From: Gemmatimonadota bacterium
GTDB lineage: Bacteria > Gemmatimonadota > Gemmatimonadetes > JACCXV01 > JAHWKZ01
Assembly: GCA_039591175.1 (NCBI GenBank)
Contig: JBDHED010000001.1
Location: 452-64,451, forward strand
DNA: 64,000 nt
Direction of reading: 5' to 3'
In this document: positions 1-64,000 of the stretch, one piece after another
Layout of the letters: each line of letters opens with the position of its first letter
Numbering within the stretch: the first letter of the stretch is position 1
Made by a program: the position numbers and the translations under genes
Notes under the pieces: model-generated
Seen by the model: only the letters and a program-made list of their open reading frames with translations
What the model was told of the DNA's origin: nothing
Databases searched by the model: none

Positions 1-716
1 ACGATCAGTCCTGGCCGGCGAGCACGCGCGATTCCGACCGCCTCGGCCACCGTATCGACCTTCGGATGACTAGCACTTCCCTTGGTTGAGAACGACAGCA
101 GCGCGACCCGCGGCTCCTCTCTGACCAGCGCTCGGTGCGTCGCCGCCGATGCGATCGCGATGTCGGCCAACTGGTCGGACGTTGGCTCAGGAACGACACC
201 GCAGTCACCAAAAGTAAATGCGCCCTGATCGCCGATCAGGAGGAACACCGATGAGATGGTGCTAATGCCACGCGCGGGTCCGATAACGCGAATCGCGGCT
301 CGGACCGTCTCCGCGGTCGTCGATAGGTTCCCGGCCACGCAGGCGTCGGCCTCGCCGCGCTGAACGAGGTAGGCGCCAAACACGAGCCGGTCCTCGAGTG
401 CGGCCCGTGCTTCGTCGGCGCTCAGCTCACGGTCGCGGCTCGCCTGTAGAGCGCGAAACCCGTCGGCATACGTATCGAGCCGCGGTGATTGCGCTGGAGC
501 GATGATATCGACGCCGTCGAGGCTAACGCCGGCCTTCTCAGCGGCCTCGCGGATGGCGTAGCCGCCACCCAGCAGTGTCACGTCGGCGATGTTGAGCTCG
601 CTAATCGTCCGCGCGGCCTGCACCGCCCGCGGGTCCGCACCGTCGGCGAGCACGACACGATGATTGTCGGCCGCCGCCCGGCTTCTCAAGTCGGCGATCA
701 GCTGTGAAGGGTTCAC
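1..716 (-). CDS. pta: Phosphate acetyl/propanoyl-transferase (PTA_PTB family, EutD/Pta-like). 5' part only: the gene starts at a GTG at 716 and continues past the left window edge
   Basis: Hand reverse-translation of 716..1 gives (M)NPSQLIADLRSRAAADNHRVVLADGADPRAVQAARTISELNIADVTLLGGG...VFLLIGDQGAFTFGDCGVVPEPTSDQLADIAIASAATHRALVREEPRVALLSFSTKGSASHP... This is collinear with the E. coli Pta C-terminal catalytic domain (RIVLPEGDEPRTVKAA ... [26 protein letters not shown] ... PRVAMLSYSTGTSG). The GTG start overlaps the TGA of the upstream ORF (GTGAAC). Not in the ORF track because it lacks a conventional in-window ATG-to-stop span. Confidence 0.8.
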   Translation of the reverse strand, partial: MNPSQLIADLRSRAAADNHRVVLADGADPRAVQAARTISELNIADVTLLGGGYAIREAAEKAGVSLDGVDIIAPAQSPRLDTYADGFRALQASRDRELSADEARAALEDRLVFGAYLVQRGEADACVAGNLSTTAETVRAAIRVIGPARGISTISSVFLLIGDQGAFTFGDCGVVPEPTSDQLADIAIASAATHRALVREEPRVALLSFSTKGSASHPKVDTVAEAVGIARARRPGLI

Positions 717-1036
717 CGACCCCAGCGGGTTAGGACTCGCTCCGCGATCTGACGTACTTGCGTCGCGTCCGCTTCTGGCACGAGACCGCGGACCCGTTCG
801 ACGACGCGCTCCACGTCGCTCGGATCGCAGGTAGGAATGTGATGACCGGCAGCCGGTGGGTTTGGGGTCTTGACCCTTTCGATCAACTCGATTCCATGGC
901 GATCGGCCTCTTCCCTGGCCAACGGTGTGATGATGGCGTTCTCGGGGACGACCAGTTGAAAGCTTCCGTCGCGGTGCACCGCGCGCACGTCATCAGCAGA
1001 GACGACGGGTCGGCTGCCGCGTCCGCGCATAGTCAC
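713..1036 (-). CDS. 107-aa conserved hypothetical protein, translationally coupled between the ParA-like gene and pta. Function unknown; candidate ParA partner or adaptor
   Basis: ORF MTMRGRGSRPVVSADDVRAVHRDGSFQLVVPENAIITPLAREEADRHGIELIERV... There is a 4-nt overlap (ATGA) with the parA-like stop and a GTGA overlap with the pta start. I could not assign it to EutN, EutQ, DRTGG, STAS or MinE families by eye. Confidence 0.55.
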   Translation of the reverse strand: MTMRGRGSRPVVSADDVRAVHRDGSFQLVVPENAIITPLAREEADRHGIELIERVKTPNPPAAGHHIPTCDPSDVERVVERVRGLVPEADATQVRQIAERVLTRWGR

Positions 1037-1848
1037 GACGCCTGTTTGACGACCGCCTCATCACGCCGGGCGGCCAATCGTTCAGCGATCTCGGCGGCCA
1101 CACTGTAGTAAGCCGCCGCTCCGGTGGAGTTGGAGTCGATCTCGTACAGCAACCGTCCCTCCCGGGCTGCCTCGGCGAGCGCGATGTTGATCGGGATCGG
1201 TTCCCGAAACAGAAGCTCCCCCCATTTGTCTTCCATCGTCGTGAGGCATTCGCGACCGACGCGGGTCCGGCGATCGTAAAGCGTCGCCAAGTAGCCCAAG
1301 AGATCCAGCCGCGGATTGAGTCGCCGTCGGACCTTGTCGACGAGGTCGAGGGTCCGGGGCACGGCATTGAGCGCGAAGGGGTGCGTTTGGACCGGGATCA
1401 CGACCGTGTCCGCCAGTCGCAACGCGTTGACGGTATAGAGAGACAGCGCCGGCGGGACATCGATGATCGCCATGCGGTACGGTAGTTCCGGCCCGGCCTC
1501 CCAGGCGTCAGCCAGGAGCTCCTCGCGGCCTGGGACGTTGGCCAGCTCGGATTCCATTTGGCCCAGGCTTTCGTGGGCTGGGACGCAGAACAACCGATCG
1601 TAGCGAGTCGGCACCGTCGCGCGCGCCAGACCGCCGACCGGGTCGATCAACACATCGGTGACAGTAGTTTCCAGCGTGTCGGGATCGACGCCCAGGTGAC
1701 GAGTCGCCGACGCCTGAGGATCGAGGTCGATGAGCACCGTCTCGATGCCGGTTTCGGCGAACGCGCCGGCGATGTGGACCGCCGACGTGGTCTTCCCTAC
1801 CCCGCCCTTCGCGTTGGCAAACACGAGCGCGTACGGTCGCCGCATCAC
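1033..1848 (-). CDS. ParA/MinD-family P-loop ATPase (Soj-like) with classical deviant Walker A including the signature lysine
   Basis: MMRRPYALVFANAKGGVGKTTSAVHIAGAFAETGIETVLIDLDPQASATRHLG... This contains the KGGVGKTT P-loop and the DLDPQ motif typical of ParA/Soj. No parB or parS was seen nearby. It is embedded between BMC shell genes and pta. Confidence 0.85.
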   Translation of the reverse strand: MMRRPYALVFANAKGGVGKTTSAVHIAGAFAETGIETVLIDLDPQASATRHLGVDPDTLETTVTDVLIDPVGGLARATVPTRYDRLFCVPAHESLGQMESELANVPGREELLADAWEAGPELPYRMAIIDVPPALSLYTVNALRLADTVVIPVQTHPFALNAVPRTLDLVDKVRRRLNPRLDLLGYLATLYDRRTRVGRECLTTMEDKWGELLFREPIPINIALAEAAREGRLLYEIDSNSTGAAAYYSVAAEIAERLAARRDEAVVKQAS

Positions 1849-2456
1849 TCGCTAGCCGGGTAGTAGCGGCTCTCGACCTTTTCTATCGCACCCCGATCGA
1901 GCAACTGCTTGACTGGGCCGATCAGCCGGCGCCACTCCGTCCCAAGCGCCGTCCCGAGATCGGGCAGCGTTATCCCCTGCTCCCCGGCACGCCGTATCGC
2001 CGTCAGGCATCGCGCTTCGAGGTCGGTGACCGAGACCGGTTGGGTCGTAGGCTTTGCGGTGACCTCGGTTGACGAAGCTACGGTCGGTTTGGGCGACTCG
2101 GTCGGCTTCGGGGGTGCGGTGGGTTTCGGGCTCGCTTTGGGACGTTGTCCGATCGGGTAAGTGCCTATCGCCGGGCTCTCGGGCAAGACGTCGACGAGCT
2201 GGTCGGTGGCTTGATGCGGCCGCGGGATGACGTGCACGCTGACCAACTCACCGACCTTGGCTGCAGCTACTGCACCGGCGTCGGTGGCAGCCTTGACCGC
2301 CGCGACGTCGCCGCGGACGAGGATCGTCACCAATCCGGCCTGAGAGTACTCGCGCTTGACGAACTCGACCGGCGCCGCTTTTGACATCGCGTCGGTGGCT
2401 TCGGTGGCACCCACGAAACCGCGGGTCTCGATCAGGCCGAGGGCGTTACCGGCCAT
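1845..2456 (-). CDS. Bacterial microcompartment shell protein, BMC-H (Pfam BMC domain), with Pro/Thr-rich linker and a C-terminal ~60-aa winged-helix/HTH-like domain (EutK-like architecture)
   Basis: MAGNALGLIETRGFVGATEATDAMSKAAPVEFVKREYSQAGLVTILVRGDVAAVKAATDAGAVAAAKVGELVSVHVIPRPH is a canonical BMC-H fold signature. It is followed by PKASPKPTAPPKPTESPKPTV... and then SVTDLEARCLTAIRRAGEQGITLPDLGTALGTEWRRLIGPVKQLLDRGAIEKVESRYY. The start was chosen at the ATG that lies 2 nt after the BMC-T stop; the 5' extension in the ORF track was judged spurious. Confidence 0.85.
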   Translation of the reverse strand: MAGNALGLIETRGFVGATEATDAMSKAAPVEFVKREYSQAGLVTILVRGDVAAVKAATDAGAVAAAKVGELVSVHVIPRPHQATDQLVDVLPESPAIGTYPIGQRPKASPKPTAPPKPTESPKPTVASSTEVTAKPTTQPVSVTDLEARCLTAIRRAGEQGITLPDLGTALGTEWRRLIGPVKQLLDRGAIEKVESRYYPASE

Positions 2457-2458
2457 CG

Positions 2459-3115
2459 TCAGTACCTCACCGGGTCGGCGTACACTGACTTGACTGCTGT
2501 CTCGAAGGCTTCGCACGCCGCGCGGCAGTCGGCCTCGGTTCCAGTCACGAGTGCTCCGCCCATATTCGTCGGCGTCGGCGGCTCGATCCACTCCCCCACC
2601 TGCACGTCGGCCGTTTTGAGTGCCTGATCGAGCCCAAAGACGGCTTCCAACGGCGTCGCCTTGAGGTATCCGATCGCATCGCCACGTTCGATGCCGGCGC
2701 GCTCCGACAGATAACTCCCGGTCTGGGCGACCAGGTGAGCCAGGTACGGCCAGCGCCCCTCGTCGTCAGCCGACCGGTAGCTGACACGCGACTCGAGATG
2801 AGCCAGCGTAGCGTCCATCCCAGCTTCGACTTCCCCGAGCCGGTCTCCGGCCAATATCACGAGGGTCTCGGCAGCCGGTGACTCGATGTTCGAGCGCGAT
2901 GCGTCGCGGTAGAACGTGCGCGTGAATACGACGTCAACGGCGGCTTTCTTGGTCGCTTCGTCGACCGCTACGTACGTGGGGTCGTCTTGATCGACGGTGA
3001 GAAACCCGATCGACGCGTGCGATGGCCGCAAGCCCAGCGCGTCGACCAGCGCTGGTGCGACGTTCGGGATCGTCCGGACCGCTAGAACACGCGGTGCGAG
3101 GGTCGTGGTCACCAT
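2459..3115 (-). CDS. Bacterial microcompartment shell protein, BMC-T (tandem/permuted BMC domains), EutL/PduB-like
   Basis: Collinear with E. coli EutL. [29 protein letters not shown] aligns to [77 protein letters not shown] aligns to [48 protein letters not shown]. The C-terminal [13 protein letters not shown] aligns to GSQAACKAACNAF. Confidence 0.88.
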   Translation of the reverse strand: [218 protein letters not shown]

Positions 3116-3201
3116 ACAGTTGGATCCGGGTTCGGGGATTGCCGGGTAAAGCTCCGAGGAGTCTAGGAGCGCGGTCTGAGCGGGTCAAGCGGCGTGCGGG
3201 C

Positions 3202-3882
3202 TTAGAAGCGCATCTCCGCGCGGGTCCATTGAACCACTCCGCTTCCGCCGCGTTGGGCGGGCACGTACAGCATCTGCTTGGCGGCCGTCAGCGCAGCCGT
3301 GTCGAGCGCAGCGAAACGGCTCCCCTTCTCGATTCTGACCTCGCCCACTGAACCGTCGGCGAGCACTTCGACCAGCAGGTGGACCGCGGAACCGCGGACC
3401 CGTTTTTTGTCGAGGCTGTCCGGGATGCGCGGAACGACGAGGTGCAGCGGCCGTGGTGGGCTGACGATCCCGCCACCCCGGCCAGCAGCCGGGTCCGTCG
3501 TGCCTTCCCCTTCCGGCTCGCCGTCATCGCTGCCTTCGCCTTCGCTGGGAGCGGCCTCGGGCTCGGCCACCGTTTCCTCGATCGGAACCTCGGCGATCGC
3601 TACCTCGACGACTTCTTCAACCGGTTCGGGCTCGGGCTGCGTCTCGGCGACTTCCTCGGATGGTGGTTGAAGCGCGACCACCTCCAACTCGCTCCCGGGC
3701 CCACCCGGGATCACGAACACGTTTGGTGACGGAATCAGTGATTCGTGGATTCGATCGGCGATCACGCGTGGCAGGGCGAGCAGGATAATCGCGTGCAATC
3801 CGATTGCGACCAGCAGGCTCCAGCGCCGGATGCGGTCGTACGAATCGCGCCACACCGTGTTCTTGGTTGAGAGGACTCGCAT
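3202..3882 (-). CDS. TonB-like energy transducer: N-terminal membrane anchor, Pro/Glu-rich periplasmic linker, C-terminal TonB_C domain
   Basis: N-terminal TM LLVAIGLHAIILLAL, a PEPEPVEEVVEVAIAEVPIEE linker, and a C-terminal ...AVHLLVEVLADGSVGEVRIEKGSRFAALDTAALTAAKQMLYVPAQ typical of the TonB/TolA C-terminal fold. Confidence 0.7.
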   Translation of the reverse strand: MRVLSTKNTVWRDSYDRIRRWSLLVAIGLHAIILLALPRVIADRIHESLIPSPNVFVIPGGPGSELEVVALQPPSEEVAETQPEPEPVEEVVEVAIAEVPIEETVAEPEAAPSEGEGSDDGEPEGEGTTDPAAGRGGGIVSPPRPLHLVVPRIPDSLDKKRVRGSAVHLLVEVLADGSVGEVRIEKGSRFAALDTAALTAAKQMLYVPAQRGGSGVVQWTRAEMRF

Positions 3883-3912
3883 TATGAGAAAACTCCTGGC
3901 GGGTGCGCCGGG

Positions 3913-6393
3913 TTAGACGACCAGGCTCACCAGTTTGTTCGGGACCACGATCACCTTCCGAACCTGTTGACCGTCGAGGAGCTCTGGGATCCGACCATGT
4001 GCGAGCGCCCGGGCCTCGACCTCCTGGTCGGGCAAGTCGCGTGGGACGCTCATCTCCTCGCGCACCTTCCCATTGATCTGAATCACGACCGTGACCTCCT
4101 CGGTGCGCAGGATCTCGGGGTCGTAGTCGGGCCATCCAGCGTCGATCAGCGGTGGCTGGTGACCGGTCATGACCCACAGCTCCTCGCCGAGGTGGGGCGC
4201 GATGGGTGCCAGGAGTCGAATCACCGTCTCGATCGCCGTGCGCATCAGCGACGGATCCTCTGGTTCGCCGGGTTCTTCGACCGGTGCGTACTGGTAACAC
4301 TCGTTGACGAGCTCCATGATCCGTGCGATGGCGGTGTTGAACTGCCAGCTGGCGAGATCTTGGGTCGCTCCCTTCACCGATCGGTGCAGAACGAGGCGCA
4401 GCGATCGCGCCGCGTTCGAGTCGGTGGTTTCGTGTTCGCCGCCAGCGTCCTCATCCCACAGACCCCGATGCCGATCGACCAGTCGCCACACCCGCTGTAG
4501 CCAAGCGGCGACCGCCTTGATCCCCGCGTCTTTCCAATCGCCACCCTCGGTGAACGCAAAACCGAACATCAGGTAGGTACGGAAGGCATCGGCGCCGTAC
4601 TCCTCGATGTAGTCGTCCGGGCTGATCACGTTGTCCCGGGACTTGGACATCTTGGTCCCGCGATTGGTGATCGTGCCCTGATGAACGAGCCGTTGAAACG
4701 GCTCGCTTATGCCGAGGTGCCCCAGGTCCCGCATCGCCTTGACCATGAATCGGGCGTACAACAGGTGCAGGACGGCGTGCTCGATCCCGCCCGAGTACTG
4801 GTAAATCGGGCACCATCGATCGACCAGCTCTCGGTTCCATGGTCGCTCGTCGTCATCGGGTGACAGATAGCGCAGGAAGTACCACGCAGAGTCGACGAAT
4901 GTGTCCATCGTGTCGGGGTCGCGCCGCGCGTCAGAGCCACAGCTCGGGCAGGCCACGTTCATGAACGACTCCGAACGCTCGAGCGGGCTCTTGCCCGCGC
5001 CTAATGAGAAGTCGACGTCGTATGGCAGCTCAACCGGCAGGTCGTCGACCGCCACAGGCACTTCTCCACACGCGGAGCAATGCACGATCGGGATCGGCGC
5101 TCCCCAGTAGCGTTGCCTCGATATGAGCCAATCGCGGAGGCGGTAGTGGACGGTCGCCTTCCCGTCTCCCTTGGCGACCAAGTCGGCCGTAACCTGTTCG
5201 AGCATCTCCTCGGATCGCATGCCCGTGTACGGACCCGATGCGATGACTCGACCATGACCGGTATAGGCCTCATCGCGCTCGATGTCGGCTGACTCTGGTT
5301 CGATCACCCATACAACCGGAAGATCCATCGCCCGGACGAAATCGAAGTCACGCTCGTCGTGAGCCGGGACACCCTGGATCGCCCCGGTTCCGTACCCAGC
5401 GAGCACAAAATCCGCAACCCAGATCGGCACCTGCTCGTTCGTCAATGGATGGATAGCGTAGGCACCGGTGAACTCGCCGGTTTTCTCGGCCTCGGTCGAT
5501 GTGCGCTCGATCTCTGAGAGGCGACGGGCCCGATCGCGGTAAACGCCGACTTTGGCTCGATGCGCGTCGGTCACGATGTCATCGAGCACGTCGTGTTCTG
5601 GCGCCAACGCGAGGAACGTGACGCCGTAGAGCGTGTCCGGGCGCGTCGTAAACGTCTTGATCGTCGCCTCTCGATCGGCTATCTGCCAATCGATCTCGAC
5701 CCCGGTGGACCGGCCGATCCAGTTGCGTTGGAGCGTCTTTGTTCTCTCCGGCCAATCGATTTCGTCGAGTCCGTCCAGCAGCTCATCGGCGTAGTTCGTG
5801 ATCTTGAAGAACCATTGGGTGAGATCCCGTTTCTCGACGTCAGAGCCACAACGTTCACAGACGTTGCCTTCGACGACTTGCTCGTTGGCGAGCACGGTCT
5901 GGTCGGTCGGGCACCACCAGACGGGTGCCGCCTTGCGGTGAGCCAGACCGGCCCGATAAAGCTCGAGAAACAGCCACTGAGTCCACTTGTAGTACTCGGG
6001 CTCGCTCGTGTTTAGCGTGCGCTCCCAATCCCACATCGCGCCCATCGTCTTGAGTTGCTCGATCATGGTGGCGACGTTGCGATCAGTGGAATCTCTGGGG
6101 TGGATTCCAGTCCGCACGGCGTAGTTCTCGGCCGGCAGACCAAAAGCATCGAACCCAAAAGGCTCGAAAACCGATCGGCCACACATGCGCTGAAACCGGG
6201 CCCAAGTGTCGGCCGGCCCGTAGTGGTACCAGTGACCGACGTGGAGCCGGTCGCCGGACGGGTAGGCGAACATGACCAGCGCGTAGCAGGGGTCCGCGGC
6301 GGCCTCGAGGTCGGCCCGGAACAGATCCTTCGCCTCCCACTCGGTGCGCCACTTGGGCTCGATCACGTGGGGGTCGTAACGATGCTCAGCCAT
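3913..6393 (-). CDS. leuS: Leucyl-tRNA synthetase
   Basis: The 847-aa ORF has class I aaRS motifs and LeuRS-collinear sequence (MAEHRYDPHVIEPKWRTEWEAKDLF..., HVGHWYHYGPADTWARF, KMSKSRDNVISPDDY). The start was taken at MAEHRY. Confidence 0.95.
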   Translation of the reverse strand: MAEHRYDPHVIEPKWRTEWEAKDLFRADLEAAADPCYALVMFAYPSGDRLHVGHWYHYGPADTWARFQRMCGRSVFEPFGFDAFGLPAENYAVRTGIHPRDSTDRNVATMIEQLKTMGAMWDWERTLNTSEPEYYKWTQWLFLELYRAGLAHRKAAPVWWCPTDQTVLANEQVVEGNVCERCGSDVEKRDLTQWFFKITNYADELLDGLDEIDWPERTKTLQRNWIGRSTGVEIDWQIADREATIKTFTTRPDTLYGVTFLALAPEHDVLDDIVTDAHRAKVGVYRDRARRLSEIERTSTEAEKTGEFTGAYAIHPLTNEQVPIWVADFVLAGYGTGAIQGVPAHDERDFDFVRAMDLPVVWVIEPESADIERDEAYTGHGRVIASGPYTGMRSEEMLEQVTADLVAKGDGKATVHYRLRDWLISRQRYWGAPIPIVHCSACGEVPVAVDDLPVELPYDVDFSLGAGKSPLERSESFMNVACPSCGSDARRDPDTMDTFVDSAWYFLRYLSPDDDERPWNRELVDRWCPIYQYSGGIEHAVLHLLYARFMVKAMRDLGHLGISEPFQRLVHQGTITNRGTKMSKSRDNVISPDDYIEEYGADAFRTYLMFGFAFTEGGDWKDAGIKAVAAWLQRVWRLVDRHRGLWDEDAGGEHETTDSNAARSLRLVLHRSVKGATQDLASWQFNTAIARIMELVNECYQYAPVEEPGEPEDPSLMRTAIETVIRLLAPIAPHLGEELWVMTGHQPPLIDAGWPDYDPEILRTEEVTVVIQINGKVREEMSVPRDLPDQEVEARALAHGRIPELLDGQQVRKVIVVPNKLVSLVV

Positions 6394-6534
6394 GGTCGCT
6401 TTTGTGGGGGTAAAAACGGAGAGCGGCGGGAACCCGCTCCCGCCGCCGGTGGTCACGCATCAGACAGGTGCAAAGTACTGTCGCCGTCGTGCTCGATCAA
6501 CCGATGGAGCCAGCGTTTTGTGCGTTGTGGCTCC

Positions 6535-7368
6535 CTAGATCTCGTCCAAAACGCCAGAGTACACGACACGCGCGTGGCCGGTGAGATGCGGGGCGAACGG
6601 TGTCGTGCCACCCTCCCCGCCAGCCGCGTTGAAATCGACTTCGAGCGGGAACCCGCCGCTGGTTTCGACTCGGATCGGAGGTTCTACGGATCCCCACAGG
6701 GATCCCAGTATGGCCGCCGCCACGGCGCCGGTTCCGCACGATAGTGTTTCTGCCTCGACTCCACGCTCGAAAGTCCGCATCCGTATGTGGTGTCGATCCA
6801 CGATCGTGATGAAATCGACGTTTGTGCCGGCGGGCTGCCATCGCGGGTCGAGCCTCAGCCGCCTCCCTTCCCCGCGGATGTCATGGGCGCCGACATCCGC
6901 CACCGTGGCCACGACGTGTGGTGTCGAGGTGTCGACAAAGCCAACGTGCGTATAGGTGGAGCCCTCCAGGTCCGGGTAATCGGTGACGAGCCCGGTCGGC
7001 TCCGGAAGCCGTAACCGTACGGTCGGCTTGGCGGGATCGTCGACACGCGCCTCCAGGGTCCCGCTCTCGGTCGCTACGTGGACCACTGGTTGGCTGGCGA
7101 CACCAATCATCCGCGCGTAACGGGCGACACACATGGCCCCATTCCCACACATCGGGGCCACGCTGCCATCCGCGTTGTAGTACACCATCCTCAGGTCGGC
7201 CCCGGGATCCTCCTCCAGCAAGAGCACCGCGTCCGCGCCGACACCCAGGCCTCGTCGACACAAACGGACGACCGGCTCGCCACCATCCGGAAACCACCGC
7301 GAACGGTTATCGAATACGACGAAATCGTTCCCGCCGCCTGACATCTTCAGGAACGAGCGTGATTTCAC
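6535..7368 (-). CDS. dapF: Diaminopimelate epimerase
   Basis: FLKMSGGGNDFVVFDN and ...MCGNGAMCVARY show the two catalytic Cys regions of DapF. Confidence 0.9.
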   Translation of the reverse strand: MKSRSFLKMSGGGNDFVVFDNRSRWFPDGGEPVVRLCRRGLGVGADAVLLLEEDPGADLRMVYYNADGSVAPMCGNGAMCVARYARMIGVASQPVVHVATESGTLEARVDDPAKPTVRLRLPEPTGLVTDYPDLEGSTYTHVGFVDTSTPHVVATVADVGAHDIRGEGRRLRLDPRWQPAGTNVDFITIVDRHHIRMRTFERGVEAETLSCGTGAVAAAILGSLWGSVEPPIRVETSGGFPLEVDFNAAGGEGGTTPFAPHLTGHARVVYSGVLDEI

Positions 7369-8090
7369 GACCGATCAAGCGATTGCGTGATACGCCACAA
7401 TCGCATCCGCCACACCATCCAAATCGCTTCCCAGACGATCGAGCGGTTCATCTTGCTGCTACCGACGTTACGATCGACAAATACGATCGGGATCTCAACC
7501 AGTCGAAAGCCGGCCCGATCCGCGCGAAACACGGTTTCGATCTGGAACGCATAGCCGGTGGAGTGGATGCGGTCGAGGTCGATCGTTTCGAGGACCTTGC
7601 GTCGGTAACACTTGAACCCGCTGGTCAGATCGTTGAGCGGCAACCCGGTCACCGTTCGAGCGTAGGCATTGGCCAGCCAGGACAACAACAGCCGCCCCAT
7701 CGGCCAGTTGACCACGGTTACGCCGCGGGTATAGCGCGAGCCGATAACAACATCGAAGTCGTCGGCTAACTCCAGAAACTCCGGCAGATGACGCGGATCG
7801 TGCGAGAAGTCGGCGTCCATCTCGAACACCAGCTGGTAGTTGTGCTCGAGGGCGAAGCGAAAACCGTCGATGTACGCCGTGCCCAGACCAAGCTTGGCTG
7901 GGCGGTGGATGACGTGGACCCGCTCTTCATCGTTCGCCAGTGCGTCGGCGATCTCTCCGGTACCATCGGGAGAAGCGTCGTCGATGACGAGAACTTCCAG
8001 GCGCTCGCTCTGGGCTAAGATCTCTTGCACGAGCGGTTGCAGGTTCTTCTGCTCGTCGTAGGTAGGGACGATGATGAGGGTGTCACGCAT
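7365..8090 (-). CDS. GT2 glycosyltransferase, polyprenol-monophosphomannose (dolichol-phosphate mannose) synthase-like, soluble form
   Basis: IIVPTYDEQKNLQPLVQEI...VLVIDDASPDGTGEIADALA...FEMDADFSHDP... shows the DXD of GT-A fold and DPM1/Ppm1-like conservation. There are no C-terminal TM helices. Confidence 0.8.
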   Translation of the reverse strand: MRDTLIIVPTYDEQKNLQPLVQEILAQSERLEVLVIDDASPDGTGEIADALANDEERVHVIHRPAKLGLGTAYIDGFRFALEHNYQLVFEMDADFSHDPRHLPEFLELADDFDVVIGSRYTRGVTVVNWPMGRLLLSWLANAYARTVTGLPLNDLTSGFKCYRRKVLETIDLDRIHSTGYAFQIETVFRADRAGFRLVEIPIVFVDRNVGSSKMNRSIVWEAIWMVWRMRLWRITQSLDRS

Positions 8091-8652
8091 CGTGATTCGA
8101 GCTGATGGATCCGAACCTCAGCGGCATCTCGCTCGTCGGTTGTAGTTCAGGGATGTCGGGTTCGTCGCGCATCGTGTCGGCGTGTCGAGCGTACCAGGCG
8201 GCTCCTGGGGTCGCCGTGAGCCCGTGCGCCAAGATGCTAACCAGTACAGTGAATACGACGATCGCAAAAACGAGATCGATTGACATTATAGCTGAGCGTT
8301 CGACGATCAGCAGGCCAAAGAGGATCGATGCCAAGCCGCGCGGGCCGAACCAACCCACAAATGCGATCGTGTGCCAGCTGAGGTTCAGGCCCAGCATGCT
8401 CAACCAGGCCGGGACGATGCGGACCACGCTCAAGCTCAACAAGCCGTAGAGCACCACGCTGCCGTCAAACAACCGAGCCATGTCCGGGACCAGAACGGCT
8501 CCGAACACGAGAAAGACGAGCAACGTGAGCAGCTGACCCTCAGCCTCAGCGAACTCGTACAACCCCTGACAATGGTCGCGCACCGCTGCGCCCAATGCTA
8601 GACCTGCTCCAAAAGCGGCGATAAATCCGTTTGGACACCAAACCGTAGCCCA
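8083..8652 (-). pseudogene. 5'-truncated remnant of a CPA1-family Na+(K+)/H+ antiporter: only the C-terminal ~170 residues (last ~4-5 TM helices) are present
   Basis: ...AFVGWFGPRGLASILFGLLIV... matches the WxGxRGAvxIxLA motif, and ...VVFTVLVSILAHGLTATPGAAWYA is the C-terminal motif of NhaP-type exchangers. Extending the frame upstream of the first start (a TTG at 8595) still reads TM-like sequence (PNGFIAAFGAGLAL) but hits stops at 8653-8655 and 8668-8670. No N-terminal ~250 aa exists; the LPG-synthase-like gene ends at 8692. Confidence 0.5.
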
Positions 8653-8691
8653 CTACGCAGGCCCCGATCACGATGAGGGCGAGTGTGCCGC

Positions 8692-9723
8692 TCACTTCTT
8701 GTGATCGCTGTTGGCCGCCGCTGACAGGTCTCGATACCCGAAAGCGGCTGCGAGTACGGCCGCGACGGCGACCTCGACACCGGTCAGCCACAAGCGCGAC
8801 AGGATCGCGGCTGCAGCCGCCGCCGACGGTGGTAGAAACCGTGCCAAGAGAAGCGCGTACACGCCCTCGCGCACACCGATGCCGCCGGGCGCGAAGACCG
8901 CCAGCCAACCGGCCGCGTAGCCAGCTGCACTGACGCCCACGAGCGGCCAGAGATCCTTCGCTGCGACCACCGTTAGACCCGATAGAAAGAGATAGAAACC
9001 AGTGCCAAAGAAAAACCACGCGACGATATAGCCGCCCGCAAGCGAACCTCGCTGGCGCATCCCAATCGAACCTATCTCGGAGAATGTATTGGGCCGCCAG
9101 CGCATGAGTGCCGCCTGGAGAGTGTCGAATAACGGTGTAAAGACGAGCGCTGCCAGGCCAGCGAGGACAACCAACGGCAGCCATGTCGGCCCCGGTAACG
9201 AGCTGCCACCTAGCGTGGCGACGGCTACGATCACCGCACTGCCGACGACGAACGCCTGCGCCAGGACGCTGGATGCGACCGTGATCGATCCGGGAACACC
9301 CTTAGCGCGCGCGAGATACGCGGTGCCAGCGAGCTGGAACACCTTACCAGGTACGTACCGGGCGAGATTGCCGAAGTACCAGATCCGGTGCGCATCGACC
9401 AACGTCAATCGGCCGCCGAGTGCGTGCAAGAGCTGGCGCCACAATACCACGAACAAGCTGTACGAGATGACCACGCAGAGGGAGCCCAATAACAACCGGG
9501 GCCAGCGGAAGGACCATGCGTACGCCTCGACCTGGTTCCAGTTGCGAGCGACGTACCAGCCCAACGCGACGAGTACGACTGCTGCTCCGACCCGCTCGGC
9601 CCAGGCCAGTCGTCGGTGATCGCTTGCTGGGCCGTCGGCGGGGCTCAGTGGGCTGGATCTCTCCTGCGCCACGTAGCGACCAGTAACCCCAGCCAGAGCG
9701 CCAGACCTCCGATGCTGCCCCAC
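8692..9723 (-). CDS. Lysylphosphatidylglycerol-synthase TM-region / flippase-like domain protein (UPF0104, MprF flippase-domain family)
   Basis: Polytopic membrane protein with ...LWRQLLHALGGRLTLVDAHRIWYFGNLARYVPGKVFQLAGTAYLARAKGVP... characteristic of PF03706. It sits among glycosyltransferases. The true start may be internal, because the annotated ORF overlaps the YfhO-like 3' end by 78 nt. Confidence 0.6.
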   Translation of the reverse strand: MGQHRRSGALAGVTGRYVAQERSSPLSPADGPASDHRRLAWAERVGAAVVLVALGWYVARNWNQVEAYAWSFRWPRLLLGSLCVVISYSLFVVLWRQLLHALGGRLTLVDAHRIWYFGNLARYVPGKVFQLAGTAYLARAKGVPGSITVASSVLAQAFVVGSAVIVAVATLGGSSLPGPTWLPLVVLAGLAALVFTPLFDTLQAALMRWRPNTFSEIGSIGMRQRGSLAGGYIVAWFFFGTGFYLFLSGLTVVAAKDLWPLVGVSAAGYAAGWLAVFAPGGIGVREGVYALLLARFLPPSAAAAAAILSRLWLTGVEVAVAAVLAAAFGYRDLSAAANSDHKK

Positions 9724-12032
9724 CGCCCGTAGCTCACAAACGGATCCTGGAACTGCATCTCGATCCGGTGTCGGCCGGCAGGAATCGCGACCGCTCGAAG
9801 CGCGATGTCGACTTGGATCACCGGTGTCGACTCGCCATCGATCGTTGCTTGCCAGTAGGGGTGATAGATCTCACTCATGACGAGCAAGCCATCAGCCGCC
9901 ATCTCAGCGTCGATGATCAGCTGATCGGTGTCGCGTGTGACCCATTCGACGGTGCTCGATCCGGGTTCCGCCGGGCCCAACGCGGGACGTTCCGCGTCGG
10001 CCATCAGGATCGCGGTCCGGAGCGGGTCAAAGCTGGGGTCGAGGAGCCTTGCTCGCGCGTCAGGTACAGCGTCGATCGGTACGACGTCATGTACGACCCA
10101 GGCGCGCGGAGAAGCCACTTGCCTGGCATAGACATGGCGTCCCTCGTCCTGATGAACGAGGTCGAACCCGACTGCCTGTACGGCCGGCCCCGAGATCACG
10201 TACCGGACGTTCAGCAACGACCATATCGGTGGCTCAGCTAGACCCGATTGATCTTCGCCGACCAGATCGTCCCACCAGGACAACCGGAAGTTCTGTGAGC
10301 CCGTGACGGACTCGACCCCAAACAACATGAGATCGTTGGGACCGTACGCGGTCGGTAGCGGCCAGACCCGAAAAGGCTCGGGTTGTTGCCGCAGGTAATT
10401 GGCTGTCGGATCAGCGCTGGTGATACGGTCGATCGGCAGCGTGTCGTAGAAGTCCTGATCGACGCGCCAGAGATCGACCAGGGCGATCGTAGCCAAGATC
10501 GCGCAGGCGATCAGCGGCGCGATTCGCCGCCTGACGGCCAGCCAACAGATCGCCGCGCTGGCACCCCAGAACACCGCGAACAGACCCAATCCAGTGACAA
10601 ACGCACCCATCGCGTCCAGGACCGCAGGGGTGTTCCGAGCGCCGAACTGTGTGCCGTACAGAAGGCTCGTCCACACGTTGGCGAAGCCATCGGGTGTGGC
10701 GGCGGCCCAAGCCCAAAGAGCGAACCAAACGAGGCCCAGGCCACCGACAATCTTCCACGCGATATGCCGAGGATCAGCCAATGCTTCTCGCCGATCATAA
10801 AGACATTGCGCGCCGAATCCGGCCAATACGCACGTTGACAGCGCGACAACCGAGAACATCATCGCCGGCGCGCGAAAGGATTTCATGATCGGCAGCGTCC
10901 AGTAGAAGAGTCGGTGGACGGGTGTTGCTGCACCCCAGGCGAAAAGAAGGCCCCCGAGGGCGAGCGCGGCGAAGAACCATGCCTGGGCCGACCGTCGACC
11001 GATCAGCGCAATCAGCGCCAGGAGCACAGGGACGGCACCCAGATACTCGGTGTGGAGCTTGAACGGATTGGTTCCCCAGTAGGAGCGCAGATACCCCTGA
11101 AACGCGGGCCAGATCGTGGCCAGTGTCTCTTGTACCGGCATCGACCACGAGGACGCGTATTCGTAACCACGGTCAACGCGATGCGAGAATTGCAGCATGT
11201 TGGCGGTAGGCCATATCTCGACCAGGGCTAACAGACCGGCCAGCGCGTAGGCGCCTACAAACGACGCGCCGAGAAGCGCGACGGTTCGCGGTGCGTGGGT
11301 TTGGCGATAGAGCTGAACCAAGCGAAACGCGACGTACGCCGCCACGCCCATCGCCGCGAAGTACATCATCTGGACGTGCGGTGTAAACGCTTGCAGCGCT
11401 ACAACGGCGGTCAGCCACAGAAACCAATGTGGGCGACGCCGTTCGATCGCACGCTCCGCCAGCAGGAATAGCGCCGGCGTCCAGCTCATAGCGAACATCC
11501 GTCCGTCCTGACCCGCGTACAGATGGCTCATCAGATAGCCGGTGAAGCCATATGCGACCCCGGCGACGAGCGCCGCTCCCGGTGCGAGCTTGAGCTCGCG
11601 AGCCAAACCGTACATGAGCGCTCCGGCGAGGATCACATGCAAGACAAAACCCCAACCGATTGCGCGGTGAAGGGGCATCGCAAAATAGAGGAGCGATGTC
11701 GGATAGTAGACCGGGTAAGGCAGGGTCGATAGGTAAGGCAATCCACCGAACACGAACGGGTTCCACTGTGGCAGACCCTCACCAGCCTGAACTTGCTCGA
11801 CCGCAAAGGACCGGCTTTGATAGGCTTGCGACAACATGTCCGTGCCGAACATGACGGAGTCTCGGTCGGTGATAAAAGACCCAAAGAACGCCAGCACGGC
11901 GACGGTCAGACCGATCAAGAACAACCACCAAACGCGGTGCGATGGAGTCGTCCCGGCCGGTGGTGGAGGTGGTTGTGTCTTTGTGCCCGGCCGGCCGCGT
12001 CCCTTCTTCTTCCTCTTCTTGGCTGAGGTCAT
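9645..12032 (-). CDS. YfhO-like large polytopic membrane protein (GT-C fold glycosyltransferase family)
   Basis: About 795 aa with more than 10 TM helices in the N-terminal half (WWLFLIGLTVAVLAFFGSFI..., FAMPLHRAIGWGFVLHVILAGALMYGLAR...), followed by a large extracytoplasmic domain. This is the YfhO architecture. The ATG at 12032 overlaps the methyltransferase stop (ATGA). Confidence 0.6.
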   Translation of the reverse strand: MTSAKKRKKKGRGRPGTKTQPPPPPAGTTPSHRVWWLFLIGLTVAVLAFFGSFITDRDSVMFGTDMLSQAYQSRSFAVEQVQAGEGLPQWNPFVFGGLPYLSTLPYPVYYPTSLLYFAMPLHRAIGWGFVLHVILAGALMYGLARELKLAPGAALVAGVAYGFTGYLMSHLYAGQDGRMFAMSWTPALFLLAERAIERRRPHWFLWLTAVVALQAFTPHVQMMYFAAMGVAAYVAFRLVQLYRQTHAPRTVALLGASFVGAYALAGLLALVEIWPTANMLQFSHRVDRGYEYASSWSMPVQETLATIWPAFQGYLRSYWGTNPFKLHTEYLGAVPVLLALIALIGRRSAQAWFFAALALGGLLFAWGAATPVHRLFYWTLPIMKSFRAPAMMFSVVALSTCVLAGFGAQCLYDRREALADPRHIAWKIVGGLGLVWFALWAWAAATPDGFANVWTSLLYGTQFGARNTPAVLDAMGAFVTGLGLFAVFWGASAAICWLAVRRRIAPLIACAILATIALVDLWRVDQDFYDTLPIDRITSADPTANYLRQQPEPFRVWPLPTAYGPNDLMLFGVESVTGSQNFRLSWWDDLVGEDQSGLAEPPIWSLLNVRYVISGPAVQAVGFDLVHQDEGRHVYARQVASPRAWVVHDVVPIDAVPDARARLLDPSFDPLRTAILMADAERPALGPAEPGSSTVEWVTRDTDQLIIDAEMAADGLLVMSEIYHPYWQATIDGESTPVIQVDIALRAVAIPAGRHRIEMQFQDPFVSYGRWGSIGGLALWLGLLVATWRRRDPAH

Positions 12033-12763
12033 GAGGCGCTTCCGTGTCGTACGAGGAAAAACCATTGCGGCGATAGCAGCTCGAGCGCCCTTCGGCGGGG
12101 TGCGGTTGGGAAGGAACGGGCGACCTTCCCGATCAGCCGGCCGGTGCGACTGGTATAGCGATCGATCTCCGTCATGAGAACTCGGTCCGTCAGATCGTCG
12201 AGCACGAGGTCTTGACGATTCGCCGCAGCCGCCAGCCTACGATGGGTGGTGAAGTTGATATCGGCGTAGCGCTCTCCGCGTCCGCTCCACCGCAGGATCC
12301 GCGTCGCCACTGGCTCGGGCCACCACGCCAGCGTGGGGACGCGGTAATGAGGCTCCATAAGGGCGTATCGGTTGCCAGCTGTCATGTATGCGCGTCCATT
12401 CTCGGTCAGCACCCGAGCGAGCTCTGCAAAGAACGCGTCCAAGTCACGAACGTGCTCGTAGACGTGGTTTGCGATTCCGAATGCGACGCTCTGATCGCGC
12501 AGCGGTAATCGCTCCAAATCAGCGACCGCCATCCGTTTCGGATCTTCCACAAACGCGAGATCGATCTCGAATCCAACAATCGGACGCCGTGCCAACTCCT
12601 CCAATCGTTTTCGGATCAGTCCAGTACCGGCACCAAGATCGACGGCCGTTTGCGCCGACGCGAGCCACGGTTCACAGATCGCGTGAATAAGATCTGCTTT
12701 TTGGCGACGCGATGCTCGGTACTCGGGGTCGGCCAGCCACCGGGTGTAATAGTTGCCCGTCAA
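12029..12763 (-). CDS. Class I SAM-dependent methyltransferase
   Basis: Motif I VDLGAGTGLI and the ...GIANHVYEHVRDLDAFFAELARVLTENGRAYM region are Methyltransf_11/12-like. Confidence 0.75.
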   Translation of the reverse strand: MTGNYYTRWLADPEYRASRRQKADLIHAICEPWLASAQTAVDLGAGTGLIRKRLEELARRPIVGFEIDLAFVEDPKRMAVADLERLPLRDQSVAFGIANHVYEHVRDLDAFFAELARVLTENGRAYMTAGNRYALMEPHYRVPTLAWWPEPVATRILRWSGRGERYADINFTTHRRLAAAANRQDLVLDDLTDRVLMTEIDRYTSRTGRLIGKVARSFPTAPRRRALELLSPQWFFLVRHGSAS

Positions 12764-14019
12764 TCCTGAATCGGTACCGTTCCGCCGCGCCCCGCGTACA
12801 CTTGATCGAGACGGCTCAAGATCGTCTCCCAGCCAAATGCCGTGCGCACGTGCTGACGGCCGGTCGAGCCGATGCGATCAGCGAGTGCGCGGTCGCTCAA
12901 CACGCGTCGAATGCCGTCGGCGATCGACGGCACCGTGTCCTCAACCAGCAAACCGGTACGCCCGTCCTCGACGATGTCGGTGATGCCACCCCGCCGTGTC
13001 GCCACGACGGGTGTTCCGTACGTCATCGCTTCGAGCAGCACCACCCCAAGTCCTTCGGTATCGTCACGGGCGTCGAGCGTAGCCGGCAAAACGAAGCACG
13101 AAGCTCGGCGATAGGCGGTCACAAGGTCTTCTTGGCTGACTTTGCCGAGGAACTCGACACGTCCGGCGATATCGAGGTCACGAGCGAGCTTGGCTAGGCG
13201 ATCGTGCTCGGGTCCAAAACCGACGATTTCTAGTCGCCAACGCTGATCGCGCTGGGTGGCTAGGGCTTCCAGCAGGCGGTCAACGCCTTTGCGCTCGACG
13301 AGACGGCCGACAAACAAGATGACCGGGTCACCTGTTGTCGGTTGTAGTCCGGTTTCATGGTCATCCGCTGGCAGTGGTACGCCGTAGGGGATGATATCGA
13401 TCTCGTTCGGCGCGTAGGGCGCGAGCGCCGTCCGGGTGCTGGCTGAGATCGCGATCAACTTTGACCGTTGGCAATACCACCGCAGAAATGATTTGGCAGG
13501 TGGGAACCGGTTCTCCGCCCATCGGATCTCGGCCCCATAGAAGGTGGTCACGAGCTTGGCCCCAGAAGCTCGGGAAGCGGCCCAGCCGATCACACCATGC
13601 GGTACGGCCCAGTGGACATGCACCACGTCGAATCGTTCCCGCCGACCCAGGCGATACCCGGCAGCCATTCCCGCGCCCGCGTAGGAGGGCAACAAAAGCG
13701 CGTACGCCGGTTGTCGTTGGAGCCGGTCCGGGGTCGCCTCGTCGTGCGTTAGCCGTTCCCACTTGGATGGCGCGTACCGAAACCGATGAATGGTTATCGG
13801 ACCGGAACGCTGCTGACCCGACCCGCGATAGGCGGGGACTAGCACGTGGACATTATGTCCGGCGGCGGCTTGTTTCTGACACAGGGTGACGAGCCAGGGC
13901 GTGATCACGTCATCCGCCGAGCGGGGCCAGGCGGTAGCGATGTGGAGTAGGCGGGTCACGCTGCCAGCGTCTGGCGTACGGGGTGGCTCACCCCTCCGTT
14001 CCCGGTGGCTTATCGGCAT
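12760..14019 (-). CDS. GT4 (group 1) glycosyltransferase
   Basis: C-terminal ...RVEFLGKVSQEDLVTAYRRASCFVLPATLDARDDTEGLGVVLLEAMTYGTPVVATRRGGITDIVEDGRTGLLVE is the GT4 EX7E-type signature region. The start is uncertain because the ORF overlaps the upstream GT2 by ~30-120 nt. Confidence 0.8.
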   Translation of the reverse strand: MPISHRERRGEPPRTPDAGSVTRLLHIATAWPRSADDVITPWLVTLCQKQAAAGHNVHVLVPAYRGSGQQRSGPITIHRFRYAPSKWERLTHDEATPDRLQRQPAYALLLPSYAGAGMAAGYRLGRRERFDVVHVHWAVPHGVIGWAASRASGAKLVTTFYGAEIRWAENRFPPAKSFLRWYCQRSKLIAISASTRTALAPYAPNEIDIIPYGVPLPADDHETGLQPTTGDPVILFVGRLVERKGVDRLLEALATQRDQRWRLEIVGFGPEHDRLAKLARDLDIAGRVEFLGKVSQEDLVTAYRRASCFVLPATLDARDDTEGLGVVLLEAMTYGTPVVATRRGGITDIVEDGRTGLLVEDTVPSIADGIRRVLSDRALADRIGSTGRQHVRTAFGWETILSRLDQVYAGRGGTVPIQD

Positions 14020-14944
14020 CGAGAAGTCGGCGCTCGAGATGCTCGACGCGATCACGAACCCCGGCGATTCCCTCTGCCAAGACCCCCAACGAGAAGAACA
14101 GCGCACCCAGGACGATCAGCAGTATGACTAGGTAGAGCAGCGGGCGGTACCCTTGGCCAAGCCCGAACCGCAGGTAGAGCGCGACCGCTCCTACCACGAC
14201 CCCGCTCGCACCGAGAACACTCCCGAGCGTACCGAAGAAAACAAGCGGTCGGCGAAGGATCGAAGTCAGCATCTTGACCGATAACAGGTCGAGCACACCC
14301 GCGAGTATGCGTCCTGCCCCAGAGTACTTGGACGTTCCGAATTGTCTCGGATACAGCCTAATTGGAATCTCCGCCAACCGGTAGCCGCGATCATGAGCCA
14401 GGACGACGAAAAAGCGATGCCAGTCGTGTCGCAACGGAATGACGTCCAGGATGTCGCGACGAAAGGCCTTCATCGAGTTGAGGTCGTGCACTGGAACCCG
14501 GAACAGCTTCTGCGACAACCAGTTGTAGACGACCGATACGAAGCGTTTTTCGTACGCACCTTGTTTCCAACCCGTCACCACGTCGAACCCCTCATCGAGC
14601 TTGTCGAGAAAGCGCGGAATCTCGTCCGGTGTGTGTTGGAGATCGGCGTCAAACAGAACGATGCGCGGTTGGCGGGTGGCGGTCGAAGCGGTCACTATGG
14701 CTTCCGTTTTTCCACGGTTCTCGGCATGGCACTCGATCCGCACCCGCACCGGGAAACCTCGTGCTGCTTCGCGCGCCGCCGACGCCGTGCCGTCGGTGGA
14801 GCCGTCATCGATCAGCACGACTTCCCCGCCCAGGTGATGGTCACGCCACGTCTTACGCAGTGCGTCGAACAGCGGGACCATATTCTCGACTTCGTTGTAC
14901 GCTGGGATCGCCAACGCGAATCGGCTCCGAGACTCTCTCGTCAT
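13988..14944 (-). CDS. GT2 polyprenyl-phosphate glycosyltransferase with two C-terminal TM helices (CsbB/GtrB/DPM1-like)
   Basis: FALAIPAYNEVENMVPLF...VVLIDDGSTDGT...VLFDADLQHTP is a GT-A catalytic domain. The C-terminal RPLVFFGTLGSVLGASGVVVGAVALYLRF...LLYLVILLIVLGALFFSLGVLAEGIAGV forms a membrane hairpin typical of GtrB/CsbB. Confidence 0.8.
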   Translation of the reverse strand: MTRESRSRFALAIPAYNEVENMVPLFDALRKTWRDHHLGGEVVLIDDGSTDGTASAAREAARGFPVRVRIECHAENRGKTEAIVTASTATRQPRIVLFDADLQHTPDEIPRFLDKLDEGFDVVTGWKQGAYEKRFVSVVYNWLSQKLFRVPVHDLNSMKAFRRDILDVIPLRHDWHRFFVVLAHDRGYRLAEIPIRLYPRQFGTSKYSGAGRILAGVLDLLSVKMLTSILRRPLVFFGTLGSVLGASGVVVGAVALYLRFGLGQGYRPLLYLVILLIVLGALFFSLGVLAEGIAGVRDRVEHLERRLLDADKPPGTEG

Positions 14945-16056
14945 GCGCTCTTTCCGCTAGCCGTCTGGAGCACCGCCAAGGTTTCGGTCGCTGCGGCGTC
15001 CCACGTGTAACGCTTGGCCCGTTCGATACCCGCCAGCTCTAGCCGGTGTCGTTCATCTGGCTCCGCGATCGCGCGCTTCATGGCTGCGACCAGGCTCCGC
15101 ACGTCACCGTGGGGCACCGCCCACCCGGTTTCGTCGGGCACGATCGTATCCCTCAGCCCCGGCGCGTCGCTGACGATGGCGATCGTTCCGACGCGTTGGG
15201 CCTCGAGGCTGGATATGCCCCACCCCTCTTTCGGGCTCGTGTAGCACAATGCCCACGCCGACCTGAGGAGCTCCCACTTCTGCTCCTCCCCGACCCAGCC
15301 GACAAACTCGATCCGGTCCGATCCGCTGGCCGCCGCGCGGCGCTCGAGCTGCGATCGGTGATCGCCGTCCCCGGCGATGATCAGTCTCGCGTCTGGATGG
15401 TCGACGGACAGAAGCGCGAACGCCTCGAGAATCAGCTCGATCGCTTTGTAGCGTTTCAATCTGCCCAGGTACACGAACAGCGGTGTGGGTGACTTCTTCT
15501 GGTCGATCAGCTCATCGAAAGGCCCGTCCGAGATGCCATTCGGAATCACCGTGATCTGCTCTCGGCGTACGCCGCTCCGCACTAACTCGTCCTCAGTGGA
15601 CCTGGAGACCGCGATAAACGGAGCGTGGCGGTAGGCGCGCGAGATCGGTCGCTCGCCGAGCCAGACGTACGTCGCGAAAGCCGGGTTCGTCTCGTGGTAG
15701 GCGGTGCGGCCGAGCAGATGATGAACCAGCGCAACCACTGGCTTGTCCGCGAACAGTGGTGACAGAAACGGAATCTTGTTTAGATCGTCGACGATCACAT
15801 CGTAGTCGTTGTGGCGCAAAACCCGGCGGTAGAGGCCTGGCACGACGTAGTTGAAGAGCCGATACCGTTGTCCGCGTCTGAGGATATTGATCCCCTCCAG
15901 CTGGTCGTCGGAGGGTGCACCCGGATACCCAGTACACAACAGATCCACGCGGTGACCGAACTGAGCGATCCGGCCGAACACCTCACGCAAGTGAAACTCC
16001 GCCCCGCCTGCAAAGGGGTGTGTCCAGTCTTGCCAGTTGATGACGAGAATGCGCAT
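14941..16056 (-). CDS. GT4 (group 1) glycosyltransferase
   Basis: MRILVINWQDWTHPFAGGAEFHLREVF... and ...YLGRLKRYKAIELILEAFALL...ARLIIAGDGDHRSQLERRAAASGSDRIEFVGWVGEEQKWELLRSAWALCYTSPKEGWGISSLEAQRVGTIAIVSDAPGLRDTIVPDETGW. Confidence 0.8.
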   Translation of the reverse strand: MRILVINWQDWTHPFAGGAEFHLREVFGRIAQFGHRVDLLCTGYPGAPSDDQLEGINILRRGQRYRLFNYVVPGLYRRVLRHNDYDVIVDDLNKIPFLSPLFADKPVVALVHHLLGRTAYHETNPAFATYVWLGERPISRAYRHAPFIAVSRSTEDELVRSGVRREQITVIPNGISDGPFDELIDQKKSPTPLFVYLGRLKRYKAIELILEAFALLSVDHPDARLIIAGDGDHRSQLERRAAASGSDRIEFVGWVGEEQKWELLRSAWALCYTSPKEGWGISSLEAQRVGTIAIVSDAPGLRDTIVPDETGWAVPHGDVRSLVAAMKRAIAEPDERHRLELAGIERAKRYTWDAAATETLAVLQTASGKSA

Positions 16057-16826
16057 CAGGTATCGCTCGGCTTGCGGGCTACGACTCCTATCGTGTGTGC
16101 TGTGTAGCGGGCGACACGCGGTGCCAGCAAGCGATCTCGGACACCCCGTCTCGCACGCCGTGCGGCCTGTGGCCCGCGGGGCTCCAAGGGCAGCGACGCC
16201 ACCGGCTCGGCCGCGTGACGAAGCAGCCGATAGGCCAGGCTAGGCACCATCCAATCTCCGTACGTCTCGATAACCTCGTAGCCAGCACCCGACACCAGCC
16301 GTTCGAGCTGGCCGATCGTGTACTCGGTTTCCCAGCCCGCAAACCATCGATCGAAGCGCAGTGACAGCCGTTTGAGGATCGTCCACGGATGAAAGGTCTG
16401 CGGCACGTCAACCACCAGCAGACCGCCTGATCGGATGACCCGACGGTTCTCCGCTAGAAACGCAGTCGGGTTTCCGAAGTGTTCGAGCACGCCTTGATGG
16501 AATACGAGATCGAAAGTCGCGTCCGCAAACGGAAGGTGCAGGGCGTCACCACCAACGATCCCCCGCCCGACCAAGCTCGGCGCCGATTGCGCCATGAGAG
16601 ACCACGCCGACGGAGAGCTATCAAGCGCGATTGCGGACAGCCCTCTCTCGGACAGCCACGCCGTATCGCGCCCCGTCCCAGCACCCACCTCCAGTACTCG
16701 CTCAGCCTTCGGTGGCAGCGCTCGCATGACCGTCTCCAGCACCCTCGGGCTCGATCGGTAGACCCGCTCGAGATCGTTTTTCTGCGCCCAGAACTGGTCC
16801 CAGCGCGGCTCCGAATTCTCGGTCAC
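16056..16826 (-). CDS. Class I SAM-dependent methyltransferase
   Basis: ERVLEVGAGTGRDTAWLSERGLSAIALDSSP... and ...ATFDLVFHQGVLEHFGNP...SGGLLVV show motifs I, II and III. Confidence 0.75.
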   Translation of the reverse strand: MTENSEPRWDQFWAQKNDLERVYRSSPRVLETVMRALPPKAERVLEVGAGTGRDTAWLSERGLSAIALDSSPSAWSLMAQSAPSLVGRGIVGGDALHLPFADATFDLVFHQGVLEHFGNPTAFLAENRRVIRSGGLLVVDVPQTFHPWTILKRLSLRFDRWFAGWETEYTIGQLERLVSGAGYEVIETYGDWMVPSLAYRLLRHAAEPVASLPLEPRGPQAARRARRGVRDRLLAPRVARYTAHTIGVVARKPSDT

Positions 16827-17602
16827 AACCCCATCGCCAATCTGGCGGCTTCAAACCGTGGAAGCCCGCGCCGATCGATAGCGTCCTGTGCAGCCGCGAT
16901 ATCGTACTCGAGTCGCACCATGCGCACGGTATCCGTGCCAAGATCGAGCACTGCGCAGGCGGCGCGAGGATCGCGGTCCCGCGGTTGGCCGACAGCGCCC
17001 GGGTTAATAATCGCCCGACCGTACGGGCCCAACAGGAGATCACTCTCTGCGATTTCGGTCGCTTCCTCCTCGCGCTCGAGGCTGACCCAGCTGACTTCAC
17101 CGCCGTCTGTTTGGGCAAATACCGCCGGGACGTGTGTGTGTCCGATGAGACCGTAGCGCGTTGTCAGGGCTTGGAACTCGAGAGCCACGTCGGATTCATC
17201 GCGGATGTACGTGTAACGAGCGGGATCGGCGAAACCGCTGTGACCCAGGGTGACTCCGTCGAGTTCGATCGTCGACGGCAACTCCGCCAACCAATCGAGC
17301 TCCCGCTGGCCAAGTAGCTCTGCCTGCCGTTCGACCGCCCGGCGCGCGTGCTCGTTGAACCATCCCCGGAGCGATGGGTCGACGACCGCGTGATCGTGAT
17401 TCCCCTTGACCGTGCCCGCGCAGCGCTCGCGTACGATCCGAATGCACTCTTCCGGGTCTCCGCCATAACCGACTACGTCTCCCAAACAGTAGATCGCGTC
17501 TACGTCCGCGCCATCGAGATACTCCAGGACCCGGTTAAGCGCCTGGAGGTTCGCGTGCACGTCGGCGACGACGCCGTGGCGGCCCCGGATATGCTCAGTC
17601 AT
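16823..17602 (-). CDS. Metallophosphoesterase (calcineurin-like phosphoesterase, YfcE/MJ0936-type)
   Basis: VVADVHANLQALNRVLEYL...IYCLGDVVGYGGDPEECI...GNHDHAV shows the D-x-H, GD and GNHD metal-binding motifs. Confidence 0.75.
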   Translation of the reverse strand: MTEHIRGRHGVVADVHANLQALNRVLEYLDGADVDAIYCLGDVVGYGGDPEECIRIVRERCAGTVKGNHDHAVVDPSLRGWFNEHARRAVERQAELLGQRELDWLAELPSTIELDGVTLGHSGFADPARYTYIRDESDVALEFQALTTRYGLIGHTHVPAVFAQTDGGEVSWVSLEREEEATEIAESDLLLGPYGRAIINPGAVGQPRDRDPRAACAVLDLGTDTVRMVRLEYDIAAAQDAIDRRGLPRFEAARLAMGL

Positions 17603-17635
17603 TGCAAGAGGTTGTCAGCCGAGTTGCGAGGCAAC

Positions 17636-18058
17636 TCAGTAGGGAATGAGATCGAGCCGCCGAGCTGCCGCGTCGAGAACTCCGTTCACGAAGCGTGCTG
17701 AGTCCTTTCCGCCATAGCGATCCGCCAGTTGCACAGCCTCGTCGATCGTCACCTTGGCTGGGACATTGCTCATGTGGCAAAACTCGACCAGTGCGAGCCG
17801 CAGTATGGATCGATCGATAACGGACATCCGAGCGGGATCCCAGTTCTCGGCGGCTTGATCCACCAGCATGTCGATCTCGTCCATGTTGCTCTCGAGCGCA
17901 GCGAGGATCTGCTCGGCGAAGGCGCGAGTGCCGGACGCGATCTTCCGTCGAGCAAAGAATCGCTCTGCTTCGTCCGAAAGCGGGATGGGACGGTCCTGTA
18001 TCTCCCATGCGTACAGAATCTGAAGCACCCATCGACGTGCCTTGTGACGACGCTTCAT
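17636..18058 (-). CDS. nusB: Transcription antitermination factor NusB
   Basis: MKRRHKARRWVLQILYAWEIQD... and ...WDPARMSVIDRSILRLALVEF...NVPAKVTIDEAVQLADRYGGKDSARFVNGVLD are NusB-collinear. Confidence 0.9.
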   Translation of the reverse strand: MKRRHKARRWVLQILYAWEIQDRPIPLSDEAERFFARRKIASGTRAFAEQILAALESNMDEIDMLVDQAAENWDPARMSVIDRSILRLALVEFCHMSNVPAKVTIDEAVQLADRYGGKDSARFVNGVLDAAARRLDLIPY

Positions 18059-18567
18059 GGAGTCCGAAAGCCTCGCACAGCGGGCTCGGTCTCGGCCAAA
18101 CGACTGTAAAGCGCGAGCTGAGATAGTACGGCGCGAACAGCCTCGCCGCCCTTGTCGCCGCCACGTCGGTTGGCGCGTTGCTCGGCCTGCTCCCGAGTAT
18201 CGGTCGTCAACACGCCAAACCCAAGGGGAATGTTCAGCTCGACCGCCAAACGCTGAAGCCCCTGCGCCGCAGCTTCCGCTATGACGTCGAAGTGCGGCGT
18301 CTCACCGCGAATAACCGCACCAAGCGCCACGATGGCGTCAACGTCCGGTCGCAGGCCGACGACCTGACGGCAGGCCGGAGCCAGCTCAAAAGCACCTGCT
18401 ACGTGGTGCTCCTCGATATCGGATTCGACCACGCCGGCCGCGAGTAGCGCTTCGCGAGCACCAGCGGCAAGTTCGCTCGTGATTGGCTCGTTGAATTGCG
18501 CGACCACCAGCGCCACGCGCTTCCCCGTGGCGTCGATCTCCGGCTCGTGAGCGCCCCCAGTTACCAT
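18055..18567 (-). CDS. ribH: 6,7-dimethyl-8-ribityllumazine synthase
   Basis: RVALVVAQFNEPITSELAAGAREALLAAGV...HVAGAFELAPACRQVV...IVALGAVIRGETPHFDVIA. Confidence 0.9.
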   Translation of the reverse strand: MVTGGAHEPEIDATGKRVALVVAQFNEPITSELAAGAREALLAAGVVESDIEEHHVAGAFELAPACRQVVGLRPDVDAIVALGAVIRGETPHFDVIAEAAAQGLQRLAVELNIPLGFGVLTTDTREQAEQRANRRGGDKGGEAVRAVLSQLALYSRLAETEPAVRGFRTP

Positions 18568-18579
18568 GTCATCAGCCGA

Positions 18580-19791
18580 TCAGTGTCGAAGGAGGTGGCC
18601 AAGCTTGTCACGCTTGGTCTCTAGATAACGCCGATTGTAGGCGGTGGGCTCGATCTCGATCGGAACGTGCTCGCTGATCTTGAGTCCGTAGCCCTCGATC
18701 GCGGCGCGCTTTCGCGGGTTGTTCGTCAGCAACCGCACTGTGGTGAGTCCGAGATCGACCAGGATCTGGCATCCGATACCATAGTCACGCGGATCGGGTC
18801 GGAAGCCGAGGTGTTCGTTCGCCTCGACAGTGTCAAAACCCTTATCCTGAAGCATGTAGGCCTTTAGCTTGTTGACGAGCCCGATGCCGCGACCCTCTTG
18901 ATGCATGTACAAGACCACTCCCCTGCCCTCTTGCTCGACTTGGAACAGCGCCTGATTGAGCTGGGGACCGCAATCGCATCGCAAGCTGCCTAGCACGTCG
19001 CCCGTAAAGCACGATGAATGGACGCGCGTGAGGATGTTCTCCCGGTCTCTCACATCGCCTTTGATTAATGCCACGTGATGTTCGTCGTTGATCGTCGTCC
19101 CATACAGGATCAATCGGAATTCCCCGAACTCGGTAGGCAGCATCGTCTCGGCCACACGGACGATCATCTTCTCCTTGATCCCGCGGTACTTGATGAGATC
19201 CTCGATGGTTATGATGCCGAGATGGTGTTGGCGCGCGATCTCGAGAAGCCGAGGGAGCCGGGCCATCGTCCCGTCATCGTCGATCACCTCGCACAACACC
19301 GCGACCGGGCTCAGGCCGGCCAATCGCGCTAGATCGACCGCCGCCTCGGTATGGCCCGCGCGCCTCAGCACGCCTCCATTCTTGGAGCGCAACGGAAAAA
19401 CGTGCCCGGGTCGAGCGAGATCACTTGGCTCGGTCGTTCGATCGACCAGCGCTCGGATCGTTGCCGCGCGATCGGCAGCGCTGATCCCGGTCGTCACACC
19501 ATGCTTTATGTCCACCGAGACCGTGAACGCAGTTTCGTGGAGAGCCGTGTTGTCGGTGACCATCGGGTCGAGTCCGAGCTCGTCGGCTCGGCTCACCGCG
19601 ATCGGCGCACAGATGAGTCCCCGACCTTCGCATGCCATGAAGTTGACCGTTTCCGCGGTCACCCGTTCAGCCGCCATGACGAAGTCACCTTCGTTCTCGC
19701 GATCCTCATCGTCGACAACGATCAGGATCTCGCCCCGGCGGATCGCCTCGAGGGCTTCCTCGATTGGGGTGAACGTCGCTGGTTGGATCAT
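18580..19791 (-). CDS. ribBA: Bifunctional 3,4-dihydroxy-2-butanone-4-phosphate synthase / GTP cyclohydrolase II
   Basis: The N-terminal half has the DHBP synthase signature ([19 protein letters not shown]). The C-terminal half has the GCH-II signature ([22 protein letters not shown]). The start was taken at MIQPATF. Confidence 0.92.
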
Positions 19792-20378
19792 TCTCGGGCC
19801 TCCATGAGGCGCTGAACGTAACGGGCGACCACATCGTAATCGACGTTGACCGGGTGGCCGACGGCGAGGCCCGAAAAGTTCGTTGCCACCCACGTGTGCG
19901 GCACGATCGACACTCGGGCGCCAGTATCGGTTGCCGACAGGACCGTCAGGCTTACCCCGTTGATCGCTATCGAGCCGCGATCCGCGACCAACGCTCGCCC
20001 TTGTTCTGGCAACGAGACAGAAATGTACCGGTTCTCCTCACGCCGTTCAATCGAGTCGACCATGCCGATATCGTCAACGTGGCCCTGAACGAGGTGCCCG
20101 TCGAGGCGGTCACCGAGCACCAGCGACCGTTCGAGGTTGACGCGACTGCTCAGCTCATAGTGACCGATGATCGTTCGTGCGAGTGTCTCGCGAACGGCTT
20201 CGACACGAAATGTGTCGTTCGAGCGACCGACCACTGTCAGGCACGTGCCGTCGACAGCCACCGATTCACCAATCTCGAGGTCACCGGACCAATCAGCCGA
20301 GATCTCGAGCGTACGGCCCTGACCCAACGGCTCGATGACGGTTATTACGCCGATCGTCTCGATAATGCCGGTAAACAC
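19788..20378 (-). CDS. ribE: Riboflavin synthase alpha chain
   Basis: [16 protein letters not shown]..., a tandem lumazine-binding repeat. Confidence 0.9.
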
Positions 20379-20391
20379 TCGCCCCGCCGAT

Positions 20392-21546
20392 CTAGGCGCC
20401 CGAAACGCTCTCGACGAAACCGGTCACGGCGGCGTCACGACCGTGCAATTGCCACTCCGTCTCTGTGAGCCGGAACCCGTTGTGTGGAGCATCAGATAAG
20501 AGCAACGGAAGCGCTCCCTTCGTGGCCACCCAATCGGGCGCGAGAAACATCGTCCAGCGATCCACGAGGCCAGCCGCGACCAATGCCGTCGCGAGGGTTG
20601 GACCGGGCTCGACCAGAACGCCGGTTACGTTACGCGCAGCTAGGGTGCCAGTGACAGCCTCGAGATCGACCCCTTCGTCAGATGTCGCGATCGGAATGAC
20701 GTCGACACCTTGGGCGGCCAGAGCTTGGCGCCGAGACGCATCCGCCGATTGGGAGCAGAAGATCCACACCGGTTGTTCAGCCGCTGACCTCACCAAGCCC
20801 GAATCGTGTGGCGTTCGCAATCCGGAGTCGAGGACGATTCGGATCGGTTGTACGTCCGGCCATGCGACGTCGCGATCAGAGTCATCAGCGGGTGGCCATT
20901 CGCGCACCGTGAGCAGCGGGTTGTCGGCCAGCACGGTGCCGACACCGACCATCACGGCGGGCGTGAGCCGTCGCAATCGATGGACTTCGGCTCGGGCTGT
21001 CTTGCCGGTGACCCAGCGATCGCCCTCGCGACCCAGTGTCACGCGACCATTCAGTGTTTGCGCGGTTTTCATGTGGAAGAACGGTTGATCCGTATGGACA
21101 AAGTGGAGCCAAGCTTCGTTGAGCCGCTCCGCTTCGGCCCCGAGAATGCCGCCCGTGACTGAGATCCCCGCCGCTTCGAGTACCTGCTCCCCGCCCCCAC
21201 CCGTGGCCGGATCACGCGCGGCATAGAAGACGCTGCCGATACCCGCGCTGGAGAGAGCGTCAGTGCACGCTGGCGTTCGCCCATGCGCAGCACACGGCTC
21301 GAGTGTGACGATGGCGATCGCGCCTCGAACGTCGTGCGCGGCCTCGCGCGCAGCTTCGAGCGCAGCGACCTCTGCGTGCGGCCCGCCAGCCTGGGCGTGG
21401 TACCCTTCGCCGAGCACGCGACCTTCCGGGTCGGCCAAGACACACCCGACCATCGGGTTGGGCGCCGTCTTGCCGCCCCCGCGCTCGGCGAGGGCGAGCG
21501 CCCTGCGCATCAGCTCTTCGATATGGTTGTGCTCTAAAACGCTCAT
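20392..21546 (-). CDS. ribD: Bifunctional riboflavin biosynthesis deaminase/reductase RibD
   Basis: CMP/dCMP deaminase Zn motif (HAEVAALEAA...TLEPCAAHGRTPAC) and C-terminal RibD reductase domain. Confidence 0.9.
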   Translation of the reverse strand: MSVLEHNHIEELMRRALALAERGGGKTAPNPMVGCVLADPEGRVLGEGYHAQAGGPHAEVAALEAAREAAHDVRGAIAIVTLEPCAAHGRTPACTDALSSAGIGSVFYAARDPATGGGGEQVLEAAGISVTGGILGAEAERLNEAWLHFVHTDQPFFHMKTAQTLNGRVTLGREGDRWVTGKTARAEVHRLRRLTPAVMVGVGTVLADNPLLTVREWPPADDSDRDVAWPDVQPIRIVLDSGLRTPHDSGLVRSAAEQPVWIFCSQSADASRRQALAAQGVDVIPIATSDEGVDLEAVTGTLAARNVTGVLVEPGPTLATALVAAGLVDRWTMFLAPDWVATKGALPLLLSDAPHNGFRLTETEWQLHGRDAAVTGFVESVSGA

Positions 21547-22374
21547 TCAGGTGCCGATTCGGGTCCCGACAGCGGCGAACCAACCCCCATCGTAACTACC
21601 GCCTTCGATGGCGAGACCGAGCGGTGCGAGCCCCAGCTCCAAGCCGACATACACCTTCCCGTGCGTGCTGGAAGTCTCTATGTCGCCGTTGATCTCCACG
21701 CCGCCGGTCGAGCTCCCAAGCGGAATGCGATACGCCGCGTCGATGTCGGTTCGATCGATACCCACGCCAGCATACGGTGTCAGTAGTAGAAACGCCTTCG
21801 ACACGTCCAGACGAAACGACCATGAGCTCACGTCGGCGTTGTACGACACGACATCGGAATCGAACTCCTCGAAATCGAGTCCCGTTACCCACGATCGAAA
21901 GACCGAAGCTGTCAGGGCCGGCATCACGATCGACTCGTCCAGGATGGCGACGCGACCGCCAAGCGCCAGCAGCCCGACGCTACCCTCGATATCCCCAGCG
22001 CCGGTGAGAACCCCAGCGCGGCCCATGACGTCGACCGATCCCAGACCCGGACCCCACAACCCAACAGCAGCGTTCAGCATGCCCATCGGGACGTGAAGGT
22101 CGACGTCTCCAGTTGGCTGACGCGGGTCCAGTATGCCGACATTGGTCACACCCAACGCCGCACCGATCCTGAATCCGCCCAACCCGCCAGTCGTCGGCGC
22201 CGGCCCGGTGAGCGGGCTGCCACCGGCGATAGTCTGCCCCAGGCCACGGGATGCGTCTTCGATCGCGGTGCGCACTCGGAGCTCGGAAACAACTTGCCCG
22301 TCAACCGGAACAGCAAATCCCGAAGCGCAAACCACGAAAACGACAGCGATGAACTCTCTATGCGTCAGGCCCAT
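21547..22374 (-). CDS. Secreted Gly-rich protein with signal peptide, possibly an outer-membrane beta-barrel; function unknown
   Basis: Signal peptide MGLTHREFIAVVFVVCASGFAVPVDG, then a Gly/Ala/Val-rich region with alternating hydrophobic pattern. No recognised family. Confidence 0.4.
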   Translation of the reverse strand: MGLTHREFIAVVFVVCASGFAVPVDGQVVSELRVRTAIEDASRGLGQTIAGGSPLTGPAPTTGGLGGFRIGAALGVTNVGILDPRQPTGDVDLHVPMGMLNAAVGLWGPGLGSVDVMGRAGVLTGAGDIEGSVGLLALGGRVAILDESIVMPALTASVFRSWVTGLDFEEFDSDVVSYNADVSSWSFRLDVSKAFLLLTPYAGVGIDRTDIDAAYRIPLGSSTGGVEINGDIETSSTHGKVYVGLELGLAPLGLAIEGGSYDGGWFAAVGTRIGT

Positions 22375-23411
22375 TGCAGACCTTCTCCGGCAACGACTTC
22401 GCCGATGACGAGCGCCGGCTGATCGGATGCCCGACACCGCTTGGCGACCTCGCTTGCATGTTCCGCGGAGACGATCAAACAGAACCCGATCCCCATATTG
22501 AACACGCGGTACATCTCATCGCGATCGATGCTGCCAGCGCTCGCGAGGTAGTCGAACAACGGGCCAGGTGTCCACGCTGAGCGATCGATAGCCGCAGCTG
22601 ATCCGGGCGGCAACACGCGCGCAAGATTGGCCGAGAAACCGCCGCCGGTTATGTGAGCCGCAGCGTGCAACGCCCCATCTCCCAACAACGGTCCCACCGA
22701 CTTTAGATACGATCGGTGAACCGCCAGTAGCTCATCGGCCCAGCTCGTCTCTGCCCACGGCACTACGTCCTCCGGTCTTTGGCCAGCTGTGTCGAAGACG
22801 ATCTGCCGCGCCAGCGAGTATCCATTGGTGTGAAGGCCCGTCGAGCCCAGCCCCAGAATGACGTCGCCGATCTGCACTTGGTTCTTTGGCGCCCCCCATT
22901 GCGCCACCATCGAACCGACGGCGAAACCTGCGAGGTCGTACTTGCCGGCTGGGTACAGATCCGGCATCTCAGCTGTTTCACCCCCGAGAAGCGGGATCGC
23001 GTTCGCAGCACAGCCACGCGCAAACCCGCTCACGATCGATATGACGATCTCGGGGTCGAGTCTTCCGGTGGCTATGTAGTCCAGGAAAAAGAGGGGTGTT
23101 GCGCCCGCTGCCAGGAGATCGTCGACGCAGTGGTTCACCAGGTCCTCACCCACGGTGTCGTGTCGATTGGCGAGCTGCGCGACGAGCACTTTGGTGCCGA
23201 CCCCATCGGCGGAGGCGACCAGAACCGAGCCCAGGCCGGGATTCGAGGAGAGATCGTAGCCACCGGCAAACCCACCGATCTCGGTCACGACTCCATCATC
23301 GAAGGTCGGCTCGACGATCGCCCTCAGACGTCGCTTGATCCGATCCGCGGTGGCCAGGTCGACGCCCGCTGCTCGATAGCTGGGCGCCGAGTCGGTCGAA
23401 GATTCAGGCAT
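22365..23411 (-). CDS. purM: Phosphoribosylformylglycinamidine cyclo-ligase (AIR synthetase)
   Basis: SYRAAGVDLATADRIKRRLRAIVEPTFDDGVVTEIGGFAGGYDL..., the PurM N- and C-domains. The long N-terminal extension in the ORF track was judged spurious. Confidence 0.9.
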   Translation of the reverse strand: MPESSTDSAPSYRAAGVDLATADRIKRRLRAIVEPTFDDGVVTEIGGFAGGYDLSSNPGLGSVLVASADGVGTKVLVAQLANRHDTVGEDLVNHCVDDLLAAGATPLFFLDYIATGRLDPEIVISIVSGFARGCAANAIPLLGGETAEMPDLYPAGKYDLAGFAVGSMVAQWGAPKNQVQIGDVILGLGSTGLHTNGYSLARQIVFDTAGQRPEDVVPWAETSWADELLAVHRSYLKSVGPLLGDGALHAAAHITGGGFSANLARVLPPGSAAAIDRSAWTPGPLFDYLASAGSIDRDEMYRVFNMGIGFCLIVSAEHASEVAKRCRASDQPALVIGEVVAGEGLQWA

Positions 23412-24330
23412 CCTGGAGGAGCGGCTCATAGTCAAATCGGGTGAGATGCTCGAACTCGCGGAACCGAGTGTCGATTTGCGCAGGCTCCAAATGAGCCAGC
23501 TGCTCGACGGAAAACGCTTCGCAGCAAAACGAGCCCATCGCGGAACCGTAAATCGCCGCCCGCCGGATCCCCTCTGGAGTGATCTCCCCGGTTGCCGCGA
23601 GGTAGCCAAGAAAGCCCCCGGCAAAAGAGTCGCCAGCTCCGGTCGGATCCACGATCGTCTCCAACGGTAGGCCTGGAACGGCGAATAACCAGTCGTTCGC
23701 GAACGCGATCGCACCGTGCTCGCCCTTCTTGACCACGAGCAGTTGAGGCCCCCACCCGAGAATCGAATTGGCGGCTGTTCGGATGTTGGGCTCCTGCGCC
23801 AACTCTCGTGTCTCGGAGTCGTTGATCAGGACGATGTCTACTCGCTTCAACACCCTACGGAGTTCGTCGGGTGTTCCTTCGATCCAGAAGTCCATCGTAT
23901 CGAGCGCCGCCGATTGCGGCGCTGTCATCTGATCGAGGACATTCAATTGAAGCGACGGCGCGATGTTGGCGAGGAAGACGTGCTGCGTCTGACGGTATTC
24001 TTCCGGTATGGTGGGGTTGAACTCGGCGAAAACATTGAGGTCGGTGAACGTCGTCTCGCGGGCGTTCAGATCGTAGCCGTACCGACCTCCCCACCGAAAC
24101 GTCGCTCCTTCACGGACTTGAAGACCCCTCAAGTCGATCCCGCGATCGGCCAGTAGGTCCAAATGCGGCTGAGGGAAATCGGTGCCAACCACACCGACTA
24201 TCTGGACATCGGTGAAGTATGAAGCCGCCAGTCCGAAGTACACCGCGGCTCCGCCCAAAGCCGACGTTCGTTTCCCGAAGGGCGTCTCGACGTCGTCAAG
24301 CGCGACTGATCCTACCACCAGAATCGACAT
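23404..24330 (-). CDS. PfkB-family carbohydrate/nucleoside kinase (ribokinase-like)
   Basis: MSILVVGSVALDDVETPFG...GGAAVYFGLAAS... and the C-terminal DPTGAGDSFAGGFLGYL PfkB signature. Confidence 0.8.
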   Translation of the reverse strand: MSILVVGSVALDDVETPFGKRTSALGGAAVYFGLAASYFTDVQIVGVVGTDFPQPHLDLLADRGIDLRGLQVREGATFRWGGRYGYDLNARETTFTDLNVFAEFNPTIPEEYRQTQHVFLANIAPSLQLNVLDQMTAPQSAALDTMDFWIEGTPDELRRVLKRVDIVLINDSETRELAQEPNIRTAANSILGWGPQLLVVKKGEHGAIAFANDWLFAVPGLPLETIVDPTGAGDSFAGGFLGYLAATGEITPEGIRRAAIYGSAMGSFCCEAFSVEQLAHLEPAQIDTRFREFEHLTRFDYEPLLQDA

Positions 24331-24370
24331 TGAAGTTCACCGCTCCTCATGCAGAAGGTTATGGTGTAGC

Positions 24371-26038
24371 TCACATAGACTCCGGTGCTGTGACCCCAAG
24401 TTGCCCCAATCCCGCTCGAAGTACGTACTGAGTGGCTCGAGCGAGCGCCAGGCGAGCACGCGCTAGCGGCTCGTCCTCCACCAGGATGTGCTCACCGTGG
24501 TACCAGAGATGAAACCGGCGGGCCAGTGACTCCAAGTAATCCGTGACTCGGTGTGGCTCGAGCGCATCGGCGGCGTCCGCGATTACATCCGGATAGTCAT
24601 CGAGCATGCGCAGGAGATCGATCTCCGTTGGCGCGGTCAATAGATCCAAGCTGTCGGGTGCGCCCACCGTCTCGGGATCCCATGCATGCTGCTCCAGACG
24701 TCCGAATACGCTCGAGATTCGAGCGTGTGCGTATTGCACATAGTAGACGGGGTTCTCCTCCGTTTGTCGTCTCGCCAGATCGAGGTCCAGGACCATGTGC
24801 GTGTCGCCCTTGCGCATCACGAGAAAATAACGGGTCACGTCCACACCGATATCGTCCATGAGATCTTCGAGCAGCACCATGCGGTCGCTGCGAGTTGATA
24901 GTCGAACCTCTTGGCCCTCCTCGAGCAGACTGATCTGTTGGTAGATCACCGGGCGCAACCAATCCGTCGGGTACCCAAGAGCGCCGAGGGCGGCGCGCAT
25001 TCTGATCGCGTAGTCGTGATGATCTGCGCCCCATATGTCGATCGCCGTGTCGAATCCGCGTTCGTGCTTGTCGCGATGGTAAGCGATGTCGGGCAGTAGG
25101 TACGTCGGCTGGCCGGTGCGCTTGACGAGCACGCGATCTTTGGCGTCACCGAACTCTGACGCCCGAAACCACGTCGCATCATCGTCCTCGTACACTGCAC
25201 CTGCGTTTTTCAAGTCCGCGATCGTCGCTGCCAATCGGTCGTCGGTGTAGAGCGCTGACTCGTTGAACCAGACCTCGAACTGGACGCGGAAACGGTCAAG
25301 GTCAGCCCGAATCGCCGCGTTCATCCGCTCGCCGGCAAAGTCGCGAAACTCGGAGACACACTCTTGGATCGGTTTCTCTAACCAACGATCCCCGACTTCA
25401 TCGCGCATCGCCTGCGCTAAGTCACGTATGTACTCGCCCTGGTAGCCGCCCTCGGGAAAGGGAAACGATGGGCTCCAGAGCTGCTGATACCGGGCATGGA
25501 CGGATGCGCCGAGCATATCCATCTGTCGTCCCGCGTCGTTGAAGTAATACTCACGGGTTACACTGGCCCCTTGACTCTCCAGCAGGGACGCGATGGCATC
25601 CCCGAGGGCAGCGTTGCGGGCGTGACCGATGTGTAGCGGACCGGTCGGGTTGGACGACACGAACTCGACATTGATCTTTCGATCTTTCAGGCGGTCAGAC
25701 CGTCCGTACGACTCTCTCTGCGTGAGGATATCCCGCACGACTTCCTGCAGATAGCGGGGCGCCAGCCGGACGTTGATAAAGCCTGGGCCGGCAATCGCGA
25801 CATCGCCAAAGCGGCCGCGATCCAGGTCCAGTTCTGCGACGAGCTCGGCCGCGATCTCACGTGGCGATCGCTGCAGCGGTCTCGCCAGCGCGAGCGCTAT
25901 GGGCGAGGACCAATCTCCGTGCTCGGGATCACCGGGACGCTCCACGACGATCTCCTCGCTCGGCCAGCTCAACTCGGCGAGTCGTGATCTGATCGCGGTC
26001 CGGAACTCCTCACGCGGACGTATTCTTGCTGCTTCCAT
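24371..26038 (-). CDS. argS: Arginyl-tRNA synthetase
   Basis: ...SSNPTGPLHIGHARNAALGDAIASLL... (HIGH motif) and ArgRS-collinear anticodon-binding domain. The start was taken at MEAARIRP; the upstream Arg-rich extension was judged spurious. Confidence 0.9.
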   Translation of the reverse strand: MEAARIRPREEFRTAIRSRLAELSWPSEEIVVERPGDPEHGDWSSPIALALARPLQRSPREIAAELVAELDLDRGRFGDVAIAGPGFINVRLAPRYLQEVVRDILTQRESYGRSDRLKDRKINVEFVSSNPTGPLHIGHARNAALGDAIASLLESQGASVTREYYFNDAGRQMDMLGASVHARYQQLWSPSFPFPEGGYQGEYIRDLAQAMRDEVGDRWLEKPIQECVSEFRDFAGERMNAAIRADLDRFRVQFEVWFNESALYTDDRLAATIADLKNAGAVYEDDDATWFRASEFGDAKDRVLVKRTGQPTYLLPDIAYHRDKHERGFDTAIDIWGADHHDYAIRMRAALGALGYPTDWLRPVIYQQISLLEEGQEVRLSTRSDRMVLLEDLMDDIGVDVTRYFLVMRKGDTHMVLDLDLARRQTEENPVYYVQYAHARISSVFGRLEQHAWDPETVGAPDSLDLLTAPTEIDLLRMLDDYPDVIADAADALEPHRVTDYLESLARRFHLWYHGEHILVEDEPLARARLALARATQYVLRAGLGQLGVTAPESM

Positions 26039-26318
26039 TCGACTTCTTCTTCGCCTTTTTCTGTTGTCCCTTCTTGTCATCCTTTGTGGGCCCCGTTTCT
26101 TTCTCTGCCGATGCCTTCGATCGGTACTCATCGCTTCGGTAGTCGGTGATGTAGAACCCAGAGCCCTTGAACAGAAGACCCGCCCCGCCCGAGATTTGAC
26201 GCTCAGCGCGCCCGTCGCACTCTGGACAGCGCCGCGCACGGGCGCGAGTCGCCTTCCTCTGGAAGATCTCAAAGGTGTGATCACATTCAACGCATTTATA
26301 CACGTAAGTCGGCAACAC
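26010..26318 (-). CDS. FmdB-family zinc-ribbon protein with Lys-rich C-terminal tail
   Basis: MLPTYVYKCVECDHTFEIFQ...RCPECDG is the CxxC...CxxC FmdB signature. Tail ...KDDKKGQQKKAKKKSNGSSK. Confidence 0.7.
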   Translation of the reverse strand: MLPTYVYKCVECDHTFEIFQRKATRARARRCPECDGRAERQISGGAGLLFKGSGFYITDYRSDEYRSKASAEKETGPTKDDKKGQQKKAKKKSNGSSKNTSA

Positions 26319-26339
26319 TCCTCCTTGTGATCTGAACCT

Positions 26340-28010
26340 TCAGGGACGACCGGCGGCGGGGTCTCTGTACGTGCCCGCGATGTCGCGGAACACGCCGGCG
26401 ATTTCACCGACAGTGGCGCCGGCGGTGCACGCGGCCCGGATACCAGGCATCACGTTTGCCTCCCCGTTTGCCATCGACGTCAGTGCATCCAGTGCATGTT
26501 CCACGTGCGTCGAATCCCGATTCGTCCGCCATTCTCCAAGTCGGTCAGCCTGACGCTTTGCGAGGTCCTCGGTATCAACTGTTCGGATATCCGATGGTGC
26601 CTCATCCGTCTCGGCCCAACGGTTGACGCCGACCACCACCTCTTCACCGATCTCGACTCGCTGTTGGTGCTGGTATGCCTCGCGTTCTATCTCGCTGTGA
26701 AAGAACCCGACCTCGATCGCCGCGACAGAGCCGCCGATGTCCTCGATTTGATCCAAGTACGTCCGCGCTCGCTCTTCGAGGTCGCCCGTCAACCGTTCGA
26801 CATAGAACGAGCCGCCGAGCGGATCGGCGGTATCGGCGACGCCGCTTTCATGGGCCAAAATCTGCTGTGTCCTCAGCGCCAGCGCTGCCGATCGTTCCGA
26901 TGGCAAGGCCAACGCTTCGTCGTAGCTGTTCGTGTGGAGGCTCTGGGTCCCGCCGAGCACCGCTGCCAGCGCCTGCAAGGTAACGCGGACGACGTTGTTC
27001 AGCGGTTGTTGGGCGGTCAGCGTTGCACCGTCGGTTTGGGTGTGAAACCGGAGTCTGGCGGCCGAAGGGTCGGTAGCTCCAAAGCGGTTCTCTACCAGGT
27101 CGGCCCAGATCCGGCGCGCGGCTCGAAACTTCGCGACCTCCTCGAAGAGATTGTTGTGAACGCCAAAGAAGAATGACAGCCGGCCTATAAAAGTGTCGAC
27201 GTCTATCCCCGCTTGGCGGGCCGCTTCGACGTAGCAAATCGCGTTGGCGAACGTGAAAGCGATCTCTTGGGCCGCATTGGCGCCGGCCTCACGGATGTGA
27301 TAGCCGGAGATCGAGATCGGGTTCCAACGCGGCGTCTCCTGTGCGCACCAGGCGAAAGAATCGACGATCAAGCGCAGACTGAACTCTGGAGGATAGATAT
27401 ACGTTCCGCGAGCGATGTACTCCTTCAGAATGTCGTTTTGAACCGTTCCCCGCAGCGCGCCGAGCTTCGCTCCCTGCTCTTCAGCGACGAGGGTGTACAG
27501 CGCCAAGAGCGTATTCGCTGTGGCGTTGATCGTCATCGACGTCGATACGTCGGTGAGTGGAATGCCGGTCAGCAGTCGTCGCATGTCATCCAGCGTATCG
27601 ATCGCCACGCCGACACGACCGACCTCACCCACAGCGCGTGGATCGTCCGAGTCCATACCCATTTGAGTTGGGAGATCAAACGCCGTGGAGAGGCCCGTCT
27701 GCCCGCGATCGAGCAAGAACCTGAACCGCGCATTGGTCTCAGTCGCGGTTCCGAAGCCGGCGTACTGGCGCATCGTCCACAACCGACCCCGGTACATGTT
27801 GGGGTAGATGCCCCGGGTGTATGGTGGTTCGCCGGGGTAGCCGGGGACCGAATCCCTATCGGAAGTCGACTCGGTCGTATAGCAAGGTTCGATGGGATGC
27901 CCGCTGGTGGTGTGGAACCCCGGTTTGCGTTCCGGGTGGTTCTTCAGGTGGGGCTCGAGGGTTTCCCGCTGCCACCGGTCACGGTCGCTTTTTCCGGTAG
28001 GAGATGTCAT
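26340..28010 (-). CDS. Methylmalonyl-CoA mutase family, large (catalytic TIM-barrel) subunit without fused B12-binding domain
   Basis: ...[59 protein letters not shown]... is the canonical MCM substrate-binding barrel. The 556-aa length means the C-terminal cobalamin domain is not fused. Confidence 0.88.
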
Positions 28011-28549
28011 TCTGGTTCGCCCGCTGGCTCGATGAAACAGATGAGGGATCCCTGCTCGATAGGCTGTCCGGCTCGTACGCTGAGATCGCGGACGATTCCA
28101 TCGGTTGGTGCGGTGATCTCGTTCTCCATCTTCATCGCCTCGATAATCGCCAGCCCATCACCGGCGCGAACGTTGTGTCCGTCCTCAACCTCGACCAAGA
28201 GCACCAACCCCGGCATGGGGGCACGAATCTCCTGGGTCGTGTGAGACACCAGGGGCGCCAACGACCTGAGCCTGTGGCGCGCCTCGCTGACCACTGTGAA
28301 TCCATGTGGAGCGCCGTCCAAGACCAGGGCACCTTTGTCCCCCCCGCCCGGTCGCCATTCCACGCGCCGCGGCCGACCCTGGACCCACGCTTGAGCATCG
28401 TCGTGTCCGGCCGAAACGCAAAAAGTCCACGCCTCATCACCGTGCTCGACCTGGATCTCGCAACCGTCGTGGGTCTCCAGCAGCGTGACTCGATACGATG
28501 TTTCAGCCCCGTCGCGGGTTACGATATAGTGCTTCTGTGCGCTCATCGC
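28007..28549 (-). CDS. Biotin carboxyl carrier protein (biotin/lipoyl attachment domain) of acyl-CoA carboxylase
   Basis: C-terminal ...[45 protein letters not shown] with the AMKM biotinylation motif. Confidence 0.8.
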
Positions 28550-29910
28550 TTTGGCCGCGATAGCACGGCCACGGTTTCGACGTGCGCGGTTTGGGGAAAG
28601 AGATCGAAGGCGCGCAGAGATTCGAGTTGCCAACCCGTCCCCAGCCTGCGCACGTCACGAGCGAGTGTGGTCGGATCGCATGCCACGTAAACGAGCCGCT
28701 TGGCCGACGACTCCGAGATTCCCGCCAGAACCCGCTTTGGACAACCGCCTCGCGGCGGGTTTAGGACAACGATCTCCGGCCGAGGTCGAGCCCATCTCAC
28801 CCGATCGGCGGGCAGCTCCAAGACGTGGACCGATCCGGTGGTGACGTTCGCGTGCGCATTGGCCCGTAAGTCGGAAGCAGTCCCGGGATTGGCCTCGATC
28901 GCGGTGACGACGGCTCCCGCCGTCGCCAGCTCGCATGTGACGACCCCGATCCCGGCGTAAGCGTCGATGATACGGACCCCGGACCCCGGCTCCGCGGCCT
29001 CGACCACCGCGTCATACAATCTCTCGGCACCGCTGAGGTTGGCCTGGACGAAGCTGTCGAAGCCGCACCTGAGGTTGAGTTCGCGGTACTGGAAGCGGCT
29101 CGTCAATCGTGGGGCATCGCTCGCAAGCGTAAGGCTCGATTCGGGAGACCACCCTCCCCACGTGGTCTCGATGTCAGTCTTGTCCTCCAGCTCGCGAGCC
29201 AGGTGGCGCGCGAGATCAACGGGATCGGCAAATATCGCGGCGTGGATCGGACCTGGAGGCAGGAGCCGGAGCGCCAATCGACCCGCTGTGGCTCCTGCCT
29301 CCCGCGCGACCGGCGCGTCGCGGAGCGCCACCTCGAGCGCGGCGCGCAATGTCGATAGCTGGGAGTCGATGTGATCGTTCACGATCGGGCATCGATTGAT
29401 CGATACGATTCGATCGGGCTCGTCGGTATGGTGATATCCAAACTCGAGCTTGTCGTCCGCCCAGCGCCAAGAGATCACCGCGCGCTCCCGGTACTGCCAC
29501 TCGCTGGAAGCTGGTTCGCACGCTAAGCGGCCGAGTTCGCGCTGACCGCCAATCCGTTCCATGGCGTCGATCACCGCCTGGGTCTTGGCTTCGCGTTGGG
29601 CGACCGCGGTCAGGTGTTGAAGTTGACATCCCCCGCAGCGCCCAAACACCGGGCAGCGCGGCTCGACCCGGGCGACGGCCGGTTCGAGCACGGCGTCGAG
29701 TCTCGCCCTAGCGTAGCGCGAGTGCCGCTCGACAATAGTCGCTCGCACCTTCTCTCCGGGCGCGGTCCATGGCACGAAGACCACCAGCCCGTCGACGTGT
29801 GTCACGCCCTCACCCCCGTAGGCGAGCCGCTGAATGGTCGCCTCGACGGTGGTTTCGACGGCCGCTTGCTCGATCACCGGTACCAGACCCAGGAGCGACC
29901 CGCTCTCCAC
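28543..29910 (-). CDS. rlmD: 23S rRNA (uracil-C5)-methyltransferase RlmD/RumA family (TRAM domain + 4Fe-4S Cys cluster + MTase)
   Basis: TRAM-like N-terminus (GEGVTHVDGLVVFVPWTAPGEKV), a ...CPVFGRCGGCQLQHL Cys cluster, and C-terminal ...YAGIGVVTCELA...VLNPPRGG MTase motifs. Confidence 0.8.
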   Translation of the reverse strand: MESGSLLGLVPVIEQAAVETTVEATIQRLAYGGEGVTHVDGLVVFVPWTAPGEKVRATIVERHSRYARARLDAVLEPAVARVEPRCPVFGRCGGCQLQHLTAVAQREAKTQAVIDAMERIGGQRELGRLACEPASSEWQYRERAVISWRWADDKLEFGYHHTDEPDRIVSINRCPIVNDHIDSQLSTLRAALEVALRDAPVAREAGATAGRLALRLLPPGPIHAAIFADPVDLARHLARELEDKTDIETTWGGWSPESSLTLASDAPRLTSRFQYRELNLRCGFDSFVQANLSGAERLYDAVVEAAEPGSGVRIIDAYAGIGVVTCELATAGAVVTAIEANPGTASDLRANAHANVTTGSVHVLELPADRVRWARPRPEIVVLNPPRGGCPKRVLAGISESSAKRLVYVACDPTTLARDVRRLGTGWQLESLRAFDLFPQTAHVETVAVLSRPKR

Positions 29911-31412
29911 CTCGCCCGACCATCCGATGTGGCGGCGATGGCGGGGCTCGTCTTAGGCACCGCCGATAGCGCGTCCTCACGCCAGGCCGCAAGCGCAGCA
30001 GCGAGCGGCTCCTCCAACTTCGCCTCGTCGATCATCCGCGCGACGATCGCCTGTGCGCGGGTCTCCAGCGTACGCGTTGTGACCTGTCCCTCGATGACCA
30101 TCGGGTCGGCCAGCAACGCGCGCAGGAACCCGAGATTCGTCGTAAGCCCGCCGATCACCGTCGCGGCGAGCGCTCGATCGACCCGGTTCAAAGCTTCGGT
30201 TCGCGTTCGTCCCCAACCGATGCACTTGGCGAGCAACGGGTCATAATGCGGGGTGATCTCGACACCCGCATCGATGCCACTGTCGAATCGGACGCCTGGC
30301 CCACCGGGTTCGCGGTACGACGTTACCGTCCCGGTGGCGGGAAGGAATCCTCCCAGCGCGTCTTCGGCCGCGATCCGGCACTCGATGGCGTGACCCCGCA
30401 ACTCGACCTCGGCTTGACTCAGCGGCAGCTCGCCTCCGGCCGCGATCTCGAGTTGAAGGCCCACCAGATCGACTCCGGTCACCATCTCGGTTACCGGGTG
30501 TTCGACTTGGATTCGGGTGTTCATCTCGAGGAAGTAGAACTCGCCGGTCGGTGCCATGAGGAACTCCACCGTACCGGCACCGACGTAGTCAACCGCTTGG
30601 GCCGCCGCGACGGCGACACGGCCCATCTGGTCGCGCCGCTCCTCGGATAGTCCGGGTGCCGGTGCCTCCTCGAGAACCTTTTGATGGCGGCGCTGCAACG
30701 AGCACTCCCGCTCGCCGAGATGAATCGTGTGTCCGGTCGTGTCTGCCAGTACCTGAATCTCGATGTGCCGGGCCTCGGGTAAATACTTTTCCATGTAGAC
30801 GTGGGCATCGCCGAAAGCGCTCGCAGCCTCACGTGAGGCGGCTGCCAGAGCGGTTCCGAGGTCGGCCTCCGTCTCTACGACCCGCATCCCTTTTCCACCT
30901 CCGCCGGCAGCTGCTTTTAGCAGCACGGGGTAGCCGATGCCGTTTGCCTCCACGCTAGCCGCCGACAAATCCTCGACTGGTGCCAGCGTGCCGGGAATCA
31001 CTGCTACGTCTGCTGCAGCCATCAATCGTCTGGCGGAGGTCTTCTCCCCCATGATCCGAATGCTTCTCGGCGGCGGGCCAACCCACGCCAGGCCGGCGGC
31101 CTCCACCGCTTCGGCGAAGCTCGCGTTCTCGGCCAAAAACCCATACCCGGGGTGCACCGCGTCGGCTTCGCTTTGATCGGCAGCATCCAGGATCCGCTCT
31201 GGCGACAGGTAGGAATCAGCGGCGATCGCAGGCCCGATCTCGATCGCTCGATCCGCCAGCCACACGTGGGGTGAGCGTCGATCGGCCTCGGAGAAAACCG
31301 CCACCGCCTCGAGTCCGGCCGTATGGCACGCCCGGATTACGCGCACCGCGATCTCACCGCGGTTGGCGATCAGCACTCGGCGCAAAGTCTTGGTTCTCGA
31401 TGCAGATCTCAT
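29874..31412 (-). CDS. accC: Biotin carboxylase subunit of acetyl/propionyl-CoA carboxylase
   Basis: VLIANRGEIAVRVIRAC...YPVLLKAAAGGGGKGMRVV...EMNTRIQVEHPVTE, the ATP-grasp biotin carboxylase. Confidence 0.92.
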   Translation of the reverse strand: MRSASRTKTLRRVLIANRGEIAVRVIRACHTAGLEAVAVFSEADRRSPHVWLADRAIEIGPAIAADSYLSPERILDAADQSEADAVHPGYGFLAENASFAEAVEAAGLAWVGPPPRSIRIMGEKTSARRLMAAADVAVIPGTLAPVEDLSAASVEANGIGYPVLLKAAAGGGGKGMRVVETEADLGTALAAASREAASAFGDAHVYMEKYLPEARHIEIQVLADTTGHTIHLGERECSLQRRHQKVLEEAPAPGLSEERRDQMGRVAVAAAQAVDYVGAGTVEFLMAPTGEFYFLEMNTRIQVEHPVTEMVTGVDLVGLQLEIAAGGELPLSQAEVELRGHAIECRIAAEDALGGFLPATGTVTSYREPGGPGVRFDSGIDAGVEITPHYDPLLAKCIGWGRTRTEALNRVDRALAATVIGGLTTNLGFLRALLADPMVIEGQVTTRTLETRAQAIVARMIDEAKLEEPLAAALAAWREDALSAVPKTSPAIAATSDGRARWRAGRSWVWYR

Positions 31413-31456
31413 ATCACACTTGATATAGCAAGCCTTAGTGATTGCTGCAACAAGAC

Positions 31457-33055
31457 TTACAGGGGGAGGTTGCCGTGCTTTCTAGTCGGGTTGGCGTCCC
31501 TTTTGTTGGCCATCGCGATGAGGCCGCTGACGAGCCTCGAGCGTGTCTCGACCGGATCGATGATGGCGTCCACGTAGCCTCGTTCGGCGGCGATGTATGG
31601 ATTGGCGAAACGCTCCCGAAACTCCTCGGTGCGACGGTCGATGACGGCTTCGGGGTCGTCTGCGGCTTGGATCTCTCTTTTCCACAGGATCTCAGCCGCA
31701 CCCTTGGGTCCCATGACGGCGATTTCAGCTGTTGGCCACGCCAGATTCAAGTCGCCACGAATGTGCTTCGACGACATGACGTCGTAGGCACCGCCGTACG
31801 CTTTTCTCAAGATCACCGTCAGCTTGGGTACGGTCGCTTCGCAGTACGCGTACAAGAGCTTGGCACCGTGCTTTATGATCCCGCCCCACTCTTGGCCGGT
31901 ACCGGGCAAAAAGCCGGGCACATCGACGAGCGTCACCAACGGGATGTTGAAAGCGTCACAGAACCGAACGAACCGCGCTCCTTTCAGGCTTGCGTCGATA
32001 TCGAGCACCCCGGCGAGCACGGCCGGCTGGTTGGCGACGATTCCGACCGAGCGCCCCGCGAGTCGGGCAAAGCCGACGACCAGGTTCAGCCCGTAGCCAG
32101 CCTGGACTTCGAGAAAGGAGCCTTGGTCGACGATCTTCTGGATGATTCCGTGGACGTCGTACGGTTTGTTCGGGTTGTCGGGGACCGCGTCAGCGAGCTC
32201 GGGCACAGGCCGATACCAGTCGTCGCCGGAATCGACAGTTGGGGGGTCCTCCTGATTGTTGGATGGCAGATATCCCACCAGGTCGCGGATCCCTCGCAGG
32301 CAAGCGACCTCGTCGTCAAAAGTAAAGTGACTGACACCGCTCTTGGCCGCGTGCACCGCAGCCCCGCCGAGCTCGTCAAACGACACTTCCTCGTGGGTGA
32401 CCGTCTTTACCACGTTTGGGCCGGTCACGAACATGTACGAGACGCCCTCGACCATACACACGAAATCAGTAATGGCCGGGGAGTACACAGCGCCACCGGC
32501 GCAGGGGCCCAGAATGGCGCTGATCTGTGGCACGACCCCGCTGGCCAATGTGTTGCGCAGAAAGATCTCGGCGTACCCACCGAGAGATGCCACGCCCTCC
32601 TGGATCCTGGCGCCCCCCGAATCGTTGAGTCCGATGATCGGAGCCCCCACCTTTAGCGCGAGATCCATCACTTTGCAGATCTTCTCGGCGTGGGCCTCCG
32701 ACAGCGAGCCGCCGAATACCGTAAAGTCCTGGCTAAACACATAGACCGTTCGGTCATTGATCGTGCCGTGGCCGGTGACAACGCCGTCGCCGGGGATTTT
32801 CTGGGACTCGAGGCCGAATTCCTCGGTGCGATGGGTTACGAGCATGTCGAGCTCGAAAAACGAGCCTTCGTCGAGCAGAACATCGAGCCGTTCACGGGCT
32901 GACAGCTTTCCCTTGGCATGCTGCGCCTCGAGGCGGTCCTGGCCACCGCCGAGCATGGCCTCCTGCTCACGGGCGCGCAGGTCTTCCAGTCGATCGCTCA
33001 AGATCTGCCTACCAATCGACGGCCGTAGCTTGGCCGCGTTCGATTTGGTGAACAA
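31457..33055 (-). CDS. pccB: Propionyl-CoA carboxylase beta chain / acyl-CoA carboxylase carboxyltransferase subunit
   Basis: ...[28 protein letters not shown]...[45 protein letters not shown]... is carboxyl-transferase-domain collinear. Confidence 0.9.
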
Positions 33056-34751
33056 TCACAGCGCGTCGGGGACCGGCGTCGGTAAACCGGAAGAGGCCCG
33101 AGGCACCCCGGTACTCCGGCCGAACTGCGGTGCTGGCAGCAGTCCCCGCGACGACAAAGTGCTCGATCGCCAAGCGAGTAGCGTCATAACCCCAGGCGGC
33201 GATCCGATTATCAGCAGGTTTGCCGTACCGGGACTCGTAACGGCTGGCGAAAGCTCGCCAATTTGTGATCGCAGGATCCCGACTAAAGGTGTCGGCGAAA
33301 TAGCCGCGCGCGAATCGTCGACCCTGGACAGCGAACGCCTCATCGTTCCAAGCGTCGGTGCCGAGTGGAAGTAAGTCTCGAAGCTCGAAAAACGCCATCT
33401 GATTGAGCATCCGCAGCGCCTCATTGGATCGGTTTGTCGCCAGAAAGACGGCGTCCGCCCCAGCCCTCACCACCTCGCCGAGCCGATCCGTAAACGCAGT
33501 CGATCCCGGTGGGTACGTCCCACGGTAAACGACACGCGCACCGACTGATTCAACGGCGGTCACGAAGGCATCGGTCTGGATACGACCGTAGGCATTCTCC
33601 GGTGCCAGTATCGCAAACCGCTTGCGATCCAGGTTCTGTGCGGCGTACAGGCCTATGGTGTGGCCGATCGCTCCATCGAGTGCGTTTACGGTAAACACCC
33701 GCGGTCCGATCTCCAACAAGCGAGCGTCGGTGGCTGTCGGGCTCACCAACGCGATGCCCTCCTCTTGCGCCACGCGTCCTGCAGGGAGCGCAAACTCACT
33801 GGTCAGCGGTCCGAGAACAGCCTGGACGCGATCGCTGCGAGCGAGTGATCGAATCACGCCGATTGTCGAGTCCGGGTCACTGGCTGTCGAACGAGCCACT
33901 AGCTCGTAGGGTGGTGTTCTGCCGCGGTTGACCTCGTCCAGAGCCAGTTGAACGCCCCTTTGGATCTCCTCTTTGACGCTGGCAAACCGTCCCTCGATGG
34001 GAGCGATCAAGCCGAGTTTTGGGGGCGCGGTCGTGACCGCGCCGGCTGCTAGCGCTGCGGCCTCGGCACGCATGGCGTCCGGCAAGCCGGCAACGTCTTC
34101 GACCTGTCTCGCCAGGGAGCGCGCGCGTCTCGAGTCCCCAGCCGCGTAGGCCCACCGAGCCGCTTGCAGATAGAACGGCGCGAGCCAGTTGCGACGAGAT
34201 TCGAATTGCGACGTGTCTTCGATTACTTGTCGTGGCAGGCGTTCCAGCAGATCGAACGACAGATCCAAATATGCGCTCAGCCGTTCACGCGAAGCCCTTT
34301 CGATCTCTAACGCGGTAGCGAGCGAGTTCTCGAACTCGCCTTGCCCGTAGTAGCTGTTAGCCAACAGCAGAGTAGCGTGCTCTCGACGGGGAACGGTAGG
34401 TGACAAGCTCAGGTATCTCGCGAGCGCCATGGTAGCGCCCTGATCGTTCCCGAGCTGGTAGTGGGATCGGCCTTGCCAGTACAATGCGAGCGCCGCGTTT
34501 TCGCTGGACGGGTACTCCTCGACAACTCGGGTGAACTCTTCCAGCGCTGCTTGATAGCTCCCGGCCTCGATTAGGCTGAGGCCGCTTTGAAACGCTTCTT
34601 CGGCCGCTCGTGCTTCCGCCCGCGTCAGCGGACGATCACTCAGCGTCGGTATGCGATCACGTGAAGCGCAAGCTGCGACGATGGCGACCGCCAAGATGGC
34701 CCAGGGTCTAAGACGGTCTAGGAGAGAGTTGGGGGTAGAGATCGGTGTCAT
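33009..34751 (-). CDS. LpoA-like lipoprotein: N-terminal TPR region plus C-terminal type-1 periplasmic-binding-protein (LivK-like) domain
   Basis: Signal plus lipobox-like [14 protein letters not shown]-like repeats ([53 protein letters not shown]...). Then ...[31 protein letters not shown]...[33 protein letters not shown]..., a PBP type-1 fold. Confidence 0.6.
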
Positions 34752-34776
34752 GCGCCGAACGCCCGCCCGAGGAGAG

Positions 34777-36786
34777 CTAGGCTTCGGCCCCGTCCCCGGC
34801 CACGTCCTCCCCGGCTGCGTCGGAACTGGCTTCAGCGAGTGCTTTCGCCGTTTCGGTAGGTGGCGGCTTTTCTTCAGACAGCTCTTCTTCTGGCGCGGCC
34901 TCGTCGGTTTCCGTGGCCTCAACGACTTCGCTTGACTCCTCGACCTCGCTTGACTCAACGGCTTCGCCTGACTCCTCGGCTTCTGAGTCGTCGATGTCCG
35001 GTCGATCGCGGTGACTTGGTATGTCGATCACCGACAGAACGATCCGGCGGTTGTCCGGATCCGACTCGATGACCTTGAGAACCATGAGGTCACCCTCGCG
35101 GAACTTATCGGATGGGTTTTCGAGGTTCCGGTAGCCGAGCTGCGATATGGGAACGAAGCCCTCGACCTCGCCGTCGAGATCGACTACGACCCCCTTGTCG
35201 AGCAGTCGCAGCAGTTTGGCGTCGGTTTCGATACCCACCGAGTACTTTTCGCCGAGTGCTGGCCATGGGTTCTCCTCGAGGTCCTTGATGCTCAGGGAGA
35301 TGCGCTTGTTTTCCGTGTCGATGTTGAGAACCTGCACCCTAACGGTCTCACCCTTGCGAACGACCTCGCTGGGATGGTGGATCCGGCGCGTCCAGGACAT
35401 GTCGCTAATGTGTACCAACCCGTCGATCCCCTCTTCGATTTCGACGAACGCACCGAACGTGGTGAGGTTCCGAACCGTGCCGTTCAAGATCGTCCCCTCG
35501 GGGTATTTCTCTGCCAAGCCAGTCCACGGGTCTTCCTCTATCTGTTTCATCCCGAGGGAGATCTTCTCTTCTTCTTGATTCACATTGAGAACGACGGCTT
35601 CAATGACGTCTCCGATTGAGACGACCTTCGAGGGGTGCTTTATGTGACGAGTCCACGACATCTCCGATATGTGGACCAACCCTTCAACCCCCTTCTCGAG
35701 CTCGACAAAAGCCCCGTAGTTGGTGATCGAGACCACTTTGCCCTGGATGCGCGAGCTCACCGGGAACTTCTCTGCGACATCCTGCCAGGGGTAGGGCTGC
35801 AGCTGTTTGAGGCCCAGAGAGATGCGGTTGTTCTCGAGATCGAGGTCGAGAATCTTGACCTCGAGCTCATCGCCGATCGATACGAGTTCGGATGGATGAC
35901 CCACCCGGCCCCATGACATATCGGTGATATGCAGTAGTCCATCGGCGCCGCCGAGATCGATAAACGCGCCGAAATCGGTGATGTTCTTGACAACGCCTGT
36001 GCGTACCTGGTCGACGGCGATCTCCGTAAGGAGCCGGCCTCGCTTCTGCTCTCTGATCTGTTCGAGGATCGTTCGTCGGCTGACTACGATGTTCCGCCGC
36101 CGCTTGTTGAGCTTGATGATCTTAAACTCCATCGTCTGGCCAATGAGGGCGTCGATGTCGGGAACTCGACGGAGGGCGATCTGAGATCCCGGCAAGAAAG
36201 CATCGACGCCGAATAGATCCACAATCACCCCGCCCTTGATCTTCCTGGCCAGCGTGCCTTGAACGATCGTGCCGTCGTCGTAGGCCAGCCGGATCTTGTC
36301 CCAGACCTTGAAGAAGTCTGCTTTCTTCTTCGACAAGACAACGCGGCCCTCTTTGTCCTCCAAGTTCTCGAGGAAGACGTCCACCTCGGCACCAACGTCG
36401 AGCGGATCCGTCTCCTTGAACTCATCGAGCGAAACCGCACCCTCGCTCTTAAAGCCGACGTCGAGAACAACCACATTCTCATCCACCCGCAGGATATGCC
36501 CAGTGACGATCTGGCCTTCCTTAATGTCCTTGATCGATTCTTCGTAGATACCAAGGAGTTCCTGGTACTCATCGAGCGAGTACTCGTCCTCGTCAAAGAG
36601 ATCGGGGCGGATGTTTAGGTGCTCGGCGGGAGCGTCAGGGTCCACGGGAACCGAGTTGCCGGCAGAGATTCGCGAGGGCATCTCGCTCGACTCACGAGGG
36701 TCTATATCGCCCGGTTCGCGAGGGTCCACGGCAACGCCGCTAGATTCGGGACCACCGCCTGGGGTGGTTTCGTTTAGGTCACTCAT
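34777..36786 (-). CDS. rpsA: 30S ribosomal protein S1 with acidic Glu/Ser-rich C-terminal extension
   Basis: Multiple S1 repeats (GQIVTGHILRVDENVVVLDVGFKSEGAVSLDEF..., ...VRTGVVKNITDFGAFIDLGGADGLLHITDMSW...). C-terminal ...DDSEAEESGEAVESSEVEESSEVVEATETDEAAPEEELSEE. Confidence 0.92.
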   Translation of the reverse strand: MSDLNETTPGGGPESSGVAVDPREPGDIDPRESSEMPSRISAGNSVPVDPDAPAEHLNIRPDLFDEDEYSLDEYQELLGIYEESIKDIKEGQIVTGHILRVDENVVVLDVGFKSEGAVSLDEFKETDPLDVGAEVDVFLENLEDKEGRVVLSKKKADFFKVWDKIRLAYDDGTIVQGTLARKIKGGVIVDLFGVDAFLPGSQIALRRVPDIDALIGQTMEFKIIKLNKRRRNIVVSRRTILEQIREQKRGRLLTEIAVDQVRTGVVKNITDFGAFIDLGGADGLLHITDMSWGRVGHPSELVSIGDELEVKILDLDLENNRISLGLKQLQPYPWQDVAEKFPVSSRIQGKVVSITNYGAFVELEKGVEGLVHISEMSWTRHIKHPSKVVSIGDVIEAVVLNVNQEEEKISLGMKQIEEDPWTGLAEKYPEGTILNGTVRNLTTFGAFVEIEEGIDGLVHISDMSWTRRIHHPSEVVRKGETVRVQVLNIDTENKRISLSIKDLEENPWPALGEKYSVGIETDAKLLRLLDKGVVVDLDGEVEGFVPISQLGYRNLENPSDKFREGDLMVLKVIESDPDNRRIVLSVIDIPSHRDRPDIDDSEAEESGEAVESSEVEESSEVVEATETDEAAPEEELSEEKPPPTETAKALAEASSDAAGEDVAGDGAEA

Positions 36787-36895
36787 AGACAGAAAAACTT
36801 CCAAGGCCTGGTTTCAAAGTGCACGTTTGTACCCGCAACTCGGGGAAAGATATAAAGATACCGGCCGTTTTTACTCTCTGTCAAGCGATTCCGGT

Positions 36896-37594
36896 CTAAG
36901 ACGCCTGATTCATCCGATCCCGGGCCATCCGAACCACCCGCGCGATCTGGGTCTCCAGGTCCAGGTTCGTCGTATCCAGGCGGATGGCGTCTGGCGCCGC
37001 CGCTAGTGGGGCCTCAGCTCGCTCTCGATCGCGCCGATCCCGCTCTGCCAACCCCTGTCCATAGCTAGCCAACAACGCACCATCCAGCTCCCGCCCCTCA
37101 GGCTCGGCCTCGCGAGCCCGCCGGCGGGAGCGTTCCTCCAGGGAAGCGACCAGGTAGATCTTCAGGAATGCCTCTGGGAAGACAACCGTCCCTATGTCAC
37201 GCCCATCAACAACCGCTGGTTTCTCGCCAACCCGCCGCCTGAGGTCCTGATTCACTATCGACCGTAGCGAAGGGTCCTCGGCCACTCGGGACACGGTTCG
37301 GGTAACTGCCGCTGACCGGATCGCACCCGTTACGTCTGTGTCGTCAAGCCAAGTTCGGAGCTTTCCCCCCACCATACGTTGGTCGATGCGCGCGTTCTCT
37401 AGGCGGTCGCGCAACTCCGCCCGGCTGGTTGTCTCCTCAAGATCGACGTCGTGGCGAAGGGCTAACAGCGCCGCTACGCGATAGAAGGCCCCGCTGTCCA
37501 CGTATGACCACTGCAGCGCAGAGGCAACGCCCTGGGCGGTCGAAGACTTGCCCGTACCAGCAGGCCCGTCGATAGCGATGATCGGTGCTTTCAA
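36896..37594 (-). CDS. cmk: Cytidylate kinase
   Basis: MKAPIIAIDGPAGTGKSSTAQGVASAL...YVDSGAFYR. Confidence 0.9.
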   Translation of the reverse strand: MKAPIIAIDGPAGTGKSSTAQGVASALQWSYVDSGAFYRVAALLALRHDVDLEETTSRAELRDRLENARIDQRMVGGKLRTWLDDTDVTGAIRSAAVTRTVSRVAEDPSLRSIVNQDLRRRVGEKPAVVDGRDIGTVVFPEAFLKIYLVASLEERSRRRAREAEPEGRELDGALLASYGQGLAERDRRDRERAEAPLAAAPDAIRLDTTNLDLETQIARVVRMARDRMNQAS

Positions 37595-37615
37595 ACGCCC
37601 GTTAGAACCCGGGGG

Positions 37616-38227
37616 TTAGCCCGAATGCCTTATGCAACGAAAGGCGGTGGGGATCTCTTCGAGACGGGCGCGTAGAATCGGTCGCCCGCACACCTGGCAC
37701 TTTCCATACTGTCGTGAGTTAATGAGTGTCAGCGCGGTCTGGATCCGGCGCAGCTCCTCCTGCTCGCGTTGTTCAAGCCGAATCAAGATATCGCGATCCT
37801 TCTCCTCTTGCGCCCACTCCTCCAACTCCCGCGGTCGCTCCTGAATGCCTCGCAACTCGTCGCGGAGATCGTGCAGACGTCGCTCGATTCGGCTTCGCTT
37901 CTCGAGCAGCTTCTCGCGAAAGTGATCGAAAAACGCTTGACTGCGGTACGGCCGGCCCCCTTTTTTCTTGGCTTTCTTTTTTCTAGTCGTCTTTTTCTTG
38001 CGAGTGGCCTTCTTTTTCTTGCCGGGGGCTTTCTTCTTCTTGGTCGCCTTCTTTTTGCGAGCGGCCTTCTTCTTCTTGCTAGGGGCTTTTTTCTTCTTGG
38101 TCGCCTTTTTTTTGCGAGCGGCCTTCTTCTTCTTGCTAGAGGCTTTTTTCTTCTTGGTCGCCTTTTTCTTGCGAGCGGCCTTCTTCTTCCCCGCGGTCTT
38201 GCGTTTTGGTTTCTTCTTAGCAGGCAT
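37616..38227 (-). CDS. DksA/TraR-family C4-type zinc-finger protein with an N-terminal ~100-aa histone-H1-like lysine/alanine-rich repeat region
   Basis: N-terminus MPAKKKPKRKTAGKKKAARKKKATKKKKASSKKKKAARKKKATKKKKAPSKKKKAARKKKATKKKKAPGKKKK... C-terminus ...FFDHFREKLLEKRSRIERRLHDLRDELR...QYGKCQVCGRPILRARLEEIPTAFRCIRH, a DksA/TraR coiled-coil plus Cys zinc finger. Confidence 0.7.
   Translation of the reverse strand: MPAKKKPKRKTAGKKKAARKKKATKKKKASSKKKKAARKKKATKKKKAPSKKKKAARKKKATKKKKAPGKKKKATRKKKTTRKKKAKKKGGRPYRSQAFFDHFREKLLEKRSRIERRLHDLRDELRGIQERPRELEEWAQEEKDRDILIRLEQREQEELRRIQTALTLINSRQYGKCQVCGRPILRARLEEIPTAFRCIRHSG
37975..38195. repeat. Roughly 60-bp tandem direct repeat (about 3.5 copies) inside the DksA-like gene, encoding the 20-aa K-rich unit AARKKKATKKKKAPSKKKK
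   Basis: The unit tcttggtcgcc(t)tttttgcgagcggccttcttcttcttgctag(g/a)ggcttttttct recurs from about 38037 to 38190 with single-base differences. Confidence 0.7.
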
Positions 38228-38251
38228 TCATTTCCCCGTTTATCGACGGTT

Positions 38252-38267
38252 CTAGGCGGCCGCCTAG
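38252..38267. promoter_or_regulatory. Perfect 16-bp palindrome CTAGGCGGCCGCCTAG between the LytR_C gene and the DksA-like gene
   Basis: Read directly at 38252-38267. No U-tract follows on the coding (minus) strand, so it is not a canonical intrinsic terminator. It could be an operator or RNA hairpin. Confidence 0.25.
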
Positions 38268-38307
38268 TGTAGTCGCGCGCAAAGGCCTCGGCAACAAAGT
38301 TCGATCG

Positions 38308-38823
38308 CTAACCGCCTGTTAATCGGTCCAGCCACCTGCGCCAGCCCGATCCGCGGTCGGAGGCCTCGTTTCTCGAGCGCAGCAGTACCGACTCAAGGTC
38401 GTGGCCGATCACGATCGTCACATCGAGGAAGAGGGTCGAATCAGGACTTGCTTCAATCGGGACGCCTGGAAACAACGTCGCTACTTCCCGCGCCGCGGTC
38501 GAAGAGCCTACGCGATCGATGATGTGGGTGCGCTCATAGTCGAATCGGTCGGCGTTGCCGTAGTCGACCACATCGAACCCTCCGTCGCGCAAGAAGGTCG
38601 TCACCTTCCCAGCCGCACCCGATGCCCCCGAACCGTTGCGCACTTCGACTCGGATTCGGGACCGATCGATCGCTGGCACTGACTCACTGCTGTTCTGGTC
38701 GGGCCCAAGGCCCCCCTGTGCGCCAGCCCCGGTGTGCCGAGCGATCGTCGACATCAAAAACGTCCCCACCAAGGCCGCAAAGAGGGCGATCGCGCCGACC
38801 TCGAGGATCCCTCTTCGAAACAT
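38308..38823 (-). CDS. LytR_C (LytR/CpsA/Psr C-terminal) domain membrane-anchored protein
   Basis: N-terminal TM ILEVGAIALFAALVGTFLM. C-terminal ...RIRVEVRNGSGASGAAGKVTTFLRDGGFDVVDYGNADRFDYERTHI... is typical of PF13399. The start was taken at MFRRGIL because the ORF-track N-terminus overlaps the HD gene. Confidence 0.65.
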   Translation of the reverse strand: MFRRGILEVGAIALFAALVGTFLMSTIARHTGAGAQGGLGPDQNSSESVPAIDRSRIRVEVRNGSGASGAAGKVTTFLRDGGFDVVDYGNADRFDYERTHIIDRVGSSTAAREVATLFPGVPIEASPDSTLFLDVTIVIGHDLESVLLRSRNEASDRGSGWRRWLDRLTGG

Positions 38824-38834
38824 CCTCAACACCG

Positions 38835-39458
38835 CTAAGCCTGGGAGCGAGCGACGAGCGCAGCCAAACTCAACGGGTGAACTGCCCGGCCATGCTCGAC
38901 CATCCATTGCACTCGGTGGTTCAGCACTCGAGCCGCTGCGTGCTCGAGCCCCGCAGGGCCTTGTCCCGCGAGGACAATCAGAGAAGCGGTATCGATCTTC
39001 TCCGAGTGATCGCGCAGCGGTTCGCAGAAGTCTGCCACGTAGAGAAGCCAGCCAACCGTTCCCCAATCCGGATGGCCAGTCGGATGGTGTCGTACGGCGG
39101 TCAGGACCTCCTCGTCCTGCTCCGACCACTCTACAACCGCCCATGCGGCCGCTGCATGCGCGTGCAACAGTTTGGGCGCCTCGGTCGTAGCCCAACTATC
39201 CGGTTCTTGATCGACTGCGGCGATCCAACGCAGCCAATCCTCAACCGAGTCGGCCTTTAGCGCGTCGTGGTACCAAGCCGCACGGACCGCCGCCTCGATC
39301 ACGGTTTTCGGCCAATCGCCCTCGGCGCCCATTTCCGCGACGGTATCCGCTACCGAACGCACGTGCTCCCAACGATCGGTGGCGCCACGGCCTGTCAATC
39401 GGGCAGCGACGGCCTCTGGGAGTGAGGCGTGAGGGTTACTCTGTGCCTTGCTGGACAT
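38835..39458 (-). CDS. HD-superfamily phosphohydrolase (YqeK-like)
   Basis: ...RWEHVRSVADTVAEMG...AAVRAAWYHDALKAD...LHAHAAAAWAVVEW... shows the H...HD...H metal ligands of the HD domain. Confidence 0.6.
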   Translation of the reverse strand: MSSKAQSNPHASLPEAVAARLTGRGATDRWEHVRSVADTVAEMGAEGDWPKTVIEAAVRAAWYHDALKADSVEDWLRWIAAVDQEPDSWATTEAPKLLHAHAAAAWAVVEWSEQDEEVLTAVRHHPTGHPDWGTVGWLLYVADFCEPLRDHSEKIDTASLIVLAGQGPAGLEHAAARVLNHRVQWMVEHGRAVHPLSLAALVARSQA

Positions 39459-40461
39459 ACGGACCGATGATCGATTCATTCGGGACGTTCGTGCGGACGA
39501 TATGGTTCCATCCCCTGAGCTCAACTCCATCCCCAACGATGGCATCAAGCAGGTGTGAGAATGGCCCAATAACTGAGTTGGATCCGATAACGGATCGCCC
39601 TCCGATGATAACACCTGGGTGGACAACTGTATCCTGGCCAATGCGCACGCCAGCATCAATGAGCGAGGTCTCCGGAGCGAGAAAGGTGACCCCGGAACGC
39701 ATGAGTTGTTGACGGATGCGGTCGCGCAGTACCGCGTCCGCTATCGCTAGCTGTACTCGATCGTTGATACCCTGTATCTCCTGCTCGTCCTGCGCTTCAT
39801 ACAGGCGTCCGGGAGTACCGGCGGCGGACAATAGCTCCATGATGTCGGTCAGGTACCGCTCGCCTTGAGTATTGGCTATTCCCAACTGCGCCAGCAAAGG
39901 TTGCACGGTTGGCCAATGAAAACAGTACACGCCGGCATTGATCTGACGGATGGCCAGTGTATCGGCATCGGCATCTACTTCTTCAACGATAGCGGCGACG
40001 CGATGATCGCCGTCGGTGACAACGCGACCATACCCACTCGCGTCCTCGACTGTTGCCACGAGCATCGTGGCCGGAGTCTCGGTGCGGCGATGGTCATCGA
40101 CTAGCGCTCGCAGCAATTCCTCGGTCAAAAGCGGCGTGTCCCCACAACAAACCAGCACGTCACCGCCAAAGCCGTCGAGGTTTGGGACCGCGCATTCGAG
40201 TGCATGCCCGGTTCCTAGTGGCTCCTCTTGCACTGTCAACTCAACATTCTCTCGATCGGCTAGGACCGCGCGAACTCGATCGCCCTGGTAGCCGACCACA
40301 CAGACAATCCTCGTCGCACCCACCCGGCCAACGGTGTCAACCACATGTACGATCATCGGCCGGCCCGCCAATGGATGGAGGACCTTGACCAGTTCCGACT
40401 TCATCCTGGTCCCTCTGCCAGCCGCCAGGATGACCGCAGCTAGTGATCCGTTAGTCGACAT
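39436..40461 (-). CDS. glmU: GlmU-like sugar-1-phosphate uridylyltransferase with short, incomplete left-handed beta-helix (acetyltransferase) domain
   Basis: AVILAAGRGTRMKSELVKVLHPLAGRPMIVHVVDTV... matches the GlmU uridyltransferase domain. Only about 4 hexapeptide repeats (VHPGVIIGGRSVIGSNSVIGPFSHLLDAIVGDGVELRG...) precede the stop at 39436. Confidence 0.7.
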   Translation of the reverse strand: MSTNGSLAAVILAAGRGTRMKSELVKVLHPLAGRPMIVHVVDTVGRVGATRIVCVVGYQGDRVRAVLADRENVELTVQEEPLGTGHALECAVPNLDGFGGDVLVCCGDTPLLTEELLRALVDDHRRTETPATMLVATVEDASGYGRVVTDGDHRVAAIVEEVDADADTLAIRQINAGVYCFHWPTVQPLLAQLGIANTQGERYLTDIMELLSAAGTPGRLYEAQDEQEIQGINDRVQLAIADAVLRDRIRQQLMRSGVTFLAPETSLIDAGVRIGQDTVVHPGVIIGGRSVIGSNSVIGPFSHLLDAIVGDGVELRGWNHIVRTNVPNESIIGPYVQQGTE

Positions 40462-41311
40462 CGGATGTTAACCAGGCGTTGTCGATCAAGCGGGTCGAGC
40501 CGATTCTGGCCGCGACAGTAGCGAGCGCTCCGGGTACGACGAGTTCCAGCGGCTGAAATGAATGGCCATCGACCACCGCCGCGTACTCGACGCTTATCTT
40601 TTTGTCGGACGAAAGCACACTGTGCATCGCGGCCTCCAGTTGGCCCACGTCTCGCTCGCCTGCGGTGACCAACTCTCGCGCGCGGCCAAGCGCAGCGTAC
40701 AATCGAGTCGCAGACTCACGCTCCGGGGGGCTCAGAAAGACATTGCGGCTCGAGCACGCCAGGCCATCCTCCTCCCTGACCGTAGGCGCAACCACGATCT
40801 CCACCGGGATCGCCAAATCAGACACCATTCTGCCGATCGCCGCGGCTTGCTGAGCGTCCTTCTGGCCGAACACCGCGACATCTGGCTGAACGATCTGGAA
40901 CAGTTTCATCACCACGGTCAGGACACCATCGAAATGCCCCGGACGAGCGGCGCCTTCGAGCCCGTCGGTCACACCACGCATTGTGACGCGGGTAACCGGG
41001 GTTTGGGCGTACATCTCGTCCTCCTCGGGTGCGAACACCAGATCGACTCCGCGATCCGCGCACAGTTCGAGGTCCCGATCCAGATCCCTGGGGTAGGTCT
41101 CGAAATCGTCGGCCGGCCCGAATTGTAACGGGTTGACGAACACCGACACGACGATGCAATCGGACGACTCTCTCGCCCGGTCGATCAGCGATAAGTGCCC
41201 ACGGTGGAGGTGACCCATGGTTGGGACGAACCCGATCCGCTTCCCGGCCTCGCGCTCGGACTCAAGAGCGCGGCGACACTCCGAGATCGAATTGACACAC
41301 GACGGGGTTAC
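40451..41311 (-). CDS. panC: Pantoate--beta-alanine ligase
   Basis: ...IGFVPTMGHLHRGHLSLIDRARESSDCIVVSVFVNPLQFGPADDFETYPRDLDRDLELCADRGVDLVFAPE... The start was placed near a GTG at ~41311; the long N-terminal extension in the track was judged spurious. Confidence 0.9.
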   Translation of the reverse strand, partial: VTPSCVNSISECRRALESEREAGKRIGFVPTMGHLHRGHLSLIDRARESSDCIVVSVFVNPLQFGPADDFETYPRDLDRDLELCADRGVDLVFAPEEDEMYAQTPVTRVTMRGVTDGLEGAARPGHFDGVLTVVMKLFQIVQPDVAVFGQKDAQQAAAIGRMVSDLAIPVEIVVAPTVREEDGLACSSRNVFLSPPERESATRLYAALGRARELVTAGERDVGQLEAAMHSVLSSDKKISVEYAAVVDGHSFQPLELVVPGALATVAARIGSTRLIDNAWLTSDVD

Positions 41312-42105
41312 TCGAACGATTCTGCTTCTCCCGGAAATCGTCCAGCTCGGACATCGGTCACGAAATCCTCGAGAGCGCCTGCAATGACTTGGTCGAGGTC
41401 GGCATAACGGCGGACAAATTTCGGTTTGAAGTCGGGCGTCATTCCCAGAACGTCGTGGGTGACCAAGATCTGGCCGTCGGTTTCTGGACCCGCCCCTATA
41501 CCGAGCGTGATCGCCGGGATCTTGGCGGTCACCCGGGTACCGAGATCGCGCGGGATCTTCTCCAGCACGATCGCGAAGCAACCGGCTTCGGAAAGCGCCA
41601 TCGCATCGGCCACCAGTTCGTCCCCCGATGCCTTATCTGCGGCCCGCAAGCCGTAACCACCGAACGCATGAATCGATTGCGGCGTAAGACCGAGGTGGCC
41701 CATAACGGGGATGCCGATTTCGGTCAACCGGCGGATCGTTTCGGCCAATCGAGCACCGCCTTCGAGCTTGACTCCCTGGGCGCCCGTCTCTTTCATCACT
41801 CGGCCCGCGTTGCGGAGCGTGTCCTCCGGTGAGATCTGAAACGAGAGGAATGGCATGTCGACGACCAGGAAAACATCCGGAGCGCCGCGTCGGGCGGCGC
41901 GAGCGTGATAGATCATCTCGTCGAGGGTCGCTGGCAGCGTCGAGTCGTGACCGCCAAAAACTTGGGCCACGCTGTCTCCAACCAGAATCCCGTCGACCTG
42001 TGCCTGGGCCACATAGCGAGCCAGCATCCAATCGTAGGCGGTGAGGAAGACGATTCTCTCGCCATCCGCCTTCATGCGGCTGAAGGTGTTTACGCTCACG
42101 CCCAT
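41308..42105 (-). CDS. panB: 3-methyl-2-oxobutanoate hydroxymethyltransferase
   Basis: ...RMKADGERIVFLTAYDWMLARYVAQAQVDGILVGDSVAQVFGGHDSTLPATLDEMIYHARAARRGAP... Confidence 0.9.
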   Translation of the reverse strand: MGVSVNTFSRMKADGERIVFLTAYDWMLARYVAQAQVDGILVGDSVAQVFGGHDSTLPATLDEMIYHARAARRGAPDVFLVVDMPFLSFQISPEDTLRNAGRVMKETGAQGVKLEGGARLAETIRRLTEIGIPVMGHLGLTPQSIHAFGGYGLRAADKASGDELVADAMALSEAGCFAIVLEKIPRDLGTRVTAKIPAITLGIGAGPETDGQILVTHDVLGMTPDFKPKFVRRYADLDQVIAGALEDFVTDVRAGRFPGEAESFE

Positions 42106-42578
42106 TGTCGTTGCGCCTCGACGTGGGATGGCGGGAGCTCTGGCAATTGAGCTGCGGGCACTCCAACCTGACGGCACAGTTCGATAAAAAAGGTGCGCTG
42201 GGCGAGCCTCGGATGAGGAATCGTCAATCCGGGTGCATCTATTTGGATGTCTCCGTACAAGAGGATGTCGATATCAATCGTCCGTGGCCCACCGCGCGGA
42301 ACAGACTCGCGGTCGCGTCCCATCTGTTGCTCGATCTTGAGACACGTTTCGAGCAACTGGCGCGGTTCCAGCGTGGTATCCAACCCGATCACCTGATTCA
42401 GAAAATCTGGTTGTTCCAGATAGTCAACCGGGGTGGTTTCAGCGACCGCGGAACACGAGACCATGCGAATACCGTCGACGGCGAGCAACGACGCTCGCGC
42501 TCGGCCCAGGTTCTTTGCCCGGTCGCCGAGGTTGGCGCCCAGGCTCAGGTAGGTTCTCACATGATGTGTCGGCGTCAT
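42096..42578 (-). CDS. folK: 2-amino-4-hydroxy-6-hydroxymethyldihydropteridine pyrophosphokinase
   Basis: ...VRTYLSLGANLGDRAKNLGRARASL...GPRTIDIDILLYGD... Confidence 0.88.
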   Translation of the reverse strand: MTPTHHVRTYLSLGANLGDRAKNLGRARASLLAVDGIRMVSCSAVAETTPVDYLEQPDFLNQVIGLDTTLEPRQLLETCLKIEQQMGRDRESVPRGGPRTIDIDILLYGDIQIDAPGLTIPHPRLAQRTFFIELCRQVGVPAAQLPELPPSHVEAQRQWA

Positions 42579-42937
42579 GGCCGGCAAACCTCGACTTCTA
42601 CTCGATCCACGGGCCCTGGCAACGCCGCCCAGGGTTTACGGCAGCAGATTCGGACCTTCTCGACCCGTTCGAGGGCGATCACTCGATCTGCGATTCGCGC
42701 GCAGAGCGTTTCCAGTAGACGCGGCGCATGCTCCGGATCGTCGCTGATCGTATCGCGAACCGCCTGGTATACCTGCCGATAGTCGATGCCCACGGTCAGC
42801 GAATCGGTATCGGCTGATTCGTCGAGATCGGCCATCACCTCCACGTCGACCTCGATTGGCTGGAGCATCTCCCGTTCGTGCGGCAGGTCCCCGACCATGG
42901 CGTGGAACCGGATCCCGAGGAGCCGAATCGAGTCCAT
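42575..42937 (-). CDS. folB: Dihydroneopterin aldolase
   Basis: MDSIRLLGIRFHAMVGDLPHEREMLQPIEVDVEV...VDYRQVYQAV... Confidence 0.85.
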   Translation of the reverse strand: MDSIRLLGIRFHAMVGDLPHEREMLQPIEVDVEVMADLDESADTDSLTVGIDYRQVYQAVRDTISDDPEHAPRLLETLCARIADRVIALERVEKVRICCRKPWAALPGPVDRVEVEVCRP

Positions 42938-42940
42938 CTA

Positions 42941-45900
42941 TCAGCGAGCGACGAGCACGCGAATGGTCTGCTCGGCGCCACCGGTGACCAATCGCACCAC
43001 GTAGACGCCGGCTGGTACAAATACGCCCGAATCGGCTTGACCATCCCAGGTGGCGGCTTGTTCCCCGGCGATAACGTCGCCGTCAACGAGTGTTCGCACG
43101 CGCTGACCCAACAAGTCGTAGACGATCAACTCCACCCGGGCAGCGCCGCCAATTCCCGTTACGGTAAACGGTATGGTGGTCTGTTGGCCGATTCTGAACG
43201 GGTTCGGGAAGTTCTGATCGAGTGCGATCGCAGTAGGTGGTGGTGGCGGTGGTGGTGGCGGAACGCCGAGCACCCGATTGAAGTACGCCTCGCGGGCAGA
43301 CTCCGCCGCGGCCTGAAGGGCCGGGCGATCGGCTCCAGCGACCAACGCCACAGCTACGGTGTCTGAAGCGCCAACGCCCAGTGTCAAGGGGCCACGGCCA
43401 ATGATCTGAAAAGCGTCTTGTGGTTGTGTTACGCTAGTTTGCGTTTGTCCGCTTGTGAGGGCGTTCCACTTCTCTTGGTCTGAGAACTCTCCGCTGAACA
43501 AATCCGGCGCCTCGGCCGGAACGAGTGCCGTGCCCGGATTGCCGACGGTGCTGCTGACGATCTCCGCGCGCGTAAGCGCCGCAAATGAGATCTGTGCCAG
43601 CGGTGCATCGTCGAGCCAAACCACGCCCAGCGCCGGCTGACCAACCTGGGTTCCTGCGACGAGACCCAACCGACGCGACGGGTCCCAATCGACCGTTTCG
43701 GCGACGCCACCTGACCCGTCAGGTAGGTCCCAATCGGCAAACAGCCCGGCGCGCAAGCCGCCTATCGTCTGCGATGACGTGTTCGTGAGTACAAACTGAA
43801 GCAACACGAAGGTGTCTTCGCCCTGCTCGGCGAACGCAAAACTCTCCTGACGCACGTCCACACCCAGTGGCGCCAACGCATGACGGTCGTCATAGCGTGC
43901 GGTGATGCGTTGACCACCTGCCGCTTCGTCTACGACCATCGGCGAGCCGGCCAACGGGAACCAGTCGGTAGCGTTTTGCGTGTCCTCGCCATACGGGACG
44001 TCGTCCGAGAGTTGGTTGGCGCCGACGCCGACCATCAGGCCGGCATGAAAGAGCCAATTCTCGCTCGTTACCGGGAACCGAAAACCGTTGCCACGTAGCA
44101 AGAAGCCACTCTGATGGATTCCGGTGTAGAAACCGAAGCCCCCAAAGTTGGTGACCGTCAGCCGAACCTGACCCCGATCATGAGTCGCGAACGTTCCCTC
44201 CACCGGATCGCCAGCCTTGAGGATCATTCGGAAGGGACCGATCTGCGCGCCCTGGATCGTCATATCCAACACGATATCCGCACCTGGGCTTACTGACGTT
44301 CCTACATCGACCCCAAACGTCGAGCTATCGACCGGCTCGAATACGCCCCCCGGACCAGCAGGGGTCAACGGGATCGACGACCGAGTGATAGTGATTCCCG
44401 CCGTCGGACTCGACAACACGGCGGTTGTCTGTGGCACCGAAGCACCGTGGTTCGTGAGCAGCGGGATCAGACTCACGCTCGTGCCGGGCCGCAAAACGAG
44501 CGCATCCTCAATACCGGACAACCCGAACTTGGCAGCGCTCGCCGGCTCGGTGAACCCGACCAAGCGCGCGATTTGCTGACTGGGTCTGTCGACCCTCGCC
44601 AGTGCGGCTTCGGCGTCGACCAGCCCCTCCCCGGAGTCGTTGTCGTCGCCGGGGATACCTAGATCGACGGCAGTGTCGAGCAGGATCGTCTTGGCACTCT
44701 CGGGTGTGATGTTGGGATCCTTTGAGCGCATCAGCGCCAACACCCCGGCGACCAGGGGTGTCGAGAACGAGGTCCCGCTCACCGACCGAAAATCGTTGAA
44801 CAAACCGCGACTGATAACGCTTTCCCCTCGGGCCACGACCTCCGGCTTGGTGGCGTTTGGACCGCCACACGCTGACGGGCCGCGACCCGACGATGACGCG
44901 ACGACGTTGCCCTCGTCGACGGACCCGACCGCGAACGCGTTGACCCGTGAATCGGCACGGCTTGCCGGCGAGGTCACCCCTTGTTGACCCTCGTTTCCGG
45001 CCGACCAGACGACGATCGGCCCGGCCGCCTCCAGCGCGTCGATCGCGTCGTCGAAGATCGTGTCGCAGACCAGCTGACCCGCATCGTCCGTGTTCGTCAA
45101 ACCATACGAGTTGCTCACCACGTCCGGCACGTCGCCTCGCGTCGCCGGGTCACCGTCGGGGTCGCTAAGCCACTCGAAGATCTTGATCACGTTGGAGACG
45201 AATCCCTCGCCATTCTCGAAGGCGTCGCCTGCTATCCATGTAGCGTCAAACGCGACTCCGTATGTCTGGTTGCCCCCGGTTATCAGGCCCATCGTCGAGG
45301 TCCCATGGCCAGCACCAATCGAAAAGTCGTCTTCTGGGAACACGGAAAGCGATACCGGTGCAAGCCAGCCCGCGTCACTGCCAGCGAAGCGGCCCCTCCA
45401 ACGATCACCAAAGGTGTCATCGTCACCGTTGACCCCAGAATCGACATTGGCCACGATCGCACCCCGCCCCGTCACGCCCTGGGCCCAAACCTGGGGTACG
45501 TTGAGTTGCTCGAGCTGCTCCTCTGGTACAGATAGTCGATCCGCTTTGACCGGCGTGGAACGGAAGTCCTCGCCCAAGGTCAGGCGTCGATCCGGGACGA
45601 CCTCGGCGATTGTCGCGTGGGCCTCGAGTCGCGCCTTCCACTCGGGGTCTATTTCGGCGACAACCGCGTTGATGATCCATAGCCGATCGATCTCGACTAG
45701 TGCACCCGCGCGCGTTGCTTCGTCGAGCGGTTGCCGAGCCGCCGTAGCCGAGCGGGCATGAATCGCCTTGAGCCCGACGATCGCTCGCCGGTGGCGGAGG
45801 TCGAGCGTTACTCCCCTTCTCCGAACATCGGTCAGCAAGTTCGCTCGCGCTCCAACCGGGTCCGCCAGCCGGATGATGACTCGTTCGCGCGCGCTATCGG

Positions 45901-45976
45901 GCGCCGGGCTTGCAGCCAGGCCGATTGCACTGGCGATCCCCAGAACCGCCCACCACCGAGATTGATTTGAGTTCAC
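42941..45976 (-). CDS. Secreted subtilisin-like serine protease (peptidase S8) with C-terminal T9SS/Por-type sorting domain
   Basis: Signal peptide MNSNQSRWWAVLGIASAIGLAAS. S8 catalytic triad regions: VANVDSGVN (Asp), HGTSTMGLITGG (His), GTSFSTPLVAGVLALM (Ser). A Pro9 run. C-terminal ...LDQNFPNPFRIGQQTTIPFTV...VELIVYDLLGQRVRTLVDGDVIAGEQAATWDGQADSGVFVPAGVYVVRLVTGGAEQTIRVLVAR matches the Por_Secre_tail / FlgD-Ig-like consensus. Confidence 0.85.
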   Translation of the reverse strand: MNSNQSRWWAVLGIASAIGLAASPAPDSARERVIIRLADPVGARANLLTDVRRRGVTLDLRHRRAIVGLKAIHARSATAARQPLDEATRAGALVEIDRLWIINAVVAEIDPEWKARLEAHATIAEVVPDRRLTLGEDFRSTPVKADRLSVPEEQLEQLNVPQVWAQGVTGRGAIVANVDSGVNGDDDTFGDRWRGRFAGSDAGWLAPVSLSVFPEDDFSIGAGHGTSTMGLITGGNQTYGVAFDATWIAGDAFENGEGFVSNVIKIFEWLSDPDGDPATRGDVPDVVSNSYGLTNTDDAGQLVCDTIFDDAIDALEAAGPIVVWSAGNEGQQGVTSPASRADSRVNAFAVGSVDEGNVVASSSGRGPSACGGPNATKPEVVARGESVISRGLFNDFRSVSGTSFSTPLVAGVLALMRSKDPNITPESAKTILLDTAVDLGIPGDDNDSGEGLVDAEAALARVDRPSQQIARLVGFTEPASAAKFGLSGIEDALVLRPGTSVSLIPLLTNHGASVPQTTAVLSSPTAGITITRSSIPLTPAGPGGVFEPVDSSTFGVDVGTSVSPGADIVLDMTIQGAQIGPFRMILKAGDPVEGTFATHDRGQVRLTVTNFGGFGFYTGIHQSGFLLRGNGFRFPVTSENWLFHAGLMVGVGANQLSDDVPYGEDTQNATDWFPLAGSPMVVDEAAGGQRITARYDDRHALAPLGVDVRQESFAFAEQGEDTFVLLQFVLTNTSSQTIGGLRAGLFADWDLPDGSGGVAETVDWDPSRRLGLVAGTQVGQPALGVVWLDDAPLAQISFAALTRAEIVSSTVGNPGTALVPAEAPDLFSGEFSDQEKWNALTSGQTQTSVTQPQDAFQIIGRGPLTLGVGASDTVAVALVAGADRPALQAAAESAREAYFNRVLGVPPPPPPPPPTAIALDQNFPNPFRIGQQTTIPFTVTGIGGAARVELIVYDLLGQRVRTLVDGDVIAGEQAATWDGQADSGVFVPAGVYVVRLVTGGAEQTIRVLVAR

Positions 45977-46782
45977 AGCAGCTCCAGTTGGACATCGCTG
46001 TATCCACCGGCTCGAATGCGAGCCAGGCTCTGTAACCCGGCTTCGACCGGCATCTCGATCACCTTTATCGCGTCGGGCGCGTAGCGGAACAGGTTCTCGA
46101 ACACAGTTCTCCAGTCGATCGCCCCATCACCGAGCAGTAGATGATCGTCTGAGAAGGTATCTGTGTCATGTAGGTGAACCTCGCGGATGTCAGTTCCAAG
46201 CTCCCGCCACCACGTATCGAGCGAGGCGCTTCCAAAGATATGAACGTGGGCAACGTCTAGGGTGAAGCCAACGTGTCGCGCGTCAAGCTGATCTCGGATA
46301 TCAAGTAACACGCGAGGTGTCGGCTCGAACATGTTCTCAAACAATAACGTAATGCCGGCATCGGCCGCGAGACCGACAAGCCGCTCCCAGACCGGGAGGC
46401 TGAGCGCCATCCATCCCGGGAGCGTCGACTCTGGCAGCAGCGGCAAGTACCCGGTATGGAAGTTGGCGTGTCGGGCTCCCAACGCGCTGGCCACGTTGAT
46501 CGCCCGCTCCCAGCATAGTCGCGTGTGTTTGCGGATGACGGGGTCCAGGCTGCCCGGGTTGAGGTCGAAGATCGGGGCGTGGACCGAGACCTCCACCCCG
46601 CGCTGGGCTAGCTCGTCGCCGAGTTTTCTGACCCCCGTGGTTTTATCCAGACTGAGCAACCACTCAGTGTCGTAGAGCGTGATTTCGACGCCCAAATCCC
46701 GCTCGGCCAGTCGATCGAGCTGACGGCTGACATCGGAGAAGGAGGTGCTGAGCGCGAACCGCTGTGCCATGAAGAGCGCCAA
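45973..46782 (-). CDS. Sugar phosphate isomerase/epimerase (xylose-isomerase-like TIM barrel, AP endonuclease 2 family)
   Basis: ...VEVSVHAPIFDLNPGSLDP...ALGARHANFHTG...ITLLFENMFEP...HVGFTLDVAHVHIFG... Confidence 0.7.
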   Translation of the reverse strand: MALFMAQRFALSTSFSDVSRQLDRLAERDLGVEITLYDTEWLLSLDKTTGVRKLGDELAQRGVEVSVHAPIFDLNPGSLDPVIRKHTRLCWERAINVASALGARHANFHTGYLPLLPESTLPGWMALSLPVWERLVGLAADAGITLLFENMFEPTPRVLLDIRDQLDARHVGFTLDVAHVHIFGSASLDTWWRELGTDIREVHLHDTDTFSDDHLLLGDGAIDWRTVFENLFRYAPDAIKVIEMPVEAGLQSLARIRAGGYSDVQLELL

Positions 46783-46859
46783 TCTACCGGCCCCTTTTGG
46801 CCCTCGTCCAGCAGATTCCTGATTCTATCGTTTGGCTAGCGCCGACTGCTGCCTAGGTA

Positions 46860-48302
46860 TCACGCTTCGGCGAAGTGGCTCGGGATGTCTATCCCGTACT
46901 TATCGGGGTCGAGCACCTTGACGATCGATCTCGAATACTGGCCATCATCTTCCTGCTCCGTCAAGCTCAGTTCCGGCCCATCGACTCGAACCCCATCGGG
47001 TGCGGCGATTAGTCTGACCCTGGGCCGACGGAGGTTTTTCGCACTTGGATCTGGGGTCATTACGATCGCGACTTCACCCGTGTCGAGCAGGCACATCGAC
47101 CCGACGGGGACGATGCCGAGGACGCTGATGAATGCCTTGACCAAGACGGGATCGAAACGAGTCCCACTTTGCTCCTCGAGAATCTCGACCATGCGAGCCG
47201 GAGTGATCGGGTCGGTCTTGTAGACGCGAGGCGTGGTGCCGGCGTCAAAGGCGTCGGCGATCCCAACGATCTTGGAGTAGAACGAGAGTTCACGAGAGGT
47301 GTAGAGCTTCGGGTAGCCGGACAGGTCGATGTTGAGATGGTGCTCGAAGGCGACCAACATTTCGTGGGCCGGCATCGTGCCAGAAGCACGTTCCGCGACC
47401 AACCGCCACGCCCCGTAGGTTGTGTGGCGCTGCATGACGCTCCATTCATCGTCGGTCAGGCTGCCGGCTTTGTTCAGCACTTCCTTGGGGACGTCGACTT
47501 TTCCGATGTCGTGCAACAAGGCCGCCAATCCAAGCTTATACAGCTCGAGCCGAGTCAATCCAATCTTGTGACCGAGCGACACGGATAGGATGCACACGTT
47601 TACGGAGTGTGTGAACGTGGGTTCGTCGTAGTCTCGAAGGCAGGTCATGCCCAGGATCAACATCTGCTCCGTTAGGACTTCGTCGACAATGGACTGCACG
47701 GCGCGCCGGATTCGGTAACGCGGTGGTAAACGGCCCTCGCGCTGACTCTCGAGCAAGTCGCGAACAACCGCGACGCCCATTCGATATGTGACACCGACGC
47801 GTTCCTTCGTCAGGGAGTCGGCCTCGGCGAACGGATCGTGCACGATCTCACCGCCGCGCGTGAGCACTTTCACGTTCTGAATCCCGGCTTCAGCCAGGCG
47901 CGCCCCAAGAGTCACGTGCTCGCGGCCCCCGTTTGTCGTGTAGCGACTGACTATGGCTGCGAAGTCGGCGGCTTCGTCGGCGTCGATTAGCGCGGTCCAC
48001 TCGAATCCACCAATCCCAAGTTCGTCCACGAAAGTCCGGAGCTTCGAGTACAGCTCGTAGGTATGCAACTCCATGCGCACGCGGACCCCGTTGACCTCGA
48101 TGATGTCGTCGCCGACCTCGAGCTTTGCCGCTTGGTCGAGGTCGTGCAGCGATCGGATGCAGGCCGCCAATTTCTGCCCCGCCGATTTGAGCGTCTCGTT
48201 GCTGGGCTCATAGAGCTGTGCCGAGCGGAACGCGACCCAGAGGTCCTGGACTAGCTCGGTGCCGAGCCCATGCCGGGCGTGGATGATCGGGCTGATGCTC
48301 AC
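46860..48302 (-). CDS. HD-GYP domain protein (putative cyclic-di-nucleotide phosphodiesterase) with DUF3391-like N-terminal domain
   Basis: ...FTHSVNVCILSVSLGHKIGLTRLELYKLGLAALLHDIGKVDVPKEVLNKAGSLTDDEWSVMQRHTTYGAWRL...FEHHLNIDLSGYPKLY... shows the HD and GYP signatures. Confidence 0.85.
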   Translation of the reverse strand: MSISPIIHARHGLGTELVQDLWVAFRSAQLYEPSNETLKSAGQKLAACIRSLHDLDQAAKLEVGDDIIEVNGVRVRMELHTYELYSKLRTFVDELGIGGFEWTALIDADEAADFAAIVSRYTTNGGREHVTLGARLAEAGIQNVKVLTRGGEIVHDPFAEADSLTKERVGVTYRMGVAVVRDLLESQREGRLPPRYRIRRAVQSIVDEVLTEQMLILGMTCLRDYDEPTFTHSVNVCILSVSLGHKIGLTRLELYKLGLAALLHDIGKVDVPKEVLNKAGSLTDDEWSVMQRHTTYGAWRLVAERASGTMPAHEMLVAFEHHLNIDLSGYPKLYTSRELSFYSKIVGIADAFDAGTTPRVYKTDPITPARMVEILEEQSGTRFDPVLVKAFISVLGIVPVGSMCLLDTGEVAIVMTPDPSAKNLRRPRVRLIAAPDGVRVDGPELSLTEQEDDGQYSRSIVKVLDPDKYGIDIPSHFAEA

Positions 48303-49987
48303 GGTCGCTGACCCACCTTTTCGAGGTCGCCGTCCAGTGCCCTTCTGGCCGCTTGTCGGACATGCGGGCTACCGGATTCACTCGCCTGTTCGAGGATCTC
48401 CCGGCCAGTGACTGTGTGGGTGGCGAGCAGCCCGACGGCGGCATTGAACGCCCCCTCTGGGTCCACACGGCGGAAGAAACCACCGCGCCGCCTCAAGCGC
48501 CTCGACAGCGAGTGGACGACGGTCGAGCCGCCGAGCTTGCCGTAGGCCTCGAAAAGGAGTCGCCGCTCGGCCGATGACCGATCCGACAACTCGCGCGAGT
48601 TGATCACTGAAGCGACGCGCTTGAGAGCGAGCGTGTATTCATGGCCGATCACGTGTCGCAGGGCGTAGAGGCGAATCGCCGGATCGTCGTCGTCGATTCG
48701 ATCGGCGATCAACTCTAGGGCCCGTGGGTGCTCGAAGATCTTGAGTGCCAGCAGTGCTTCGCGTCTCAGCTTTGAGTCGGGCCTGGTCAACATCTTCCCC
48801 AATGGCTCGATCAGCCGCGAATCGGACATCAAACCGGCGAGATACGCCGCTGATCTCGCTGCGCTGCGATCGGTGCTCTCCATTGAAGCCACCAAGGCTT
48901 CCGGATCGGACTCGGCCAGCTCAACAAATGTCTCGGCCAGGATCGGACGCTGGCAGAGACGCTTGAAGTCGGGCAATCCCGCCAGCAGAGCGGACACATT
49001 CCGGGTGCCGAAGATCCGGTAGTAGGCGGCCACATCGGCCTCGGTGCTTTGACCTGCCTCGAGCCGCACGCTCAGCTGTTCCAAGACCCTCGTCCCAAGC
49101 GATGCGGCGCGCATCTGGCCAAAGGTTTCCTGCGCACGAGCATCGGCCTGGCCCTCGTCCACGCAGGGCTGGAAAAGCTCGTGCATCTCCTGCACCGCCT
49201 CGAATTCGTTGCGTTCGAGCAGCGCGTGTTGGATCTCGTTGAGGGCTTCGAGAATCGGGGTTGGATCTTCGTGTGGTGGGTTGATCACCAGCTCGCGCAT
49301 ACAACTCAATACTTGGGTCAGGGCACCTCGTTCGTGCTCGCGGTGCAGCTGTTGCTCGAGGTACGCCATGTCTTCATCATCGAGCCGGTACAAGTTTGGT
49401 TCGCTTTCGTAAATCAACGGAAAACGGGTGATGTCGATTCGGTCGTCGTCGTCGAGCTCGAGCGTCGGCACGTCCTCATCCGAGTCCACGTCTGGGACCA
49501 GGTCGAGCTTGGCGGGCACCCACTCGCGGTCGGCGAGCCGCTCGACATACGAATACCGGATGTGCAGCAGCCGCTCCTCCCAGAGTCGCGCGATCAACTC
49601 GGACTCAAAACCGGCCGTGGCGGAGGCGGCGACGTTGTCGAGGAAAATCGCCAACTCGTCTTCCACGAGTCCGGGATAGAAGGCGAGTTTTCGCAGTCCC
49701 TCGCGATACATCAGAAAGGCGAGCGAATCGGTGCCCGTCGGGTGCTGATAGACGATCTCGTCAAGCCATTGGAAGGTGTCTTCCCTTATCTCCAGCTCGA
49801 GCGGACCGAAGGTGTTGAGGAGCTCGTCGATTCGAGCGGTTGCTGCGGATTCGGTCTCGAGGCGTTGCGGGTGTCCGGGATCGTAGAGCCGTCGCACCTT
49901 GAACACGCGCACGAGCTCGTTCATGAGGTCCGCCGCAGCCTGCGCATGGGGTGAGCTAATCCCGGGGGCGAGCGACTCGCTTGTCAC
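48299..49987 (-). CDS. HEAT/PBS-lyase repeat protein with N-terminal domain paralogous to the HD-GYP protein's N-terminus
   Basis: The C-terminal third has repeated ...AARSAAYLAGLMSDSRLIEPLGKMLTRPDSKLRREALLALKIF...DDDPAIRLYALRHVIG... HEAT-like units. The N-terminus LMNELVRVFKVRRLYDPGHPQ...LELEIREDTFQW parallels LVQDLWVAFRSAQLYEPSNET...LEVGDDIIEVNG of the adjacent HD-GYP. The two genes overlap by 4 nt. Confidence 0.55.
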   Translation of the reverse strand: MTSESLAPGISSPHAQAAADLMNELVRVFKVRRLYDPGHPQRLETESAATARIDELLNTFGPLELEIREDTFQWLDEIVYQHPTGTDSLAFLMYREGLRKLAFYPGLVEDELAIFLDNVAASATAGFESELIARLWEERLLHIRYSYVERLADREWVPAKLDLVPDVDSDEDVPTLELDDDDRIDITRFPLIYESEPNLYRLDDEDMAYLEQQLHREHERGALTQVLSCMRELVINPPHEDPTPILEALNEIQHALLERNEFEAVQEMHELFQPCVDEGQADARAQETFGQMRAASLGTRVLEQLSVRLEAGQSTEADVAAYYRIFGTRNVSALLAGLPDFKRLCQRPILAETFVELAESDPEALVASMESTDRSAARSAAYLAGLMSDSRLIEPLGKMLTRPDSKLRREALLALKIFEHPRALELIADRIDDDDPAIRLYALRHVIGHEYTLALKRVASVINSRELSDRSSAERRLLFEAYGKLGGSTVVHSLSRRLRRRGGFFRRVDPEGAFNAAVGLLATHTVTGREILEQASESGSPHVRQAARRALDGDLEKVGQRP

Positions 49988-49991
49988 GATC

Positions 49992-50020
49992 TTGACTTTC
50001 GGGGTTTATTCGGTAATCTT
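49992..50020 (+). promoter_or_regulatory. Candidate sigma70-type promoter for lexA in the divergent intergenic region (-35 TTGACT, -10 TAATCT, 16-nt spacer)
   Basis: TTGACT is at 49992-49997 and TAATCT at 50014-50019, about 37 nt upstream of the lexA ATG at 50057. No convincing LexA-box palindrome was recognised by eye. Confidence 0.25.
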
Positions 50021-50056
50021 GCTATCGGCATTTACCACCAGCCGCGAGGTCAACGC

Positions 50057-50540
50057 ATGAACCTAACCAAGCGCCAACGTGAAATATATGACTACATCCA
50101 GTCATTTCTGGAACAGCATGGATACGCTCCGAGCCTTGACGCCTCCGGGGTCCGCCGCAGCGGTCGAACTGCCGCTGCTCGGCCAGGTCGCAGCCGGTGA
50201 GCCGCTCGAGGCGATACAGACCGATGACACGATCGCCATCCCCGAGCACTTGCTAGGACGCGGCGAGACGTTCGTGCTGCGCGTCCGTGGCGACTCGATG
50301 ATCGACGAGCAGGTTCAGGACGGTGACTACTTGATCGTCGAGCGGCGCCAGACGGCGCGCGATGGAGAGCGCGTAGTTGCGCTCATCGACGGCGAGAGCG
50401 CCACCTTCAAGACGTTCTTCCGCGGTCCAGACCGCACTGTCATGTTGCAGCCCGCAAACGAGCAGTTGGAACCGATTCAGCTAGATGCTGATCGGGTCGA
50501 GATTCAAGGCGTGGCGATCGGGATATTGCGGAAGTACTAA
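50057..50540 (+). pseudogene. lexA: lexA-like repressor gene with apparent internal deletion and +1 frameshift removing the HTH DNA-recognition region. The S24 peptidase domain is intact in the second frame
   Basis: The frame from ATG 50057 reads MNLTKRQREIYDYIQSFLEQHGYAPSL (LexA helix 1; compare B. subtilis LSKRQLDILRFIKAEVKSKGYPPSV). It then runs into DASGVRRSGRTAAARPGRSR-stop. The +1 frame (ORF-track 50079..50540) continues ...RALTPPGSAAAVELPLLGQVAAGEPLEAIQ...FVLRVRGDSMIDEQVQDGDYLIVERRQTARDGERVVALIDGESATFKTF..., giving the Ala-Gly cleavage site and the Ser/Lys S24 domain. The roughly 55 residues of helix 2, helix 3 and wing expected between are absent. Confidence 0.55.
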
Positions 50541-50548
50541 CCGGTCGA

Positions 50549-51838
50549 TCAGACCTTAGTCTCTGACGTCCAAACCGGTTCTTCACCACCCGGCGCGATC
50601 GGCGGGATCGTTGCCAGGTCGCCCTCGGACGCGGCCACGATTACGGCACACGATGAATCGCCGGTGACATTGACCGCGGTCCGGCACATGTCGAGGATCC
50701 GATCGACCCCGAGGATCAGGGCGATGCCCTCGAGCGGGATCCCTACCGTACGAAGCACCAAGGCCAACGTGATCATTCCCACGCCCGGCACTCCGGCCGC
50801 GCCGATCGAAGCCAACGTGGCGGTCAGCACTACGAGCAGTTGCTGGGTGATCGACAGCTCGAGCCCGTAGACCTGCCCGATAAAGATCGTAGCGGCGCCC
50901 TGGTAGAGCGCGGTGCCATCCATGTTGATCGTCGCGCCAAGCGGGAGCACGAACGCCGAGACCTCATCCCCAACACCGAGGTTCTCCTCGGCGCACTCCA
51001 TCGTCACCGGCAGGGTAACGTTCGACGAAGATGTGCTGAACGCGACCAGTTGAGCGGGCGCGATTCCCTTGAAGAAGTGGACCGGGTTCATCCCGCTCAG
51101 GAATCGGACCGCAGTCGGATAAACAACACCGGCATGGATGATCAGGCCGACGACTACTACGGCCGAGTAAACAAACAGCGTCTCGAGTATGCCGATGCCG
51201 TACTGCCCGACGATGGCGGCGATCAGTGCGAACACACCGTAAGGCGCGATCCTCATGACCAAATGCACCAGCTTGATCATCGCCTCGTTGATGCCCTCGG
51301 CCAGGGCCACGATCGGTGTGGTGTGCTCCTTGTCGAGTTGAGTCAAGACGACACCCAGGATCAGAGCGAAGAAGATGACCTGCAGCATGTTGGCCTGGGC
51401 CAACGACTCGACAGGGTTTGTGGGAATGATGTCGAGCAGCGTGTCTATCACACCCGGCTTGTCGCCCAGCCGTTCGATGTTGACCTCGGCAGCACCCGAG
51501 AAATCGGTTAGTAACCGATCCTTGATTGTCGGGTCGAGTCGCGAGCCTGGCTTGACGATGTTTGCCAACAGCAACCCGATCGTGATCGCGATCGAGGTCG
51601 TCGCCAAGTAGTAGCTGATCGTCTTGATTCCGATTCGCCCGAGCTTCGCCAGGTCACCGAGGCTGGCCACGCCCAGCAGGATTGACGCAAAGACGAGTGG
51701 GACCACAATCATCGTAATCAGCTTGATAAATGCGTCACCGATCGGCTTGATGACTGCAATGGGAGGACCGATGATGACGCCGGCGACCGCGCCGAGCACG
51801 AGACCGAGGAGGATCTGGGTGTGGAGTTTCAGCCGCAC
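50549..51838 (-). CDS. Dicarboxylate/amino acid:cation symporter (DAACS/SDF family, GltP-like)
   Basis: ...ILLGLVLGAVAGVIIG..., ...AFSTSSSNVTLPVTMECAEENLGV..., ...GATINMDGTALYQGAATIFIGQ... The start was taken at a GTG giving MRLKLHTQ. Confidence 0.85.
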   Translation of the reverse strand: MRLKLHTQILLGLVLGAVAGVIIGPPIAVIKPIGDAFIKLITMIVVPLVFASILLGVASLGDLAKLGRIGIKTISYYLATTSIAITIGLLLANIVKPGSRLDPTIKDRLLTDFSGAAEVNIERLGDKPGVIDTLLDIIPTNPVESLAQANMLQVIFFALILGVVLTQLDKEHTTPIVALAEGINEAMIKLVHLVMRIAPYGVFALIAAIVGQYGIGILETLFVYSAVVVVGLIIHAGVVYPTAVRFLSGMNPVHFFKGIAPAQLVAFSTSSSNVTLPVTMECAEENLGVGDEVSAFVLPLGATINMDGTALYQGAATIFIGQVYGLELSITQQLLVVLTATLASIGAAGVPGVGMITLALVLRTVGIPLEGIALILGVDRILDMCRTAVNVTGDSSCAVIVAASEGDLATIPPIAPGGEEPVWTSETKV

Positions 51839-51941
51839 GGCAGCCGAACGTAGTGACCGGCGGCTCGACGTGTCAAACACACCGCTGAAATTGCTTCTCA
51901 ACAACCGCGCCGATATTTTCCTACTTTACCTGGACGAACGC

Positions 51942-52679
51942 ATGTCGAAGCGCCTCAAAGGTGTGCTCCAGTATGACGGCACCGGGTACCGCGGATGGCA
52001 GAGGCAAGCCGACGCGCAGACGGTGCAGGGGGTCTGCGAACACTCGCTCGAAAAGATCCTCGGAGGACACGTATCGGTGGTCGCTTCGGGCCGTACCGAT
52101 ACCGGCGTGCACGCCCGTGCCCAAGTGGTTCACTTCGAACACGAAACGACGATCGGGAATCCCGAGCTGAAGCGCGCCTGGAACGCACAGCTGCCGAACG
52201 ACGTATGGGTCGAGCGGTTGACGACCGCCGCAGCGGACTTTCATGCGCGGCACGACGCGGTGACACGCACATACCGGTACTTTGTCGCCGACGGGCGACT
52301 CGCACATTCACCGTTCGTGTGTCGTTATACGTGGGCTCTCGATCGGCGGCCCGACTGGGATGCGATCAGCGAGGCAACGTTCTCGATAGTTGGGGCACAC
52401 GACTTTCGGCACTTTGCCAAGGGGGTTTCAGAAGGTCAGTGCTTAGTGGACTCCGCCAAGTGGCATCGCACCCGGAATGGGTACGCCTTGGAGATCACCG
52501 CCAATCGTTTCCTTCGTCACATGGTGCGTGCGCTCGTGGGGGCGTTGATTTCCATAGGCCGCGGACAGATTCAACCGTCCTCGCTGTCTCGGGCGCTGCA
52601 GCCGCACGGCGAGCCCGTCGCGGCAGCTCACGCACCTCCCGAGGGGCTTTTCCTTTGGAAGGTCAAGTATGCGCGCTGA
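51942..52679 (+). CDS. truA: tRNA pseudouridine(38-40) synthase
   Basis: MSKRLKGVLQYDGTGYRGWQRQ...VVASGRTDTGVHARAQVVHFE... Catalytic Asp is in RTDTGVHA. The 5' extension in the ORF track overlaps the divergent transporter and was judged spurious. Confidence 0.9.
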   Translation: MSKRLKGVLQYDGTGYRGWQRQADAQTVQGVCEHSLEKILGGHVSVVASGRTDTGVHARAQVVHFEHETTIGNPELKRAWNAQLPNDVWVERLTTAAADFHARHDAVTRTYRYFVADGRLAHSPFVCRYTWALDRRPDWDAISEATFSIVGAHDFRHFAKGVSEGQCLVDSAKWHRTRNGYALEITANRFLRHMVRALVGALISIGRGQIQPSSLSRALQPHGEPVAAAHAPPEGLFLWKVKYAR

Positions 52680-54108
52680 GCGGCTGACCGCCGGTCTGTT
52701 GCTCGTGGCCCTGTTGGTGGGGGTGTCATGGTGGCGGTCAGAGAACTCGACAGCCGGCAACGACCAATCGCTGGCTAGCGCTCGGGCGCAATCCCCAAAT
52801 CAAATCGCCGAGTCGCGCCGCACCGCAATCGTGGTAGCCGCCGAAAGCGTGGGGCCAGCGGTCGTTTCGGTAAACGTGGTTTCCACGCAGGTCGTCCGTG
52901 AACGGAGCCCGTTTGATGATCCTTTCTTTCGCGGGTTGTTTCCACCGCGAGAACGATTGCGGCAGGTCCAGAACTTGGGCTCGGGTTTTATCGTCTCCGA
53001 GGATGGCTACGTAATTACCAACCAACACGTCGTGCGTGGCGCAACCGACATCGTGGTCACGCTAATGGACGGCCGCCAACTCGATGCCGAGCTGGTCGCC
53101 GGAGACGAAGCCACCGATCTCGCTTTCCTCCGGGTCGACGGCGAAGATCTACCGGTCGCCACACTGGGCGACTCTGACAACTTGTTGATCGGTGAGTGGG
53201 CGATCGCGATCGGCAATCCTTACGGCTACCTCCTGGCTGACCGAAACCCGTCCGTCACAGTGGGTGTGATCTCGGCGCTTGGCCGCGACGTGCAACCCGA
53301 GGTCCGAGGCGCCGGGCGCCAGCCGCAGATTTGGTCAAACATGATTCAAACCGACGCCGCCATAAACCCGGGCAACTCCGGCGGCCCACTTGTCAACGCC
53401 CAGGGTGAGGTGATTGGCGTCAATGCGTTCATCTTCTCGGGCGGCACCGGAGGATCGATCGGACTCGGATTCGCGATTCCGATCAATCGCGCCCGGCGGG
53501 CGCTCGATGATATCGTCAGCTTTGGCTCCATCCGGCGTCCCTGGACGGGACTGCACCTGGCAGAACTCGATAGCGATGGTCAGCCTCCACGCGGTGTCGA
53601 GGTAGAACGCGTAGATCCGGGAAGCCCGGCGGAGCGCGTCGACCTTCGGCCCGGCGACATCATCACCCAGACCGACGGCCGGGTGCTGCCTTCTCCGATC
53701 GAGTGGCAAGGCAGGCTGCTCGATCTACCCTCGGGCCAGTCAATCGCGATCACGGCTGAACGCAACGGCGAAGCCTTCAGTGTGACGCTCGTCCCCGAGG
53801 AGGACCCCCTCGTGCTCGCGGAGCGACTCGAGACACCCTTTGACGCCTCGGTGGTGGTGGTCACCCCAACGCTGGCGTCTCATCTCAGCCTCGCCAACGA
53901 TTACGGTTTCTATCTCGATCGAGTCGACCTGAGCTCCGGTTTTAGGCGGTTGGGTTTGCGCTCTGGTGACATATTGCTGGCGGTTGGCCAACGCCGGCTC
54001 GACGGTGCAGAAGATCTGAATGAGTTTGTTGAAGCCCTTCAGTCGGGGCGGCCACTCACACTGTTCATCGAACGCGACGGCGTCGTCTCCCGGATCTCAA
54101 CGCGCTGA
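52669..54108 (+). CDS. htrA: HtrA/DegP-family periplasmic serine protease with two PDZ domains
   Basis: TM anchor LLLVALLVGVSWW. Trypsin-like domain with ...TNQHVV (His), ...DLAFLRV (Asp), ...GNSGGPLVNAQGEVIGVN (Ser). Two PDZ-like segments follow. Confidence 0.88.
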   Translation: MRAERLTAGLLLVALLVGVSWWRSENSTAGNDQSLASARAQSPNQIAESRRTAIVVAAESVGPAVVSVNVVSTQVVRERSPFDDPFFRGLFPPRERLRQVQNLGSGFIVSEDGYVITNQHVVRGATDIVVTLMDGRQLDAELVAGDEATDLAFLRVDGEDLPVATLGDSDNLLIGEWAIAIGNPYGYLLADRNPSVTVGVISALGRDVQPEVRGAGRQPQIWSNMIQTDAAINPGNSGGPLVNAQGEVIGVNAFIFSGGTGGSIGLGFAIPINRARRALDDIVSFGSIRRPWTGLHLAELDSDGQPPRGVEVERVDPGSPAERVDLRPGDIITQTDGRVLPSPIEWQGRLLDLPSGQSIAITAERNGEAFSVTLVPEEDPLVLAERLETPFDASVVVVTPTLASHLSLANDYGFYLDRVDLSSGFRRLGLRSGDILLAVGQRRLDGAEDLNEFVEALQSGRPLTLFIERDGVVSRISTR

Positions 54109-54118
54109 GAGGACAAAC

Positions 54119-55057
54119 ATGCAACCGACATTGACGCCTGAGGTGACATCCGTCATCCTCCCCGTCTCCCACCTGGCGAGCGGCAAGGTGCGCGAAATGT
54201 TCGCGCTTGGCGACGAGCTACTGATCGTGACCACGGATCGATTGTCGGCCCATGACATCGTGTTTGAGCAAGGTATCCCGGATAAGGGCGCCGTTCTTAC
54301 GCACCTGTCCGACTACTGGTTCGATCGACTCGAAGCGGCCGCTCCGCACCATCGACTCACGACCGACATCGATGATCTCATCGAGCGCGCACCCGAACTG
54401 GCGGACCATCGCGAGACGCTCGCCGGGCGGTCCATGCTCTGCCGCCGGGCCGAACCCCTGCCGGTCGAATGCGTGGTCCGCGGTTACCTCGATGGTTCCG
54501 GTTGGCGTGAGTACACCCAAACCGGAACGGTGACGGGCATCGGGTTGCCGCCGGGTCTCCAGCGCGGGAGCCTCCTTCCGGAGCCGATCTTCACTCCTGC
54601 CATTAAAGCTGAGAGCGGTCACGATGAAAACATCTCGTACGATAAGCTCGAGTCAAAGGTCGGCGCTGATCTGGCGGCTCGCCTGCGAGACCGCTCGCTG
54701 GCACTGTACGCCGAGGGACGCGCTCACGCCGTCGAGCGGGGTCTCATCGTGGCCGACACGAAGTTCGAATTCGGTTGGAGCACGGGAGACGATCGCGAAT
54801 TGTTGCTGATCGACGAGGTCTTGACACCAGATTCGTCGCGCTATTGGGACGCTGAAGAGTGGTTGCCGGGCGGTGCCCAAGCATCGTTCGACAAGCAACC
54901 GGTTCGAGATTTTCTCGATAGCGAACGTGCAGCCGATCGCTGGAACGGCGAGCCACCCCTGCCCCCCCTCGCCGAATCCGCGGTTCGCGCTACTACGGCG
55001 CGATACCGCGAGGCCTATCGGCGCATCACTGGTCGTGAGCTGCCGAGGTCCGCGTGA
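54119..55057 (+). CDS. purC: Phosphoribosylaminoimidazole-succinocarboxamide synthase
   Basis: ...SGKVREMFALGDELLIVTTDRLSAHDIVFEQGIPDKGAVLTHLSDYWFDRLE... The start was taken at MQPTLTPE. Confidence 0.9.
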   Translation: MQPTLTPEVTSVILPVSHLASGKVREMFALGDELLIVTTDRLSAHDIVFEQGIPDKGAVLTHLSDYWFDRLEAAAPHHRLTTDIDDLIERAPELADHRETLAGRSMLCRRAEPLPVECVVRGYLDGSGWREYTQTGTVTGIGLPPGLQRGSLLPEPIFTPAIKAESGHDENISYDKLESKVGADLAARLRDRSLALYAEGRAHAVERGLIVADTKFEFGWSTGDDRELLLIDEVLTPDSSRYWDAEEWLPGGAQASFDKQPVRDFLDSERAADRWNGEPPLPPLAESAVRATTARYREAYRRITGRELPRSA

Positions 55058-55311
55058 CGGCTCAGGTCGAGGTTCACATCCAGCTCAAGCCAGGCATCTT
55101 AGATCCGCAGGGCGAGACGCTCGAGAATGCGTTGACCGCTATCGGGTACCGTGGGGTCCGGGGCATGCGGGTCGGCAAATGGATCACTTTCGAGATCGAA
55201 GCTGACTCCGCTGAGGTCGAAACGCAGGTCGAGGAAATGTGCAGTAGGCTGCTCGCGAACCCGATCATCGAACGCTACGAGTACCAAGTCACGCGAGAAG
55301 CTCACACGTGA
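55054..55311 (+). CDS. purS: Phosphoribosylformylglycinamidine synthase subunit PurS
   Basis: MTAQVEVHIQLKPGILDPQGETLENAL... Confidence 0.9.
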   Translation: MTAQVEVHIQLKPGILDPQGETLENALTAIGYRGVRGMRVGKWITFEIEADSAEVETQVEEMCSRLLANPIIERYEYQVTREAHT

Positions 55312-56006
55312 GCAAAGTAGCCATCGGTATCGTTCGGTTTCCTGGCACAAACTGCGATCAGGACGTGTTCGATGCCGTGGCGGCCACCGAACGAGCTCAC
55401 CCGGTCTGGTTGTGGCATAAGGAGACCGACCTGCAAGGTGTGAAGGGGGTCGTTCTGGCGGGTGGGTTCTCGTACGGCGATTACTTGCGCGCGGGAGCGA
55501 TCGCGAGGTTCAGTCCGATTATGGAGGAGGTCGTTCGCTTCGCTGTCGACGGCGGACCAGTGCTCGGGATTTGCAATGGGTTCCAGATCTTGACCGAAGC
55601 CGGCCTGCTGCCCGGTGCTCTGATGAGAAACAACCGATTGACGTTTGTCTGCCGGCCACAGTGCTTGAGGGTCGAGACTTGCGATACACCCTTTACCGGC
55701 AAGTATGAGCCTCAGGAAATCGTCTCACTCCCCGTCGCGCACGCCGAGGGCAATTTCGCAGCCGATGCCAGCGTCATCGATCGTCTCGAAGACGAAGGCA
55801 GAGTCGTGTTCCGTTACGTTGATGAGCGAGGTGGCAACGGGCCGGGTGCGAATCCCAATGGTTCGATGAATGACATCGCCGGCGTGATCAACGCGGCCGG
55901 AAACGTGCTTGGCCTCATGCCGCATCCCGATCGTGCGATGCACGCGATGGTGGGCTCCGCCGACGGACGCCCCATCTTCGAGGGGTTGGTGGAGACAGCC
56001 GCATGA
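55308..56006 (+). CDS. purQ: Phosphoribosylformylglycinamidine synthase glutaminase subunit PurQ
   Basis: ...GVVLAGGFSYGDYLRAGAIA...VLGICNGFQIL...LMPHPDRA..., the class I amidotransferase triad regions. Confidence 0.92.
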   Translation: MSKVAIGIVRFPGTNCDQDVFDAVAATERAHPVWLWHKETDLQGVKGVVLAGGFSYGDYLRAGAIARFSPIMEEVVRFAVDGGPVLGICNGFQILTEAGLLPGALMRNNRLTFVCRPQCLRVETCDTPFTGKYEPQEIVSLPVAHAEGNFAADASVIDRLEDEGRVVFRYVDERGGNGPGANPNGSMNDIAGVINAAGNVLGLMPHPDRAMHAMVGSADGRPIFEGLVETAA

Positions 56007-58249
56007 CGGTCACGCTGCGAGATCCGGAAGTCACCCCCGACGTCGTTGCCGCCCACGGAATCACGACTGATGAGTACGAGCAGATCTGCACGCTCCTGGA
56101 CCGCGACCCGAACCTGACCGAGTTGGGCGTCTTCAGCCTCATGTGGAGCGAGCACTGCGGTTACAAACACTCCCGCGTTCATTTGGCGGAGTTGCCGTCC
56201 AGCGGACCGCGGGTACTGCAGGGCCCGGGTGAAAACGCTGGCGCGATCGACATCGGTGACGGGTTGGCGATCGTCTTCAAGATGGAGTCGCACAATCATC
56301 CCTCGGCGGTTGAACCCTACCAAGGTGCGGCCACCGGTGTGGGTGGCATCCTGCGTGATGTCTTCACCATGGGGGCGCGGCCGATAGCGCTGCTCAACAG
56401 CCTGCGCTTCGGAGAGCTTGACGACCCTCATGTTCGCTATCTCTTTCGACACGTCGTAGCCGGAATCGGCGACTACGGCAATTGCGTCGGGGTTCCCACC
56501 GTGGGTGGCGAGGTCGTTTTCGACAACGCCTATCGCGGCAATCCGCTTGTCAACGCGATGTGTGTGGGTCTCCTGGCATGCGACGATCTCATGCGTGGGT
56601 TTGCAAGCGGCCCCGGGAACGCTGTCTATGTACTCGGCGCATCGACCGGTCGCGACGGAATCCATGGCGCCAGCCTGCTTGCATCTGCCGAGCTCGGCGA
56701 CGATACCGCGGAGAGTCGACCGACGGTCCAGGTTGGCGACCCGTTCACGGAGAAGCTGCTGCTCGAAGCGACGCTGGAACTGATCGGCTCTGGGGTCGTG
56801 ATCGGCATCCAGGATATGGGCGCTGCGGGCCTGACGTCGTCGAGCAGCGAGATGGCGACCCGCGCCGGAACCGGGATGGAACTCGATGTCTCGCGTGTCC
56901 CGCGTCGCGAGCCCGGCATGTCTGCCTACGAAGTGCTTCTCTCTGAGTCGCAGGAACGGATGTTGGTCGTCGCCGATCCGCGTCGCGAGTCCGAACTCAT
57001 GACGATCGCCGACAAGTGGGACCTCGCCTGTACGCGAATCGGGTCGGTCACCGACGATGGCGTATGGCGCGTCTTCGAGGATCGCGATGAAGTGTGCGCG
57101 ATTCCAGTCGAGGCCCTGACGGAGGCGGTACCGCGGTACATGCGCGAGGTCGACCCGCCGGATTACCTGGCTTCGCTACACGCCTGGTCACCGGACCCCG
57201 GTTGGCTGGATGACATCGATCCGCTGACGGCGCTGACGACATTGATTTCCGCGCCAAGCCTGGCCAACAAGCGATGGGTGTTCGAGCAGTACGACCATCA
57301 TGTCAGGACCGCGACGGTCATCGGGCCGGGTGCCGACGCGGCTCTTCTGGCGATCAAAGGCACGAAACGCGGCTTGGCGCTCACTATTGATGGGAACGGG
57401 CGCTACGTCTTCTGCGATCCATATCGGGGTGGAGCGCTGGCGGTAGCCGAAGCCGCCCGCAACCTGACAGCGGTAGGCGCGACGCCGCTGGCGATCACCG
57501 ATTGTCTGAACTTCGGTAACCCGGAAAAGGACGACATCTACTATCAGTTTGTCGAGGCACTGAGGGGTATCGCAGACGCCTGCCGCAGCCTCGACACGCC
57601 AGTCGTGAGTGGCAATGTCTCGTTCTACAATCAGTCCAGCGCCGGCGCTGTGTACCCGACACCCACAATCGGGATGATTGGACTGTTGCGGGATATCGAG
57701 AAGCGCATCCCCCTGGGGCGAGCCGCGGCTGGGGATCGATTGCTGCTGGTCGGCGGTGACGGGGCTCACTTGGGTGCATCGTCGTTTCTCAAGGAAGTGC
57801 TCGGCGCGGTCACCGGAAGGCCTCCGGCGGTGGATTTGGGGGCCGAACGCAGAAACGCCGCGGAGATCCGGGCACTCAACGACGCGGGGTTGATCGGTAG
57901 CTGTCGCGACATCGGCGATGGTGGACTGGCGGTCGCCGCCGCGGAGTTGATGTTCGGCCTCGAATCCGGTCTCGGTGTCAAGCTCGAAACCCGAGATGAC
58001 ACCGATCTGCACGGCGAGCTCTTTGGCGAGGACGGCGCGCGTTATCTGGTCACCGTAGCCGACGAGAATGTGGCACAAGCTACCAGCCGCCTGGTGGAGC
58101 TGGACGTAGCGCATCGCGCTTGCGGGCGGGTTGTCGGCAGCGCCGCATACGACATCGTTGGTGTCGGAAGCGTCGATCGCGTTGCGCTGGAGGATCGTTG
58201 GAAGAACGCGATCCCGGACGCGATGCAGCTCTCGGAGTCGAACCGATGA
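56003..58249 (+). CDS. purL: Phosphoribosylformylglycinamidine synthase subunit PurL
   Basis: ...LMWSEHCGYKHSRVHL...ESHNHPSAVEPYQGAATGVGGILRDVFTMGARP... is PurL/FGAM synthase II collinear. Confidence 0.92.
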   Translation: MTVTLRDPEVTPDVVAAHGITTDEYEQICTLLDRDPNLTELGVFSLMWSEHCGYKHSRVHLAELPSSGPRVLQGPGENAGAIDIGDGLAIVFKMESHNHPSAVEPYQGAATGVGGILRDVFTMGARPIALLNSLRFGELDDPHVRYLFRHVVAGIGDYGNCVGVPTVGGEVVFDNAYRGNPLVNAMCVGLLACDDLMRGFASGPGNAVYVLGASTGRDGIHGASLLASAELGDDTAESRPTVQVGDPFTEKLLLEATLELIGSGVVIGIQDMGAAGLTSSSSEMATRAGTGMELDVSRVPRREPGMSAYEVLLSESQERMLVVADPRRESELMTIADKWDLACTRIGSVTDDGVWRVFEDRDEVCAIPVEALTEAVPRYMREVDPPDYLASLHAWSPDPGWLDDIDPLTALTTLISAPSLANKRWVFEQYDHHVRTATVIGPGADAALLAIKGTKRGLALTIDGNGRYVFCDPYRGGALAVAEAARNLTAVGATPLAITDCLNFGNPEKDDIYYQFVEALRGIADACRSLDTPVVSGNVSFYNQSSAGAVYPTPTIGMIGLLRDIEKRIPLGRAAAGDRLLLVGGDGAHLGASSFLKEVLGAVTGRPPAVDLGAERRNAAEIRALNDAGLIGSCRDIGDGGLAVAAAELMFGLESGLGVKLETRDDTDLHGELFGEDGARYLVTVADENVAQATSRLVELDVAHRACGRVVGSAAYDIVGVGSVDRVALEDRWKNAIPDAMQLSESNR

Positions 58250-59673
58250 GCGGCCCACGCGAAGAATGTGGCATCGTCGGGGTAACGAGCCACCGCCGCG
58301 CAGCCGAGTGGGTGTACCTGGGGCTCTACGCGCTTCAGCATCGGGGGCAGGAATCCGCTGGCATCGTCGCGGCGAATAGTGGTAACGCATTGGCGCGTCG
58401 AGGCATGGGGCTCGTAGCTGAAGTGTTCGACGAGGCCTCACTCGAGCGTCTCGAGGGGACGGCGGCGATCGGTCACAACCGGTACTCGACCACCGGGTCA
58501 CCGACCCTCGCCAACGCGCAGCCGATTTTGGTCAACTACCGGGACGGTTTTCTGGCCGTCGCTCACAACGGCAACCTCGTCAACGCGCGGACGCTCCGAA
58601 GCCGGCTCGAGGATGCCGGATCGATCTTCCAATCGACGATGGACACCGAGGTTCTAGTCCATTTGATCGCTGCGTCGCGTCAGCCGTCACGCGACTTGGC
58701 CGTTCTCGAAGCGCTCGACCAGCTGGCCGGCGCTTTCTCGTTCTTGATCCTCACACCCGATGCGCTGTATGCCACGCGCGATCCCTATGGGTTCCGGCCG
58801 CTCTCCGTCGGTCGTCGTGGCGAGACGGTGGTGGTCGCATCGGAGACTTGTGCGCTCGATCTCGTCGGTGCTCGGTTCGAGCGTGAGGTCGAGCCAGGCG
58901 AGGTCATCAAGGTGACCCCGGGCGGGAACGTGATGACCCTGCGACACGAACCTGCCGATGTCGAGTGCATGTGCGTTTTTGAGCAGATCTACTTTGCGCG
59001 GCCCGACTCGGTGGTGTTTGGCATGACCGCGGCAGACGCGCGGCGCGCTATGGGCCGCGAGCTCGCTCGTGAGCATCCCGCGAGTGGCGACTGTGTGTTC
59101 TCCGTTCCCGATTCGAGCAATGCGGCGGCCGCTGGTTTCGCCGAGCAGAGCGGCCTGCCGCTAGAGCATGGCCTGATCCGCAACCACTACATCGGTCGAA
59201 CGTTCATACAGCCGGCTCAAGACGTGCGCGATTTCGGTGTCAAGATCAAGTACAATCCGGTGACGAGCGTCATCAAGGGGCAGCGGGTAGTAATCGTAGA
59301 CGACTCGATCGTCCGGGGGACTACCTCGGGCGCGTTGGTGCGACTCGTTCGCGGGGCCGGTGCACGAGAGGTTCACTTGAGGATCGCATCGCCACCGTTA
59401 CGCCACCCCTGCTACTACGGGATCGACATCCCCAAGCGATCGGAGTTGGTAGCCGCGCAGATGTCAACCGACGAGATCGCCGAGCGGGTCGGAGCCGACT
59501 CGCTGGCGTATCTGTCGTTTGACGGGCTCTACCGGGCAGTAGGGGCTCGCGACCGCCATTGCGATGCTTGCTTTAGCGGGAACTATCGGGTATCGGTTGA
59601 ACCTGGGATCGACGACAAGGCGGCTTTCGAGCCAACGATCGCGACGGGGGTCCCTTCCCCGCTCGGGCGATAA
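58246..59673 (+). CDS. purF: Amidophosphoribosyltransferase
   Basis: MSGPREECGIVGV... has the N-terminal nucleophile Cys. ...VVIVDDSIVRGTTSGALVRLVRGAGAREVH is the PRTase motif. The ATG overlaps the purL stop (ATGA). Confidence 0.92.
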   Translation: MSGPREECGIVGVTSHRRAAEWVYLGLYALQHRGQESAGIVAANSGNALARRGMGLVAEVFDEASLERLEGTAAIGHNRYSTTGSPTLANAQPILVNYRDGFLAVAHNGNLVNARTLRSRLEDAGSIFQSTMDTEVLVHLIAASRQPSRDLAVLEALDQLAGAFSFLILTPDALYATRDPYGFRPLSVGRRGETVVVASETCALDLVGARFEREVEPGEVIKVTPGGNVMTLRHEPADVECMCVFEQIYFARPDSVVFGMTAADARRAMGRELAREHPASGDCVFSVPDSSNAAAAGFAEQSGLPLEHGLIRNHYIGRTFIQPAQDVRDFGVKIKYNPVTSVIKGQRVVIVDDSIVRGTTSGALVRLVRGAGAREVHLRIASPPLRHPCYYGIDIPKRSELVAAQMSTDEIAERVGADSLAYLSFDGLYRAVGARDRHCDACFSGNYRVSVEPGIDDKAAFEPTIATGVPSPLGR

Positions 59674-59688
59674 CGGACGGGAGGCACT

Positions 59689-60144
59689 GTGCCAGTAAGA
59701 CATCGTCGCTATGGGGGAACACCCCAGACTGCGCTCGCGGATTACATCAAGCAAAATTCTCGGCGCTGGATCGAGGCGTGGCTTGATGCCGTCAAGACCG
59801 ACGGGGGCACGGAGCATTATCACAACGTCGAGGATACCGCGGAGCTGATCCGCGACACCGAGGCCCTTTATCACTATCTGGCGTTATGGCTCCGCACTGC
59901 CAAGTGGGACTCGCGGATCGATCCCCATTACGAACGGATCGGGCGTTGCCGGCGCGAGGCCGGCTTTCCGTTGAACGAAGTCATTCGCGCCAGCTTGCTC
60001 GCCAAGCGCCACTTGTGGGACGGAATTGCCGCCGGTTGTCAGTTGTCTACGGGGTTGGAGCTCGAGGCATCGAAAGCGATCGGGTGGTTCTACGACCGAG
60101 CGATCTACCACACCATCGTCGGCTACGAGCAGGACCAGGACTAA
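59689..60144 (+). CDS. Hypothetical all-helical protein (possibly RsbRD_N-like sensory domain)
   Basis: GTG start preceded by GGGAGG. MPVRHRRYGGTPQTALADYIKQNSRRWIEAWLDAV...PLNEVIRASLLAKRHLWDGIA... No firm family assignment. Confidence 0.45.
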   Translation: MPVRHRRYGGTPQTALADYIKQNSRRWIEAWLDAVKTDGGTEHYHNVEDTAELIRDTEALYHYLALWLRTAKWDSRIDPHYERIGRCRREAGFPLNEVIRASLLAKRHLWDGIAAGCQLSTGLELEASKAIGWFYDRAIYHTIVGYEQDQD

Positions 60145-60326
60145 GGCTTGTCCCGAGGCGCTTCGGGCTCCACGATCTCAACCCCATTCTCGATCGTCGT
60201 CGGCCTGTTGTCACCCTCCCGCAGCAGATGATCCACGTAAAGAACGGTTGCCAAGACAACGATCAGCGCTACCAGAGCCACCGCCCACGAGCTCGGACGG
60301 CTATGCATCGTTCTCGTTACCTCCAC
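60141..60326 (-). CDS. Possible small single-TM protein (61 aa)
   Basis: MEVTRTMHSRPSSWAVALVALIVVLATVLYVDHLL... It overlaps its neighbours at both ends, so it could be an artefact. Confidence 0.2.
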   Translation of the reverse strand: MEVTRTMHSRPSSWAVALVALIVVLATVLYVDHLLREGDNRPTTIENGVEIVEPEAPRDKP

Positions 60327-60711
60327 CGATCGCCGAGCGGCGCATCGCCTGTCGAATCGCGGCAGTCAACTCCGATACCGCTGGCATGGGACGCTGATAG
60401 CCAACGACCCGGTATGCCCAGTTTGACTCTGTAGTCAGGATCTGAACGCCAAACACCGTCCGCTGGACGTCCAGCACGCGGTCCCACGGAATCCGCCGAT
60501 AACGCCACAGATACTTGACACCGAGGTCCTTCGGGCCGACACGGATGGCTGGGGCCACGTACGCCCCCAAACCGACACTGAAGAGCGACCACAGCAAAAT
60601 GAACCAACGATGGACAAAAACGTCGATCGAAAAGAGGTAGAGGAAAAGCACAGCGCTACCGAAGAACCACCCCTTTAGCAACCATCGTACTACCGGGTAC
60701 GCAAACTCCAT
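60301..60711 (-). CDS. Membrane-anchored bacterial PH-like domain protein
   Basis: Two N-terminal TM helices (WFFGSAVLFLYLFSI, WFILLWSLFSVGLGAYV), then ...LGVKYLWRYRRIPWDRVLDVQRTVFGVQILTTESNWAYRVVGYQRP, which is bPH-like. Confidence 0.45.
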   Translation of the reverse strand: MEFAYPVVRWLLKGWFFGSAVLFLYLFSIDVFVHRWFILLWSLFSVGLGAYVAPAIRVGPKDLGVKYLWRYRRIPWDRVLDVQRTVFGVQILTTESNWAYRVVGYQRPMPAVSELTAAIRQAMRRSAIGGGNENDA

Positions 60712-60713
60712 GG

Positions 60714-62849
60714 CTACGCCTCTCGCTCGATGAGCGCGAAGTCGATCTGACGAGCGTCCTTGTTGACAGACTCAACCGATACCCGAACGGGGTCGGCTAG
60801 CCGAAACCGACGTCCCTTGTTCTGGCCGAGCAGCGCGTAATGATCCTCGTTGAACTCGTAGTAGTCATCATCGAGCCCGCTGACGTGCACCAGGCCGTCG
60901 ACAAAGTAGTCATCGAGCCGAACGAAGAACCCAAATGAGCGCACGCGGCTAATGCAGCCAGAAAACTCGTCTCCTATGTGGCGTTCCATGAACTCGACTT
61001 TTTTCAGATCGATCGAGTCGCGCTCGGCGTCATCGGCGACCCGCTCTCGAAGCGATGTGTGTTGGGCGGTTTTCTCGAGTCTGGTGATCAACCGTTCTCG
61101 CCGCGCAGAGTCCTTCCAACGTTCCCCGGAGTTGTGGCGCTTCAAGACCCGATGTACGACCAGATCGGGATAGCGGCGAATCGGTGACGTAAAGTGTCCG
61201 TAGTGCTCGGCAGCGAGACCGAAATGGCCGCTATTCTCGACCTGATAACTGGCCCTCATCATAGAAGTAAGAACGACGCTATTGGTTAGTTCTTCCTCGG
61301 GTTTGCCCTTGACATCAGAAAGAAGCTTGGCCAGGTGTTGCGGTTCGATCTCGCTTCCGCGACCCGTTAGCGGGCAACCACAGACAGCGGCAAAACGACG
61401 GATTCGCTCGACCTTCTCCGGGGATGGTCGTTCGTGGACCCGGTAGATGAACGGGATCTTGTGCTCGCTCGCATGCCGAGCGACGATCTCGTTGGCCAGT
61501 AGCATGAACTCTTCGATCAACCGCATGCTGTCGAGGCGCACCTTCTCATTGATGTTGATCGGGAATCCATCTTCGTCGAGCTCGACGGCCGCCTCGGGTA
61601 GATCGAAATCGAGACTGCCGCGCTCGGCACGCCGGCTTCGTAGCACCTTGGCGAGTCGCCTCAGCGTCTGCAGCTCCCACATGACCTCCTTGTGCTCCTC
61701 GACCTCGGGCTCGCTTTTGATCATCGCCTGGGCCTCGACGTAGTTCAGCCGAAACCGACTCCGGATCACCGTCTCGGCGATCTTGTAGTCCCGTACGTTG
61801 GCTTCACCATCGACGGTCGCGATGACCGAGTACGTGAGCCGATCCTTGTTTGGCACAAGCGAGCACAGGTCGTTCGACAGGCGCTCGGGAAGCATCGGGA
61901 TGACCCGGTCCACCAGATAGATCGACGTCGCGCGCTCGTAGGCTTCCTCGTCGATTTCACTGTCCATCCCCACGTAGTGGCTCACGTCCGCGATATGGAT
62001 GCCGATCTCGTATAGATCGTCGTCAAGTTGTCGCACCGACAGCGCATCGTCGAAATCCTTGGCGTCTGCCGGGTCGATCGTAAACGCGACCCTGTCTCGC
62101 AGGTCCAGGCGGCGGCCAGCTTCGAGCTCCAAATCCACGCTGATTTCCGTCGCCGCAGACTCGACGTCGGCAGGAAACTCGGTATCGAGCCCATGGCCCA
62201 TGATGATCGACAGGATATCGACCCCCGGGGTGTCAGCATCACCCAGGACTTCGGTGATCCGTCCCTCGGGGCTCTTCGTACCATCTCCCCAGTCGTCGAT
62301 CGTCGCGACGACCTTTTGTCCCTCGCTAGCGTTCTGCAAGTGCTCAGCCGCCACAAACACGTCGAATCGGAGGCGTGGGTTGTCGGGGCGAACAAAACCG
62401 AAGTGCTTTCCGTGCTGGAGCGTTCCGACGACCTTGGTCCTGGCGCGCTCGAGAACGCGGATCACCTGGCCCTCGGGATTCCCGGCGCGCCGGCGATGCT
62501 CGGTCCGCGCGACGACGCGATCCCCGTGGCGAGCCCCGGCGAGTCTGTGCGACGGCACGAAGATGTCCGCACCCGGGACCCGTCGCTCCGGGACCACAAA
62601 CCCGGCTCCCCCACGAGTCCCATCGAGACGCCCTACCACCAAGTTGATCTGCTCCGGCAAGGCGTAGCGCTGGCCCTTGATCCGGTAGATCGCACCTTCC
62701 TCGGTGAGACGAGCGAGCGTGGCTTTGAGGGCTTGATATCCGTCGTCGCCAACCCCGAGGCCGCGTGCGATCTCCTTTAGCTTGAGCGGTCGTTTGGCAC
62801 GCTCTCCGAGGTGTTCGACGATCCGGGGTTCGAGCACGTCATCGCTCAA
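60714..62849 (-). CDS. rnr: Ribonuclease R (RNB-family 3'-5' exoribonuclease with C-terminal S1 domain)
   Basis: ...HFGLAAEHYGHFTSPIRRYPDLVVHRVLK... is the RNB motif. C-terminal S1 segment ...GCISRVRSFGFFVRLDDYFVDGLVHVSGLDDDYYEF... The start is probably a TTG/GTG overlapping the Trm112-like stop. Confidence 0.9.
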   Translation of the reverse strand: MSDDVLEPRIVEHLGERAKRPLKLKEIARGLGVGDDGYQALKATLARLTEEGAIYRIKGQRYALPEQINLVVGRLDGTRGGAGFVVPERRVPGADIFVPSHRLAGARHGDRVVARTEHRRRAGNPEGQVIRVLERARTKVVGTLQHGKHFGFVRPDNPRLRFDVFVAAEHLQNASEGQKVVATIDDWGDGTKSPEGRITEVLGDADTPGVDILSIIMGHGLDTEFPADVESAATEISVDLELEAGRRLDLRDRVAFTIDPADAKDFDDALSVRQLDDDLYEIGIHIADVSHYVGMDSEIDEEAYERATSIYLVDRVIPMLPERLSNDLCSLVPNKDRLTYSVIATVDGEANVRDYKIAETVIRSRFRLNYVEAQAMIKSEPEVEEHKEVMWELQTLRRLAKVLRSRRAERGSLDFDLPEAAVELDEDGFPININEKVRLDSMRLIEEFMLLANEIVARHASEHKIPFIYRVHERPSPEKVERIRRFAAVCGCPLTGRGSEIEPQHLAKLLSDVKGKPEEELTNSVVLTSMMRASYQVENSGHFGLAAEHYGHFTSPIRRYPDLVVHRVLKRHNSGERWKDSARRERLITRLEKTAQHTSLRERVADDAERDSIDLKKVEFMERHIGDEFSGCISRVRSFGFFVRLDDYFVDGLVHVSGLDDDYYEFNEDHYALLGQNKGRRFRLADPVRVSVESVNKDARQIDFALIEREA

Positions 62850-63013
62850 AAGGATTCGGCTTCGTCGATCAACATGATCGGGATGTCGTCTTTGATCGGA
62901 TAACGCAACCGGCAGGCGGCACATTCGAGCACCTGTTCGCTCTCCTTGTACTCGAGGTCCCCTTTGCACTTGGGGCACGCCAGGATCTCGAGCAACTCCT
63001 TGTCTAGGGCCAT
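62846..63013 (-). CDS. Trm112/YcaR-like small zinc-ribbon protein (UPF0434), 55 aa. It is absent from the ORF track because it is shorter than 60 aa
   Basis: Reverse-strand translation from ATG 63013 gives MALDKELLEILACPKCKGDLEYKESEQVLECAACRLRYPIKDDIPIMLIDEAESF-stop. This is collinear with the E. coli YcaR/Trm112-like sequence (LLEILVCPVCKGKLEY...CKACGLAYPIRDGIPVML). Confidence 0.7.
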   Translation of the reverse strand: MALDKELLEILACPKCKGDLEYKESEQVLECAACRLRYPIKDDIPIMLIDEAESF

Positions 63014-63056
63014 CGAAGGCTCCTTTCTGTGCTATTGTTCGATCGATCGATGCAAC

Positions 63057-63956
63057 TCATGGCTTGTAGCCGAAGAACTTGAGGTCCGCTTCGCGTCGTG
63101 ACCACTTTTTCCTGACCTTGACCTGTAACGATAGGTGAACCGGGCCACCGATCAGCGCCTCGATTGCCCGACGGGCTCGGATCCCGATCGCCTTCACCTT
63201 CTTTCCCCCTTGTCCGATTACCATCCCCTTCTGGCTTTCGCGCTCGACATACAGCGTTGCCGCCAGCGCGGTCTTTCTCCCGTCGTCGCTCGGCTCGGTC
63301 CAATCGGTCACCACGGCGTGAACACTGTACGGAAGCTCTGCGCCCAGCTCTCGATAACACGCCTCTCGAATGAGTTCTCCGCCCAAGAACCGGAGACTCA
63401 GATCAGTCAGGTCTTCTTCGGGATAGAAGAACGGTTGCTCGGGCAACAACTGGCGGGTGGCCGTGAGCAACTCGCCGACTCCTTCGCCCGTAGTCGCGCT
63501 CACCGAGTAACATCCGGCCCACGAGAACGCGGGAGCCCATGCCGACGTTCTGCGATCGAGCACATCTCGGGGTGCCCGGTCCGACTTGGTGAGCACGAGG
63601 AAGACCGGTGCGGGTTCGTTCTGGAGCGACGTCAACAGCTTGCGCTCTGGCTCGGAGACTTCGTCCCCATCGACCAGCCAGTAGATCGCGTCGACACCCT
63701 CGATGGCTGCCCGGGCGCTCTCGACCATCGCCGTCTGTAATGCGTACCCCGGTTCGAGCAGGCCAGGCGTATCCACGAACACGATCTGGGTGTTTGCCTC
63801 GACGCGGAAGCCAGATATCCGATGACGGGTTGTCTGCGCCTTGGGGCTGACCGCCGCGAGGTGCACCCCGACGAGTCGGTTGAGCAGCGTCGACTTGCCG
63901 ACGTTCGGTCGACCGATCAGCGCCACGAAGCCTGCGTGGGTCGTTTGGGGGTTCAT
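63057..63956 (-). CDS. era: GTPase Era
   Basis: ...GFVALIGRPNVGKSTLLNRLVG...DTPGLLEP..., G1-G4 motifs plus a C-terminal KH domain. Confidence 0.92.
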   Translation of the reverse strand: MNPQTTHAGFVALIGRPNVGKSTLLNRLVGVHLAAVSPKAQTTRHRISGFRVEANTQIVFVDTPGLLEPGYALQTAMVESARAAIEGVDAIYWLVDGDEVSEPERKLLTSLQNEPAPVFLVLTKSDRAPRDVLDRRTSAWAPAFSWAGCYSVSATTGEGVGELLTATRQLLPEQPFFYPEEDLTDLSLRFLGGELIREACYRELGAELPYSVHAVVTDWTEPSDDGRKTALAATLYVERESQKGMVIGQGGKKVKAIGIRARRAIEALIGGPVHLSLQVKVRKKWSRREADLKFFGYKP

Positions 63957-64000
63957 CGCGAGGAATCGTAATAGATTGTCATTTATCGTGTTGCGTGCTT

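Follow-up and report, generated by a model that had tools for sequence, protein, structure and literature searches.

The stretch of DNA analysed here (the window) comprises 64,000 nt from a Gemmatimonadota bacterium (assembly GCA_039591175.1, contig JBDHED010000001.1, positions 452-64,451 of the forward strand; GTDB lineage Bacteria; Gemmatimonadota; Gemmatimonadetes; JACCXV01; JAHWKZ01). Positions 1-3115 hold the opening five genes of a seven-gene operon that is conserved in a lineage of Gemmatimonadota; on balance, this operon probably encodes a minimal EUT-like metabolosome together with a ParA-family ATPase that would position it.

Gene content of the operon

Five minus-strand genes, encoding a BMC-T protein, a EutK-like BMC-H protein, ParA, a 107-residue protein and a phosphotransacetylase (PTA), are tightly packed at the left end of the window. 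Their positions and identities, as given in a preliminary description made from the sequence, are confirmed by profile matches to PF00936, AAA_31/CbiA and PF01515 (Table 1). The junctions consist of one 2-nt gap followed by three 4-nt overlaps of the GTGA type; parA is coupled by such overlaps on both sides, and its start overlaps the stop codon of the EutK-like gene. A promoter-like site, one of two seen against 0.5 expected in the consensus scan, sits in the 86 nt that separate a TonB_C gene from the first of the BMC genes, and is a possible promoter of the operon. The rest of the window is ordinary chromosome, with genes for LeuRS, DapF, ribosomal protein S1, Era and PurL.

Table 1. Features at the left end of the window.
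Feature	Position	Strand	Basis
EutD-like phosphotransacetylase, N-terminal 238 aa	1..716	-	PF01515 at 6.5e-64
Stand-alone EutQ-N-terminal-like protein, 107 aa	713..1036	-	NCBIfam EutQ PRK15457
Soj-type ParA/MinD-family ATPase, 271 aa	1033..1848	-	AAA_31 at 7e-38, CbiA at 3e-19
EutK-like BMC-H, 203 aa	1845..2456	-	PF00936 at 3.5e-24
EutL-like BMC-T, 218 aa, operon gene 1	2459..3115	-	PF00936; NCBIfam EutL PRK15405
Promoter-like site, TTGACC-17 nt-TAGACT	3160..3188	-	consensus scan only

Comparison of the encoded proteins with the Eut proteins of E. coli bears out the proposal that this is a metabolosome-type BMC operon. The BMC-T protein scores 248 bits against the NCBIfam EutL model (cut-off 198) and is 45% identical to E. 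coli EutL (BLASTP, E 2e-61). The second shell protein has the architecture by which EutK is defined, namely one BMC domain and a C-terminal helix-turn-helix or winged-helix domain, joined here by a low-complexity, Pro/Lys(Arg)-rich linker that is disordered. It aligns with residues 3-161 of E. coli EutK at 31% identity (BLASTP), and the NCBIfam EutK model matches it over the BMC domain only, below the cut-off. The C-terminal domain alone nevertheless matches EutK 118-161 (E 2e-4; hhalign probability 79%, E 1.7e-5). This domain, fused to the shell protein through the linker and ending in RYYPAG, is almost invariant in an alignment of 23 orthologues (...EWRRLIxPVKxLLDxGxIEKVESRYYPA). Its AF2 model (pLDDT 86) consists of three helices and a beta-hairpin, that is, a winged helix, for which Foldseek returns the winged-helix domains of MarR, CymR, CggR and Z-alpha with TM values of 0.7-0.8. 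Dimerisation domains are also among the matches, and the winged helix may serve for contacts between proteins instead of contacts with DNA or ParA.

The 107-residue protein, which the preliminary description had proposed as a small coupled partner of ParA analogous to McdB, proves instead to be a stand-alone version of the EutQ N-terminal region. It matches the NCBIfam EutQ model over residues 4-98 (4e-9), E. coli EutQ 2-98 at 31% identity (BLASTP, 8e-8) and EutQ 3-99 by hhalign (probability 93%, E 2.9e-7), and no PF06249 or Cupin match, as would signal the cupin domain that forms the acetate kinase part of EutQ, is found in it. By AF2, strands and helices at residues 11-53 are followed by disorder at 54-70 and helices at 72-85 and 91-105; this topology of an alpha/beta mini-domain, a flexible linker and a two-helix hairpin matches that of EutQ 1-99. 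In Salmonella, EutQ 1-99 is an experimentally defined shell-cargo linker, in which H1/H2 bind the shell and H3/H4, beyond a flexible segment, bind encapsulation peptides (PMC12487888). The 107-residue protein is therefore predicted to be a shell-cargo linker.

The PTA gene runs past the window edge. Its orthologues are 337-341 aa long, and identity to E. coli EutD is 43% for the window fragment and 51% for a full-length orthologue. In relatives, where the region beyond the window edge could be observed, PTA is followed only by genes for a EutM-like BMC-H and a EutE-like AldDH (78% and 56% identical to their E. coli K-12 counterparts by BLASTP), and then by unrelated, variable genes. The AldDH carries a conserved N-terminal encapsulation peptide, PLTExEIRxIVDRIT. 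The operon is thus compact and, contrary to what had been supposed, does not form the end of a larger locus. The expectation that AldDH, BMC-P and a signature enzyme would lie beyond the left edge holds for AldDH in the relatives, and fails for the other two, since neither is present within ~6-10 kb in any locus, nor in the 64-kb window. Searches by tblastn found no EutA, EutB, EutC, EutG or EutH in the window and no EutC in the locus flanks; for the BMC-P protein EutN, at E below 1, they gave a single noise match in the window and none in L001-L025.

Conservation of the operon and its ParA

About 40 related Gemmatimonadota contigs share the five-gene order and its close junctions, with ParA identities of 68%-96%, and the arrangement is not due to chance. 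A similar gene set is present in a second phylum: in two Calditrichaceae loci (L032, L033), genes for EutK-like, ParA, EutQ-N-like, PTA, BMC-H and AldDH proteins follow one another in that order. There, the EutK-like protein again has a basic linker and a related end (...EKVRQRYYPAS), and its gene overlaps parA by 1-4 nt. In both groups the gene directly before parA encodes the EutK-like protein, and the 107-aa ORF is adjacent to parA throughout, at a spacing of -4 to +34 nt. The co-occurrence of parA and the small ORF with BMC loci, which the preliminary description had proposed to check, is therefore observed. The Calditrichaceae ParA is no closer to that of Gemmatimonadota than to generic Soj, and in one contig (L048) the EutK-like gene is present and the following 1.1 kb contain no ParA.

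The ParA protein possesses a deviant Walker A motif, KGGVGKT, with the signature lysine. Its nearest solved structure is Thermus Soj (3e-37, against the PDB), followed at a distance by Cyanothece McdA (6non, 4e-12). This comparison, made against the solved McdA, revealed no specific sequence relationship to it. The protein belongs to a separate clade of at least 62% identity, beyond which identity drops sharply to 43% (generic Soj), and every named member is from Gemmatimonadota. It is also among the best conserved products of the operon; in L002, the identities are 68% for ParA, 63% for the BMC-T protein and 48% for the product of the small ORF. No variation occurs in 23 orthologues at the positions equivalent to Soj K11, G12, K16, D40, D125 and R189, the last of which is key to non-specific DNA binding by Soj. 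Conversely, the equivalents of R215 and R218, the arginines of PRNVRLSEAPS, have been replaced throughout the clade, such that DNA binding may be altered. A relationship to MinD was considered and rejected: the C-terminal tails are charged and variable in length and sequence, no conserved amphipathic membrane-targeting helix was found in them, and MinD models score far below their cut-offs. Beside parA, no parB gene appears among the genes and Pfam matches listed for L001, L002 and L027-L029, which show BMC and PTA genes on both sides. In support of the preliminary description, ParA is a fixed, conserved and translationally coupled part of the operon.

Proposed positioning by ParA and the candidate adaptor

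Positioning is the most reasonable reading of the role of ParA, and to this extent the proposal of a positioning module stands; the earlier interpretation as a whole is only partly supported, as its observations hold while its large locus, its BMC-P and signature enzyme and its McdB-like partner do not. We infer that ParA-ATP dimers would bind the nucleoid, and that the microcompartments would be spaced and inherited by a Brownian ratchet, as carboxysomes are through McdA. The EutK-like protein would expose an outward-facing tail and winged helix on the shell exterior, and the EutQ-N-like protein would tie the shell to the encapsulation peptides of the cargo. The cargo-side adaptor would then be the disordered linker and winged-helix tail of the EutK-like protein, with the shell itself supplying a function like that of ParB or McdB.

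The choice of the EutK-like tail over the 107-residue protein as adaptor is made with lower confidence than that of positioning itself. The EutK-like protein is the better candidate because its gene directly precedes parA in both Gemmatimonadota and Calditrichaceae, and because in Salmonella, Eut BMCs depend on EutK for their distribution away from the pole, and EutK has been proposed to be ParB-like (PMC12487888). Correlation of distance matrices with that of ParA favours the winged helix (partial r 0.67) over the small ORF (0.51) only weakly. More broadly, EutK-type shell proteins might be built-in ParB/McdB-like adaptors that recruit a dedicated Soj-derived ParA, in what would be the first case of a catabolic metabolosome segregated by a ParA-based system; this wider claim is put forward tentatively, as a possibility that falls short of the probable. 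Enterobacterial EutK occurs without a ParA, and we know of no experimental evidence for ParA-dependent positioning of metabolosomes. Salmonella Pdu BMCs are unaffected by endogenous ParA, MinD or heterologous McdAB (PMC12866334).

Three other accounts were weighed. ParA and the 107-residue protein could constitute an McdA/McdB-like pair, in which the small protein is the adaptor to the microcompartment. This is suggested by the 4-nt overlap and persistent adjacency of the two genes, by the flexible central linker of the AF2 model, by the Arg-rich N-terminus and the Trp three residues from the end in the window's subclade, and by the correlation of its distance matrix with that of ParA (partial r 0.51). 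However, the protein is homologous over its whole length to a demonstrated shell-cargo linker, is predicted to be mostly folded (disorder at 54-70 only) unlike the disordered McdB, and shows the Arg-rich N-terminus and Trp in one subclade alone, as most orthologues end in ...RLGG. Stand-alone homologues also occur in BMC loci lacking ParA (L030, EutABC-EutL-small; L035, PduS-PduT-small), and a linker that binds cargo encapsulation peptides would presumably lie in the lumen, at a distance from ParA on the nucleoid. We therefore consider such a pair unlikely; the 107-residue protein was rejected as an McdB, and the operon encodes no separate, disordered McdB-like partner with an invariant C-terminal Trp. 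McdB proteins are small, low-complexity and for the most part disordered, have a charged N-terminus, and end with the invariant Trp or have an aromatic among their final four residues.

Less likely still is a role for ParA in the microcompartment other than positioning, either as an ATP-dependent factor for assembly or quality control of the shell or as a Soj-like regulator acting with the EutK-like winged helix on DNA or transcription. ParA/MinD ATPases are functionally diverse, Bacillus Soj regulates DnaA and transcription, the winged-helix fold matches the DNA-binding domains of transcription factors, and with the R215 and R218 equivalents lost, the nucleoid may no longer serve ParA as a matrix. 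Yet the R189 equivalent is invariant, and a ParA acting as a shell assembly factor is, to our knowledge, without precedent. Furthermore, the characterised ParA proteins with a link to BMCs all belong to the McdA family, whose members are positioning ATPases (PMC8359340). It is highly improbable, lastly, that ParA has no relation to the microcompartment and serves the ordinary partition of a chromosome or plasmid, or was inserted there by chance. While chromosomal Soj proteins are its closest solved relatives, about 40 loci and a second phylum have it at the same position, its gene is translationally coupled to both neighbours with no parB nearby, it forms a clade set off from generic Soj (at least 62% identity within, 43% to Soj), and the window around it is otherwise ordinary chromosome. 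The conservation data effectively refute this account.

The operon bears on an acknowledged gap, namely how catabolic microcompartments are positioned and inherited (PMC8262871, PMC12866334, PMC12487888). McdAB explains carboxysomes only, and EutK and PduK matter for partitioning in Salmonella, where the motor is not known. Here, a seven-gene operon couples a EutK-like shell protein to a dedicated ParA in two phyla, which offers the testable hypothesis of a shell-fused adaptor working with ParA in a small natural system with a compact gene set. If true, the adaptor reading would also supply the mechanism by which Eut partitioning in Salmonella depends on EutK. In addition, the occurrence of the EutQ N-terminal linker as an independent gene supports the modular role proposed for it, and the operon may help in engineering synthetic microcompartments that are spread evenly in host cells.

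Comparison with known systems

Like McdAB, the operon has, among BMC genes, a ParA-family ATPase whose Walker A motif is deviant, and the presumed task is alike, namely that a protein organelle be spaced on the nucleoid and inherited. The preliminary description held that the signature lysine sets this ParA apart from cyanobacterial McdA; the lysine is no distinction from McdA in general, as alpha-McdA and type-2 beta-McdA carry it as well (PMC8359340). Nor is a ParA in such a setting new: published work has already pointed out McdA/ParA-like genes in BMC loci other than those of carboxysomes (PMC4207490, PMC8359340, PMC8262871, PMC13052382). The systems differ in cargo, which is the carboxysome for McdAB and a catabolic EUT-like metabolosome here, in adaptor, which is a separate protein in McdAB and a candidate shell protein tail here, and in the ATPase itself, which is much closer to Soj than to the solved McdA. 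With chromosomal Soj/ParA-Spo0J/ParB-parS, the protein shares its best sequence and structure-database similarity, the ATPase motifs and the R189 equivalent, but it is embedded among BMC genes with no parB or parS context, forms a separate clade and is missing the PRNVRLSEAPS arginines.

The gene order of the EUT1 loci in E. coli and Salmonella is retained locally, as L-K and Q-D-M-E, and the shell and enzyme set of EutL, EutK, EutM, EutE with its N-terminal encapsulation peptide and the typical PF01515-type EutD is present, EutM and EutE being observed in the relatives. Neither the locus nor the window contains the EutBC lyase, EutA, EutN, EutS, EutP, EutT, EutJ, EutG or EutH; EutQ is without its cupin domain, and parA lies directly upstream of the eutQ-like gene, in the place of eutP in E. 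coli. MUF2 and FRAG8, the BMC types described from Gemmatimonadetes (Sutter et al. 2021), come from the same phylum and share a dispersed organisation and a BMC-H with a C-terminal extension; MUF2 also combines AldDH and PTA with no obvious signature enzyme. The published descriptions, which set the present locus apart, mention neither ParA nor a EutL-type BMC-T; the main MUF2 loci have BMC-P triplets and one or more BMC-T, and the encapsulation peptide of the FRAG8 AldDH is C-terminal rather than N-terminal. A parallel to the proposed adaptor is found in Salmonella EutK and PduK, BMC-H proteins that likewise carry a C-terminal extension, the winged-helix/helix-turn-helix domain of EutK being positively charged (PMC12487888). 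Enterobacterial eutK has no linked parA gene, whereas the eutK-like genes of this operon and of Calditrichaceae are translationally coupled to a dedicated parA.

Extent and conservation of the operon

The five minus-strand genes at the left edge of the window encode two shell proteins, a ParA-family ATPase, a 107-aa protein and a phosphotransacetylase (PTA), and their tight packing, reported in the preliminary description, was borne out by ORF calls and by Pfam and NCBIfam profile matches. Reading on from the BMC-T gene, the first junction is a gap of 2 nt and each of the next three is an overlap of 4 nt. An Rfam scan of window positions 1-8000 returned no element, cobalamin riboswitches included.

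Exact look-up of the window ParA sequence found no identical record, and gene contexts were instead drawn from relatives, gathered through ParA (L001-L025), through the 107-aa ORF (L027-L029) and through the winged-helix motif in the extended part of BMC-H (L037-L051). Together these amount to approximately 40 contigs, part of them redundant; the metagenome scan relied on a single peptide pattern and recovered only Gemmatimonadota-type loci, so that it is no measure of how widely EutK and ParA are linked. The contigs share the order BMC-T, BMC-H with extension, ParA, small ORF, PTA, a 91-aa BMC-H and an aldehyde dehydrogenase (AldDH), and the proposed co-occurrence of parA and the small ORF with BMC loci thus holds among relatives. 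Junctions range from -1 to +3 nt between BMC-T and BMC-H (+50 in one locus), from -4 to +5 nt between BMC-H and ParA, and from -4 to +34 nt between ParA and the small ORF, while the small ORF and PTA overlap by 4 nt in every locus. Past AldDH lie unrelated genes that differ between loci, and the operon therefore consists of seven genes, the first five of which fall in the window.

A search by tblastn found no homologue of BMC-P (EutN), EutA, EutB, EutC, EutG or EutH in the 64-kb window, the remaining part of which is housekeeping chromosome, and EutN and EutC queries had no match in the flanks of L001-L025. The earlier expectation of a large BMC core just left of the window was therefore only partly right: a EutM-like BMC-H and an AldDH with an encapsulation peptide do follow PTA in relatives, but no BMC-P or lyase gene was found in the sequence searched.

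In most of the related loci throughout the clade, the genes directly before the operon, in the same orientation, encode LeuRS and a TonB_C-domain protein, which places the operon at a fixed chromosomal position and suggests that it was inherited vertically and not transferred recently. In four related loci, an additional gene of approximately 2.3 kb from the S9 prolyl-oligopeptidase family separates PTA from the EutM-like BMC-H; the L021 copy is split into two ORFs that overlap, possibly through a frameshift.

Features of the window and of related or comparison loci (L-numbers)
Sequence	Feature	Position	Strand	Remarks
Window	PTA, first 238 aa	1-716	-	PF01515, 6.5e-64
Window	Small ORF, EutQ-N-like, 107 aa	713-1036	-	No Pfam match; NCBIfam EutQ PRK15457 residues 4-98, 4e-9
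Window	ParA/MinD ATPase, 271 aa	1033-1848	-	AAA_31 7e-38; CbiA 3e-19; Walker A KGGVGKT
Window	BMC-H with C-terminal extension, EutK-like, 203 aa	1845-2456	-	One BMC domain
Window	BMC-T, EutL-like, 218 aa	2459-3115	-	PF00936; NCBIfam EutL PRK15405, 248 bits (cut-off 198)
Window	Predicted sigma-70-like site	3188-3160	-	Consensus scan; within 86-nt gap upstream of BMC-T gene
Window	TonB_C-domain protein	3202-3882	-	Directly upstream of BMC operon
Window	LeuRS	3913-6456	-	Upstream of TonB_C gene
Window	Methylmalonyl-CoA mutase	26340-28010	-	Set spans 26340-33055
Window	Biotin carboxylase	29874-31412	-	Same set
Window	Carboxyltransferase	31457-33055	-	Same set
L020	S9 peptidase insertion	6062-8368
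L021	S9 peptidase insertion	12179-14470
L022	S9 peptidase insertion	2816-5123
L024	S9 peptidase insertion	3440-5760
L030	EutA-EutB-EutC-EutL-small	3538-8306		No ParA nearby
L035	PduS-PduT-small	144-2435		No ParA nearby
L032	EutK-like, ParA, EutQ-N-like, PTA, two BMC-H, AldDH, EutJ-like, PduS, PduT	6647-14502		Calditrichaceae
L033	Same gene set as L032	6652-14155		Calditrichaceae
L048	EutL-like and EutK-like genes	354-2044		2-kb soil metagenome contig

The embedded ParA

The relatives of the window ParA form a sharply bounded group of approximately 76 clusters at no less than 62% identity, all named members of which are from Gemmatimonadota; beyond it, identity falls to 43%, with generic Soj-like proteins as the next matches. 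Among solved structures, the nearest are Soj from Thermus (3e-37) and Helicobacter (2e-27), with Cyanothece McdA reaching only 4e-12. For residue-level comparison, ParA was aligned to a B. subtilis Soj sequence whose numbering reproduces the known G12, K16, D40 and R189. Against it, the signature lysine, the residues of Walker A, A' and B and the equivalent of R189, on which non-specific DNA binding chiefly depends, are invariant in 23 ParA orthologues, and both arginines of the Soj motif PRNVRLSEAPS are lost. The C-terminal tails vary among orthologues, so that a MinD-like membrane helix is absent.

A chance insertion and a chromosomal Soj were considered as alternatives. The conservation of this ParA equals that of the operon's enzymes, its place in the order is kept throughout the approximately 40 contigs, it forms a group of its own, and the gene lists of L001, L002 and L027-L029 contain no parB near it. 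Both alternatives were rejected. The BMC operon thus contains an embedded, conserved, parB-less ParA whose catalytic residues are intact.

The EutQ-N-like and EutK-like proteins

The small ORF had been put forward as a McdB-like partner of ParA, and a Trp near its C-terminus and an Arg-rich N-terminus are indeed reminiscent of McdB. Both features are confined to the window's subclade, most orthologues ending in ...RLGG, and the Trp-based reading was rejected because that residue is not conserved. Instead, the family profile aligns with EutQ residues 3-99 (hhalign, 93% probability, E 2.9e-7), the match ending exactly where the cupin domain begins. In the AF2 model (pLDDT 72), residues 11-53 are predicted to form a small alpha/beta unit, 54-70 to be disordered and 72-85 and 91-105 to form two helices, the same architecture as that reported for Salmonella EutQ 1-99; Foldseek found no significant match to the model in the PDB. 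To our knowledge no structure of EutQ 1-99 exists, and the homology is therefore judged from sequences and profiles.

Searching the full library with a profile of the small protein returned 36 relatives at E <= 1e-3, several of them spurious, such as the repeat proteins P0138, P0166 and P0169. Two genuine stand-alone homologues, of 101 and 123 aa, belong to the ParA-less BMC loci L030 and L035, respectively, and more than one type of BMC thus has a separate gene for the N-terminal linker of EutQ. Taken together, the EutQ homology, the shared layout, the restricted Trp and the ParA-less homologues indicate that the 107-aa protein is most likely a shell-cargo linker and not a McdB analogue.

The EutK-like BMC-H, aligned across 23 orthologues, begins with a BMC domain and ends with a nearly invariant domain of approximately 60 residues, the two being joined by a linker that is variable and of low complexity. 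Within the window's subclade this linker is rich in Pro, Thr and Lys; in most other orthologues it is rich in Arg and has a net charge of +2 to +10. The C-terminal domain, with the conserved motif ...EWRRLIxPVKxLLDxGxIEKVESRYYPAG, aligns to EutK 115-162 (BLASTP E 2e-4; hhalign 79% probability) and is predicted to be a canonical winged helix (pLDDT 86), the model matching MarR, CymR, CggR, Z-alpha and ScpB in Foldseek at TM 0.7-0.8; a word-indexed homology search with the winged-helix profile yielded only short fragments, which served as the AF2 alignment. In published shell structures, BMC-H termini lie on the concave, cytosol-facing side, so that the tail is expected on the compartment exterior. 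In L048, no ParA ORF occurs in the 1.1 kb following the two shell genes, and the winged helix reads GWQSLI in place of the otherwise invariant EWRRLI; this contig could be either a genuine variant lacking ParA or an assembly chimera.

The stand-alone EutQ-N homologues P0144 and P0145 sit in the Calditrichaceae loci L032 and L033, where the EutK-like and ParA genes overlap by 1-4 nt. In the EutK-like BMC-H of these loci (185-188 aa) the linker is rich in Lys, and the winged helix ends in ...EKVRQRYYPAS or ...EKVGTRYF. Relative to the window proteins, identity is 37-41% (EutK-like), 33-37% (ParA), 30-33% (small protein) and 62-63% (AldDH); by pairwise similarity, the Calditrichaceae BMC ParA is 37% identical to that of Gemmatimonadota and 36.5% to generic Soj. 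This second lineage implies that the EutK-like/ParA/EutQ-N triad either predates Gemmatimonadota or was assembled twice, ParA similarity alone favouring neither. Both loci also encode a conserved 307-308-aa protein without a Pfam match after PduT, and L032 a separate 120-aa cupin on the opposite strand with a weak EutQ match.

Proposed positioning function and relation to known systems

The operon specifies a EutK-like shell protein with a tail, a EutQ-N linker and a cargo enzyme carrying an encapsulation peptide. For this EUT-like BMC operon we favour, with moderate confidence, the reading that ParA would use the nucleoid to position and segregate the compartments, the part played by McdA with carboxysomes, and that the EutK-like tail would be the adaptor. 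The adaptor assignment, taken by itself, is the more doubtful and is offered tentatively. It is suggested by the coupling of the EutK-like and ParA genes in two phyla and by the partitioning defect of Eut BMCs in Salmonella eutK mutants, as well as by the proposal of the same authors that EutK is ParB-like (PMC12487888). The competing candidate, the EutQ-N linker, is expected in the lumen, and its genes occur without ParA. In a mirror-tree test, the winged helix showed a partial correlation with ParA of 0.67, the small ORF one of 0.51 and the BMC domain one of 0.38, values that we rate as weak and suggestive only.

Axen 2014 included ParA (PF01656) among the genes listed for BMC loci (PMC4207490), and MacCready 2021 described McdA-/McdB-like genes in or beside four examples of non-carboxysome BMC operons (PMC8359340), a point repeated in later reviews that name EUT and PDU (PMC8262871, PMC13052382); in general terms, then, the idea has been raised before. 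Salmonella Pdu BMCs are unaffected by ParA, MinD and McdAB (PMC12866334). A literature search found no paper on the Gemmatimonadota or Calditrichaceae operon, nor on EutK-ParA gene linkage.

The Gemmatimonadetes types MUF2 and FRAG8 of the Sutter 2021 catalogue were considered but both differ from the locus, which was matched to no catalogued type. Against the E. coli K-12 Eut proteins, identities are 45% for BMC-T (EutL), 31% for the extended BMC-H (EutK residues 3-161), 31% for the small ORF (EutQ residues 2-98), 51% for PTA (EutD), 78% for the second BMC-H (EutM) and 56% for AldDH (EutE). The AldDH N-terminus, a conserved amphipathic helix (PLTExEIRxIVDRIT) followed by a Pro/Ala-rich linker of variable sequence, is a classical encapsulation peptide of the EutE kind. 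Approximately 23 kb from the operon, the mutase, carboxylase and carboxyltransferase genes constitute a propionyl-CoA to succinyl-CoA route, which may hint at a C3 acyl-CoA product or be coincidence.

The operon mirrors the local orders L-K and Q-D-M-E of the eut operon, and whereas E. coli has eutP directly upstream of eutQ, ParA takes that place here. The description that fits the locus best is an EUT1-like core lacking the lyase. The specific architecture of the locus, a Soj-derived ParA coupled to a EutK-like shell protein, together with a stand-alone EutQ-N linker and a minimal EUT-like core, appears to be new, and bears directly on how metabolosomes are positioned in the cell.

Follow-up and report, generated by a model that had tools for sequence, protein, structure and literature searches.

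A five-gene microcompartment run on the minus strand

The window, that is the whole 64-kb stretch of DNA analysed here, begins with five tightly packed minus-strand genes, which read in the order eutL-like, eutK-like, parA, ORF107 and pta (Table 1). ORF107, which we also call EutQN, encodes a protein of 107 amino acids. Of pta, the window carries the first 238 codons; an aldehyde dehydrogenase (AldDH) gene is absent from it. No BMC-P gene was detected within the 64 kb, no ethanolamine ammonia-lyase was present in the locus, and tRNA and Rfam scans of the window returned nothing.

Table 1. Genes of the run and segments of the ORF107 protein, with window positions.
Feature	Position	Strand	Evidence and remarks
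pta, 5' part (EutD-like, short-form)	3..716	-	Pfam PTA_PTB, 6.5e-64; cut by the window end
ORF107 (EutQN)	713..1036	-	Stand-alone EutQ N-terminal homologue, no cupin; NCBIfam, hhalign, BLASTP
ORF107 C-terminal helical hairpin, aa 72-106	719..823	-	AF2 helices; ends ...VLTRWGR; corresponds to EutQ H3/H4
ORF107 Pro-rich disordered linker, aa 54-70	827..877	-	pLDDT <50 at 56-70; corresponds to EutQ flexible region 42-61
ORF107 N-module, aa 11-53	878..1006	-	Motif I-[IV]-T-P-x-A-R; AF2 pLDDT 87-91; corresponds to EutQ H1/H2
ORF107 N-terminal basic stretch MTMRGRGSR, aa 1-9	1010..1036	-	Subclade alignment; pLDDT <50 for residues 1-6
ParA-family ATPase	1033..1848	-	Pfam AAA_31 7e-38, CbiA 3e-19; deviant Walker A NAKGGVGKTT intact
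EutK-like shell protein	1845..2456	-	BMC-H, Pro/Lys-rich linker, C-terminal winged-helix domain; Pfam BMC 3.5e-24
EutL-like BMC-T shell protein	2459..3115	-	NCBIfam EutL 6e-74; 45% identical to E. coli EutL

With 248 bits, the EutL-like protein passes the cut-off of PRK15405 (198) and stays below that of TIGR04502 EutL (300). The winged-helix domain of the EutK-like protein is indicated by weak wHTH matches in Pfam; its orthologue in the related locus L001 (88% identical) aligns with residues 3-161 of the 166 of E. coli EutK, and the Calditrichota orthologue matches EutK_C at 2.9e-5. A longer ORF of 248 amino acids starting at 2591 was rejected as the eutK-like gene: its correct start codon is the ATG at 2456, and the orthologues measure 196-202 aa. 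The ParA motifs NAKGGVGKTT, DLDPQ (Walker A') and D-x-PP (Walker B) are conserved in alignment A4, and the closest solved structure is Soj (1WCV, 3e-37), McdA (6NON) reaching just 4e-12. The Pta fragment is 84% identical to the complete 337-aa orthologue of L001, itself 49% identical to E. coli EutD.

ORF107 is a real gene on which purifying selection acts. Its GC content at the three codon positions (0.74/0.50/0.69) resembles that of the neighbouring genes, and comparison with four orthologues gives 31-40 codons with synonymous and 26-41 with non-synonymous differences. Among 15 close homologues, which share 72-93% identity, 42 residues are invariant. Used for an exhaustive profile search, the shallow alignment A1 yielded just 34 matches, and the more diverse alignment A2 was needed to bring the count to 86 homologues; a genome scan with alignment A3 returned five loci, all in Calditrichota.

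The sequence-only reading of this DNA had placed the ORF and quoted its peptide correctly, and had described it as translationally coupled to both neighbours. The overlap with the parA stop exists, but it is formed by GTGA (1033..1036) rather than by the proposed ATGA, and the start codon is GTG; an in-frame ATG two codons inside the ORF (1030..1028) would not overlap parA. At the other end, the stop TGA (715..713) and the pta start GTG (716..714) overlap within GTGAAC, exactly as described. The tight coupling is thus borne out, but not its specificity to ORF107: the eutL-like and eutK-like genes are separated by 2 nt and the eutK-like gene overlaps parA, so that the whole five-gene run is equally packed and coupled.

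ORF107 corresponds to EutQ's N-terminal region

A Pfam scan of ORF107 found no family at E up to 1, in line with the earlier statement that the protein matched no BMC, MinE, STAS or DRTGG family, which had overlooked a homology to the N-terminus of EutQ. The NCBIfam EutQ model PRK15457 matches ORF107 over positions 4-98 of 233 (E 4e-9), with a score of 36 bits that lies far under the EutQ cut-off of 193. BLASTP aligned ORF107 with E. coli EutQ at 31% identity across 98 aa (E 3e-9). When compared with E. coli EutQ 1-99 by hhalign, it gave a probability of 97.8% and an E of 9e-13 over 96 aligned columns. The cupin domain (PF06249) is absent, the chain stopping at residue 107 with no Pfam match. 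As judged from these alignments, ORF107 is the free-standing equivalent of EutQ 1-99, homologous over its whole length, and the earlier view of a small adaptor-type protein tied to ParA and Pta was right. The EutQ N-terminal module has no Pfam family. Foldseek searches of the PDB with two AF2 models of ORF107, a check that had been suggested, returned nothing better than E 0.14; no structure of the EutQ N-terminus has been solved, 2PYT covering residues 100-229 only (PMC4827028).

The two AF2 models agree on a beta-alpha-beta-beta-alpha-beta module at residues 11-53, a disordered segment at 56-70 and a helical hairpin at 72-106, with helices at 14-22 and 38-47 in the small alpha/beta module and at 72-85 and 91-106 in the hairpin. 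Residues with pLDDT <50 (22 of 107, ~20%) are confined to 1-6 and 56-70. The first six residues of the basic stretch are an extension restricted to the window's own subclade, in which R6, G7 and R9 are invariant; the ParA-linked sister clades begin with just MSRP or MKK. Across the family, T37 and A40 are invariant and A44 is invariant or nearly so, while the linker (54-70) varies in length and sequence and forms the gap-rich part of alignments A2 and A5. The hairpin aligns with EutQ residues ~66-98. The H1-H4 helices and the flexible region 42-61 used here as a reference were defined for Salmonella EutQ (PMC12487888).

The ParA-EutQN block recurs in related loci

A block of EutK-like, ParA, EutQN, Pta, EutM and AldDH genes recurs in Gemmatimonadota, in Calditrichota and in one Caldisericaceae-labelled MAG. 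The AldDH of L001 is 55% identical to E. coli EutE, and in 11 ParA-type loci the AldDH bears an EutE-like amphipathic N-terminal helix resembling an encapsulation peptide; for the window, this enzyme and its peptide are known from orthologous loci only, in which the neighbours are 84-92% identical. By contrast, no encapsulation peptide was found at the Pta N-termini in the ParA-type loci.

Of 20 BMC-type ParA loci, 19 have EutQN directly downstream of ParA, as have, among the matches listed, four of the five that were found through ParA and not through ORF107. The exception is L032, which contains EutK-like and ParA genes and a peptide-bearing AldDH, with no EutQN within 8.4 kb and no Pta. In roughly half of the related loci, namely the window, L001-L004, L016-L018 and L020, parA and ORF107 overlap by 4 nt; in the others they are 16-233 nt apart. 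Generic ParAs, which made up most of the matches listed from a metagenome scan with the ParA alignment, served as control and outgroup: the ParAs of the BMC operons group in a single clade (94% NJ bootstrap), indicating that the association is old, and EutQN was found in none of the 78 generic ParA loci among the matches listed.

On the other side, ORF107 and pta adjoin in every ParA-type locus that has both. The two overlap by 4 nt in L020 and throughout the Gemmatimonadota loci; elsewhere they are separated by a gap of mostly 5-17 nt, reaching 345 nt in L015. EutQN also exists as a stand-alone gene without ParA, after EutA-B-C-EutL in L010 and beside a cupin-only EutQ in the complete EUT locus L102; in these two loci and in L012, no Pta is adjacent to it. 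The EutQ N-terminal linker is thus an autonomous, portable module, which occurs alone or split from the cupin domain. Its shell-binding half alone was also observed appended to other BMC proteins. An apparent EutQN-Pta fusion of 459 aa (P0019), which might have favoured a Pta-accessory role, was set aside: as judged by eye, its middle part is Arg/Gly/Ser/Pro-rich and of low complexity, lacks a recognisable H3/H4 and resembles the product of a frameshift.

A probable linker between shell and cargo

Residues 1-99 of Salmonella EutQ link the microcompartment shell to its cargo: H1/H2 bind EutL/EutM, H3/H4 bind encapsulation peptides, as shown by NMR and ITC for those of EutC and EutE, and deletions together with GFP targeting by EutQ1-99 support this role (PMC12487888). 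In addition, EutM binding is lost when EutQ residues 1-100 are deleted (PMC4827028). ORF107 is encoded with EutL-, EutK- and EutM-type shell genes and Pta, and with the peptide-bearing AldDH in 11 related loci. We propose that it probably links shell and cargo in an EUT-derived, FRAG-like metabolosome, a function transferred by homology at ~31% identity to the characterised EutQ. By analogy with the Salmonella work (PMC12487888), the N-module would dock onto the EutL/EutM shell while the hairpin would capture the encapsulation peptide of the dehydrogenase, thereby tethering the cargo to the shell. The peptide-less Pta may travel along as a passenger, and the ParA of the operon probably positions the finished organelle. 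L032 speaks against a linker role, since its AldDH is peptide-bearing and no EutQN lies within 8.4 kb, suggesting that the linker is encoded elsewhere or is dispensable in this locus. Moreover, a purely luminal linker role leaves the strict position after ParA in most loci unexplained.

Possible adaptor roles for ParA or Pta

Instead of or besides a linker, ORF107 could be the cargo adaptor of the neighbouring ParA, a functional analogue of McdB, a reading that we regard as rather unlikely. The basic N-terminus would then stimulate ParA and the folded modules would hold the shell, while ParA gradients on the nucleoid would space the organelles. The near-constant ParA-EutQN adjacency, the 4-nt overlaps, the dedicated BMC-ParA clade and the lack of EutQN in the generic ParA loci all fit such a role, as does the fact that ParA takes the slot held upstream of eutQ in E. 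coli by the EutP NTPase. Yet stand-alone EutQN occurs in the ParA-less EUT loci L010 and L102, the same module forms the N-terminus of enterobacterial EutQ, and L032 combines EutK-like and ParA genes without it. Salmonella EutQ, moreover, is encapsulated with the cargo (PMC12487888), whereas a ParA adaptor would have to sit on the other side of the shell.

McdBs are 41-95% disordered (PMC8359340) and share a conserved, strongly charged basic N-terminus and an invariant C-terminal aromatic residue within the last ~five positions, Trp in McdB and Tyr/Phe in non-carboxysome candidates (PMC8359340, PMC11321042). The window subclade echoes these features: three of its first nine residues are Arg, and three residues from the C-terminus it has an invariant Trp (W105), replaced by Tyr or Phe in Calditrichota-type members. 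However, K/R residues stand at the N-terminus throughout the family, ParA-less members included (E. coli EutQ has MKK; MAKK also occurs), and ORF107 is mostly folded. The aromatic residue is absent from L020 and is Leu in the ParA-linked sister clades P0049, P0050 and P0057, and the C-terminal Trp was rejected as an McdB hallmark of the family; W105 is part of the last helix, perhaps as a mere hydrophobic core residue. At the level of the family, the McdB hallmarks are not consistently present. A ParA adaptor function is possible for ORF107, but the EutK-like protein qualifies for it at least as well.

A role centred on Pta appears quite improbable. ORF107 would here be chiefly an encapsulation adaptor or accessory subunit that brings the peptide-less Pta to the shell or lumen in trans, which agrees with the adjacency of the two genes wherever both occur in ParA-type loci, with their joint absence from L032, with the missing peptide at the Pta N-termini and with the location of E. 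coli eutQ two genes upstream of eutD. It is at odds with the stand-alone EutQN genes of L010, L012 and L102, which have no adjacent Pta; stop and start codons overlap as a rule all along these operons, and we found no published evidence for EutQ-EutD binding. The proposal that ParA, ORF107 and Pta are a long-form Pta split in three (BioD-like P-loop, DRTGG and catalytic parts), put forward in the sequence-only reading, is rejected as extremely unlikely. Long-form Pta carries an N-terminal P-loop-like domain, and this resemblance, together with the gene order, is all that speaks for a split. Against it, Pfam at E up to 1 gave neither AAA_26 nor DRTGG for ParA or ORF107, and the long-form model PRK05632 matches the catalytic part alone (positions 381-612). 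The ATPase is a genuine ParA, carrying the signature KGGVGKT and standing closest to Soj; ORF107 is homologous to EutQ 1-99; the Pta orthologue, at 337 aa, is a full short-form enzyme; and in E. coli an operon of this design contains a short-form EutD.

Comparison with known systems

To our knowledge, the positioning and inheritance of catabolic microcompartments are largely obscure, only the carboxysome McdAB system having been worked out, and for Eut BMCs we know only of a EutK phenotype and of speculation on ParB-like behaviour. Deletion of eutK in Salmonella renders the BMCs polar and static, and it has been proposed that the nucleic-acid-binding tail of EutK acts in a ParB-like manner in Eut BMC positioning (PMC12487888). 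In the window, the gene directly upstream of parA encodes a full-length EutK homologue with a C-terminal winged-helix; this feature belongs to the neighbour and not to ORF107, and Salmonella differs in having no operon-encoded ParA. There is some chance, though a small one, that the operon encodes a ParA positioning system dedicated to a catabolic microcompartment, with the folded ORF107 and not a disordered protein of the McdB kind as its adaptor, alone or with the winged-helix tail of the EutK-like protein. If so, ParA would have taken the operon position of the EutP NTPase, and the EutQ N-terminal module would be a general connector from NTPase to shell as well as a cargo linker. In this locus family of Gemmatimonadota, Calditrichota and related MAGs, a dedicated ParA lineage is flanked by an EutK-like shell protein on one side and an EutQ-type linker on the other, which makes it directly testable which shell-associated protein contacts the ATPase. 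The EutQ N-terminal module is in addition useful for the annotation of BMC loci and for cargo-loading engineering.

Like McdB, ORF107 is small, is encoded right after a ParA-type ATPase in a microcompartment operon and has basic N-terminal residues and, in its subclade, a Trp within the last three residues. By contrast, it consists of two confidently folded modules, whereas McdB is largely disordered or of low complexity; its C-terminal aromatic residue is not conserved across its ParA-linked relatives, its family also exists without ParA, and the ParA of the operon is nearer to Soj than to McdA.

The locus also resembles the FRAG-type BMC, with shell genes and an aldehyde dehydrogenase, no signature enzyme and an occurrence in the same phyla, FRAG-type loci having been described in Gemmatimonadetes, Ignavibacteriae and closely related phyla (Sutter et al. 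2021, PMC8217296). The text of that catalog mentions neither a ParA nor a small ORF107-type protein, and we call the locus FRAG-like purely on the published description of the type.

Compared with EutQ of Salmonella and E. coli, ORF107 lacks the C-terminal cupin/acetate-kinase domain, is preceded by the gene of a ParA ATPase where eutQ is preceded by that of the EutP GTPase, and carries in the window subclade a six-residue Arg-rich N-terminal extension. Both are found in the same genomic company, with homologues of EutL, EutK, EutM, EutD and EutE, and ORF107 presents the same order of parts as EutQ 1-99: a two-helix folded module, a flexible linker and a two-helix hairpin.

ORF107 belongs to a tightly coupled operon

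The first 3.1 kb of the window comprise five genes, every one on the minus strand, followed by TonB_C and leuS genes. That ORF107 is a genuine gene is seen from its codon-position GC (0.74/0.50/0.69), which is like that of its neighbours, from synonymous codon differences to four orthologues that are as many as non-synonymous ones, and from 42 residues that are invariant among 15 close homologues; close relatives with a name are Gemmatimonadota MAGs. The GTG start of ORF107 overlaps the parA stop as GTGA, with an in-frame ATG two codons further in, and its TGA stop overlaps the GTG start of pta. The sequence-only reading had proposed an ATGA overlap with parA and coupling to both neighbours: both overlaps stand, with GTGA in place of ATGA. 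Since the other junctions are equally tight (a 2-nt spacer between the eutL-like and eutK-like genes, a eutK-like stop overlapping the parA start), and similar overlaps link E. coli eutP-eutQ-eutT-eutD, the coupling is real, yet it is a property of the whole operon and no special mark of ORF107. A 248-aa ORF from 2591 over-extends the eutK-like gene, which in fact begins with an ATG at 2456, 2 nt past the eutL-like stop. Scans of window 1..64000 for tRNA, tmRNA and Rfam families (gathering threshold) found nothing.

Genes of the operon (window coordinates) and predicted parts of ORF107 (residues)
Feature	Position	Strand	Remarks
pta	3..716	-	PTA_PTB 6.5e-64; cut by window end
ORF107	713..1036	-	between parA and pta
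ParA-family ATPase	1033..1848	-	AAA_31 7e-38
BMC-H shell protein with C-terminal extension (eutK-like)	1845..2456	-	full-length EutK homologue
EutL-like BMC-T shell protein	2459..3115	-	NCBIfam EutL 6e-74
ORF107, small alpha/beta module	residues 11-53		pLDDT 87-91 (AF2)
ORF107, Pro-rich linker	residues 56-70		disordered (AF2)
ORF107, helical hairpin	residues 72-106		AF2

ORF107 corresponds to EutQ's N-terminal region

A Pfam scan of ORF107 matched no family. Among NCBIfam models, EutQ matches it over positions 4-98/233 (E 4e-9), and the C-termini of PduM and TIGR02536 match its first half. Against the E. coli K-12 protein, taken from the annotated genome as the EutQ reference, the ORF107 family profile aligns with residues 1-99 (97.8% probability, E 9e-13, 96 columns), and ORF107 alone shows 31% identity across 98 residues (E 3e-9), ending where the EutQ cupin domain would start. 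Judged from these alignments, homology to the EutQ N-terminal region is near-certain; we call such stand-alone homologues EutQN. Two AF2 models, built from 14 and 50 sequences, are concordant. Foldseek found no significant match for them in the PDB, as expected because the solved structure of EutQ covers the cupin part only (PMC4827028).

In Salmonella, EutQ residues 1-99 are needed for shell-cargo association and enough to target GFP to Eut BMCs, with helices H1/H2 binding the shell at the EutL/EutM interface and H3/H4 binding the EutC (Kd about 7 uM) and EutE encapsulation peptides, while BMC assembly can do without the cupin domain (PMC12487888). In an earlier pull-down, deletion of residues 1-100 abolished EutM binding (PMC4827028). 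As to mechanism, the best reading of ORF107 is probably that of a stand-alone shell-cargo linker of the EutQ type.

The module occurs in other arrangements as well. L102 (1..9297) is a complete EUT locus (EutA/B/C, EutL, AldDH, BMC-H, adenosyltransferase, EutJ, CsoS1D-like BMC-T) that lacks ParA and encodes a cupin-only EutQ (184 aa) with a stand-alone EutQN (98 aa) five genes later; its EutQ is, in effect, naturally split. The ~45-residue N-module of ORF107 (motif I-x-T-P-x-A-R-x-x-A), which has no Pfam family, recurs alone in other BMC-associated architectures (P0022, P0023, P0025, P0029, P0034, P0036, P0037, P0040, P0102-P0108). It lies at the C-terminus of proteins of ~175-275 aa, in agreement with the PduM and TIGR02536 matches, and is also found as tandem copies, in proteins with an RpiB (PF02502) domain and, weakly, at the N-terminus of E. 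coli EutT (L013 18503..19306; hhalign 43%, E 2.5e-4). In an exhaustive search, eight separate stretches of P0018 (1574 aa) matched the ORF107 profile, the best-scoring one to its hairpin half (profile 60-106).

Adaptor readings for ParA and Pta

Could ORF107 instead serve the neighbouring ParA, as McdB does the carboxysome-positioning McdA? The ParA/EutK-like/EutQN block recurs in divergent Gemmatimonadota loci (ORF107 homologues 51-59% identical) and in five Calditrichota genomes (about 30%), and was also reached from the ParA profile rather than ORF107, once in a MAG labelled Caldisericaceae and twice elsewhere. When 78 generic ParAs, drawn from the metagenome matches listed, were placed alongside 15 from BMC operons in a neighbour-joining tree, the latter grouped as a single clade (94% bootstrap), so ParA is a long-standing resident of the operon; EutQN is absent from all 78 generic loci, among the matches listed. 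Co-occurrence counts are biased, as ORF107 itself was the route to 14 of the 20 BMC-type ParA loci; four of the five found through ParA alone carry EutQN. However, the two genes also part. EutQN follows EutA-EutB-EutC-EutL in L010, ends the EUT locus of L102 and follows PduS-PduT in L012, with no ParA in any of these stretches, though the L012 sequence covers just ~2 kb upstream of EutQN. Conversely, L032 (3463..7777) reads EutK-like, ParA, EutM, EutM, AldDH, EutJ, with EutQN and Pta both missing within 8.4 kb; the EutQN HMM had no match across this stretch, whose ParA belongs to the same clade and whose AldDH has an encapsulation-peptide-like N-terminus. By their published hallmarks, McdB proteins carry charge at the N-terminus and an invariant Trp at the C-terminus (in non-carboxysome candidates, Tyr/Phe), and are highly disordered (PMC8359340, PMC11321042). 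The window subclade has MTMRGRGSRP and ...RWGR at its termini, but likeness to McdB is weak, because ParA-linked sister clades start with MSRP and end with ...RLGG, MKK or MAKK starts also occur in ParA-less members and E. coli EutQ, and ORF107 is predicted to be mostly folded. Topology is a further objection, Salmonella EutQ being encapsulated together with cargo (PMC12487888). We consider an McdB-like role unlikely. Because Salmonella EutK governs BMC distribution, with ParB-like action speculated by the authors (PMC12487888), the EutK-like protein would be a rival partner; its gene is translationally coupled to parA in the window and stays with ParA in L032.

That ORF107 is a Pta-specific adaptor seems improbable. 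The sequence-only alternative of a split long-form Pta can be discarded: AAA_26 and DRTGG signals are both lacking, the ATPase is a true ParA (KGGVGKT, closest to Soj), and Pta in orthologous contigs is a complete short-form enzyme of 337 aa. An apparent EutQN-Pta fusion, P0019 (459 aa), has, by eye, an Arg/Gly/Ser/Pro-rich low-complexity middle where H3/H4 should be, and is probably a frameshift artefact. The adaptor readings and the linker role are not mutually exclusive.

The locus compared with known BMC systems

Orthologous metagenomic contigs run past the window end, encoding EutL-like, EutK-like, ParA, ORF107 homologue, Pta, EutM-like BMC-H and an aldehyde dehydrogenase, AldDH. In L001, the orthologue of the shell protein upstream of parA (88% identical) aligns full-length with E. 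coli EutK (BMC-H domain, Pro/Lys-rich linker, C-terminal winged helix), and the Calditrichota version matches Pfam EutK_C; Pta and AldDH are 49% and 55% identical to E. coli EutD and EutE. AldDH N-termini in 11 related loci form an amphipathic helix resembling the EutE encapsulation peptide; Pta N-termini of related loci show no such helix. In one Gemmatimonadota subclade, pta and the EutM-like gene are separated by a ~700-aa prolyl-oligopeptidase (Peptidase_S9) gene (L005 4699..6855, L006 2517..4625), whose start overlaps the pta stop by 1 and 4 nt, respectively; the peptidase may be extra cargo or a substrate clue.

The ParA/EutK-like/EutQN block is not described in the searchable literature. 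Since the 64-kb window has no ethanolamine ammonia-lyase or BMC-P gene, the locus fits, by description only, the FRAG-type loci of Gemmatimonadetes, Ignavibacteriae and closely related phyla (Sutter et al., PMC8217296). A single BMC-P (EutN-like) ORF was seen in the vicinity of these operons, ~3.4 kb upstream and on the other strand in one Calditrichota locus (L017 3003..3287, minus strand), consistent with a fragmented (FRAG-like) gene set. The E. coli K-12 operon eutS-eutP-eutQ-eutT-eutD-eutM-eutN-eutE-eutJ (L013) is collinear with window 3..3115 and with L014. The gene that directly precedes and overlaps the EutQ-type gene encodes the P-loop NTPase EutP in E. coli and ParA here, which looks like a non-homologous NTPase swap.

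Follow-up and report, generated by a model that had tools for sequence, protein, structure and literature searches.

The question raised by this locus is whether a group of glycosyltransferase, methyltransferase and membrane-protein genes in an uncultured Gemmatimonadota bacterium forms a single envelope glycosylation pathway and, if so, which synthase supplies which transferase. The genes lie in a 64,000-nucleotide stretch of DNA, henceforth referred to as the window. They had been predicted from the sequence to encode polyprenyl-phosphate-sugar synthases, a flippase-like protein with an MprF-type domain and a YfhO-like transferase.

Gene content and boundaries of the cassette

The glycosylation genes are all encoded on the minus strand and are tightly packed as one operon, with overlaps of stop and start codons running along the block. 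The flanking genes are, as claimed originally, dapF (6535-7368) on one side and a metallophosphoesterase gene (16823-17602) and nusB (17636-18058) on the other. An intrinsic-terminator-like hairpin (6410..6447, minus strand; 11-bp stem with 8 GC, then a T-rich tail) lies just 3' of dapF. It was the strongest terminator-like site within 3500-21000, a scan that returned no comparable site inside the cassette, and the transcription unit containing the cassette probably has its 3' end there. TonB is encoded in the window and Lpt genes adjoin the cassette in relatives; the host is a diderm, in agreement with the original prediction. The cassette sits inside a housekeeping array, with rib/nusB on one side and dapF/leuS on the other.

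A Pfam scan placed all eight proteins named in the original prediction in the families guessed for them, and the gene coordinates held with small corrections. The soluble family-2 glycosyltransferase, GT2_sol (7365..8090, minus strand; 241 aa; PF00535, 115 bits), aligned with the P. furiosus dolichol-P-mannose synthase 5mlz at 105.8 bits (residues 5-233 against 26-250), and the PTY(N/D)E, DDxSPD, MDAD..H.P, GSRY and SGF motifs lined up. The archaeal enzyme has four transmembrane (TM) helices that GT2_sol lacks; no hydrophobic or TM segment was found in the latter, which consists only of the catalytic domain and interface helices and had been described earlier as Ppm1/DPM1-like. Its top NCBIfam matches were the dolichyl-P-hexose transferase, PpgS, AglJ and ArnC models, each under the equivalog cutoff. 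Judged from these alignments, GT2_sol is probably a polyprenyl-phosphate hexose synthase of the mannose type.

The second family-2 enzyme, GT2_TM (13988..14944, minus strand; 318 aa; PF00535, 83.5 bits), carries a DAD motif (LFDADLQH) and two hydrophobic helices at its C-terminus. It matched the ArnC structures 9bhc/8vxh at 120 bits over residues 8-301, that is, full length including the C-terminal TM hairpin, and matched GtrB (sll0501) and DPMS at 57 bits each. It therefore groups with ArnC, GtrB and DPMS, as expected of the polyprenyl-phosphate glycosyltransferase that had been proposed. The NCBIfam ArnC model was matched at 116 bits (positions 7-300 of 316; equivalog cutoff 529). Both GT2 enzymes also matched the AglJ model, GT2_TM over its full length at 60.5 bits (cutoff 325), with the ArnC model scoring higher. 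Because every NCBIfam equivalog cutoff was missed by a wide margin among the cassette proteins, sugar specificity cannot be assigned.

The remaining cytoplasmic enzymes comprise two GT-B family-4 glycosyltransferases and two SAM-dependent methyltransferases. The core glycosyltransferase, GT4_a (12760..13959, minus strand; 399 aa from a GTG start at 13959; Glycos_transf_1, 149 bits), has PimB' (3oka) as its best PDB match at 96 bits and is orthologous to the core GT4 in all clades, with 42-90% identity. The accessory GT4_b (14941..16056, minus strand; 371 aa; Glycos_transf_1, 129 bits, plus Glyco_transf_4) has PimA among its best PDB sequence matches (65 bits, full length), and its stop codon overlaps the start of the next gene by 4 nt. 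The core methyltransferase MT_a (12029..12763, minus strand; 244 aa; Methyltransf_11, 51 bits) is joined by its stop to the YfhO start in an ATGA overlap. The accessory MT_b (16056..16826, minus strand; 256 aa; Methyltransf_11, 71 bits) is confined to clades with the cassette between nusB/metallophosphoesterase and dapF. It was found in the 60%-identity and 85-90%-identity clades and is missing from a second genomic setting next to lptB-rpoN.

A stretch overlooked in the original prediction (8083..8695, minus strand), placed between the MprF-domain gene and GT2_sol, is a Na+/H+ (K+/H+) antiporter pseudogene remnant (PF00999, 37.5 bits, profile positions 257-371 of 375 only). DNA alignment showed about 24 N-terminal codons from the GTG at 8695, after which about 680 nt have been deleted internally and out of frame; the 170 codons of the C-terminal end (8083-8595) lie in a different frame, and the NCBIfam K+/H+ antiporter model matches by this C-terminal part only. 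Close relatives (L005-L010 and L033) carry an intact 429-aa version, and the 60% and 40% clades lack the gene altogether. The remnant does not belong to the glycosylation system.

The YfhO-family and MprF-domain membrane proteins

The open reading frame of 806 aa that had been called YfhO-like corresponds to a 795-aa protein (9645..12032, minus strand; ATG at 12032). PF09586 was matched at 49.2 bits (cutoff 28.5), a weak match comprising two short stretches, and was the only Pfam match in 30/30 aligned homologues. The AF2 model (pLDDT 85.9, pTM 0.87) was searched against the PDB with Foldseek, and the best 35 matches were all GT-C enzymes, including AftD (8.6e-9), ArnT (4e-7), STT3/PglB/AglB, Emb, AftA, DPY19 and Pmt. 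A K/R-rich cytoplasmic N-terminus is followed by TM1, the first periplasmic loop and a multi-TM core. An Asp in that first loop (D76 in the numbering of the 806-aa frame; motif GTDM) is invariant in alignment A1, and a beta-rich domain (residues 540-774) is placed between the last two TM helices. This architecture is like that of B. subtilis YfhO, a protein of about 13 TM helices in which the final two flank a large extracytoplasmic domain (PMC5836110). On the predicted fold, the protein is a YfhO-family GT-C glycosyltransferase, and it would be expected to act as one.

The neighboring gene, LPGtm (8692..9672, minus strand), encodes a stand-alone MprF-flippase-domain (UPF0104/PplT/COG0392) membrane protein without an aminoacyl-PG synthase domain (PF03706 LPG_synthase_TM, 56.9 bits; cutoff 33.4). 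The GTG at 9672 is its true start, and the resulting 326-aa protein has the same sequence as database protein P0121. With the AF2 model (pLDDT 83.1), the best six Foldseek matches in the PDB were all MprF structures (prob 1.00, TMq 0.54-0.63), the next having prob <=0.15; the modeled protein thus has the MprF flippase-domain fold. The PGGxGxRE motif is invariant in the family (alignment A2). To our knowledge, every PF03706-domain substrate with experimental support is a glycerophospholipid derivative, and none is a polyprenyl phosphate.

Conservation across Gemmatimonadota

The core cassette, comprising GT2_TM, a second putative GT-C protein (X524), GT4, methyltransferase, YfhO, LPGtm and GT2_sol, recurs in dozens of Gemmatimonadota species. 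It occupies two genomic settings, nusB...dapF and lptB-rpoN..., and therefore moves as a unit. The order YfhO-LPGtm-GT2_sol is kept in 60/62 informative loci from different species, GT2_TM and the core GT4 are each present in 52 of 55 loci, and MT_a lies directly upstream of YfhO in 47/55. Of all the cassette genes GT2_sol is conserved most strongly, with 57-96% identity across the phylum. Core order and overlapping codons persist down to about 40% protein identity, an arrangement conserved far beyond chance. The block had been called an island; it is in fact vertically conserved across the phylum and not foreign, and its GC content equals that of the flanks (about 62% throughout the window). 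An Acidobacteria genome contains the same set, LPGtm-GT2-MT-GT-C (PMT_2).

These comparisons bear on the partner of YfhO, which was originally taken to be the CsbB-like GT2_TM. The conserved triad proved instead to be YfhO-LPGtm-GT2_sol. Outside the phylum, two loci (Coatesbacteria L054 and bacterium AUK075 L076) have YfhO next to GT2_sol and lack the genes for GT2_TM and LPGtm. GT2_sol is thus the constant partner of YfhO rather than a CsbB-like GT2, and LPGtm is not obligatory for the pair. GT2_TM is always set apart from YfhO by GT4 and MT genes and has X524 as its ancestral neighbor. X524, which gave a full-length but sub-threshold match to GT87 (the PimE family), was lost from the clade of the window genome. 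GT2_TM was kept in two independent lineages without X524, so its pairing with X524 is not strict, another enzyme must use its product, and a CsbB-like-to-YfhO wiring is possible.

Proposed pathway and competing explanations

The cassette is, with somewhat better than even confidence, a lipid-carrier system that adds sugars to a cell-envelope acceptor at the outer face of the inner membrane. The general logic of polyprenyl-phosphate-sugar synthases, an MprF-type protein and a YfhO GT-C is supported by HMMs, predicted folds and synteny, and is of the same kind as GtrABC, ArnC/EF/T and CsbB/GtcA/YfhO. The two GT2 enzymes would load polyprenyl phosphate from nucleotide sugars at the cytoplasmic face, GT2_sol probably yielding a polyprenyl-P-hexose, possibly mannose, and GT2_TM yielding a polyprenyl-P-sugar. 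LPGtm most likely brings the TM-less GT2_sol to the membrane and flips the lipid-linked sugar that this enzyme makes into the periplasmic leaflet. The YfhO protein would then transfer the sugar through its invariant first-loop Asp and periplasmic beta-domain; candidate acceptors are LPS/O-antigen, a lipoglycan or a periplasmic or outer-membrane protein. The GT4 enzymes and methyltransferases may build and methylate, in the cytoplasm, a glycan or glycolipid that is finished outside. With X524 lost here, the GT2_TM product would have to go to YfhO or an unlinked transferase. The antiporter gene wedged between LPGtm and GT2_sol in the clade of the window speaks against this arrangement, as do the glycerophospholipid nature of the experimentally backed PF03706 substrates, the lack of LPGtm at both out-of-phylum loci and the weakness of the PF09586 match.

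A less likely explanation is a PIM/LM-like lipoglycan, in which the GT4s glycosylate a membrane glycerolipid of the phosphatidylinositol or diacylglycerol type, the methyltransferases decorate it, LPGtm flips this glycolipid rather than a polyprenyl-P-sugar, and YfhO, ancestrally with X524, extends it in the periplasm from GT2-made donors. The PimB' and PimA matches of the GT4s, the Ppm1/DPMS-like character of GT2_sol, the GT87 similarity of X524 and the lack of a phosphoglycosyl-transferase initiator in the cassette all fit. So do the known or proposed PF03706 substrates, the glycerolipids Lys-PG and GlcN-PG, the latter made via gpgSDF, a GT4 plus UPF0104 operon (PMC12713373), and the existence of PplT-GT-B fusions; PplT domains also occur fused to GT-A enzymes and methyltransferases (bioRxiv 10.1101/2022.03.11.483950). 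However, the GT4 similarities are modest, with BshA, MshA and glycogen-synthase-type enzymes scoring nearly as high; LPGtm adjoins and is translationally coupled with a GT2, never a GT4; the window lacks X524; and neither a phosphatidylinositol synthase nor an acyltransferase is linked to the cassette. The wiring first proposed, in which GT2_TM makes the donor that LPGtm flips and YfhO transfers while GT2_sol serves another step, is rather unlikely. It agrees with the TM-anchored CsbB-type GT2 that accompanies YfhO in Firmicutes (PMC5836110, PMC8035078) and with the X524-less lineages, where the cassette retains no GT-C other than YfhO, but conflicts with the gene neighborhoods described above.

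LPGtm could instead be a membrane anchor or activator of GT2_sol, comparable to DPM2/3, mycobacterial Ppm1-D1/Ppm2 or GacJ, with YfhO or an unlinked GtrA/Wzx-type protein flipping. We rate this similarly unlikely. The missing DPMS helices, the conserved adjacency of the two genes with overlapping codons, YfhO plus GT2_sol pairs without LPGtm (so that another source of flipping is possible) and the GacI/GacJ precedent of a soluble GT-A with a separate membrane protein (PMC8035078) favor it, whereas LPGtm has a lipid scramblase fold and retains the family-invariant motif; moreover, anchor and flippase roles are compatible with each other. Improbable is an Agl-like route, in which GT2_TM initiates an oligosaccharide on polyprenyl monophosphate (as haloarchaeal AglJ does), the GT4s extend it, the methyltransferases modify it (compare AglP), a GT-C transfers it en bloc after flipping, GT2_sol and LPGtm together act as an AglD split in two, and YfhO behaves like AglS in adding the final sugar outside. 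The AglJ matches, the GT2-UPF0104 fusion in AglD and the need of cytoplasmic GT4/MT enzymes for a lipid-linked acceptor in a cassette lacking an initiator are consistent with it, but the AglJ scores are far under the cutoff and exceeded by those of ArnC, and two lineages do without X524, the protein that would be the candidate for en-bloc transfer. We know of no bacterial precedent for such wiring. That unrelated envelope functions are merely co-located in a housekeeping array is very improbable: the location between rib/nusB and dapF/leuS, the uniform GC and the insertion of an unrelated antiporter gene would allow it, but the order and codon overlaps of the seven-gene core are maintained in two unrelated settings.

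For the lipid-carrier system that we favor, the proposal that an MprF-type domain takes the GtrA role is in keeping with the fold and with the finding that the transmembrane domain of MprF scrambles promiscuously, the enzyme attached to it determining its preference (PMC11980842). Makarova et al. (2015) had predicted UPF0104 proteins as flippases with GT2 and GT-C enzymes in archaea, where GT2, UPF0104 and GT-C neighborhoods occur and AglD is a GT2-UPF0104 fusion (PMC5898192). The idea is thus already known for archaea; the bacterial variant is new.

Gene layout of the cassette

The glycosylation genes lie on the minus strand between dapF (6535-7368) and a metallophosphoesterase gene (16823-17602), beyond which comes nusB (17636-18058). 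Read along that strand, the cassette comprises a SAM methyltransferase (MT_b, 16056-16826), a GT4 glycosyltransferase (GT4_b, 14941-16056), an ArnC/GtrB-like GT2 (GT2_TM, 13988-14944), a further GT4 glycosyltransferase (GT4_a, 12760-13959), a further SAM methyltransferase (MT_a, 12029-12763), the YfhO-like protein (9645-12032, PF09586), the flippase-like protein LPGtm (8692-9672, PF03706), the remnant of a Na+/H+ (K+/H+) antiporter gene (8083-8695, PF00999, C-terminal part only) and a DPM1/DPMS-like GT2 (GT2_sol, 7365-8090). The stop and start codons of most of these genes overlap. Only one strong terminator-like hairpin was found within 3500-21000, located directly past dapF and before leuS (6410-6447, minus strand; 11-bp stem with 8 GC, T-rich tail), so the cassette and its neighbouring genes are probably carried on one transcript. 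This hairpin runs into the first possible GTG start of the leuS ORF, so that leuS probably begins further downstream.

The original prediction had assigned gene families from raw sequence, and all of these guesses were confirmed by Pfam and other family assignments. It had also described the block as an island. This reading was rejected, as the GC content is uniform across the whole window (~62%) and the cassette is vertically conserved. The nearest relatives of the window are metagenome-assembled Gemmatimonadota genomes. Just past TonB (3202-3882), the window additionally contains a bacterial microcompartment locus (1033-3115, minus strand) with two BMC-domain shell genes (1845-2591 and 2459-3115) and a gene for a ParA/MinD-like ATPase (1033-1848). 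In the microcompartment loci of relatives (L001:18548-22490 and L005:19587-22379), phosphotransacylase and aldehyde dehydrogenase genes come next.

Predicted families and folds of the cassette proteins

The YfhO-like protein was matched to PF09586 at 49.2 bits against a cutoff of 28.5, over two short stretches only, which marks the relationship as remote. All 30 YfhO homologues in alignment A1 match PF09586 and no other family (best E-value 1.3e-17). An AlphaFold (AF2) model built on this alignment reached a pLDDT of 85.9 and a pTM of 0.87, and GT-C glycosyltransferases account for each of its top 35 PDB matches by Foldseek, namely AftD, ArnT, STT3/PglB/AglB, EmbA-C, AftA, DPY19 and Pmt. The N-terminus is rich in K and R, the first transmembrane helix spans residues 42-60 (806-aa ORF numbering), and D76, in the motif GTDM, is invariant among the homologues and falls in the loop after that helix. 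Given the K/R-rich N-terminus and the GT-C homology, D76 would face the periplasm. In the model, a beta-rich domain (540-774) is positioned between the last two helices (517-539 and 775-800). The architecture corresponds to that of B. subtilis YfhO, where a 389-aa loop joins the final two of 13 TM helices (PMC5836110). HMM and predicted fold thus identify the 806-aa ORF, as a remote match, as a putative YfhO-family GT-C glycosyltransferase, the assignment first made from sequence. Sequence-profile searches of the PDB using the YfhO, LPGtm and X524 alignments (A1, A2 and A3; X524 being the putative second GT-C of relatives' cassettes) returned no match; for the YfhO-like protein and LPGtm, solved structures were therefore reached by fold comparison alone.

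LPGtm scored 56.9 bits with PF03706 (cutoff 33.4) and 15.7 bits with the NCBIfam model TIGR00374, below its cutoff of 43.2. The six best Foldseek matches of its predicted structure (pLDDT 83.1) are all MprF transmembrane domains (prob 1.00, TMq 0.54-0.63); beyond these the probability falls abruptly, to 0.15 or less. The MprF-flippase-like domain of the original prediction was thereby borne out. The aminoacyl-PG synthase domain (DUF2156) was looked for in the 326-aa protein and is absent, PF03706 being the only domain; LPGtm is therefore a stand-alone UPF0104/PplT protein and not MprF proper. Pfam and NCBIfam searches of the cassette genes returned no GtrA, Wzx or SMR family match and there is no space for another gene, leaving LPGtm as the sole flippase candidate in the cassette. 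In a recent study, the MprF transmembrane domain proved to be a promiscuous scramblase whose effective substrate is set by the attached enzyme (PMC11980842), which makes it plausible that LPGtm flips the lipid product of a neighbour.

More distant PF03706 homologues were likewise seen in glycan loci. In Acidobacteria bacterium AH-259-A15 (L085:7001-12711), the genes for a PF03706 protein, a GT2 and a methyltransferase are followed directly by a short PF03706 fragment and a PMT_2-type GT-C; this run represents the same functions with another GT-C family and adjoins Wzy_C and carbamoyltransferase genes. Further homologues occur in a Nonomuraea genome, as two copies next to GT4, GT2 and MT genes, and in a Sulfurifustis genome, as one copy next to GT4, GT2 and Wzy_C genes.

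Both GT2 enzymes appear to belong to the polyprenyl-phosphate glycosyltransferase clade of GT-A (GT2) enzymes. GT2_TM aligned with ArnC structures from end to end, including the C-terminal hairpin (120 bits), with lower-scoring matches to GtrB and DPMS, consistent with its earlier designation as a GtrB-like enzyme of this clade. GT2_sol aligned with residues 26-250 of P. furiosus dolichol-P-mannose synthase (5mlz; 105.8 bits), covering the catalytic domain and interface helices, with DAD and the other catalytic motifs conserved. The protein ends where the four TM helices of the P. furiosus enzyme start and contains no hydrophobic segment, in agreement with the soluble Ppm1/DPM1-like GT2 that had been proposed. 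No equivalog-level NCBIfam match was obtained for either enzyme, the cutoffs being far off: GT2_TM scored 116 bits with the ArnC equivalog (cutoff 529), and the best models for GT2_sol were dolichyl-P-hexose transferase (57.6 bits, cutoff 375) and PpgS (56.9 bits, cutoff 370). No arnA-, arnB- or arnD-like gene is present in the cassette. An apparently hypervariable GT4 position (55-73% identity in close relatives) was rejected as the product of a mis-framed query; with the start at 13959 the gene is an ordinary orthologue.

Conservation across genomes

Gene neighbourhoods were compared for homologues at 87%, 61%, 40% and 39% identity, together with a scan of one genome per species. The seven-gene core has the order GT2_TM, X524, GT4, MT, YfhO, LPGtm, GT2_sol and occurs in two unrelated settings, one running from nusB/metallophosphoesterase to dapF, often with added MT_b and GT4_b (the type found in the window), and one immediately past kdsD-lptC-lptA-lptB-rpoN. 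The latter setting was seen in a more distant clade (L002, L004 and ~35 other loci; positions ~1-5300). This Lpt/rpoN adjacency in one clade is a weak hint toward an LPS-related product. Mere co-location of the genes is very unlikely, since their order is conserved in both settings.

YfhO is followed by LPGtm and then GT2_sol in 60 of 62 informative loci. Among 55 informative loci, GT2_TM and the core GT4 are each found upstream in 52, MT_a in 47 and X524 in 41. The original prediction had envisaged a conserved triad of GtrB-like GT2, flippase-like protein and YfhO; the linkage of YfhO, LPGtm and a GT2 holds, but the adjacent GT2, kept in all loci, is the TM-less, DPM1-like GT2_sol. The CsbB/ArnC-like GT2_TM, although part of the cassette, is never next to YfhO. 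This conservation suggests a functional unit made up of GT2_sol, LPGtm and YfhO. The two exceptions among the 62 are the sole loci from outside Gemmatimonadota, in Candidatus Coatesbacteria (L054) and bacterium AUK075 (L076); in each, GT2_sol still adjoins YfhO, and LPGtm and GT2_TM are missing. The AUK075 locus (L076:6562-14872) is a cassette of another kind and encodes a sugar-nucleotide dehydratase, a nucleotidyltransferase, a DegT aminotransferase and a hexapeptide acyltransferase before YfhO, past which a UbiA-family prenyltransferase occupies the LPGtm position, followed by the DPM1-like GT2 and another GT2. In the MAG DASRVB01, YfhO homologues with ~59-60% identity to the window protein were found on three contigs (L012, L019 and L032), representing either paralogues or a strain mixture within the bin.

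X524 is a polytopic protein of 510-570 aa encoded between GT2_TM and the core GT4 in most Gemmatimonadota (L001:6449-8023, L002:6293-8005 and 39 other loci). No Pfam family scored above cutoff for X524; its members gave sub-threshold matches to GT87 (E 0.004) and PMT_2, both GT-C families, and carry, past the first hydrophobic helix, a GGDN motif whose Asp is invariant. Comparison of the X524 and YfhO alignments by hhalign indicated no relationship (probability 0.6%), so the GT-C assignment draws solely on the sub-threshold matches and topology-like features. X524 is probably a second GT-C, of an unclassified family. By tblastn it was not found anywhere in the 64-kb window, where its expected position is ~13960-13988, and it is missing from the entire 85-91% clade to which the window belongs. 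It was lost independently in a second lineage, in which GT2_TM is retained. The window's clade also gained the antiporter gene between LPGtm and GT2_sol. Close relatives encode the full 429-aa protein and more distant clades lack the gene, indicating a recent insertion into the operon. The window copy carries a ~680 nt internal out-of-frame deletion, reflecting either real decay or an assembly error.

Proposed mechanism and relation to known systems

In the proposed mechanism, polyprenyl-P-sugars formed by the GT2 enzymes at the inner face would be carried through the membrane by a membrane protein, and the GT-C would move the sugar onto an envelope acceptor. The cytoplasmic GT4s and methyltransferases would assemble or modify either this acceptor or an intermediate linked to a lipid. 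By analogy, the system would work like CsbB/GtcA/YfhO and GtrABC/ArnCT, and is distinguished from them, as far as its sequences indicate, by the flippase family, the TM-less DPM1-like donor synthase and the added GT4, methyltransferase and second GT2-GT-C modules.

CsbB/GtcA/YfhO of B. subtilis, S. aureus and Listeria (LTA/WTA glycosylation) likewise combines a polyprenyl-phosphate-charging GT2 with an operon-linked PF09586 GT-C whose multi-TM core is interrupted, ahead of the final TM helix, by a large extracytoplasmic domain. Here, however, the host's phylum is diderm and lacks teichoic acids, a PF03706 (MprF-type) protein and not a GtrA-type one is the flippase candidate, the GT2 that constantly accompanies YfhO has no TM segment and resembles DPM1 and not CsbB, and the YfhO similarity is remote (49 bits). 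The cassette further includes GT4s, methyltransferases and another GT2, and ancestrally also another GT-C. GtrA/GtrB/GtrC (O-antigen glucosylation) and ArnC/ArnE-F/ArnT (lipid A Ara4N) share the ArnC/GtrB-like GT2 with a C-terminal TM hairpin and a GT-C in a diderm periplasm, and the cassette of one clade adjoins kdsD-lptC-lptA-lptB-rpoN. In contrast to these systems, the cassette has no GtrA, ArnE/F or Ara4N precursor genes, its GT-C is of the YfhO and not the ArnT/GtrC type, and the ArnC equivalog was missed (116 vs 529 bits). The gpgSDF (P. aeruginosa GlcN-PG) and hexSDF (C. difficile) operons also pair a stand-alone UPF0104 protein, the proposed flipper of their glycolipid product, with a GT4, but carry a deacetylase and no GT2 or GT-C, whereas the cassette lacks a deacetylase and couples its UPF0104 gene to GT2 and GT-C genes.

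GT2_sol has no membrane anchor and LPGtm is encoded alongside it; the pair resembles a split AglD, the archaeal GT2-UPF0104 fusion. The same triad of DPM1-like GT2, UPF0104 domain and GT-C-like transferase, with an identical functional prediction, is found in the archaeal AglD and AglS neighbourhood (arCOG00897/arCOG00899/arCOG00563; PMC5898192), although the genes here are bacterial and separate, the GT-C is of the YfhO family and not PMT/STT3-like, and the archaeal role is itself a prediction. We consider it quite unlikely that LPGtm is only a membrane anchor, and an Agl-like assembly on polyprenyl monophosphate appears more doubtful still. The originally proposed wiring, in which the CsbB-like GT2 supplies YfhO, seems about as unlikely as the anchor-only role; in its favour, GT2_TM survives in every lineage that lacks X524.

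An alternative that we regard as unlikely, yet above these readings, is that the cassette of this diderm phylum makes a lipoglycan that is methylated and anchored on a glycerolipid. PimA/PimB'-like GT4s and methyltransferases would act inside, LPGtm would flip the glycolipid, and YfhO-type and GT87-like GT-Cs would extend it outside with GT2-made polyprenyl-P-sugars. This resembles the actinobacterial Ppm1, PimA/PimB' and PimE/MptA-C pathway (PIM, lipomannan, LAM), which likewise combines a TM-less polyprenyl-P-mannose-synthase-like GT2 with GT4s and one or more GT-Cs. The top PDB matches of the GT4s are PimB' and PimA, the X524 of relatives is GT87-like, and the known PF03706 substrates are glycerolipids, each lending weak support. 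Against this, the PimB' and PimA scores are just 96 and 65 bits, the GT87 match is below cutoff and X524 is absent from the window. All similarities to the pathway are weak, no inositol-lipid genes are linked, phylum and envelope differ, and no counterpart of the methyltransferases or of the PF03706 protein has been described for PIM/LM synthesis.

The substitution of UPF0104 for GtrA, suggested in the original prediction, had already been predicted by Makarova et al. 2015 from archaeal GT2, UPF0104 and GT-C neighbourhoods (PMC5898192), and a 2022 survey by Hauser et al. lists PplT domains fused to GT-A, GT-B and methyltransferase domains (bioRxiv 10.1101/2022.03.11.483950). A search for literature tying YfhO-type enzymes to Gemmatimonadota, Bacteroidetes, LPS or diderm envelopes returned nothing relevant. 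This bacterial, YfhO-type version of a familiar kind of system is phylum-wide, solidly real and experimentally tractable, and is no surprise to a specialist.

In soils and sediments, Gemmatimonadota count among the most abundant phyla, and to our knowledge next to nothing has been established about their envelope chemistry. The operon ranks among the most conserved glycan gene sets of the phylum. We know of YfhO-type GT-Cs characterised only in Firmicutes teichoic-acid glycosylation; the cassette brings this family into a diderm host, alongside a putative donor synthase of the DPM1 type. We are likewise aware of no protein for glycolipid flipping in the actinobacterial PIM/LM pathway. If the lipoglycan reading is true, Gemmatimonadota would possess an LM-like envelope polymer and UPF0104 proteins a glycolipid-flippase role. 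In practical terms, the cassette is a defined, heterologously expressible gene set with which the donor, flipped lipid and acceptor could be identified, and it offers a clean bacterial test case for the ten-year-old prediction that, in glycosylation pathways, stand-alone domains of the MprF type (UPF0104/PplT) carry lipid-linked sugars or glycolipids across the membrane.
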